Below are positions 1 to 64,000 of a DNA stretch of 64,000 nucleotides, piece by piece. Numbering within the stretch: the first letter of the stretch is position 1; the number at the start of each line of letters is the position of its first letter. The notes below the pieces were generated by a model. That model worked only from the letters and a program-made list of their open reading frames with translations. It had not been told where the DNA came from and searched no databases. Source of the DNA: Podarcis vaucheri (lineage: Eukaryota); NCBI GenBank assembly GCA_965113315.1, contig OZ220375.1. One strand, 5' to 3'. Made by a program: the position numbers and the translations under genes.

Positions 1-382
1 AGGGGTGATGGGAGTTGTAGTCCAACCACATCTGGGGACCCACAGGTTGAGAAAGGCTGGACCCCACCTCGCAGGGTTGTTGTGGGGGGGGGACTAAATT
101 ACCATGGGGAGGAACCATGCACAGAACTTGGGGGGGGGGGAAGATGCAATACCAGCACAATGCAATCAATTGATAATTTCGAAAGTGGGTGTTTGGGGAG
201 GGCGTGGCCAAAAGAGGGGCGTGGCCGGAAAGATGCAGACCCCCAGTGGGAGGGGGGAGCTTTTCCACCTGTGGGCGTGGCCAAGGGTTGGTTGCTGGGA
301 AACGAGGTGGGAAAAGGGGGAGCGGGAAGGGGAGGAGCCAAGGGGCGGGGCCAGGGGAGGTGGGCGTGCCCGGTCTGCTCAC

Positions 383-575
383 CCGCCTGCGTGGTGTCGC
401 TGAGGTCCCAGCGCCGGGCTGCTCCGCCGGGGAAGTGTCTGAGGCGCCGCCCGGCCAGGCTCAGGCTGCCCGAAGCCACCGCTTCCTCCAAGGCCCGCTC
501 GGGCCCAGGGAGCGGGCCGGGCCAGGAGGGGGAGGGCGGGGGCAGCGCCTCGGCCCCGCCCTCGCCCGCCGCCAT
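383..575 (-). CDS. LRCH4: LRCH4 first coding exon (leucine-rich repeat and calponin homology domain protein 4); rest of gene lies off the left edge
   Basis: ATG at 575 gives MAAGEGG...PERALEEAVASGSLSLAGRRLRHFPGGAARRWDLSDTTQA, matching the recalled LRCH4 N-terminus (ERALEEAVATGTLNLSNRRLKHFPRGAARSYDLSDITQAD). Phase-1 GTGAG donor after 383. Lies in a CpG island head-to-head with FBXO24, as in human. Confidence 0.9.
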
Positions 576-699
576 CCCGCAGGCTCCGCTGTGCTCGCTG
601 AGGCAGCCGCTGGCCGACTGAGAGCTCGCGGGCAGGAGCGGCGAGACCCCAGCCAAAGGGGGCGGGTCCCGAGGAGCCGCCTCGGCCTATGAGGAGCCG

Positions 700-1360
700 G
701 CCACGCGGGGAGCCGCCAATCGCGGCGCGTCAGGCGGGGCGCAGCCGAAGCAGGCAACCAATGGCGTGGAAACGGGCCGTCGGGTTCTTCCTCCTTTCGC
801 TCCAATCAAGGGCGCGGGCGGAGGAAGAAGTGAGGGGGCGGCTGTTGGCCAATGAGAAATCCGTGAAGGGCGCTGACTACCGCTTCGGCCAATCCCTTAC
901 CAAGGAGGCGGTTCCTAAGGCCACCACCCCCAGACTGAAAGCGCTCCGTGATTTTGCCTCGCGCCTGCCGCAGCCAATGGGATTCATAGAGGCAGGGCGT
1001 GAAACTATTGACCAATCATTGCGCAAGCAACGTGAATCCGGGCTTATCACAGCGCTCGAAAGGAGAGAGAGAGAAGGGCGACCAATCAGCAAAGTGGCCA
1101 CGCCCACCCGTACTTTTGGCGCCAACGGTTGAAAGACTGAGGCGGCGTGAGGTGACTGAGGCGGGGCAGGTCCTTTGACCGCCTTGGGGGTAAGAAGAGG
1201 GCGAAGAGTGGCAGCGAGGCGGACCAATCAGCAACTTCCCTCTGGAAGGGTGGGTGCTGGGAGTCTGAGGGAATAAGACGGAGGCCAATCAGATTCAGTC
1301 TCACCTCAGCAGAGGCGGGCACTTGAAGTTTGAATGGCAACGCAACTAACCAATCTGCAC
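700..1360. promoter_or_regulatory. CpG-island promoter region of LRCH4, probably bidirectional with FBXO24, with 11 co-oriented CCAAT boxes
   Basis: CCAAT at 716, 758, 802, 849, 889, 974, 1012, 1082, 1224, 1285, 1350. GC boxes and high CpG. GTAAGA donor at 1190 could end a non-coding + strand exon. Confidence 0.75.
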
Positions 1361-1754
1361 TGGGAAAAGGGGGGACGCGTTCTGACTGGCAGGCCGTTCT
1401 CCCAACGGGATGCCGGTCTTTTGGGGGGGAGAGAAGGGCGGGAAGCCCTCAGTGAATTACGACCTGTCTCCCTTCTCTGGGCATGTGCAGAGTGCCTCCC
1501 TGTCCAATGATGTGAAGAAAGGGAGGCGCATCTAACAGCCCAGCTCCTTTGAAGCCTAGAAGGAAACGCCTCTGGGCATGTGCAGAGTGCTGATGAACCT
1601 CAATGCACTGGGAGGCATTCTCAGATTTATTTTAATGCATTTCAGCCAGCTAAAGGTGTATATATATATATATGCTGTTTCATTATGGATCTGGGACCTT
1701 GAGGCGTGTGCCCTGGCCTGAGGCCAGCCTTGGCCAAGGTGGCGCCCGCCAGGC

Positions 1755-1815
1755 GCTTGGGACTACAACTCCCACCAGCCAGGGACTGGGGGTGACTGGG
1801 AGTTGTAGTCCCAAA
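1755..1815. mobile_element. Palindromic core of a short non-autonomous (hAT-like) MITE
   Basis: GGACTACAACTCCCA...TGGGAGTTGTAGTCC inverted repeat. Related copies at 1-58 and about 3230-3374. Confidence 0.55.
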
Positions 1816-2325
1816 GAGCAGAGGGCGCCTTGTGCCCAGGAGAGGGGCTCCCAGGCAGCCCAGCAAGGAGACAGACCCACCTTCCTCTTTCGTGTATCAG
1901 ATGCCCAGCAGGGAAGAAGGAAGGAGGGATGCCTGGGTTGGGCGAAGATGCAGGCAGCCAGCCAGATATGGGGACGGAGGCCCAGAGGAAGGGGCTGCCA
2001 AGATCCAGCCCCTGGTTTCCCAACCCTGGAAAGCTGAGATTTGCAACAGGGAGCCCGTTCCTCAGCCGGGGTTTTTCTCTGCGTTAAAAGCCACTTTAAT
2101 AGCCCCTTCTATCTTATTGTTTCATGCTTTTTCTTGCTTGCAGGCAGGTTGGGACGGCGGCCGTCGCAAACGCAGGATCAGGCCCAAGTGGCCAGCATCC
2201 TGTTCAACCAGATGCCTCAATGGGGAAGCCCCCGAGCAGGATTCGAACGCAAGACAAGCCCTCTCCTGCAGCTGGTGTTCAGAAGTGCCTGGCCATCCTG
2301 GCTGGTAGCTATTGAGAGGCCTCTC

Positions 2326-2799
2326 CTCCCAACAAAGGTCCGTATAGTTCAAGCTCTGGTTTTCCCAGTAGTGATGTATGGAAGTGAGAGCTGGACCATC
2401 AAGAAGGCTGATCGCCAAAGAATGGATGCTTTTGAATTCTGGTGCTGGAGGAGACTCTTGAGAATCCCATAGACTGCAAGAAGATCCAACCTCTCCATTC
2501 TGAAGGAAATCAGCCCTGAGTGCTCCCTGGAAGGACAGATCCTGAAGCTGAGGCTCCAATACTTTGGCCGCCTCATGAGAAGAGAAGACTCCCTGGAAAA
2601 GACCCTGATGTTGGGAAAGATGGAGGGCACAAGGAGAAGGGGACAACAGAGGACAAGATGGTGGGACAGTGTTCTTGGAGCTACCAACATGAGACTGACC
2701 AAACTGCGGGAGGCAGTGGAAGACAGGAGGGCCTGGCGTGCTCTGGTCCGGGGGGTCACGAAGAGGCAGACACGACTAACCGACTCAGCAACAACAACA
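2326..2799 (+). mobile_element. BovB (RTE clade) LINE 3' fragment
   Basis: Translates to PTKVRIVQALVFPVVMYGSESWTIKKADRQRMDAFEFWCWRRLLRIP*...REDSLEKTLMLGKMEGTRRRGQQRTRWWDSV, a typical BovB ORF C-terminus with an in-frame stop. Ends in a (CAA)n tail. Confidence 0.9.
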
Positions 2800-4041
2800 T
2801 GCTGGACCTCGGCAGGTATAAAGAGAGAGGCAAGGAAACCTTCCCTTCCCTAACCTGGTGCCCTCCAGATATTTTGCAGGAAAACTCATGCGCCGGCTGA
2901 GTTGCTGAAGGGATGCAGTTGTGACACCTGCCGGTGAAAGCAGGCGTTGGGGAACTGGAGGACAGAGCGGGCTCTAGTGGGCCAAGGGCCTGAATGCCTG
3001 CCTTCTCTGGAATTGAGAGTGGAGACCTGTGGATTATTAGAACTAGGGGGCAAGATCTAGAATTCCCGAGTCCTCTGGAAGGGTAGGCTAGAAGCTCTTG
3101 ACGCCAAGGTGCGCTCGGAGGGTGGAACGGCCAGCTGGCAGCATCAAACTTTGCATTTAGCCGCAATGTGTGTTTCCATGGTACGTTTAATCACTTTGGG
3201 CAGCTGTAAAAAATGGGCATTACTTAAGGCAGCCTTCCCCCAACCTATTGCCCTCCAGACATTTTTGGACTACAACCCCCAACAGCCTCAGATGGCTCAA
3301 CCGTACGGTGCTGGAGCTCTTGGGAGTTGTAGTTCGAAACATCCAGAATGCACCAGGCATTGGGGGAAGGCTGGCCCAACCCTCCCAATACCTCTGCCTA
3401 GTCCTTCTTCTCTCAGAATAAGTGGAATCAGAAGCAACTACGAGAGTAAAGCCAAACATTTCCCCTATATGCATTCAGAAGCCACTGACAACACCTCTCT
3501 TGGGTATCAGCTAGTTCTGGATGTTGCAAATGGAAAATAGGAGAAAGGACAGAACTGATACTGACCAATCCACCCTTTGTCACTCACCCCTTTCTGGGTG
3601 CACCGACGAAGCATCTCATTTAACATATATTAACAACGAGAGATGTCGCTATGACTCCAAGGAGAGAAAGTACCGGCCTCAACCCCCATAACTCGCTGCC
3701 CCTGAGCGGAGTAGCAGAACAGACTGTGGAGTGCTGGTACAAATCAGAGCTGTTAGCACGATCCCGGCCCTTCGGTGCATGCCTTGCCTGGTCTTTAATC
3801 CCAGGACCCGGTGGTACCTAGTGCACAGGTCATAAAGACAGTCCCAGATAGGTGCTGATGTCACAGTGCCCCAGTTACCAGGGGAACCCCTGTCTCTGTG
3901 AAGCCATCAGGACGGCCATTATCACATAGTGCCATGTCCCCCGGGGTGATTCACCTTGTGGGCAGAGGCATTCATAAGCCTTGGCCATGCTGGGCCCAGC
4001 AACAAGGGTGGGTCTGAGAGCTCACACCCACCGCGCAAGCG

Positions 4042-7000
4042 ATGGCTGGGCGGGCAGACATGAGCGACAGGCGCATCGTCCGAAAATTCAGAAGGAGAAA
4101 GCTCCAGCGCTTCTCCCACATCTCTAGCATTGAGGAACCGCTTGGAGTGAGCATGCTATATTTTGGCTGCAGGGCAGGGCAGACACCTGTGTGGGGATTT
4201 TTCCAAGAGTGGGAGGAGGAGGAAATGGTTCAGTGGAGCGGGGAGCTTTTTCCTTTCAGTTGACAAAATTGGGGATGCTGCTTCTTCCATTGCTTGATTG
4301 CATGTGCAAATTAATTTAAAATAAACTGTCTAGCCAAATCAGTAACCAAGCTACACAATATTTTCTTTAAACTTGGAGAAATCCGCACAAGATGACTACT
4401 TTGACAAGTCAGCGCTGTGACTCACCACGTTCTGAAAAATCTTTGAAAAGTGGGTTGGAAAGGATTTGTCACACAAAAAAAACAAAAAAACCCTTCAACC
4501 CAGAAGAGTATTATGACAATTAATTACGGCATAAGCTTTCATGGAGTACTACAGAGTGCAAGTCACACTCTGTTGTTGTTTTTTAAAAAAATAATGTTTA
4601 TGAAAGTTTCACAGACAATAAAAAGTTTCAAAATTTAAACATAAGAAGAACTTCAAGAGTAAAAACATACAAGAACAAGTCACACTCTGATCATGCCTTG
4701 GTCATGCCTGTGTGCCCAAGTCCAGGTCCAACGCAGCAAAGCAACTGCACAAAAACTTTGTGTTGCCTTTGCTATGTGAAAGAAGTGTCACATAAGTTGT
4801 TTCTAATGGGACAAAATAGCTTTTCAGCATCAAATCTTATCTTCAAGGGAGGGAGAAAAATCCCAGCTAGATGTTGATTTCTAACACAGGGTTCTGTTGC
4901 CTCCTGGTGTGCAACCAGGGAAATGCACTTGGCAAGGCTGACCGCTATCTCTCGAGGCACTGCTGCTAACGTTCCTATTCCATCCGCAAGGCAGATACAA
5001 ATTATTATGAAACTGGTTTCACCTTGGTTGAATGAATCACGGTTTCCCTTAAAGTGCCCTGGGCAATCATGGTTTTGGGCCGGTGCTGAGAATGCTTTGG
5101 CAGATATTGTGAGTCAGTCCGCTCTTGGAATGCAAGACATGATATGACAGACGAAGCCCCTGGACCGGACAGGAGCTTGCCACTCTTTTCTGTGGGTGTG
5201 ACAGCCAGAAATTCAACTGGGGGAGACATTTTTCTGACACTATGTCCATGTAGTGATGGGGAATCTACACCTTGTGAAATTCTGCTGTGCAGTTTTTAAA
5301 GGCAAGGGATTCCTAGGGATAGCAAAACCTTTCTGCTTTGAATCTAAGCCCTGAAAGAGGAAAAAAAGAGATTCCTCCTAGCTGCTCACACCATTGCCTC
5401 CCTCTCCATCCCCCTTCCCCTCCCCTCAGCAGCCCAAGAAGAAGCGGCGCAGCTCATCCACTGAGACCACAGAAGACAAGAAGGGCAGAGGAGATTCCAT
5501 CTCTATCCAGGCCTTCCCTCCAGAACTGGTGAGTGAGGCTGCCTGGCTGTGGTTTAGGAGGTGGGGGCAGCAAGATCATAAAAAGAGCCTGCTAGATCAG
5601 GCCAATGGCCCACCTGGTCAGCATCCTCTTCTCACAGTGGCCAACCAGATGGCCTTTATGAGAAACCCGCTAGCCAGACCTAAGCGCAAGAGGAACTCCT
5701 CCCCTCCTGCGACCCTATCTGCCTGCGGACTGTCTGGCCAGAGTGGTGCATGCTCTGGTTATCTCCCGCTTGGACTACTGCAATGCGCTCTATGTGGGGC
5801 TACCTTTGAAGGTGATCCGGAAATTGCAATTAATCCAAAATGCGGCAGCTGGACTGGTGACTGGGAGCAGCCACTGGGACCACATAACACCGGTCTTGAA
5901 AGACCTACATTGGCTCCTAGTACGTTTCCGAGCACAATTCAAAGTGTTGGTGCTGAACTTTAAAGCCCTAAACGGCCTCGGCCCAGTATACCTGAAGGAG
6001 CATCTCCATCCCCATCGTTCAGCCCGGACACTGAGGTCCAGCGCCGAGGGTCTTCTCGCGGTTCCCTCATTGTGAGAAGCCAAATTACAGGGAACCAGGC
6101 AGAGGGCCTTCTCGGTGGTGGCACCCGCTCTGTGGAACGCCCTCCCACCAGATGTCAAAGAGAACAACTACCAGACTTTTAGACGGCATCTGAAGACAGC
6201 CCTGTTTCGGGAAGCTTTTAATGTTTGAGGCATTACTGTATTTTAATACTGTTTTGGAAGCCGCCCAGAGTGGCTGGGGAAACCCAGCCAGATGGGCGGG
6301 GTATAAATAATTATTATTATAAATTATTATTTCCAGCAAGTGGAATTTGGAAGCATCGCTGTCTCCGACTGTGGAGGCAGAGCGAGCAGCACACTAGTTC
6401 AGCGAATTGTTTGTGTGTGTGTGTGTGTGTGAGACACTCCCTGCGCTCACCTTGACTTGAGTCCCTCCTCCTCTCCAGCTGTACTACATTATCTCCTTCC
6501 TGCCTGTCAAGGATGTGGTGGCTCTGGGCCAGACCTGCCGGTACTTCTATGAGGTGTGCGACAGTGAGGGGGTCTGGCAGAGGATCTGCCGCCGCCTTTC
6601 TCCTCGCCTGCGGGACGAGAACTCTGGTGGCAGCCGGCCGTGGAAGAGATCAGCCATACTCAACTGTCAGTATACCTCAGTGGTGAAGCAGAGGGGGCGG
6701 GAGGAAGGGTGTGTGGTTTTTTTGCTGTGTGAGAAAAAGCTCTGCATCTGCCTGGGCTGGGGGCAGCTGAAGAGGGTTGTCCGATCCCGCAAAAGGGGAT
6801 CCCACCCTGCCCCCATTCCCCAGGGAAGGGAGCAGTGTAGCTGTGGCAGCTCCTTCAGACAGACCCACTCCCTCTGCCCCTGGGGGGTCTCTCTGTCCCG
6901 CAGACACCAAGGGCTTGTACTTCCAGATGTTCAGCGGCCGCCGGCACTTTGTCAGCAAGACGGTTGCCCCGCTGCTCTCGCACGGCTACCGGAAGTTCTT

Positions 7001-10000
7001 GCCCACCAAGGACCACGTCTTCATCCTGGACTACAACGGCACCCTCTTCTTCCTCAAGAACGCCCTGGTCTCCTCCACCATGGGCCACATCCAGTGGCGC
7101 CGCGCCTGCCGCTACATGGTGCTCTGCCGCAGTGCCAAGGACGTAGGTGCCCGGAAGAGGAGTGAACCCCTGCGGTGTGGGGGGCGGGCTGCCTGTCCCC
7201 ACTGCTTCCCAGAGGCCGGAGCAGGGCAGGATAGGACAGGCCAGAGCCATGGCCTGGCATGGTAACTGTGGGCAGAATGCAGCCCCAGTTGAGAGGGAGG
7301 AGGAGAAGGGAGACGGACAGCCTAGGTCAGCTTCAGTTATTGCTGCCTGGATGCCTGCCTTGCACAGCTGCTTGAAGAAGCGCAGCTGGCCCCTTGGCCC
7401 CTACCCATCTTAGAGGGAGCTGCAGCGGGTGGGGTTCAGAGTATTAATGCTACACTGGAGAAAGAGAAAGGTGCATCTGCCTTGAAGGAGGCAGTGGTGG
7501 GCCAAATGCGGTCCAATAAAATTAAATTATGAAAAGGTGGAGGTGTTATGTTTTCAAGTCCAGGAGGTCCATAGCATGGGGTCTCCTGGCCCAAGTCTGT
7601 CACTGAAGGCTCAGGTGGCTAGGAGAGCCAGCGTGGTGTAGTGGTTAGGAGCAGTAGACTCGTAATCTGGTGAACCAGGTTCGCTTCCCCGCTCCTCCAC
7701 CTGCAGCTGCTGGGTGACCTTGGGCCAGTCACACTTCTCTGAAGTCTCTCAGCCCCACTCACCTCACAGAGTGTTTGTTGTGGGGGAGGAAGGGAAAGGA
7801 GAGTGTTAGCCGCTTTGAGACTCCTTAGGGTAGTGAGAAAGCGGGATATCAAATCCAAACTCCTCCTCCTCCTCTTCTTCTTCTTCTTCAATGTGAGTTC
7901 CACACTCTGGACACTTTCAGACCCTTTAGTACCACCTTTTAGGGAAAGGCGCCAGACAGTCCTGTGGCACCCTAGTTTCTTTCACCAGAAGCTGGTTGCC
8001 CCAGGGCTCTTTGTGAGAGGGGAGGGTCTTCTCTGCCACCCCTGAGTGCACAGCCCGGACTTCTTCCCCCTCTAGATCCCTGATCAGTTCCTGAAGCATC
8101 CCAGGATCTCCGGCCTCCTGACCCTGAGTGCCTCCTCCCTCCTCCTTCTTCTGCCTGCAGTTTGCCACAGACCCCCGGAGCGACACTGTGTACCGCAAGT
8201 ACCTGTACGTGCTGGCCACCCGCGAACAGCCTGTTACGGCAGCCGTGGGGCGCAGCGAGGGCTCCAGCCCAGCCGGCAGCGGGCGCCTCTGCGACTGCGT
8301 GGAGGTCTACCTGCAATCCAGCGGGCAGCGGGTGTTCAAGATGACCTTCCACTTCTCCATGAAGTTCAAGCAGATTGTGCTGGTGGGGCAGGAGACGGAG
8401 AGGTCCCTCTTGCTCCTGACAGGTGAGCCTCTGCGGGGAGAGAGAGGGGGGGGGAGTATAAACACAGCAAAATAGAATAATAGATGCCAAATAAAACAAT
8501 ACAGAAGTAGAGTAAAAGGGGGATATCTGGAGCCAAATGTATAGAGACAGAAATCCATACCAAAAATCAAACGTAATAAATTAATGTCGCAAAGTTCCAA
8601 GTAACACAAATGGCTTTACATTTTCTGGTCCCTTATTACTCCAGTACATGAGACTCCATTTCTCAACGAATATATCATATTGTTGTCTGCCCTCTCTGGT
8701 TCTTACCATGTACAGTCGTACCTTGCTTTTCGAACACCTTGCGACTCAAACGTTTTGGCTTCCGAACGCCACGAACCTGGAAGTGAGTGTTCCAGTTTGC
8801 GAATGTTTTTTGGAAGCCGAACATCTTCTGCAGCCAACTGGAAGCTGCGCCTTGGTTTTCAAACATTTTTGGAAGTCGAACGGACTTCCAGAATGGATTC
8901 CGTTCTAGAACCAAGGTATGACTGTATCTAAGCTTAACTATAAATACCACATCCCAGATTTTAGGTACCCATTCTCTCATGGACTGTATTCTCATTTTAA
9001 TTCCAGCTTTGAGAAATAATAATTCTGGCAGCAGTTAACTGCTAACAGTGGCTGCAGTTTAACAGATGCTTCACACACTGAGCCTCATTCTCACAGAGAG
9101 ATTTGCTAAAGCAGCAGTTCTCAAACTATTTAGTTTAATTCAGCAAAACAAATGAACTTGATGGTACCATTCTATTCTGCTTTGGTCATAATAGACCACA
9201 CCTGGAATATTGTGTTCAGTTTAAGAAGGATGCTGACAAGCTTGAAGGTGTGCAGAGGAGGGCGACCAAGATGATCAGGGGTCTGGAAACCCAGCCTGAT
9301 GAGGAATGGACGAGGGAGTTGGGGATGTTTAGCCTGGGGAAGAGGGGACTGAGAGGAGACATGATAGTCCTAGGCCGTATAGGGCTTTGCACGTGTGGAG
9401 GCAAGCGAATTCCGCAGTCACTTTTTGTGGGGTGTTTTGTTTCTCCCCACAGAGGAAGGGAAGATCTACAGTTTGGTGGTGAACGAGACCCAGCTGGACC
9501 AGCCGCGCTCCTACACTGTTCAGCTGGCTCTGCGCAAAGTCTCCAAGTGCCTCCCTCACATCTCTGTCCGCAACATGCACTCCAACCAGAGCAGCGCCGT
9601 CTACCTCACAGGTCAGCAGAAGGTGCCCTCCGGCCAGGCCAGTCTCTGCCCAGAGGCCGCCACAACCAATAGGGCCCAGAAACCAAGCCTTCTTATTATT
9701 ATTATTTATTACTTAATGGCGAACGGTTGAGGGACCTGGGCATGTTTCACCTGGAGAGGACAAGAACCGAGAGGGGACAGGAGAGCTACCTTCAGGTATC
9801 TGGAGCGTTGTCACACAGAAGACGGAGCAAGCGTGCTTTCTGCTGCTCCGGAGCGAAGGACCTGGGCCTATAGATCCCAACAGGACAAGAAAGGAAATTC
9901 CAACTATTGAAGCTATTTGACAGTGGGGCAGATTGCCTTGGAGCCCAGTGGACTCTCCTTCCCTGGAGGTTTTTAAGCAGAGGTTGGGTGGCTTCCTGTC

Positions 10001-13000
10001 AGGGATTCTTGAGCTGCAATTCCCGCATTGCTGGGGGGTTGGACTAGATGGCCCTACAGTGGGCTGTGCATGCTCCCAAACCTTGTGCCACTGCTATCAC
10101 TATTGGCCATTCCTCTGTCTTCATGAAGAGGCCAGGGATCACACATGGCAATGTGGTCTCCCCCCGAGAGGGCGTACAGGTGATATCAGGAAGCCCAAAC
10201 TGAGCTGAGAGAAGGCTGAGAAGTGGGGGTTTTGGGGGGGGGTGTTAGGTGGAATCAGGGATTTGGGTGGCCCTGTGGGTTAAACCACAGAGCCTAGGAC
10301 TTGCTGATCAGAAGGTCGGGGGTTCGAATCCCCGCGACGGGGTGAGCTCCCGTTGCTCGGTCCCTGCTCCTGCCAACCTAGCAGTTTGAAAGCACATCAA
10401 AGTGCAAGTAGATAAATAGGTACCACTCTGGCGGGAAGGTAAACGGCGTTTCCGTGCGCTGCTCTGGTTCGCCAGAAGCGGCTTAGTCCTGCTGGCCACG
10501 TGACTCGGAAGCTGTACGCCGGCTCCCTCGGCCAGTAAAGCGAGATGAGCTCTGCAACCCCAGAGTCTGTCACGACTGGACCTAATGGTCAGGGGTCCCT
10601 TTACCTTTACCTTAGGTGGAACCACCTGAGCTGCAAGCGGAAGGAACCGGGGGTGGGGAGGCTTTGGTTGGAGAAGGAGGGAGGCCTTACAGTTATTCGT
10701 TCCAGTAGCCCCTATTTCAGCACTGAGAAGGGGAAGCTGCATCAGAGGCAGGTTAGAAGGACCACAGATGAGTGTGGGAGAAGGCGGCAGTGGGGTGGTG
10801 AGGTGAGAAGAGCCAAGTCTGCCTGAGTAAGTGGGGCTTAAGAGGAGAGTAGCAGGAGGGCACCGTCCTGAAAGCCAGGAGCAGGAGCTTGAACCCAGTG
10901 CAAAATGCCACGGGCAGCCACTGCAGTGGGGAGCCCTCCACCCTCACAACCCCAACCTCATTGCCTGGGATTGGATTCTGCTCTGGGGGAGCCCTTCTGC
11001 CTCTGTGCAGGGCCAGGGTTCGGCCAGCAATGATCTTGCGTCTCCTCCACAGACGAGGGCACCGTCTACTTTGAGGTCCACTCGCCCGGTGTTTACCGCG
11101 ACCTCTTTGGCACCCTCCATGCGTTCGACCCGCTGGATCAGCAGATGCCCCTGGCGCTCTCCCTCCCGGCTAAGGTAACCCAGAGGTGGGGCTCTCTCCT
11201 GCTCCCCGCCCTCCCCTCTTCCACCAGGGGAGGACTTACTCGTCTTCTTCTTCTTAGTGACTTAACAACCATCCAAACAGACAGACAGGAAAAAAGCCCA
11301 CCTAGATTCAGTTGCACGCCACCCTAATCTCTGAGCGGTGCGAGATTCTAGGGGTTCCCAGTGCTTACCCAGGGACTGTGGTTCCTTTTGGAAACGAGGC
11401 ATAGCGGAGACTGCGGTGTCTTTAGGATATATGGTTTATTTAGAAATATGTATATGAACCTTTGATGGAGGGCTTCACAGCAAGAGGGTCTTGTAGCCAA
11501 TGGCATTGGATTCAAGCAGGCATCAGGCCTTGATCTCAAAAGTTGCTCTGACTTGCCTGCTTGCTGCTTTGTCTCTCTGCCACACGACTCTTGCCCCTTC
11601 TCTACGCTTGCCACATTGCTTCTCACCTCTCTCCACTAAGCTCTGGTTTCATCTGCTGAGGGAGAGGGGCCTCCCCCATTTGCCATCTCAAACGGACTCC
11701 TTTTAATCCTTTTGTTCTCTTAATGGCCCATCGCCCAGGCAGTCCCTCAACACAGGAGGAGAGCCTGGCTCAATTAGCTGTTAGCACATGCTGGATCAAG
11801 TAATTAGAAGTGTCTGGCATGCGGCTTAACACCCCAAGTCTTAAAGGAGTCTGACACTTGCTGGGTCCAGAGATGAAAGTGGTCTGACACCAACAAACAA
11901 ATCTTCACCTGGTGCCAAAACTTTGGTGGAAACCACAGAAGGAGAAAGTGCTATTGTGCTCAGGTCCTGATTGCGGGTTTCCCATTGAAGCATCTGGTTG
12001 GCTACTGTGAGAACAGGAGGCTGGATTAGGCCGGCCAGTGGTCTGATGCAGCAAGCCCTTCTTAGGCTCTTAGGGAGAGGGAACTGCACTCTGCATGTGC
12101 TCAGGAGCACCACAAGATTCAGGCTGAATATGATGGGAGTCCTACTTGAGATTAATCCCCGTGTCCTCGCTCAGGCCTTAGGTGTGGGTCAGACTCTCTC
12201 CCTTCCCCTCTCCCGCTTTGTGGCAGGTCCTCAGCTGTGCCCTTGGCTACAACCACCTGGGGCTAGTGGACGAGTTTGGGCGGATCTTCATGCAAGGAAA
12301 TAACCGCTATGGCCAGCTAGGCACAGGTGACAAGATAGACCGCGGGGAGCCTGCCCAGGTGAGAGGAGAGCAGACCATCCCTGGTGGGGTGGGAACCCTC
12401 AGAGTTCCAGGAAGCTTCTGAGCCCTTGCAGTGTCCTAGTGGCCATTACTAATTTGGGTCACCTGGCATTTTGGTCTGGGCCGAACCACCTTTATGGGCC
12501 GTGTCAAGGTCAAATCAGGCATTGCGACACAGAGTAGGAAGGTTGTCTCTTTTCAGCCTTGAGTCCCCTTCATGGGAGGTTTTTGGCGACCACCTGCCGG
12601 GGATTGTCTAGCTGGGATTCCTGCATTGCAAGGAGTCAGGCTGGATAGCACTTGGGGGTCTCTTCGAACTCTACAATTCTGTGGTTCCAGGCCCATTTCA
12701 CCTGAGCCTCTGCCAGCAACAGGAAACCTCCCTCCAGCAATCATGGTGATGGCTGCGAATCCTCAGCCACGCTCTGATACTGCTGTGCTCCCCGTTGCAG
12801 GTGCACTACCTCAAGTGCCCCATCGACCTCTGCTGCGGCCTCAACCACACGCTGGTGCTGAGCCAGAGCGGGGACTTCAGCAAGGACCTGATGGGCTGCG
12901 GCTGCGGAGCTGGAGGGCGCCTGCCCGGGTGGCCCAAAGGCAGCGCCTCTTTCGTCCGGCTGCACACCAAGGTGAGGGGGAGAGAGGTGGGGTGAGGCCA

Positions 13001-13334
13001 AAATGTGGGAAGTCAGGATCAGGGGGGTGGGCTGGGTGGGCTGCATAGCCCGTGGGTGTCTGCCGTGAAGTCTAGTCATTCCAGGCCATCTCTCCTGCCC
13101 GCTTCCTGTGTTATCCTCCGATCTTTTTCCGTACGTGGGTATTTTAGTGCGGCAGCACCTACACTCTGGAACTCCCTGCCTCTTGACATCACTGTGCCGA
13201 AAACACTTTTGTTTAGACAAGCCCACCCAGGCATGTAGAATGCCAGTTTATTTGCAGGATCCACAAAACTGCTTCAAAACCCTGGGTGTGGTTTTATCTC
13301 CTAATCCTCAGTGTCAGGGCTGGAGGGAGGGTCC

Positions 13335-13380
<46 letters not shown>

Positions 13381-14381
13381 TTATTTATACCCCACCCATC
13401 TGGCTAAGTTTCCCCAGCCACTCTGGGCAGCTCCCAGTCGAATGTTAAAAACAATACTGTACAGAATTAAATATTAAAAACTTCCCTGAACAGGGCTGCC
13501 TTCAGATGTCTTCTAAAAGTCTGGTGTAGTTGTTTTTCTCTTTGACATCTGAAGGGAGGGTGTTCCACAGGGCGGGCACCACCACCGAGAAGGCCCTCTG
13601 CCTGGTTCCCTGTAGCTTTGCTTCTTGCAGTGAGGGAACCACCAGAAGGCCCTCAGCGCTGGACCTCAGCGTCTGGGCTGGACGATGGGGGTGGAGACGC
13701 TCCTTCAGGTATACAGGACCAAGGCCATTTAGGGCTTTAAAGGTCAGCACCAACACTTTGAATTGTGCTCAGAAACGTCCCAACATCCCCATGGCATCCT
13801 CCAGAGTGCAGAGGGTTGTGTGCTGCCTCCTGGACACTGTCCCCACCCCCTAGGTGGCTTTAAAAGACAAATCCATGGTGTAGGAGGAGAAGCCCTGTGT
13901 GGCCTAGGACCCACGTACCTACGGGCCCGCCTCTCCTGGTCTGCCCCGCGGAGGACCTTAAGGTCCACAAATGACAACACCTTGGAGGTCCTAAGTTACA
14001 AGGTGGATAGGTTGGTCTCAACTAGGGCCAGGGTCTTTTCAGTACTGGCCCCGACTTGTTGGAACGCTCTGTCACAAGAGACCAGGGCCCTGCGGGACTT
14101 GACATCTTTCCGCAGGGCCTGCAAGACAGAGCTGTTCCACCTGGCCTTTGGTTTGGACTCAGTCTGACCCTTATGATTCCCTCCCCTTATGGTCTTGATC
14201 TATGGGCTACTATTAAAATAAGGCTGCATTTTAAAATACATTTTAACCTGTATTTTAAATTGGGTTTTTTTATTTTCTTCCCCCACCCCCTCTTTCCCCC
14301 CTATTATGATTTTACTGTTATTTTATTGGTGTTAGCCGCCCTGAGCCTGGCTTTGGCAGGGGAGGGCGGAGTATAAATAAA

Positions 14382-14432
<51 letters not shown>

Positions 14433-14971
14433 GGCTCCTAGCAAGGAGGTCTATTTGTTCTGCCTCCACTGTCAGAGGCAGCTGTGCCTTTGAATCCCAG
14501 TTGCTGGAAACTCTGGGAGGGGAGAGGGCTCTTGGGTTTGGATCCTGCTTGCTCATTTCCCACAGGCCTCTGGTTGGCCGCAGTGAGAACAGGATGTGGG
14601 CCTAGATCCGGCCGGGCTCTCCTTACGTCTCCCCTTTGCAGGTGCCGCCCTGTGCCCGCCGCATCTGCTCCACCCGCGAGTGCCTCTACATGCTGTCCAG
14701 CCACGACATTGAGGAAGTCCCCGCCTACCGCGAGCTGCCGGCCAGCAAGGCAGGGGTGGCGCCGAGCGACACGGAAGCCATGGCCGCCCGGGCGTGCGAG
14801 GAGTACCTGAGCCAGCTGCACAAGTGCCCGACGCTGGAGGGGCGCATGGCCAAGATGAAGGAAGCCGTCGGCAGCATGCCCCTCATGACCTTCCAGAAGG
14901 ACTTCTTCTGGGAGGCTCTGGACATGATCCAGCGGGCGGCGGAAATCCAGGAAGCCCCTGCGCCCAGCTAG
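4042..14971 (+). CDS. FBXO24: F-box only protein 24 (F-box plus RCC1-like repeat), about 601 aa
   Basis: Exons 4042(or 4060)-4146, 5430-5528, 6479-6665, 6904-7142, 8161-8422, 9453-9611, 11053-11174, 12227-12358, 12801-12971, 14642-14971. All introns are GT-AG with matching phases (1806 nt total). Peptides [66 protein letters not shown] and [11 protein letters not shown] match FBXO24. The first exon is the least certain. Confidence 0.93.
5712..6330 (+). mobile_element. L2-clade LINE 3' fragment inserted into an older CR1-derived fragment
   Basis: [35 protein letters not shown]...[12 protein letters not shown], the L2 ORF2 C-terminus, then an AT-rich tail. CR1-like sequence flanks both sides (about 5580-5710 and 6331-6385). 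Confidence 0.85.
7622..7889 (+). mobile_element. tRNA-derived squamate SINE (Squam3-like)
   Basis: A-box-like TGGTGTAGTGG, B-box-like GGTTCGCTTCCC, CORE-like body, (CTC/TTC)n tail. Minus-strand copies at about 53470-53715 and 58305-58537. Confidence 0.75.
8713..8924. mobile_element. Tc1/mariner-pogo (Tigger-like) MITE
   Basis: TA|CAGTCGTACCTTG...CAAGGTATGACTG|TA terminal inverted repeats with TA target duplication. Confidence 0.8.
9150..9370 (+). mobile_element. CR1 LINE fragment
   Basis: [13 protein letters not shown]...[18 protein letters not shown] is a typical CR1 ORF2 C-terminal peptide. A further CR1 piece lies at about 9720-10040. Confidence 0.75.
10265..10614 (+). mobile_element. 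Sauria SINE
   Basis: GGTTCGAATCCC B-box, diagnostic body (GTGAGCTCCCGTTGCTCGGTCCC...GCAAGTAGATAAATAGGTACC), (ACCTTT)n tail. Confidence 0.9.
11377..11895 (-). mobile_element. Probable solo LTR
   Basis: TG...CA termini on the minus strand, TATA-like TTAAAAG near 11700 and AATAAA near 11435. No clean TSD seen. Confidence 0.4.
13335..13775 (-). mobile_element. L2 LINE 3' fragment with (TAA)n tail
   Basis: [20 protein letters not shown]...[15 protein letters not shown] peptide. Same family as 5712-6330. Confidence 0.85.
13893..14430 (+). mobile_element. L2 LINE 3' fragment (second subfamily) with (TTA)n tail
   Basis: [11 protein letters not shown]...[17 protein letters not shown]...[10 protein letters not shown] peptide, AT-rich 3' UTR, microsatellite tail. 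Confidence 0.75.
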
Positions 14972-15091
14972 CTGTCGCCGGCCGCGGCTCCCTCTCACCC
15001 CGCCCCTCCTGTCACCCCACCCCACCTGTTAGACGCATCATGGATCCTGATTAACCGATAGAGAAGACTTCAGACTGAACAATTGGGCGTA

Positions 15092-15097
15092 AATAAA
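15092..15097 (+). terminator. FBXO24 polyadenylation signal
   Basis: AATAAA about 120 nt after the stop codon. Confidence 0.6.
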
Positions 15098-15992
15098 GCA
15101 CAAGACCTAACGCAGCCTCCCCTGGACCGTTCTGGGGTAAGTGATGAAACGGCATCCTTGGAGGAGCCCGGAAGGGGCCTCTGGCGATGCGCGGGTGCAG
15201 AGGTGCACATTGCTGACTTCGTGAGGTTCTTCACATCTGTGGTGCTCACCTCGTAAAGGGTAGGGTTGGGAAAGCTTTGGGAAAGGTTGCGGCGTTTGGG
15301 AATTTTGAGTTTGGAGGAAGAGGCGACATGATAGAAGTTTTGAGTGGCATGGAGGAAACAGATGGCCTGGAGGCATTGATGCTTCGGAGGGCCAGTTTCT
15401 TGCTGGAAACCACAGGAGGGGAGAGCGTTGCTCTTTGTGCTCGAATCCTGCTTCCCATAAGGGGCATCTGTTTGGCCACTGTAAAAACAGGAGGCTGGAC
15501 TAGATGGCCCCACTTTGGCCTGATCCAGCAGCCTCTTCTCATGGTCATTTCTTTGGGAGGAAAAAAGCCTCAGGAGTAAACCCTACACAAATCCAGAGTG
15601 GAGTCCCTAAGGCAGCTGGGTGGTGCCTGGTACACCTCCTTGCGGCAACTCCTGCAGCCAAACCGGTGCCCTGTGTCTTGCTCTGCTTTCCTTTGGACCA
15701 CACCAGCGAGGCTGAGAGGGAGGTCTTGTCATCTGGGCAGCCCAGGACCTCCAGAACTGCTTCTAACGCAGCAGTTTGACTTCACACACCCACGCCCCGA
15801 GGCGAACTCCATCATCTCTCAAGATAGACAGGTGCCAACAATGCAGGTGGTGTTGAAATCTTGCCAGACTCTGGGGGTGGGTTTCACAACTGGCCTCAGG
15901 CATTCTGGCTAATGGCTTCCCGCATCATCCCTGCCTCAGATTCTCCAGCATCAGTTTCTCAGTCGAATAAGGATAACTGAGCAAACTTTATA

Positions 15993-16205
15993 AAAAAATT
16001 CCTTCCAGTAGCACCTTAAAGACCAACTAAGTTAGTTCTTGGTATGAGTTTTCGTGTGCATGCACACTTCTGCAGATACACACTAAGTGTGCATGCACAC
16101 GAAAGCTCATACCAAGAACTAACTTAGTTGGTCTTTAAGGTGCTACTGGAAGGATTTTTTTTATTTTGACTATGGCAGACCAACACGGCTACCTACCTGT
16201 AACTG
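15993..16205. mobile_element. Penelope-like element terminal-repeat remnant forming a near-perfect palindrome
   Basis: Arms of about 80 bp (TTCCAGTAGCACCTTAAAGACCAACTAAGTTAG.../...CTAACTTAGTTGGTCTTTAAGGTGCTACTGGAA). Same sequence as the 58.6-59.2 kb element that carries a GIY-YIG tail. Confidence 0.8.
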
Positions 16206-17889
16206 AGCAAACTTTCACCAGGAGCAGAGAGAGATTGCAGAGCAGCCACTCGGTGGCTTCAGGGCATCGCCAGGCAATGGGGGCACAGTTTCACGTGCTC
16301 TATCGACCTACAGGGGCTGTTGCGCCACGTCTCTCACCCAGGGAACAAAGGTCACCTCAACCCCCCCCCTTCCCCCGCAGAACTGCCCTCTGCTCTGTGG
16401 ACAAAGTCTGCTGGCAGACCGGTGCCCAGGGACAGACGGAGGCATTGATGGAGAGCGACCAATCTTTCCAGGTCAAAGTTCCCAGCGTGCACTGGGGGAG
16501 GGGAGGGTGCAGAGGTGCCTGGGATGAAGCTGCTGTCACAGAAGCCGCCGTGGGGCCTTCTCCTCTCTGAGATGGGCCCTTTGAAGCTGCTGGATGTAGG
16601 GGGCCAAGAGTGGGAGTCCTGGGGGTCCCATTGTCCACTGTCTGCAGTGCACATCCCCCTGCTAGGCAGCCCCTCTGCCTCCTTTGTGCTGCTTTTCAGG
16701 AGAGAGATGTGGTGCAGCCGGGCAAGGGAAGCTATTGATCAGTCCCGGTGGCTGTATTTCAGTCACACACTGCTGTTTCCAGAGCCTCCTGGCCTAGATT
16801 GGGGTCTGATGTTCCCTAAGTGGGAAAACGTTTCGATTTCTGAAAGAGACTTCAGAGGTTTAGCTTGGGGAAGCAGGGGCTCCTGACTAGGACATCCGAG
16901 AGGCCACAAGACTCCCAAGGTTAACCCTCTTTCTCTCTAACTAACCGGTCAGCAGCCTGGCAAGTGTGCAGACCAGGATTTGCATCATCCTGTCAAAGTG
17001 GACCCTCAGCCCCAGGAAAGGTGGCTAGATTGAGTTTGGGAGGCGCTGTTACTCGGGCAGAATACCTGCTTTGCACACAGAACGTCCCCTCTGGCAGTGT
17101 TTCCAGGCAGGACTGAGAGAGGTGCCCGTCTGAGACCCTGAGAGTCACTGCTGACCAGTGCAGAGGATACTGAGCTGCAGACGGACCCAGTGGTCTGACT
17201 CATTATGCGTCAGCTTCTAATACTGCATCTTCATTCAGACATGAACCCAGAGCCTGGGAAAGGAGACGTGTATTTGTCCCCTGCAGCTAAATTGGGGGTT
17301 TGGTCTGGTGGAGGTAGAGAAATCACCAGATCCCAACCCCACAAGCATGCGCTGCAAGTTCTTAACTGCTCTGCTGTAAATTTCAGGCCTTGCTGGGGCT
17401 CAAAACCGCTTGGCCCCAGGACAGAACACTTGTGCAGCGGCTCCAACAAAAGGGAGGGAAACAGCTTCCCCTGTCCGATAGATTTGGAGTGGGTTTCGGA
17501 AACGGTGCTTCGCTGAGCCCTGCCTGGCCCTGAACTGCATGAGGCAGACTTGTGTCCCAGAAGCCCCTCTGTGATTCCACTTTCACCTTGATGCACCCTG
17601 GCCAGGGATTTCCTCCTTTTGTCCTTCGCCCCACCAGGTCCCTGTTCTATATTTAAACCCCCCAGAGCTCCTGCCAGCTTCCCACATGCTGTGATTCAGA
17701 GCAGCCTCACGGTGGAGGCTTGGTGGGATGTGGGGAGTGTTCCTCTCTCGCTCTCTTTCCCCGATCCACTTCAGGAGCTTCCGGCAAAGGGCTTGAATGC
17801 TGGTCTCAGCTGTCCTGGGCCAATTTTCCATGCATCAGCCACTTAGCTCGCCCCTGTCTGCTCTGGTGGCCTCACAGAAACTCCGCTCT

Positions 17890-18029
17890 CATAGTACCAT
17901 AGAGCTGGAAGGGACCCCAACAGTCATCTAGCCCAACCCCCTGCAATGCAGGAACCTTTTGCCCAGTGTGGGGCTCAAACCCACAACCCTGAGATTAAGA
18001 GTCTCATGCTCTAATGACTAAGCTACCCC
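17890..18029 (-). mobile_element. tRNA-Lys-derived SINE with CR1 3' tail (POM/Squam2-like)
   Basis: The minus strand reads GGGTAGCTTAGTCATTAGAGCATGAGACTCTTAATCTCAGGGTTGTGGGTTTGAGCCCCAC (degenerate tRNA-Lys CTT), then a CR1 tail. Second copy at about 25262-25397. Confidence 0.7.
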
Positions 18030-18703
18030 AACCCCAGGGAGCAAGCCTGGCCTGGGCAAAAAATGGCTGCCAGCTGCTGCCTTCCCAAGTCTTCTTATCT
18101 CCCCAGCATCTGGGGAAAGGTGAATTCCTGCATCGCAGGGGGTTGGAATAGATGATTCCAGCTCTGTGATTCTATGAGGGGCAACCTGGAAGGCCTGGTG
18201 GAGATGTGAGGGGCGAGAGCCTCAGAAGCGCCTTGGCAGGTTTGGCTCATGGCCTGTCTTGGCTGCCTTCGTTCTACCAGAGGCCTGAGCTGCGATTGGG
18301 GAGGTGGAGCGATGGCAGAGGGACAGCGAAAGCTGCCTTGTATCCAGCCCAGCCAGGGGCGCCTCTGCTTCCTCATTCTTTGGGCTCTGCATTTCCCAAT
18401 CCCAAGGTGCAATGCAGCGACTGCTTTTGCTCTAGATTCATGCAGGTGCAACTCTTGACTTCACCGCCTCTTTCCTGTCCTCTTCTCCCCGACCTCTCCA
18501 GCAAAGCTTGCCCAGCAGTCACTTTCCCTTCCTTCTTCTCCTCATGCAAGTGGCGCTGCTCAGCCAGCTTGCCCCAGGACTACTCTGGAGGAGCCACCGT
18601 GAGGCTTGCAGCAGAAGTCAAGGCCAGCTGGGCAGTGTTTTGCCGCTGCCTTGGAGTCCCCCAGAGGGGAACACAGTTCAGCTCATGAAGGCAGGGGAGA
18701 AGA

Positions 18704-18751
<48 letters not shown>

Positions 18752-18752
18752 T
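18704..18752. repeat. (TTA)n microsatellite
   Basis: About 16 TTA units. Similar tracts at 24627-24692, 35875-35930, 38960-39070 and 40175-40203. Confidence 0.9.
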
Positions 18753-21119
18753 ATTTGTACCCCGCCCTGGCTGGCTGGCTGGCTGGCTGCCTTAAGAACA
18801 CATAAGAGCCTGCTGGGTCCAAAGAGAGCCTGGCCAGTCCCGCCTCCTGTCCTCACACGGGCCAACCAGATGCAAGCTGGACCTGACCACAAGAGCACCC
18901 CCCCCTCCCGGCATTCAGAATCATGGCTGCCCCTGATCTTGGAGCGCAGCCATCATGGCGTGTGGCCATGGACTGCCTTCTCCTCCTTTTGTCTAATCCT
19001 CTTTTAAAGCCGTGCATGTGACTGCCTCTTGTGGGAGTGAGTTCCACTGGCTCCTGAACTGAGCCAAGAAGGAGCAAAAGCCTAGTAGAGACCACCATGG
19101 CTATATGGTGGGGGAAGAAAGGGACTCTGTGCAAGGTTTTCTGGGGGGGGGACGGGGGAGTACTCTTCATATGATCTCAAATTACATGCTGTTTTCGCTC
19201 TGTTTTGCTCAGTGTAGTCTTATCTGAGCCCTGGACCCTGTCTGCTAAGAGCAAGGTCTGGTTCTCTAGGTGAGAGCTGGACCTTTTCACACTTGCAACG
19301 TGTTTTGGAGTGACAAGCCCCGTGTGGAGGATTTGCAATGCTGGCTGTGGGCAGAGGGTGAGCCCTGCTGCATCGCCTGCAGTCAGGGCTCCCGGCAGGC
19401 TACTGTTTGGACTCTGAGATGCAAATAATCCCTTGCCAGGAAACCAGTTCCCCTTGGGGCAGCTGGAGAGGGGGTGAAGGAGGAGGCTCCTGAGGAAGGA
19501 TCTGAGCATGAAGCGTAGGGCTTTGAGAGATCAGGAGGCCACCTCCTCCCTCCCTCCCTCCCTCCCTCTCTGCTCATTTCTCAGACAAGCCCCACCAGCA
19601 AAGAAAACCCACTTTCGGAAATTTAGCCACTCAAACCAGAGAAGGATGGGATGGGGAGGATAAAGTAGTTGGATAAACTGGGTGCTGTGGGGGTGGTACA
19701 ATGCTTCTGCCCCCCCCCCCCTTGCAGGCCCTGTTGCTGCCCTTTGCCCTGCCTGCTTTCTCTCCCTGCTACCAGCAGCTGAAGTCCAGCATTGCAGTGA
19801 CCTTAATTTATACCAGCACTTGTTGGGGAGATGTTGTGGGGGGAGGTAGAGAAAGAAAGAAAGAGGGAAAGCGCCCTTTCTGCCCAAAAGAACAGGGAGA
19901 GGCAGAGCTCATCCCCCCCCCCCAACTTTTCCATCCTGCAGAGTGACCCCCCCACCACACCACCCTGGGAGCCGGCCTTTGGAGGCAGCAGCTGAAGTTT
20001 CCACTGGGGCTATTTTTGCTGCTGCTGCTGCTTCCCCACGTCCGCACACATTAAAAAACAAACAAAGCAAAACTATTTTTGCGCCCTTAAACTCAACACA
20101 GCTTCACGTGCAGATGGAATATATTTAGGGATGAGTGGAACCTTTTCTGGAGTTGCTCTGAGCCTGGGAATCAGGCAGGTGCCAGAATCAGAGAGATACC
20201 CTGCTCTGGAGAGGCTGGGGCAGGTGGGGCAGGGCCCCTAGGTCAGGAGAGGCTTCTGAAATCATTTATGCAGCCGCCGCTGCTGCCGTTGTTACTTGTC
20301 TTGCAAGAGTGCAGAGACTGGGGTAAAGTACAAAAATTAGATGCACCCGATAGCCCTCTAAGCACCCAAGGGAGTTGTTGCCAGCCAGGCCACCTCCATA
20401 AAAAGAGCCTGCTGGATCAGGTGAAGGGCCCACGTGGTGCAGTATCCTGCTCTCACAGGGCCCCCCCAGATGCCCCAAGGGGAAACCAGCAAGAGCCGCT
20501 CTCCCCTCCTGCGGTTTCCAGCACCTCCTCTTTGGAAGCCTTGCTCCCTCTGACTGTGGAAGCAAAACATAGTCCTCATAGCTAGTCGCCCTCTCTTCCC
20601 TAATCCTCCTTTAAAGCCATCCAACTTGGAGGCCATCACTTCTTCTTGGGGGAGCGAGTTCAAGACCTTAGACTCCAAACTTCCATAAGCAGGTAGGCTG
20701 AGAACTTGGGACCCCTGCGATCCTGGCTCCCGGCAGGAGTTGGGCCAGGGGGGACCGAAAGCAGAACCAAGAGTTGTCAGCCTTCATACCTGGCCAGGAG
20801 GCTGCCGCCGCTCCTTCCCTAGCCACCCTAAGGATCCAGACCCCCAGGTTTACCACCCCAGCTGCTTCCCAGACAGCACCTCCCACCCCGGACTGACACA
20901 GGATTGCTGCCTGACACCTCTCCCAGCAGGTAGAAGAATGGAAAACTACCCCTGCAGGACTTTGAATTTGCCTGTAGGAAAAATAAACCCGGAGCCCACA
21001 ATCTCTGGCCTTTCAAGTTGCACCTGCACAGCTCCCCCAAGATCCTGTTTGCCAGGTCCAAGAAACCGCATGGAGTTATCTGCAAGGGACACCTAATTTG
21101 GTTCAAGTCACATCTTCCT

Positions 21120-21125
21120 TTTATT
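21120..21125 (-). terminator. Candidate polyadenylation signal of the PAQR9-like gene
   Basis: TTTATT (AATAAA on minus) about 140 nt downstream of the stop codon. Confidence 0.5.
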
Positions 21126-21265
21126 TCAAGCTTCTCCGTTCCCCCTCCCCACCCCAGAGTTAAATCCAGTGTGAGTGCTAGACACAGCGACTGTTTTCCA
21201 GTTTTCAGCAGTGCGTGGCATCCCTTGCGCCTCGCCCAGAAGCCATGCAAATGAGCCGGTGCGCC

Positions 21266-22393
21266 TCAGTCCCCTTTCCTGGCCTTGCTCCGCTGGTGGC
21301 TGGCGTAAGCCCTGAGCCCGAACCAGCCCACGATGCTGGCGAGCAGTGTCAGCAGCAGCAGCATCACGCCAAAGGTGGAGAGGAAAGTGGGCGCCCTGGG
21401 CAGGAGGGGCAGCCCGGCGCCCAGCTCACGGATCTCCCCCCGGATCATGTGCAGCTCGTCCAGGATGCTCATGAAGGTGCAGCAGTGGAACCACTGGTGG
21501 CTGTGGCCCCAGATGTCGAACTTCCCCGGGCTGAAGCGCTCGGGGATCTTGCTGACGTTGAAGATCCCGGAGGCCAGGAGCCAGAAGCAGTGGCGCAGGA
21601 AGAAGCGGCCCGTGCCGTGCCCGCCGGCAGCACCGCCCCCGCCCCACCACAGCTTGCGGAAGACGGGGATGGAGACCACCCCAAAGGGCAGCAGGAAGAC
21701 CAGCGTGCGGATGAGGTAGCGGTAGCGCGGCCACTGGTGGCGGGTGCTGCAGCAGGCCAGGGTGCAGAAGAGAGCGATCAGGCAAGCGCTGGGCACATAG
21801 AGGGCCTCAAACCACGTGCCCACCTGGCCCGCCAAGACAGAGAGCCAGCCAGCACCCTCCCAGCTGGGCCAGGCGCTGGGAGAGGAGAAGTTGTTGCCTG
21901 GTAGCGGTGGTGGTGGAGATCCGCCTCCCCTGGGGTGGATGTAGTAGAAGTAGGCCAAGGAGGAGCCCACGGTGTAGGCGCTGATGGTGCCGTAGTCGAT
22001 GTAGAAGCAGATCTCCCGGATGACCAGCGACATGGAATTGAAGAGGTGCGCCATGCTGCTCGCCACCAGCAGGCCACAGACCCCCAGGAAGTAGCTCCAG
22101 AGCGGGTAGTAGAAGGGGTCCAGGGGGCCTTGGGGCACCGCGGGGCCCTCGCCCCAGAACTGCTCCAGGAAGTGGAAGGCGAAGACAAAGACGGCCAGGA
22201 AGTGCGTCCAGAAGTTGCCCGTCTCGTTGGTGGGCCGGAAGGCCGAGACCAGGCACTGGGCAAAGGTGTAGCCCGGGCAGCGGTAGCCGCTCAGGATGAA
22301 GCTCTCCGTCATGCTGGGGGGCACTTCGCTCCAGTGCAGGAGCAGGCCCCCTCCCTTGCCGGGGGCAAGGGGCACCTGGGGCCCCCTGCCCAT
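21266..22393 (-). CDS. PAQR9-like (membrane progestin receptor epsilon-like / CREST family) multi-pass membrane protein, 375 aa, intronless CDS
   Basis: LLHWSEVP...FILSGYR...PTNETGNFWTHF, SSMAH, FYIDY, ACC..R, FNVSKIPERFSPGKFDIWGHSHQWFH and APTF motifs, plus multiple hydrophobic helices. Closest to PAQR9 but clearly diverged from it. Strong GC3 codon bias. Confidence 0.9.
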   Translation of the reverse strand: MGRGPQVPLAPGKGGGLLLHWSEVPPSMTESFILSGYRCPGYTFAQCLVSAFRPTNETGNFWTHFLAVFVFAFHFLEQFWGEGPAVPQGPLDPFYYPLWSYFLGVCGLLVASSMAHLFNSMSLVIREICFYIDYGTISAYTVGSSLAYFYYIHPRGGGSPPPPLPGNNFSSPSAWPSWEGAGWLSVLAGQVGTWFEALYVPSACLIALFCTLACCSTRHQWPRYRYLIRTLVFLLPFGVVSIPVFRKLWWGGGGAAGGHGTGRFFLRHCFWLLASGIFNVSKIPERFSPGKFDIWGHSHQWFHCCTFMSILDELHMIRGEIRELGAGLPLLPRAPTFLSTFGVMLLLLTLLASIVGWFGLRAYASHQRSKARKGD

Positions 22394-22949
22394 GGGTGGC
22401 CCTGCTGACCTTCTCCCTTCACAGCGGCTATAGGGGGCAGGAGTGGGGAGTCAGCCCCAGCCTGTAGCTCCGGCTTTTCTGGCCACGGAAGGAGACACTG
22501 CAGAAGGGGGTTCGCTCAGCTGAGCACCCAGCCCCACGCCTCCCGGCCTGTCACTCCAGATCCCCGCCACCCTCGGCGATGCTGGGTGCGGGGAGCAAGA
22601 GGAGAGGGAGAGCGCAGATTTCAAAGGCGGAGCTGCTGGCTTTTTGCTGGGGAGGGGGGCGGCGAGGATGCGGCTGCTTTAGCGGTTGCCATGGAGAGCC
22701 TGCCTCCGCTCCGCCATCTGCCCCAGTGGAGTGGGGGGGGGGTTGGGGAGGGGGAGCCCACAGAATGACTGCGGAGGGGGGGCTTAAAATCTGCGGAGAC
22801 TGCAGAGGTGCATTTGCAGGCGTCCCCTCCGTCTTCTGGAGCGCAACGATGTCCTACATAAAAATACCTGCTAAAATCACGGGGGGGGGCGCCTCTTCTT
22901 TCAAGCCTCCCTCTTCCACCGGGGAAAATCTGCAACCGGGAGCTGGCCT

Positions 22950-23330
22950 GCGGGCGCGGGCCCCGCCGCCTCTGGCTGCCGGAGGAGCGCGGGAGCCGGC
23001 GACGCGGCCGGGCTGCTGGGCGTCGTGGGCTGGCGCGGGCGCCCTTGCCGGGATCCGCAGGAGGGCGCGCGGCCAAGGCGCTGCTTTTATCTCCGCCCCG
23101 CCCGCCCGGACGGCCTCCCGCCGCCCCAGGCCCGGGTCCAAGCCCCGCCCCGGCCCGCATCCGCGCAGGCGAGGCGCAAGGCGGCAGGTGCCGTCTCCGC
23201 CAACCGTGCGCCCTGCTGCCCCAAGTCGCTGGGCGCCCCTCTCCAACCCACGGAGGAAGAAAAGGCACGGAGCAAACGGCGGCGGGGGGGTGGATCCCAA
23301 AGTGGCGGAGAGCAGGGCAGCTGTTTGGGG
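22950..23330 (-). promoter_or_regulatory. CpG-island promoter of the PAQR9-like gene
   Basis: Very high CpG. TATA-like GATAAAAG on the minus strand at about 23084-23091. GC boxes (CCCCGCCC) at about 23096 and 23143. Candidate 5'UTR intron 22498-22867 (CAG|GTATTT ... CCTTCTGCAG). Confidence 0.6.
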
Positions 23331-24452
23331 CGAGGTTAACGGATAATAATAGACTGTGGTTTGTGGGTTCCTGCCCCATATTGGGTGAAGCTTCCCTGCA
23401 TTGCAGGGTTGGACTAAATGACCCCTGGCTCCCTCCCGACTCTCTCATTCCGACCTTGGTTTGAAACTTCTGCAAGGCCAACGGAAGGGGGAACTTTTTA
23501 AAAGAAATTACCAATCTCCCCAGCAGGAACAACAGAGCCCCGAGCCAGCCTGGCCTCCTGCGCGCAAGGAGCTCAAGGCGCGCATCTCTCCCTGGGTGTG
23601 ACCTTGGGGGGGCGGTCCCTGCCTTCTCTCAGCCCCCCGTACCTGGCTCGCGGGGCTGTTGTGGGGACTGAATGGGGGGGGCGAGGAGAACCAGGCACGT
23701 CGCCACCTGGAGCTTGGAGGGAAAGGAGGGATATCCGAGCCACAAGCAAGGTGGGCGGAAGGGGGGTCGGGTTAGGGCTGCAGCGTGGAGGCCCCGGAGA
23801 GCTCCGTGGGTCCCTGGGATGCGCGGGAAGGGTGATAAGTGGGAGCCTCCGCAGCCTCGATGGGGCAAGAAGAGGGCAGAAGCCATGGGTGGCGAGGACC
23901 TCCCCACATCCTCCTCCGGAGCTGCGTCTTCGGTGCAGACCGAGAGAAAGAGGCGGAGGGCGAGGCGCTGCGCCACCCGCCAGGCAGAGACTGTGCGCTC
24001 AGGGTGGAGGCGCCTCCGGGTCTTGGGAAAGCTCTCCCCACCTCTGTTCGTGGGGTTCAGTGCGAGAGCTTTGGGCCCCCTCGCACATGGGTGCTACTTC
24101 GGGGTCTTTCCCAGAGTCAACAAGCCGGCCCACGTCCTCGTGCCTCCGCTGGGAACCCCACGGCTACGCCTTTCTCAGATGCCTTTGCCACCCTCGGGCA
24201 ACCGAGGAACCGCCATGGATAGGACGAGCCAAGGAAACGCGCAAGAAGAGCTCCAGCAGCAGCAGCAGCTGGGTCAGGCCCATAAAATGGCAGTCCGGGT
24301 CATCTAGGGAATCCTCCGGTTCTCATAGCTGCCGACCAGGTGCTTCCAGAGCTTGTGGGCTGCCCTGAAGCGCAACGGTGACGGGCCCTGGCTTAGACGG
24401 GCATTTGAAAGGGCATCGCGGTGCCAGTCCCACGAGGAGGTGAGGTCTCTAT

Positions 24453-24647
24453 GTGGAAGCAGGCAGAGGGCCTTCTCGGTGGTGGCGCCCGCCCTGTGGA
24501 ACGCCCTCCCACCAGATGTCAAAGAAATGAACAACTATCTGACTTCTAGAAGACATCTGAAGGCAGCCCTGTACAGGGAAGCTTTTCATGTTTGATGAAT
24601 TATTGTATTGTAATATTTTGCTGGAATTATTATTATTATTATTGTTA

Positions 24648-24692
<45 letters not shown>
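24453..24692 (+). mobile_element. L2 LINE 3' end with (TTA)n tail
   Basis: [24 protein letters not shown]...HLKAALYREAF peptide. Confidence 0.8.
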
Positions 24693-24693
<1 letters not shown>

Positions 24694-25644
24694 CTCCTCT
24701 ACCCTCGCTAGACTTCTTTCTAGCGGTCACCGTGAGAACTGGACGCTGGACTAGATTCCCCCCTCCACTTCGATCCCCTTGATGTGGGGCCGCGGCGATA
24801 TCAGCCTGGCCTGCCCCACCGCGTCTCTCCTGCCCATCTCCTCCGGGCTATTTTTAGGCACATCTCCCACGGAGGACTTCGGGTCCCGGCGCAAGGATGG
24901 GACGGCCTGACCTTGCAGACGGACGTGGCCACCTGCTCCTCCCAGGCCTGGCTCGGGGGTCGCTCGGGGACAGGCGCCGAGACGCGGGGGGGGGGGGGGG
25001 CGGCGAGAGAGGAAGGCCAGGCGCTTTCTCTGCAACGAAACCTCCCTTTCCCCCGCAGTCCCGCTTGCGGACACAAGGCGGCGCCCACGACCCACTTTGC
25101 AAATAGGCACCACCTGAGAAGACCTAAATTGGAAGGCAGGTGATGATGGAGAGCTGGAAGCGGCAATGAAACGGGGCGGGGAGGACGAGGAGGAGCCAGG
25201 ACGCCTGGGTTCCCTCATCAAGGTGGTGTGTGTGGTCCCAGTAGATTAGAACAGGTAGAATTATAGTAGCGTTGGAAGGGACCACGAGGGTCATCTAGTC
25301 CAACCCCCTGCCGTGCAGGACCCTTTGGCCCAACGTAGGACTCGAACCCACAGCCCTGAGAGTAGGGATCTCGTGCTTTCCCGACTGAGCTTTCCCAGAG
25401 CAGGAATAGCGTAGGGCTAGAGTTGTGGTCAGAGTATTGGCCTGGGAGAGAGGTCAGCGTTCAGCACCCGCCTCAACTTCTCCACAAAGCTCATTGGGTG
25501 TGACTGTGAAGGCCCGTCACGCTGCCTCGCAGGGTCATTGTGGAGACTAAATGAGGAGAGGGAGAAGGACCTTGAGATCTTTGAAAAAAAAGTGGGAGAT
25601 CAGGGAGGCAATGGTGGTCGCTGGGTGGGTATTCATGCTTTGTG

Positions 25645-26185
25645 ATGCAGCAGCAAAAAAAGCTAATGCTATTCTAGGCGGCACCAAAAGAAGTGGCCAA
25701 TGAAGAGAAGTTGCAGTACCACTCTATTCTGCCTCCGTCAGACTATTCTCGGAGTCCTGTATCCAGTTCTGGGCACCCCAGTTTAAGCAAGTGTGCAGAG
25801 GAAGGCGCCAGGATGATCAGGGCCTGGAAACCAAGCCTTGTGAGGAACAGTTGAGGGAACTGGGTGTGTTTAGCCTGGAAAAGAGGAGGAGATATAAGAG
25901 CCACCTTCAAATATCCAAAGGGGCGTCCCGTGGAAGATGGAGCAGGCTTGTTTTCAGCTGCTCTAGAGCGCAGGACCCGAAGCCACGGCTTCACACTGCA
26001 GGAAGGGAGATTCCGACTAAACCTCAGGAAGAACTTTAGAAGCCATTTGACAGTGGGAAGACGGCGGACTCGCCTTTCCTGGTGGCTTTGAAGCAGAGGC
26101 TGAATGGCCACTTGTCAGGGGTTCTGGCGCTGTGACTCTTGCACTGCAGGAAACCCTTGGGTCTCTTCCAACTCCAAAATCTCTA
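25645..26185 (+). mobile_element. Degenerate CR1 LINE 3' fragment
   Basis: [23 protein letters not shown] and [22 protein letters not shown] peptides, CR1-like 3' end. Confidence 0.75.
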
Positions 26186-27169
26186 AATTCTTGCCTCATG
26201 CTTCCCACATGGGAGGAGCAGCTGCTTTAGAAGGTGCTTTGTAGTCAGACCATTGGTCTATTCATCTCAGTATTGTCCACACCAGCTGGCAGCAGCAGCA
26301 GCAGCAGCTCTCTGCGATGTTCCTTTTAGGCAGGGAGTCTCTCTCCACCTGCTCTACCCACTGAGCTACGCCCCTTCCCCTCATTTCGCAGCGGCAACCC
26401 AGAAGCGCTTGCAACTTGCAAGGCGCAGAGCAGGGCGGCTGGGAGCCATAAGGCCTGCTTCCTCTGCAAGGCTTGGCGACGGGCCAAGAGGTTTTTGCAG
26501 CCAGGAGGAGACGTCTTCCACAGGCCTGGCCTGGGGTCCTGGCTCCAAACCCCGTCTGGAGGGTGCTCTCTCCCCCTTTGCCTGTGCCCCATATTCCGCC
26601 TTCCTCCCCACCCCCAGCTCCTCTCCCAGGGGGAGTTGGCCGCCCTCGCAACTCAAGTGATGTGGCAGAGCTTTGCGGTTTCCCCTTGGCCTGCTCTGCG
26701 CCCGCGTGGGTGGAAACTTAATCTGCTCTTTCCTCTGGAAAGCAGACGTCGCCAGCAGCTGCTGTTTGCAAGGTGGTGGGGCTTCTCGTTGCCCCGTCTC
26801 CCGTTGCCCAAAGAGCAGATTTTGCCCCCTCCAGAGGTTGGGAGTTTGGGGCTTCCATCGAGGGCTTTGCACCTTTACATCTGTCACATCTCACACAGGG
26901 CAGAGGACTGGACAAATTCACGGAGGAAGAGGCTAACAATGGCTTCTAGCCCAGATGGCTGAGCCTTGCTCCCACAGCTGGAGGCAGAGATGTTTCTGAA
27001 TGCCAGTAGCTGGTAACAGCAGGAGTGGGGAGAGCAGCTCTTGTGTTCGAATCCTGCTTGCAGGCTTCCCATGATGGGCATCTGGTTGGCCCCTGTGAAA
27101 ACAGGATGCTGGGCAGCCTGGCACTTCTGATCCCCTCATGCGTTTCCCTTGGAGCTATTACTTCACAGT

Positions 27170-27437
27170 GGTGAGCTCCCGTTGCTCGGTCCCTGCTTCT
27201 GCCAACCTAGCAGTTCGAAAGCACGTCAAAGTGCAAGTAGATAAATAGGCACCACTCCGTCGGGAAGGTAAACGGTGTTTCCATGTGCTGCTCTGGTTCG
27301 CCAGAAGCGGCTTAGTCCTGCTGGCCACATGACCCAGAAGCTGTACGCCGGCTCCCTCGGCCAGTAAAGCGAGATGAGCACCGCAACCCCAGAGTCAGCC
27401 ACGACTGGACCTAATGGGCAGGGGTCCCTTTACCTTT
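27170..27437 (+). mobile_element. 5'-truncated Sauria SINE
   Basis: Diagnostic body and CCTTTACCTTT tail. Confidence 0.85.
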
Positions 27438-27992
27438 TTTTAAACAGGGATGAGAGCTTAGCCATCCTCCCTACTGTGTCCGACCCCCAACTAATAACTG
27501 CATTCCTGCACTGCAGCGGGCTGGACTGGATGACCCTTGGGGTCCCAATTCTACAATCCTACGATTTCATGAATTGTGCACCCCTTGCTAACACAAGCAC
27601 GCCAGAGAATCCACCCGCCGCAGGAGCAGGCTCCCGAGTCGCTGTGTCACCCCCTTGCCCCGCAGACCAAGGCAGAGGGCTTATGAGTGCTCCGTATGTG
27701 ACCCCCAAGCTCCTGGGGGTGAGGGTCAAGGCATCAAGGGGTTCCCGGCACCAAAGAGAATGAGGGAACGTGGATTCTCGCCATTCCAACACGGAGAAAT
27801 ACGGAAGCAGATATGTAAAAATACATTTAAGAGAGACTTGCGTTTAACACTCAGACCTCCCCAAACACAAGCGCAGGGGGCGGTGTGCGGGTACATTTCC
27901 CCTCCCCTCCCCCGTTCATTGGCTATATGGAGGCGGGTGGCGCTGGGCACCCCCGGGGTGGCTCTGTCCGTAAGGGAGCGGGCAGCGCAGGC

Positions 27993-30900
27993 TCAGGTCC
28001 TGTTCCTGGCAGCTGGCGGGGCGGTACAGGGGCGCTTGGCGAGGTTGGTGAGGATTTTGTGCTGCGGTTGGCGGAAGGGCACCACGAAGCTGGTGGGGGG
28101 GAGCTGCCCGCTCCTGTCTGCGCCAACTTTGCCCATGAAGACGTAGTTGGCACCTGCAAGGGGAAAAGGAATGGTGTTATGTACTGAGTTGAATAGGATC
28201 CAAATTGCAGCAGTCTGATTGGTCCTAGAACAATAGGACCCAGAATGCAGCAGTCTGATTGGTCCTCAGGAGCCACCCAATCCAGCTCCAGGCGGAAAGG
28301 AATCCGAAACCTGATTGGCCTACAGGAGAATCCCGGAATTAGCCAATCACATTTATTGTGTACATAATGTATATAAAGCAGACATTCTGGGGGAACGTCC
28401 ATTCCTCCTCACCACTATGAGCTGAATAAAGAGCATGAAATCCACTCGACTCTGAGTATATTTCAAATACAGTGGACACTTGGGTTGAGAACGTGATCCT
28501 TGCGGGAGGCACATTCGCAACCCACAGCGTCCACAACAAGCAGGGCCGCGTCTGAGCATGTGCTGGTTGCGATTCGGTTCTTCTGCGCATGCGCAAAGCA
28601 CAATTTAGCGCTTCTGTGCATGCGCCGAAACCTGGAAGTAACCCATTCCAGTACTTCCGGTTTTCGGCGCGTCCGTAACCCAAAAATGCGCAACCTGAAG
28701 CGTCTGTAACCCAAGGTATGACTGTAATACATGGAGCCCCTGGGAGAGGAGGCTGGGTGGGCCTCAGCTGGCCGGCTGGGTGGGAGCCCCTTCACGTAGG
28801 CCCAGAACTGATGGCAGAGGGAGCCCACTCGTTTCCTGCTGCCCCACAGGGTAAGACTCGAACCCGCACCTCCAAATTGCAAGGAAGGAGATTCCCACTA
28901 AACATAGAGTTACAATGCCCTCACAAGGTGGTGGTTTCTCCTAGCTTGGAGGCTTTTAAGCAAAGGTTGGGTGGGCATCTGCCAGGCCTTCTCTAGCAGT
29001 GATTCCTGAAGGCGTGGCGGGGGCTGGACTGGATGACCCTCGGGGGTCCCATCCTACAGTTGTATGATCTCAAGGAGCTCTCTCGCCCCTCTGCACAGTT
29101 TGCGTAAGGAAACAGCGGAAGGAGCTGGTGTGGGGGTGAAAGGACACGTGAGGGGTGAGTGTGGGGGTCTCTCACCTTTCTTGAGGATGGGGCACTGCCG
29201 GCAGGGGGCCTCAAAGCGAAGGGGGGCTGCGCTGCCCTCGGCGGGGAGACTCAGGGCTCCTGCCTTGTACGTATTCGCGAGGACGACGGTGATGGTAACC
29301 TTGTTCCCTGCCCCTCGCACGGCCGTCTTCACTGTCCCAGAGATCACTGCAAAAGCGGCGTCGGAGGGTGAGGGGCTGCCAGAACGGAGGAGGACCCCTC
29401 CCAGGTTTGAGTCAGAGCAGCCGGCGGTTCCCAAAAATTCCTGGAGGACCCCCACCACCTTCGTCCCAGGATCTCGTTCCCATTGCCCCCTACCCAAAAT
29501 GCTATAAAAGGCATTATTCAGCAGTGGCGTAGCGTGGGTTGTCAGCACCCGGGGCAAGACAAGTAATTTGCGCCCCCTAACCCATGGATTTGCGCCCCCG
29601 AACCCTAACCCCCAGATGTTGCGCTTGGTGCGGCCAGCCCCCCCTGCACCCCCCATGCTATGCAACTGTTATTCAGAACAGCAGTTTGCTGCACCCGACT
29701 TATCAAAACACTTGCAATTAACCACACATTCGTTCAAAACCCAGTTAAAACTAATTAACTCCATAAAACTGATGACCAAAACTTAATAGTCATTGGCACC
29801 TCAAGCGCCCCCCTGCTGCCTGCTTGCCGTTCGCACCCCCTATGTAATTCCACCGCACCCCAGGGGGTAGGACCACTGATCTAAGAGGCTATGGGGTCTC
29901 ACTCCAGGGACATTTGGGGCTCATTCTGATTGACAGCTCACCCCCAGCCACTTCTCTTCTGCCCCCCTCCTCCCGGCTGCCCAGTTTCATTTCCAGGAGC
30001 TGGCAGAACGAGGGTGTGCACATTTCCCCACTTCCCCCCCCTGCACCTGTTCAAATGGGGGTTGGAATAGATGACCTTTGGGGGTCCCTTTTCATCATGA
30101 TTCTACGATGCCCCCTCCCGCTTTCCTCAAGGGCTCACCAAAATCGCTGGCGCAGAAGTTGCTCTGGAGCGTTCCTGTCCGGCGGCACTTGTCTGGGCAG
30201 GTGATCTCACCTGGGTGGTGGTGGGGGGGGGGAGAAATGGAGGGGAAGAGTAGAATTGAGACAAACCCTCCAACCAGCACTCTGCACATGCTCAGGAGCA
30301 CGTTCTCAATGTCACCTGCAGCAGGGCAGCTTAGGAAACTTTTACCTTGCTTCCTGCTTGGGCATTCAGAACACACATTATTCATTGAATAATATAAAGG
30401 ATGTGGACAATTTTGTGGATAAGTCTGAAGAACGGCGACTACCAAAACCACAGATTGGACTCTAGCAAACTATACTAGATTGATCTGTCCCGGAGGGAAA
30501 GAAATGGGGATTTTGTTTTTTGTATCCTTCTCCTTCTTTGTTTTTTGGTAATTGTTATATATTGGAAATCAATAAAACTATATTTATTTTACAAATAACA
30601 CATGCCAGGAGAGAGGCCTGGTAGCCCCAGGGGAGCCTGGCCTGCTGCAGACCATGGACAGTGGGGCTTTTTAGCTTGGAGAAAATGTGAACAAGAAGCG
30701 ACACAATAGAAACTTATAAAAATTATGCCAGGCCGGGAGAAAGTGTGGAGAGGAAAGTTTTTCTCCCTCTCTCATAGCACTGGAAATCATGGACATCCAA
30801 TGCAACGGAATGCTGGGACATTCAGGACCGATAAAAGAAAGTTAAACTGCGGAACTCCCTGCCACAGTAGACAGGGATGGCGACCATCATGGATGGCTTC

Positions 30901-33900
30901 CAAAGAAGATGAGACAAATCCATGGAGTAGAAGGGGGTTCTCCCCCCCCCCCAAAAAAAAAATTATTGCTTTCCCTGCAAATCCAAGAACAACATATTCC
31001 TACAGTAACTTGCCCAGCACTGCATTCTTGTTAAGTTTCACCTGAAGTACACAGTATGCATAGCTTCCAACATTGATCCAAGTAAAATAGGGACAGCGTG
31101 TCCAAGGAAAATCAGAATATTCAGGGATCATATCAGGAACCCGGGACAGCTTCTGTGAATCTGGGGCTGTCCCTGGAAAATAGGGACACTGGGAGGGTTT
31201 GCAGTACACAAGCAATGCATTTATTCATGCATTGTCGATATTTATAAAGGAAAAGAATTGGGGCGAAGTCTCACCCAAAGTGCCGACCCCTGAGTTGCTT
31301 TCCGTGGCAAGGGAGGCGTTCCGGTGGAGCCACATTCCAAATATTATTTAACCGGATTTCAAGGGGGATTTCTATGGATTGTTTGCCAAGCTGGGCTCGG
31401 AGAGGATTGGCCTTGTGCTCCGATCCTGCTTGCGGGTTTCACAACTGTGAGGACACTGGACTAGATGAGCCATTTTGGGCCTGATCCGGCAGCCAGGCTC
31501 TTCCAGTGTCCTTATGGAGCTCCAGCTCCAGAGGCAGTCTACCTCGACCCCTAGGTCCTGAGGGTTATTTGGCCACCGTGGGCCAAAGGAAGCTCTGGCC
31601 GGATCCTGACACACAGACACCGCGGTGATCCCGTCCGCAGATGCCTCTTACCTGTGGCAGGTGGTGCCGTGGGCCGTGTGGGGCTGGGGCGGGGCCTGGC
31701 GGTCGGTCTGGGGCGCGGTGCCGGCTTGGGCTTGGGGGCCACTGGCTTCCTGCCCGGCTGGGCTGGTTTGGAGCCCGGGAAGACGCGTCCCGTGGGCTGA
31801 GAGACGCCTTTGTCCACCGCCTCGCCGGGGCTCTTGAAGACGTAGGAAGCCGAGAAACCGTCGGCCGTCACGCTGAGATCCGAGACGAACTGGACCAGCA
31901 GTTCATTGCCATTTGAGGAGACGGTGCTAGATGACCGCAGGGAGAGGGAAGGAATTGAGAAGAGCAGAGAAGTCCCTCCCTAGCCCTACTCTAACGTCCT
32001 GGAAGCCACATTTAGGTTTCCAGGTGGGACGGCAAAAACCTCCAGGTCTCCTCTGTCTCTGAGATGCTTCTGGTTCCACGCAGAGGACCAGGCAGGCAGG
32101 TGAGGCTTGGTGGCCTCAAGGCGGGCAGGAGAAGACGGTGTGTCAAGACGAGGGGCTTGGATTTGGGAGGAACCAGGATTCCTCGAATCGTAGACTTGGA
32201 AGGGACCCCGAGGGTCATCCAGCCCAACCCGCTGCAAGGCAGAAGTATTCCGCTACCCGCATACAGGGATCAAACCTGTGGCCTTGGCATCATAGCCCCG
32301 CTGTCCGCTAACTAATTGAGCTGCCCAGGTGGCAGAGCAGCTTTGAGGCTGGTTGCTTGGGGGAAAGCCGGTTCAGAAGGGATCTCCCCCCCAGGCATGA
32401 GCACAGAGATGGTGGCTTTAAAAGAGGAGGAGGCAAATTATTGGAAGAGGAGGAGAGGGCGAGGGATGGCTCGAAGCGGCAGGCTCTGCTGATGTTCTTA
32501 CGAATACGATGAAATAGACAAAGAAATTAAATGGAGGAGGCGTAGAAGGAGGCCCTGTGAGGCCAGGGGCAGTTCAGGGAGGCCAAAGGCGATGGGGGAG
32601 AGAGATTATTTGCCAAAGCAGGCGAAAGGGAATGCTTGGTCTTAGAGGACGTGGGAATGACCTGGGGAAGGGAGAGAGCCAGTGGGAGGTCCTTATATGT
32701 GGGTGTAAACCAGGGGTTGGCAAACCAAGGCCCAGGGGCCGGATGCAGCGCCCCAGGCTCATAAATCCGGCCCACAGACCCTGCTGCGCGCTCGGTCAGT
32801 CCCCACACGCTGCAGACCCCTCTCTGTGCAGGGACTGACTGCCATCATGACGGGGGTGTCGTGGAGCCTCAGCCGGAGTTTGGCGCACCTGCTGACCCCG
32901 CACCTGGTGCCCGGGTTGGCGCTGCTACTGGTGGCATGCTCGGCAGCCGCGCTGGAGCAGCTGGAGGGTGAGCTGCACGCCGCCTGCCTGGTCCTCTGCA
33001 TGCGCAGCCTGCCCACTGACCCGGCCTCAGACAATGGGCTGCAGCGTGTGGTGCAGCTGTGGGACCGGTTTGGAGGGTATTCATATTTTTCAAAATATAG
33101 TCCGGCCCCCCACAAGGTCTGAGGGACAGTGGAGCGGCCCCCTGATGAAAAAGTTTGCTGACCCCTGGTGTAAACTCTCCAGAAACGACGGGGAAGGGTC
33201 ACCGAGGGCAGGGGGTCCAGAGAGCAAAAATCCCCCCATGGGGCAGACTGCCCTGCAAGCTTGTTATACTGAGCCCCAAGAGGACGAGGGACATGCATTT
33301 GTCACTGAAATGCTCTGGGGATCTTGAGATGAGCGCGAAACGGACTCCCCTTCCTTGGAGGTTTTTGAGCAGAGCTTGGCGTGTTGCGGGTGCTTCTGTT
33401 GCGATTCCTGCAGGGCAGGGGGTTGGGCTGGATGACCTCGGAGGTCCCTCCCTACCCTACAATCCTATATTTCAAGGAAGCATCCCAAAGAGGAGACACG
33501 CTGAAGCAATGGAGGACTGCAACCACCCTTAAGCTGGCTGCCAACGTGCTCCAGTCGCGACAGAAAGGGAAATTTGTGCGCTGCAAAGCCTCACCTGGGC
33601 GATTCGTCCCCGCAGAACTTGCCAATGCGCCTGGAGTCGTCTCGGTCTCCGCCGTTGAAAACGGCCACGTAGTCGTAGCGACAGTAGGTGTCGGGCTCCA
33701 CGTCAAACTTCCCGAAGGTCAAGACAATCACCTGAGCCAGGGGGGAAAGGAGAGGGAATCAGTTCCCGTTGCGCCGGTGCGCATGGCCTGACTCATAAGC
33801 TTTGCAGGCAGAGAATGGAGGTGGTTGCTGGGTGCCACCCCACCCACTGCCCTAGGAAGAGAGGCCCCGCCGGAGGAAGCCGGCAAGAAACACAGAACTG

Positions 33901-35871
33901 CCGAGCTGAAAGGGACCCCCCAAGGTCATCCAGCCCAACCCCCTGCGACGCGGCTAAGGGGACAAGCGAGCAGCCTTACCTTGTCCTTTGGGGCAATGAT
34001 GTGCCAAGAGCAGCTGATGCCAGGTGGGTAGTCGCTCTCAGGCCAGTTGGGGGTCTTGAGGGTGCCCTGGGGTTTTTCCAGCTTCCCCCCACAGAACTGG
34101 TGCTCTGCAAAGAGAGAAAGAGGGGCAGGGCCGCCAAGGGGGTCAGCGGAACGGGCCAGGCCAGGGATGCTCAGAAACTCATTGTGGCCCTCGTCTCTCG
34201 AGGCGGCACACAGGGAAACGTCTGGGTCGCCTGCTGCAAGCGTGCACACAGACACCACGGGGTCCCATGCCACCCCCCCGACACGTGCAGAGTCTCTGGG
34301 AGCCGTTGGCACAAGATGGGCTCACACCCAGCCTTTTGAACCCACAGAGGAAGGGGGCGCAAGTGTGCCAGTCGCTGCCGTGAGGGATCGCGCCCGCATG
34401 CCCATGTGCAAGCAGGCAAAACCCCTGCACGCCCTCAGGCCAGCCATTCCTGCGCAAACCTCTACCCACGTGCCGCATGCCAGCCAATATTCTACCCCCC
34501 CCCCAGAAGAGCCCCCTAACTAAGCCCAATTCAGAGGCCAGGCCTGTCCTGCAGCCAGCGAGGGCTTTGAAGGGGCCAGAGATCAAAGACCCAACGGGAT
34601 GGATGGGGGGTTTCAGGAAAGTAAGGGGGGTGTTTTTATTTTACTGGGGGGGGTGCAATCAAAGCTGCACAGGCGTCTTATGGTCTGAATGCTTGTTTGC
34701 TCTGGAAACAGTCCAGGGGGGCGGAGAGAGAGGCCCCCAAAGGGAGCAGAACCGCAGGGCGAAAACAGCAATTTGGGAGACCGCACTAATGACTGGTTGC
34801 AGAAGGACCAGGAATGGGAGGAAGAGACTGGCATCGCCAGGGGACGCAGGCAGAGAAAAGCGGGGGTGGAATGAGAATTTTATTTGGAGGGGTGTCCGTC
34901 TCTTCCATCCCATACTTCCAGCCCCTCCTGAGGACCCGGGATGGGGTCTCCCCCTTGAGCAGAGGACCCCACAACCCTCCTGACTATGGGCTTCCAAAAG
35001 CAGCAAGAGCACCCCTTGCCCACCCCCCAAAAAGCCAAGCCAAGCCCAGGCCTTGCCCTCCTTGGAGGGGCAGGAGGGGGGGTCTCTGCAGCTGCCACTG
35101 CGGGAAAGAACCGGGGGTCTGATACTCACCGTCCCAATAGTCCCACGGCTCCCAGAACCCCCAGGAGTCTATATGATGGGCACCCCCTTTTCCTCGTCCC
35201 TTTGGGCGCCCTAGAAAAAGGTCCTGTGCGTTGGGATGGGGCGGGGGGGGGAAGGAAAGGGGGTGCGAGAGACCTGCCCGGCCCCCTACCCTTTCCTCAT
35301 GCCACCCCAGGGTGCAGAGCGCCAGCCTCCCCTCATTATGCTCCCAGATGAGCAGCTGGTTCGGCCTGAAACTCTCCCTGCCGGATCCTTTTTACTCGAG
35401 GTCAAAGGTCAAATGCTTGCTGTGATCCACAGCAGCCCCCTCTCACGTTTTGAACATTCCAGCTGGCAAACGCTCCTCTCCCAAAACACTGCCCCCTGCA
35501 AAGTATTTGTCAGTCTAACGGTTGTTAAATTAGTATTTGAGACCCAGTCCTCCTAGGATCCCATTGCTGGCTGCTTCTTGGGGGTTTCTGTGCAACGTTA
35601 ATTTCAAAAGTCATCTGTGGTCCCAGAATAAGGAGTTAGCAAATAATGAGTCATAGTTGGCAGAGCTTCTCCCAGGGGTCATCCAGTCCAACCCCCTGCC
35701 AAGCAGGGATCTCAGCTAGATCAGATCATATATTGATCTATGGGCTACTTTTAAAATGAGGCTGCATTTTAAATTGCATTTTAAAATTGGTGTTGTTGTT
35801 TTTCCTATTATGATTTTACTGTAGTTTTATTGATGTTAGCCGCTCTGGCTGGGGAGGGCGGGGTATAAATA

Positions 35872-35934
<63 letters not shown>

Positions 35935-38054
35935 GGACAGGTGGCCCCCCACCCTCTGCTTAAAAACCCCCAAGGAAGGAGATTTCCCCACCTTCCGGGG
36001 GAGTTTGTTCCACTGACAAATGGCTCTTGCCATTAGAAAGTTCTTCCTGATGTGGAGTCTCAATCTCCCTTCTTGTTACTTGGAGTCATGGGTTCGAGTC
36101 CTGCCCTCCGGAGCAGCAGAAAGCAAGCTTGCTGCATCTTCCATCGGGCAGACCTTCAGATTTCTGAAGATGGCTCTAGTATCACCTTCCGGCCTCTCCT
36201 TCTCCTGGCTAAACATCCCCATCTCCCTCAACTGATCATCATCATGATCTCAGCGCGACTCACAATCTCAGGACTCAGTTTCCCTGACTATTAAATATAC
36301 AATCTTGACTTGATGGGGAAACAAAATCTCCTTGTTCTCAGCATGGGGGCCCAAAGGATCCTGGGTAATTTGCCAGAGGAACTGTGGGTAAGTTCGGCCA
36401 ACCTGGCACCCGCCAGAAGTTTGGAACTATAACTCCCGCCAGCCCCAAAGCCACTGGCCGCTGCAAGCGGGGTCCCTTACCGTCGACATGGGGGAGCCCC
36501 CCGCTGAACCACACCAGGAAGCCCCTCCCTCCGGTGCCCTCGTCGGACACCATCCGCAGCAGCATCCGGTTGCTGGTGCTGAGGACCGCCCCGGGCCGGA
36601 AAGTGCCGCAGAAACGACCCAGGCGCTGCCCCTCCACGGCCGAGTGCCCGTTGTAGACCTCCAGGTAGTCGTAGCGGCAGACGGGGTCCGGCTCCATGTC
36701 AAAGACCCGGAAGGAGAGCATCACCACCTGCCCTTCTGGAACCTGGGCATGGGGGGCAAAGGGGCTGTCAGATGCCAGGGGGTGGGCAGGCTGGCAGAGG
36801 GAGAATCAGGGGCACCCCTGGAGAAAGGAGACTGGCACCCACACTTCGGGGGAAATAAAATCTGAAATAGCTGCAGGCAGAAGGGAAAAGGAGGCTGTTC
36901 CCCTTGCGTGGCCTTAATTCAGCACCAGGATCAGGGTTCGAATCATCCCCCGGCCAGGAAACGCACTGGGAGACGTCGGTCAAGCTAGCCGTTGTCAATG
37001 GTCAGCAACTGGTGGGAGCTGGAGCGGGGGTACCTAACTGCGTGTCCCCCCACCCCCTGCCCAGGACCCCCGCCCCAAGGGAGAGTCACCGTGATGGTCC
37101 AGGTGCAGGTCTTGCTGGGAGGGTAGTGGCTGGGGAATCCCTCGCTGGCGATGTAGCCGTTGTCGCCAGTGTGGTCGCCCCCGCAGAGGAAGACGGGTCT
37201 GGAAGGGAGAGGGAGAAGCGCTGAGAGAGGCAGGGGGGACAAGACATGCCCCACAGAACCAAGGAGTTGGACGGGGCCCCCAAAGGTCATCCAGCCCAAC
37301 CCGCTGCAATGCAGGGAGAATCCCCTACTCCAACTCTGCTTTGAAACCTCCAGTGAAGGAGAGCCTGCCATCTTCTGAGGGAGTCCGTTCCACTAGGGGT
37401 CTGGGAGTTAAAGAGCCCCTGGCGTCAAGAAGCTTCTTCCTTCATCCATCCAGCTCAGGCTGGCAGCAGCGGCTCTCCAGGATTTCAGACGGGGCCCTAC
37501 TTGGAGGCACAGTTCTGCGTGCCAAGCAGACGTCCTGCCCCCTTTCCTGGACAGCCCGGGGCTAAGAAGGGGGCGGGCGGCGGGGCTGTGGGCACCCCCT
37601 CCTCCCAGCCTCTCTGCCCCTGACCCAGAGCCGCCGTCCCACCCCCCCCCAGCCCGCCCCCGTTCCCAGTAGCTCTCTTGACACCCCGTCCAAGAATTCC
37701 GGGAATCCGCTTGGCTCATCCCGGCTCCTGGCAGCCGGACCAGCCGCGTCTCGCCTAAACCCTTCCAGATGTGCCGCGGACGGACCCAAAACTTAGGGGG
37801 CGGGGGCGCGCAGCGGCTGCGGCAGTCCCCCCCCCCCGCAAGCACCCCCAGGATGTGGAACAGGGAAGGGGGCATCTATGGCGCAAAGTCACCCCCCAGC
37901 CCCGATCTTGGGGGTATTTCTTGGGATGGGGGGCTGGCAGATGAGACGGGTCGGGGGGGGCGCGCAGGTACCTGGTGGTGTTTCCATTGGGGGGGTCCTG
38001 GGCCCGAGCCAGCGGCAGGAGGGCGAGCAGCAGGAGGGAGAAGTGGGGCGCCAT
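27993..38054 (-). CDS. PCOLCE: Procollagen C-endopeptidase enhancer 1 (signal peptide, CUB, CUB, linker, NTR), 464 aa
   Basis: Exons 38054-37972, 37198-37090, 36742-36481, 34104-33980, 33731-33595, 31926-31652, 30210-30139, 29346-29176, 28153-27993. All GT-AG, phases consistent (1395 nt). [44 protein letters not shown] and [14 protein letters not shown], with six NTR cysteines. Confidence 0.95.
28175..28465 (+). mobile_element. Solo LTR
   Basis: TGTT...TTCA termini, three CTGATTGG (reverse CCAAT) plus one CCAAT, TATATAAA at about 28370, AATAAA at about 28425. Confidence 0.7.
28470..28724. mobile_element. Tc1/mariner-pogo MITE
   Basis: TA|CAGTGGACACTTGGGTT...AACCCAAGGTATGACTG|TA. Related copy at 49078-49319. 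Confidence 0.75.
29522..29668. mobile_element. hAT-type MITE
   Basis: CAGTGGCGTAGC...GCTATGCAACTG TIRs with a perfect 8-bp TSD TTATTCAG. Confidence 0.85.
32711..33167. mobile_element. hAT (Charlie-like) non-autonomous transposon
   Basis: CAGGGGTTGGCAAAC...GTTTGCTGACCCCTG TIRs with a perfect 8-bp TSD GTGTAAAC. Related shorter copy at about 56963-57212. Confidence 0.88.
35935..36235 (-). mobile_element. CR1 LINE fragment
   Basis: RLHIRKNFL...[21 protein letters not shown] peptide. Confidence 0.7.
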
Positions 38055-38059
38055 CGTCG

Positions 38060-39390
38060 TCGCTTTCGGGGCGCTTCCCTGAGCTGGACGGGGCGGGCGG
38101 CGAGACGGGGACGGAGTGGCGTCCCAGCAGCGCCGCCTCCTGCTTATGGGGCGCCGGTGGGGGGAGCCAGGCGGCGGGGAGGGGCCGAGGGGGCGGGCGG
38201 AGAGCCACGGCCAGGCCGAGGAGCATGTGCAGAGCGCGAGGCTCCGCTCCGGGGGGAAAGATTCCCGGGGGTCTCTTTTGGGAAGCCCCCCAAAGCAGGT
38301 CCCGAAGGGGCGCCCCCTTCCCTCCCGCCTGGGGGTCCCAGGAGCGATCTCCTGCCTCCGAGTGGGGAAGGCAACACGACACGCGTCGTGAGAAGGGCGC
38401 CCCCGAGATCGCGCGGCAGTTTCGGACCCGCAGCCGCAGCCCCAGGAGGGAAGGGGAGCCCGGGGGTCGGGCGCGCCTCTCCTCCGGCAGCGAAGCCCAC
38501 GCGGCGCCAGCGGGACCCCGAAGGATGCTGCGAGGGAGTCGGAAAGAGACAGGGGCGGCCTAGCGGTTAGAGTCCGTCGTGGAACTCGGGGTGTAATTGC
38601 AAAAGGAGAGAGACATGCAAGATGCCCGCTCAGACGTGCATTCGTGACTCATTCATCTTTCATTTTTGAAATAGAAGATTGTTATATAATCTTCCTTCGC
38701 CAAGATATCTTTTTTTAAAAAATCTATCATTTCTCAATTAAAATAGCAGATAATACAAGAATATTACCTAGCTCGGAGTTAAATTCATTTTGGAACAAGA
38801 AGAGTAGAATACTAGGATCTGAGGACAGTAGAGTTGAATGAGGGACACCCAGGGGTCATCCAATCCAACCCCCTGCGATGCTACAGATCCCGGGCAGTTG
38901 GTTTAAATTTTCTGCTTAAAAACACCCAATGAGGACAGTTCAAGTGCAAAAGCATGATTTACTATTATTATTATTATTATTATATTATTATTATTATTAT
39001 TAATGATCAAATAATGATTACGGAGTCTTCCGGTCGCTTAATATCATTAATAATAATAATAATAATTACTATCATTAATTACGCCCAATGGAGGCGCCAG
39101 AAGACTCTTTCAGACGGGCGACCCCCGTCTGAGGGAACCTCCGCCCTCTGTGTGTGGCGTCATAGGAAGCTCCCGCCAATCAGGGCCGGGTGGGCGTGGC
39201 TTCGTTGCCACGACTTGAAGGCGGCGGCGGCGATCAATGGAAGCGCCGGCGGGGGGATTTCCCTGAGGCGCCTGACCAATAGAAAAGCGGGAAAGGGAGA
39301 GCCCCGCCCACCAGGGGGCCAGAATAGGAAGCAGATGGACCAATCGGGAGAGGGGAGGGCGGACGGACAGGAGGAGGAGGCAGCAGCTGG
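38060..39390. promoter_or_regulatory. Divergent promoter region of PCOLCE (-) and MOSPD3 (+): two CpG islands, CCAAT cluster, CTCF-like motif
   Basis: CpG-rich at about 37560-38600 and 39080-39430. CCAAT at about 39085, 39176, 39276 and 39340. CCACCAGGGGGC at 39308-39319. GTGAG donor at 39390. Confidence 0.65.
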
Positions 39391-39799
39391 TGAGAGAGGG
39401 GCGGCTGCGGGGGGGGGAGAGAGGGAGGGAGACACGTGGAGGGACCCCCCCAAAACAAATGGGGGGGCTTGGTCAGTGACCCCTCTGCCCCTCCGCAGCA
39501 GCCAGCCAGGAGCTACTGTCTAGCCTGCCACTCGGGGCAGAGACCTAGGCAGCCCCTGGGGGGGGGGGCGCGGGGGGAATCGGGGGTCCAGGAGCTGAGA
39601 GGGGGCTTGCTGCACCACCACCTTCTCTCTCTCTCCTGGCCTCCTAAGAGCCCGGCTGGATCAGGCCCGTCCAGTACAGCCTCCTGTCCTCACAGTGGCC
39701 AACCAGATGCCCCAATGGGGAACCCACAAACAGGATCCGAGCAAAAGAGCAACTCTTCCCTCCTGCAGTTTCCAGCAACTGGAGTTCAGAAGCGTTGCT

Positions 39800-40172
39800 C
39801 CTTGTCCTGAATGACTCCCTGGTTCTGAATGGGGTAACTGTGCCCCCGAAGGACCAGGTGCGCAGCCTGGGAGTCATTCTGGACTCACAGCTGTCCATGG
39901 AGGCACAGGTCAATTCCGTGTCCAGGGCAGCTGTCCGCCAGCTCCATCTGGTACGCAGGATGAGACCCTCCCTGCCCGCGGACTGTCTGGCCAGAGTGGT
40001 GCATGCTCTGGTTATCTCCCACTTGGACTACTGCCATGCGCTCTACGTGGGGCTACCTTTGAAGGTGACCCGGAAACTGCAACTAATCCAGAATGCGGCA
40101 GCTAGACTGGTGACTGGGAGCGGCCACCGAGACCACATAACACCGGTCCTGAGAGATCTGCATTGGCTCCCA
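39800..40172 (+). mobile_element. L2 LINE internal fragment preceded by a CR1-derived piece (from 39645)
   Basis: LNGVTVPPKDQVRSLGVILDSQLSMEAQVNSVSR...LHWLP peptide. Confidence 0.85.
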
Positions 40173-40697
40173 GGATAATAATAATAATAATAATAATAAT
40201 AATATTTGCAGAGCCCCCCACCCCTCCGGGGCTGCTGCGGCTGCTCCAGGGTTGGGGCATCCCTCTGTGGGGAGGGAGACGCAGGAGCCGAGAGAAGAAG
40301 CGGGCAGAGGGGGGTATTGGGGAATTAAGAAGCGGGGTGATTGGAGCAAGGGAGAAATGGACCCCCACACCACCATCCAGGGTGGTTGGGTTCTCATGCC
40401 ACCTGGTTATGCCCCCCCCCCACTTGAGGCGCAAGAGTGTTCCGCTGTTGTGCTGCCGTCTCCTTCCCTTTGGGCATCCGGATGCCCACTCTGAGGACGG
40501 CAGACTGGGCAGGAACCCCCCCCCTTTCGATGCCCCCCTTTTGCCTTGCTGACTCTTACATCCTAGGACTCTTCCCCCAGCGCTGGGGGTCACCCTGGGC
40601 CTACAACCTTTGCTCCTCTGTGCATACGCAGAGTGCATTTCCCAGCCTGCCGACCCTGGGCAATGACAGCCTCTCCCATAAAGGGGAAGAGGACTTC

Positions 40698-43140
40698 ATG
40701 CTCAGAAGACAGCTGAGGAAACCTCTGGGGATGGATCGATGCCCACAGACACCTCCTCCTACCCCTTGCCCAGGAACACCTGCTGGCGGAGAGCAAGCGA
40801 CGACCCTGCGCCCAGGAAGCAACCAGCCTGGCCCGGCAAGGAGAGGGCAGCAGCGGGCGATCGTTCGTCATGGGGCACCCCTTTCTCCACAAGGCCTGGG
40901 TGAGTCTCTTGTGGGTGAGGGAGGGAGCAGAACGGGGTCCAAGAGGCTAGTTCCTGCTGTGGCAGGACTGCCCCATGCCCACCTGTAGCTGCCCCACACA
41001 TATCAAGGCCCAGGGTCCCTCTAGCTGCTGACCGGGAGTCTATAGTTCGCCACCCGCATTGAGACATGCAGCCTGTGTAACAGTCTGCTATATACGAAGG
41101 CACCTGTATTAAATAAGAAATGTGAAGCGCCACTGATTGGGTATCCTTGCGGTTTCGGTGGCAGAGATTGGAGGGGCTTGAGGTTACCTGAAAGAGGGTC
41201 CCGCTTCAAAAGCAGGTCAGAGGTTATCTGTGGGAAGGGGCTGCGGCGTTTGTTCTGCAAGGCAGAAGGTCCTGGATTTGGCCACTAGGCAGGGCTTACA
41301 TGAAACCCTGAAGGCTAGCCAGAGGGCAGACCAGCAGTGAGGACACTTCTGGCCCCCCAGATGTTGCAAGACTCCAGTTCTCACCATGCCTGGCTGCTGA
41401 CCGTAGGGGTGGCAGATGGGAGCCCATGGGGGTGGGAAGCGAATCTGTATTTATTTACTGCATTTCATGTCTTGCTTTTTTCTCCAAAAAAAGAGAAGCC
41501 TGCGGTTCCCTTTTCCCCCTCTTTAATCCCCACAACTCCCCTGCGAGGTAGTTGAGGCAGTGATAGGGGAAGTGGGAGGATTCGAACCCTGCTCTCTCCC
41601 AGCTCAGAGTCCAACACTTGAACTTATTACAACACAATGGCATCTTGAAAGGAAAGGAGCAGACTTTCCTCTTAAAGGAGCCACACAGAGGTGGAACGGC
41701 AGGCTGAGTTAAAGGTGGGGTGGGGGAGCCCTTGGCAGCCCCCTCTTGTTGCTCTCACCCACCAAGGGGGCATGCGTGGATCCCCCAAATGAAAGGGGAG
41801 TTCAGGCAGCCTGCAGAGCAAACTCCAAGTTCCCCATCATCCCGGAGAGGTCAAACTCCATCCACTGAAGCGGCTTTTGCATTCACAGAGTTGGGAGGGA
41901 ACCCCAGGGGTCATCCAGCCCAACCCCGCTCCCGGCAACGCAGGAACCAGCAGCCGCAAGCCGAGAGCACGGCTCTTCCTTTCCCCCTCTGTTCTCTTTG
42001 GAGACAACCCTTCTCCCTGCTGCAAACGGAGACACAGACCTTTCTGCTTGCAAACTTCCCTCCTCCCTTCCAGGCCGCGCTGAGCCCATCCCTCCCCGGA
42101 TCTTCGTCCTCTACCTGGCGCTGGCCGGCACCTGCTTGGTTCTCCTGATGCTGCCCCTGGAGGGTCAGCCAAGCCCGTTGGTGCCCCCTGCCCTCCACGT
42201 CACCCTCCCCCAGAAGCTGGTGGCTGCTTATGTCCTCGGTGAGAGCTTCTCTGGGGAATGGGATGGGGGGGCGTCTCTCGCACTCAGATCCAGATTGCAC
42301 TGGATGGTCACTGTGAGGACAGGATCCTGGACTAGATGGGCCCCTTTGGGCCTGATCCAGCAGCCAGGTTGCTTCTTTTATTCCTTATATATTGTATTCT
42401 ATTATGGCATTCAAATAGTTCTACAATAAAATGCAATATACAGGAAGCGATTAAAATGCAAAATCGAAAACCGTACAGCATCTAGCATGCAGCACGGTAC
42501 CATGACTGCCACAGGGGGCAAAATCTGCTCAGCAATTTTCCAGTGGTCCTCAGGGTAGAATAAGTAGAATCGTAGAGCTGGAAAGGACCCCAAGAGGATA
42601 TCCAGTCCAACCCCCTGATGCAGGAATCTCAGCTGACACATCCAGGCCTGATGGCCATATCCAGACTCTGCTTAAAAACGTCCAAAGGACGAGAGTTCAC
42701 AACTCCCAAGGAAGGCTATTGAATGGCTCTTACTGTTGGGGGAACGGGGACATTTGCAATTTACTGAGTTAGGACAAGTTCCTCCATCCTTCCCAACGGC
42801 TGGTGTGAGCAGTGGTGGAGGGATATTCCCATCATGCTTTGCTCAAGAGCATCCACTAGAGCAGAGACGATCCATCTCCCAAGAGCCCTGTTTAGGGAAG
42901 CTTTTAATGTTTGATACATTACTGTATTTTAATATTGTGTTGGAAGCCGCCCAGAGTGGCTGGGGTATAAATAATAAATTATTATTATTATTACTAGTCA
43001 CCGCATGATGTTTTGGACCTCAGCCCTCTGGGGGCTGATGGGATTTGTGCTCCTCCCTGGGATCAAGGCGAAAATTCCTGATCTCCACCTCTCTTCCTCT
43101 TCTTCCAGGCCTCTTAACCATGGCATTCCTGCGATCCTGA
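40698..43140 (+). CDS. MOSPD3: MOSPD3 orthologue with the transmembrane C-terminus intact but no recognisable MSP domain (about 132 aa from ATG 40698)
   Basis: Exons 42074-42238 (IFVLYLALAGTCLVLLMLPLEG...[15 protein letters not shown]) and 43109-43140 ([10 protein letters not shown]) match the MOSPD1/3 C-terminus ([25 protein letters not shown]). The upstream phase-1 exon (40567)-40899 has a Pro-rich PTPCPGTPAG segment. Syntenic with PCOLCE. The 5' model is uncertain. Confidence 0.75.
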
Positions 43141-43455
43141 CCTCCTGGGGGACAGCTTGACCAGTAGGGCAATGAACCCTCTTCTCTTCCTCCCCACTAC
43201 CAATGGGATCTGTGCCCGCCTATCCACCATGGCTGCGGACGGAAGGAGTGCCCTGTCTTACAAGGGTCATCCACGCTTCCTCTGAGTGCGAATGCTGACA
43301 GCCTTTTTTGCAAGCCCTGGTTGTTCATTCTCCCCGCTGGCTGGGCCTGGAAGGGGGAATGGGTCTGGGGTGCAGCACCTTGAAAAGGGGCAGGAGATTT
43401 TGGGGGGCACGGGAGATCGGGCCACGCCACCAGCAACGCCTTTTCGACATGTTGA

Positions 43456-43461
43456 AATAAA
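43456..43461 (+). terminator. Candidate MOSPD3 polyadenylation signal
   Basis: AATAAA about 315 nt after the stop codon. Confidence 0.5.
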
Positions 43462-43799
43462 AGCGAGGCACCCGAACGGAGGAAGCGGTGTGCTGCGAGG
43501 CATCACAATTCACCAGCTGTGTCTTGTCTGGACGAGAGGCTTGCGGTGGGGGGGCAGGAGGGGAAGCAGCGTCCTCAGCAAGGCGCGAGGAACAGAAAAC
43601 AGGAGAGGGCTTGACCTGTGGGGTCGGCGGCCAAGAGAAACAGGGATTTGCGTCACCAGGGAGGGAAGGCGGGGAGAATCGCGGCCTGGTTTTGCTGAGC
43701 AGGCCAGAAAATGGGAGGCTCTCTGGTGGGGGGGCTTGGGAGGGTCTGCCCTGCAGTGCTCCCAAGGGAGTCCATCCCATAGTCAAATGCCCTTGTGAG

Positions 43800-44210
43800 T
43801 CAGTTATTCCTTCCTTGCAATATCAAGCCCTGGATTCGAGTCCTACCCTCTGGAGCAGCAGGAAACATGCTTGCTCCATCTTTCACGTGGCAGCCCTGAA
43901 GATATTGGATGTTGGCTCTCATCTCTCCTCTTCTCCAGGCTAAACACACCCAGCTCCTTCAACCGTTCCTCATCAGGCTTGGTTTCCACACCCTTAAACC
44001 CTTAATCCTCTCGGTTGCCTCCTTCTGCGCCCCTTCCAGCTTGTCAATGTCCTCTTTAAATTAGGGTGCCCAGAACTGGACACAGGACTCCAGGTGTGGC
44101 CTGACCAAGGCAGGATAGAGTGCGATTATTCCTTCCCTTGATCTGGACACTAGACTTCTGCGGATGCAGCTGAGAATAGTATTAGCCTTTTTTGCTGCTG
44201 CATCACCCTG
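43800..44210 (-). mobile_element. CR1 LINE fragment
   Basis: [46 protein letters not shown] peptide. Confidence 0.8.
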
Positions 44211-44386
44211 TGGATCGATCCTTTTCACATGTGCAGCTGTCAAGCCAGGTGCCCCCCATCTCATCGGAGGTGATAAAGACCCCCCATGCCAGCCCAGCAC
44301 CCCACACCCACATCACCCCTCAAACCGCCAGCGTTTGCAAGGAAGGGAGGAGAATCCGTTGAGAGATGTGGCAGGTTGTCCCCACC

Positions 44387-44392
44387 TTTATT
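44387..44392 (-). terminator. Candidate KIF1C polyadenylation signal
   Basis: TTTATT about 1.9 kb downstream of the KIF1C stop, at the edge of unique sequence. Confidence 0.45.
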
Positions 44393-46265
44393 GGAACAGG
44401 ATAACAGTAGAGGGTCTTCAGCCACATTTCCAGGGGCAGCAGCAGCCACTCAGCCCCCCACACGCACGCACGTGGACACACACAGACAGGCACCCCCTGC
44501 CCCATACATACTTCCCACAAATCCCTCTCACGAAAGGGGGGGGGACCCACAAGAAAGCCCTCGGGGGACACACCACAAAAAGCAGTTTTGGAAGGGCTGG
44601 ACAGACCCACTTAGAACCCTAGAATTGTAGAGTTGGAAGGGACCCCCAAAGGCCATCTAGCCCAACCCGCGCTGTGCTCGTGCAAAGCTTGTGGGGGTGG
44701 GGGAAGAGAGTGCGCCATGAGGCTGCCCCCTCTTGGGGTTCCACAGGATTGCTGGTCGGGGGGCAGGCCTTTGGCTGCAGTGAGAAAGCAAGGGGGTCAG
44801 GGGGCAGTAGCAGCCAACAGGCGGAGCCGAGCCCATCAGCTTCAGTGGTTTTTTTGGAGGGTGTTTGTGTGTTAAAAATAGGATATTGCAGCCGCAGAGA
44901 TAGGAGGCTTGCCTCTCTTCCGCCCATCTCCCCAGGAGGAAAAAAAAAAGGCCCATTGAACGATAATTAGACATCTTGCCCTACTGGGTGTCGTAGGAGT
45001 AGCCCCATTTTATAGAACTGCAGAGCTGGAAGAGACCCTGAGGGCCATCTAGTCCAGCCCCCTGCAATGTGGGAATTGCAGCTGAAGAGGGGCTGCTTCA
45101 TCCCAGCCCCCAACCCGACCCAGAACTAATAGAAGAAAGATTGACAGCACGTGAGTGGTGTCAGAGGAAAATACAAAAGAGATCTTCCTGCCCCCTCCGT
45201 AGAGGGCAGGAAAAACTTTTTTTTTTGGGTGGGGGGGAGGCCTTCTCAGTGGCCACAACCTTGGCCTTCAAAGTGGACTTCAACTTGCCCCCCCCCCCGG
45301 GGGGGGGCAGTATTCCAGCCACAAGCAGAGTGTGTGCTGCTCCAAGACAAAGCGTGTGACAGCAGCCCTCAATAGCCCGGCCAGAGAGGTTTCCTCAGCC
45401 CCATAAGTTCCCCTTCAACAAACAGGCTGTTCCTTGGGGTGGGGAGGGCAGGGCAGCACCACTTAAAAGGGGGCCAATGTGCTCCAGCCCCCCTGCCCCA
45501 CAAAGTGGGGAGTGGGGGCACCCCAACCGCCCCTCCACCAGCAAGCCAAGGGGGGGCTGAAGTGCGCCTCTGCCCCACTTTGGAATTGTCTAAAACAGGC
45601 AGGCAGGACCCCCATGCTTTGACTTTAGGGAGAGGGGCAACTGGGGTGTGGGGGAAGCCCCTCAGCCCCACATGCCCACCTTCTTACCATGGCCTTCTCT
45701 GGACAAACCCACCCACTCTTTCCTTATAGACTTGTAGAGGTGGAAGGGAACCCCAAGGGTCCTCTAGACCAACCCCCCGCGGTGCAGGAATCGCAGCCCA
45801 AGAATCCCTGACAGGCGGACGCCCAACCTCTGCTCAAGAGGAAGCCCACCACCTTCCACGGCCGGAAGGCCTCTTGCGCCAAACTCTCCTGACCTCCTTG
45901 CACAAACCCTCCACAACCTCCTCTATCACACAGCCTTAAAACCAAACAGCAACCCATTCTTTCCCCCTCCTAAACCCGTTCCTATTACAAAAAAAAGACA
46001 CCTACGACGACCTCTTTGGCTTTCCCAGCCAGAAAAGACCCTGCTGATCCGACTCAGCAGCTCCTGAAACCGCAGCAGCGCTCAAAACACCCACCCTCCA
46101 TCGCCCAAGTTTCCCTCGCCCCACAAGAAGGAAGCTCTGTGCTGCAGAATCATGTCCGTCCGTGGCAGGCGGGCAGCCGTCCGGGATCTGAGGCTACTGC
46201 TGCCCCCTCCCTGCGCGCCCCCATTCCTGCTTCCGCCTGGCCAGGGAGCGCCAGATCGTCCCGGG

Positions 46266-63768
<17,503 letters not shown>

Positions 63769-64000
63769 CTGAAAAAGTGGGTGAAAATAATTTACAGAAT
63801 CTTAGAATTGTATTTTTTTTAAATATATATTTATTAACATTTTCTGTAATGAAACACAAACAAAAATTAACAGCCACACACAAAAAGAAAAAAAAAGTAT
63901 AACAAGCATACGAAAATACTAAACTTAAAAACAATTAAAAACACATAAAGTTTCAATTACTTATTTCTTTTAACTTATTTCTCAGACCTCCTCACATCTT

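Follow-up and report, generated by a model that had tools for sequence, protein, structure and literature searches.

A single-exon PAQR gene beside a PCOLCE-type gene

We analyzed a 64,000-nucleotide stretch of the Podarcis vaucheri genome (contig OZ220375.1), hereafter the window. Its minus strand carries, at 21266 to 22393 (start and stop codons included), an open reading frame (ORF) of 375 amino acids that runs from ATG to stop with 0 interruptions. We annotated it as a single-exon PAQR coding sequence on the basis of the ORF list, its match to the HlyIII profile of Pfam, its match in Podarcis muralis, and an AlphaFold2 model. Throughout, we named the true PAQR9 ("epsilon") group e1, and the group to which the window ORF belongs ("epsilon-like") e2.

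The HlyIII profile (PF03006) matched residues 52-309 of the ORF over profile positions 1-219 of 224, with E=2e-32 and 113 bits against a cut-off of 26.2. Many ORFs overlap at this locus, and the PAQR frame was the only one with a family match in Pfam. Four motifs were located in it, namely NETGNFWTH (residues 56-64), SSMAH (112-116), YIDYG (131-135), and HSHQWFH (297-303), and the His3-Ser-Asp set (ExxNxxxH, SxxxH, D, and HxxxH) is complete.

The gene itself has 66% GC and a GC3 of 0.91. A GC- and CpG-rich region (21250 to 24500, GC 0.64-0.72) extends over the gene and its upstream side, with CpG observed/expected ratios of 0.63 at 22001-24000 and 0.61 at 24001-26000, computed in 2-kb bins. 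A pattern scan placed an AATAAA poly(A) signal at 21120 to 21125 on the minus strand, 140 nt downstream of the stop codon. No TATAWA was found by pattern scan within 900 nt upstream of the ATG, and GATAAAAG at about 23090 was the sole TATA-like element seen upstream.

A PCOLCE-type gene, encoding two CUB domains and one NTR domain, occupies about 27996 to 37392 on the minus strand, as judged from exon-by-exon searches. Its CUB1 exons lie within ORFs 36988-37392 and 36341-36805, its CUB2 exons within ORFs 33929-34321 and 33594-33758, and its NTR exons within 30098-30469, 29057-29668, and 27996-28265. Pfam detected CUB in the four CUB exon ORFs (E 1e-6 to 1e-16) and NTR in the last exon (0.017), and gave no match in the NTR exon ORFs 30098-30469 and 29057-29668. 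The second CUB1 exon matched human PCPE-1 (6FZV) with E=7e-52 and approximately 65% identity over 83 residues, and an NTR exon matched the structure of the PCPE-1 NTR domain (1UAP) with E=1e-11.

An FBXO24-type gene, with an F-box exon and RCC1 repeats, was recognized by Pfam on the plus strand at approximately 6461 to 14968 (F-box-like, 5e-10 in 6461-7162; RCC1, 8e-7 in 12182-12418; RCC1_2, 0.005 in 12750-12992). The gene order in the window is FBXO24-type (+), PAQR (−), PCOLCE-type (−), and then a gene with FHA-like exons. The exons of the latter, at 47909-54724 on the minus strand, resemble the FHA region of a kinesin, with a weak FHA match (E 0.02). Pfam gave no match in the MOSPD3-like ORF at 41869-42426 or in the putative LRR first exon at 102-686 (minus strand), and TFR2, sought to the right of MOSPD3 in the window, was not seen. 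At human 7q22, PCOLCE is flanked by FBXO24 and MOSPD3. The assignment of the lizard neighbor as probably PCOLCE, not PCOLCE2, rests on the approximately 65% identity to PCPE-1 in one exon and on the FBXO24-type neighbor.

The sequence-only reading of this DNA had described an intact single-exon ORF of 375 amino acids with four CREST/PAQR motifs, its own CpG island, a poly(A) signal, a TATA-like box, and an adjacent PCOLCE gene. The unbroken frame, all four motifs, the CpG-rich setting (observed/expected about 0.6), and AATAAA were recovered, as was the two-CUB and NTR gene, whose last exon lies approximately 5.6 kb from the PAQR start codon. The TATA-like box held in part: a canonical TATA is absent from the 900 nt scanned, but the looser element at about 23090 is present.

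The ORF is predicted to adopt the adiponectin receptor fold

An AlphaFold2 model based on an alignment of 44 sequences reached a pLDDT of 85.6 and a pTM of 0.86. It contains eight helices, comprising a core of seven and an eighth at residues 338-374, after the helix that bears HxxxH. Between helices 3 and 4, a long disordered loop of low confidence is predicted at residues about 153-181. In Foldseek, AdipoR1 and AdipoR2 were the sole matches with E<0.001 (E 1e-9), with TM-scores of 0.74-0.83 when normalized to the target. Sequence matches of the ORF in the PDB likewise had adiponectin receptors 1 and 2 as the nearest, with E down to 2e-15.

AdipoR1 and AdipoR2 (PAQR1 and PAQR2) are the only PAQR proteins with solved structures. 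They have in common with e2 the seven-helix core, three His and an Asp as zinc ligands, and the Ser. They are about 22% identical to e2, which differs from them in its predicted extra C-terminal helix and long helix 3-4 loop. The Asp of YIDY aligns with D208 of AdipoR1, which is the residue altered in the D208A mutant 6KRZ. The key residues of the zinc site, including the Ser and Asp of a presumed catalytic site, were invariant in 56 of 56 epsilon-type proteins (29 e2, 25 e1, and 2 cyclostome), and the His3-Ser-Asp set was also invariant in the 44-sequence alignment, which includes gamma and delta types.

The profile, the motif set, and the predicted fold all place the ORF in the PAQR/Haemolysin-III superfamily (CREST). 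Within this superfamily, its position in the epsilon group, described below, and its predicted eighth C-terminal helix assign it to the membrane progestin receptor (mPR) class, PAQR5-9, for which an eight-helix topology is stated in a 2026 review (PMC13562381). As judged from the predicted structure, the e2 protein would be a membrane protein of eight helices in which the AdipoR fold carries all residues of a His3-Ser-Asp zinc site.

Constraint and possible expression

Library contigs of relatives were mapped to positions 19900-25800 (5,901 letters). Contigs from three small libraries of relatives, which we guessed to be RNA, outlined a transcript-like unit at 21101 to 22957 on the minus strand, where X15 covered 21146-22957, X17 covered 21101-22359, and X20 covered 21194-22210. 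Depth was zero at 20688-21081 and at 23052-23248. The unit was the sole non-repeat part of 19900-25800 that was covered, all other covered places being high-copy repeats. The X17 contig ends at 21101, approximately 20 nt beyond AATAAA. This pattern is compatible with an unspliced mRNA of about 1.9 kb, given that the libraries are guessed to be RNA; X15, X17, and X20 may instead be capture libraries.

In the three relatives, every indel is a multiple of three, and the insertions, which sum to multiples of three, fall within the helix 3-4 loop. For the best-covered relative, a partial list of substitutions held 17 synonymous and 8 non-synonymous changes, which, over 272 synonymous and 853 non-synonymous sites (N/S 3.14), corresponds to a rough dN/dS of about 0.15. 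The dN/dS and the in-frame indels show a coding sequence that is intact and evidently under constraint.

A chance ORF, or a decaying and unexpressed relic, might be suspected in a GC-rich region with many overlapping spurious ORFs of 100-300 amino acids, and the gene occurred in no run on record as RNA. However, a Pfam match of E=2e-32 and a confident predicted fold would hardly be expected of such a frame. Protein identity of 97% to P. muralis and of 71-82% across squamates, the synonymous excess, the in-frame indels, and the invariant zinc-site residues also speak against it, and we consider this explanation very improbable.

Two epsilon groups coexist in the same genomes

The best match of the ORF in a word-based search was P0001 of Podarcis muralis, named 'membrane progesterone receptor epsilon-like', with 97% identity. 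Among the best 120 matches, identity was 71-82% to squamate 'epsilon-like' proteins, 63-65% to salamanders, 61% to lungfish and coelacanth, 58-59% to sturgeon, bichir, gar, and two sharks, 56% to a caecilian, and 52-57% to teleost 'epsilon/paqr9' entries. No mammal, bird, turtle, or frog protein was among these 120. In an exhaustive search of representatives, the ORF fell into the 50% cluster whose representative is gar 'PAQR9'; among full-length representatives, this was followed by lamprey 'epsilon' (44%), 'epsilon' of the gecko Heteronotia binoei (42%), and a rodent PAQR9 (40%).

Using the gecko 'epsilon' protein as the query, we retrieved the PAQR9 group, comprising squamates, turtles, birds, mammals, frogs, caecilians, Pleurodeles, and Protopterus, after which the score fell sharply to gar 'PAQR9' at 39%. 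Protein searches found both e1 and e2 in at least 10 species. These include the squamates Podarcis, Heteronotia, Sceloporus, Pogona, Salvator, Rhineura, Anolis sagrei, and Phrynocephalus, as well as Pleurodeles and Protopterus; in each, one protein is named 'epsilon' and another 'epsilon-like'. In P. muralis, PAQR9 (P0288) lies on a 101.8-Mb contig, and the epsilon-like gene (P0001) on a separate contig of 59.6 Mb. Protein searches did not find e1 in sharks, ray-finned fishes, or the coelacanth, and e2 was absent from the annotated or assembled proteins of mammals, birds, turtles, and frogs. GC-rich genes such as e2 are commonly missed in bird assemblies.

The two groups have in common the HlyIII domain, a similar length, and the motifs N-E-T-x-N-F-W-T-H, S-x-x-A-H, D-Y, and H-S-H-Q-x-F-H. 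They differ at positions fixed beside the zinc ligands, where e2 has NETG, SSxAH, DYG, and HQWFH, and e1 has NETL, SCTAH, DYA, and HQLFH. Identity between e1 PAQR9 proteins and the window ORF is 37-39%, and the e1 gene lies on another chromosome with other neighbors while coexisting with e2 in the same genomes. In some squamate pairs, e2 is less similar than e1 (66% versus 90% for Podarcis and Pogona; 68% versus 85% for Heteronotia and Pogona), whereas the divergence of the two is similar in three other squamate pairs. The coding sequence of human PAQR9 is intronless.

A single-exon coding sequence and the NCBI name 'epsilon-like' would suit an orthologue of PAQR9 that had been translocated, or a young retrocopy of PAQR9 confined to lizards. 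However, a separate true PAQR9 is present in the same genomes, as with P0288 and P0001 in P. muralis. In addition, the ORF is 59% identical to zebrafish paqr9 and only 39% identical to Podarcis PAQR9, while primate PAQR9 and zebrafish paqr9 are 38% identical. The e2 orthologues also extend from sharks to salamanders. Both forms of this explanation are extremely unlikely.

Phylogeny separates e2 from PAQR9

We built the final maximum-likelihood tree with IQ-TREE (LG+C20+F+G4, PMSF) from 67 rows and 386 columns, and report support as UFBoot/SH-aLRT. The e1 rows of platypus, Pleurodeles, and Sceloporus were excluded for their odd composition. Also left out were a bird gamma, a hemichordate row, and 10 representatives that were long and unnamed. 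In a quick tree, the e1 rows of platypus, Pleurodeles, and Sceloporus had jumped into the birds.

The epsilon total group received support of 100/99. Within it, an e2 clade (100/99) unites the window ORF with sharks, ray-finned fishes, coelacanth, lungfish, salamanders, a caecilian, and squamates, and an e1 clade (100/99) unites lungfish and tetrapods; the cyclostome sequences are sister to e1 (99/93). Delta and gamma, which group with each other, fall outside epsilon as its nearest outgroups. The internal order of e2 departs from the species tree, with squamates sister to all other e2. The e1 stem branch is long (about 1.0), as are the cyclostome branches.

As a possible PAQR9 orthologue, the ORF was rejected by the tree, where it sits in e2 and e1 forms a separate clade, each with 100/99. 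It was rejected as e1 by its neighbors as well, which are an FBXO24-type gene and a gene probably of the PCOLCE type here, not PCOLCE2, U2SURP, and TRPC1.

Fish 'paqr9' proteins such as that of zebrafish belong to the same e2 clade (100/99), with 52-59% identity to the lizard ORF. They are named as orthologues of human PAQR9, an assignment without support from the tree. Lizards keep e1 besides e2, whereas the sampled fishes are without e1. The sequence-only reading had taken the gene for a sister of PAQR9 rather than PAQR9 itself, which agrees with the position of the ORF outside the PAQR9 clade and with the separate PAQR9 of lizards. The maximum-likelihood tree gave no nesting within the PAQR9 orthologues. 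Nor is the gene a retrocopy confined to lizards, as it has orthologues in sharks, ray-finned fishes, coelacanth, lungfish, and amphibians. The idea of an extra gene of lizards needs amending: it is indeed kept in squamates, but it is not specific to reptiles, and all the sampled fish 'paqr9' genes fall in its clade.

Paired synteny points to a probable block duplication

The sequence-only reading had cited PCOLCE2/PCOLCE, TFRC/TFR2, and LRCH3/LRCH4 as paralogue pairs shared by human 3q and 7q22. A block or whole-genome duplication predicts that the two epsilon paralogues adjoin different genes of the PCOLCE pair, as the neighbors described below indicate, and a late duplication of a single gene would produce this arrangement only by coincidence.

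In human and mouse, the genes listed around PAQR9 are PCOLCE2, U2SURP, TRPC1, and PLOD2 (Ren et al. 2019, PMC6604198). The same paper gives pcolce2, paqr9, ergic3, and trpc1 for the Japanese lamprey, with mfi2 nearby, and dthd1, pcolceb, paqr9, ankrd46b, and per1b for zebrafish (PMC6604198). Except for the PCOLCE-family member pcolceb, the zebrafish paqr9 neighbors include no gene in common with human 3q23 (PMC6604198). Adjacency of e2 to a PCOLCE-type gene is thus seen in the window and, according to PMC6604198, in zebrafish, where paqr9 adjoins pcolceb as the lizard e2 adjoins its PCOLCE-type gene. The synteny outside the window comes from this one paper, in which gene names were assigned by best hits. 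Epsilon is described there as single-copy in all species (Ren et al. 2019, PMC6604198). Based on the paired synteny and the tree, a whole-genome-duplication origin of e1 and e2 is probable, although not proven.

Age of the duplication

The main alternative is a late duplication, in which the lungfish-tetrapod ancestor gained e1 as a copy of e2 that then evolved rapidly, so that the lizard e2 would be the conserved parental copy and the direct orthologue of the one ancestral PAQR9. An e1 confined to lungfish and tetrapods then needs no losses, and the long e1 stem branch (1.02) is as such a history would leave it. An ancient origin, in turn, needs about three independent losses of e1, because our searches recovered no e1 from sharks, ray-finned fishes, or the coelacanth. 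Furthermore, with such long branches at the e1 stem and in the cyclostomes, e1 could be drawn out of e2 by long-branch attraction, and the AU test has the same model bias as the tree in this respect.

Against a late duplication, the AU test rejected a clade of e1 with sarcopterygian e2 (dlnL 61.3, p 0.005). Under a late duplication, e1 would also have come to lie beside PCOLCE2, the paralogue of the neighbor of e2, by chance, and the lamprey paqr9 is already beside pcolce2 and trpc1 (PMC6604198). The cyclostomes group with e1 (99/93), and a gnathostome clade of e1 and e2 without them costs 9.2 lnL units, a marginal difference (p-AU 0.029). Taken together, these results make a late duplication unlikely. 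The tree and the AU test support the view that e1 and e2 would be ancient duplicates, older than the split between sharks and bony vertebrates. The great age that the sequence-only reading had assigned to the duplication is in line with the rejection of a late, sarcopterygian-only event.

We therefore favor, with a probability of about 0.8, the interpretation of e2 as a functional sixth vertebrate PAQR gene of the mPR type and an ancient sister of PAQR9. In this interpretation, the duplication of e1 and e2 would have preceded the divergence of sharks from bony vertebrates, most likely as part of a block or whole-genome duplication, the same event that yielded PCOLCE and PCOLCE2. Subsequently, e1 would have stayed by PCOLCE2 and TRPC1, and e2 by PCOLCE. 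The e2 gene would have been kept in cartilaginous and ray-finned fishes (as paqr9), coelacanth, lungfish, salamanders, caecilians, and squamates. That mammals, birds, turtles, and frogs have no e2 among their annotated proteins, and that e1 is found only in lungfish and tetrapods, would be the present outcome of this history.

Possible function and meaning for the mPR family

By analogy with other mPRs, e2 would act as a progestin-responsive membrane protein, and it may signal through lipid hydrolysis at the zinc site. Of the zebrafish paqr9 knockouts, those that hit several genes delayed oocyte maturation, and a reduced elevation of the chorion was also reported (PMC13562381 among the sources). 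These knockouts are the sole functional data we found that can be attributed to any e2 protein. They suggest a role of e2 in oocyte or egg physiology, which may serve as a lead for the lizard gene. More tentatively, we speculated that ancestral vertebrates had six mPRs, not five, that e2 is a functionally distinct receptor or a lipid hydrolase that serves oocyte or egg physiology, and that mammals, frogs, and the lineage of turtles and birds each lost e2 independently; we regard this wider scenario as possible but somewhat doubtful.

Research on membrane progestin receptors treats them as mediating fast steroid effects in reproduction, the brain, and metabolism. They have been counted as five, alpha to epsilon, with epsilon as a single-copy gene in vertebrates (Ren et al. 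2019, PMC6604198), and the 2026 review places the phenotypes of zebrafish paqr9 and mouse PAQR9 under one entry (PMC13562381). In the open literature that we searched, we came across no paper in which a second epsilon paralogue is named or analyzed, nor a relevant analysis of PAQR ohnologues. The sequence-only reading had called the gene uncharacterized, but NCBI and UniProt already list it as 'membrane progesterone receptor epsilon-like'.

The finding is a correction to the history and naming of a gene family, not a new type of molecule. If e2 is a separate ancient paralogue, zebrafish paqr9 is no model for human PAQR9. Work on fish 'paqr9', including the chorion-elevation knockout, would then describe e2 and say nothing direct about human PAQR9. 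Mammals would have lost a receptor kept by most other vertebrate lineages, and lizards, salamanders, and lungfish, which have both genes, would be natural systems in which to compare e1 and e2.

Gene order and strand around the PAQR gene

The PAQR gene (21266-22393) and the PCOLCE-type gene (27996-37392) both lie on the minus strand, while the FBXO24-type gene (6461-14968) is on the opposite, plus strand. In human, FBXO24 and PCOLCE are presumably on the same strand. This difference in relative orientation would suggest that the PAQR-PCOLCE pair was locally inverted in one lineage.

At the left end of the window, the translation of an ORF on the minus strand (102-686) is similar to the beginning of a leucine-rich-repeat protein, and a Pfam search of this ORF returned no match. 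Such a start would be expected of a candidate LRCH4-type first exon upstream of FBXO24. On the other side, within the MOSPD3-like region (39335-43140), the plus-strand ORF at 41869-42426 has a hydrophobic C-terminal part; Pfam detected no MSP domain in this ORF, the single one of the region searched.

Beyond the MOSPD3-like region, exon-like ORFs on the minus strand (47909-54724) are similar to the FHA domain and the following region of a kinesin-3-type motor. Examples are the ORFs at 54452-54724, 50987-51232 and 47909-48688 (260 aa) and the one at 52842-53147, which gave a weak Pfam FHA match (E 0.02). It is this putative kinesin-3-like gene, rather than TFR2, that comes next in the order.

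Repeats in and around the genes

A single repeat-encoded ORF is present in three copies, at 5674-6072 (+), 39648-40175 (+) and 55755-56249 (−), which share long near-identical peptide stretches. It probably represents a 3′ portion of a retrotransposon, and its copies lie partly inside introns of the neighbouring genes. Near the PAQR gene, summed contig depth was very high, with many loose ends, in all four sequencing runs at 20294-20687, 24431-24627, 25219-25415 and 25613-25800, indicating that high-copy dispersed repeats are present in the PAQR-PCOLCE interval and immediately 3′ of the PAQR gene. Around 24600-24700 there is an (AAT)n-type microsatellite.

Further sequences placed within the epsilon group

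Outside the window, two long-branched representative proteins from Logan assemblies, P0130 and P0137, paired with a support of 99 in the preliminary PAQR tree. There, the pair fell inside the epsilon total group and outside both the true PAQR9 clade (e1) and the epsilon-like clade (e2). The two could be non-vertebrate sequences, or else constitute an additional epsilon-type lineage.
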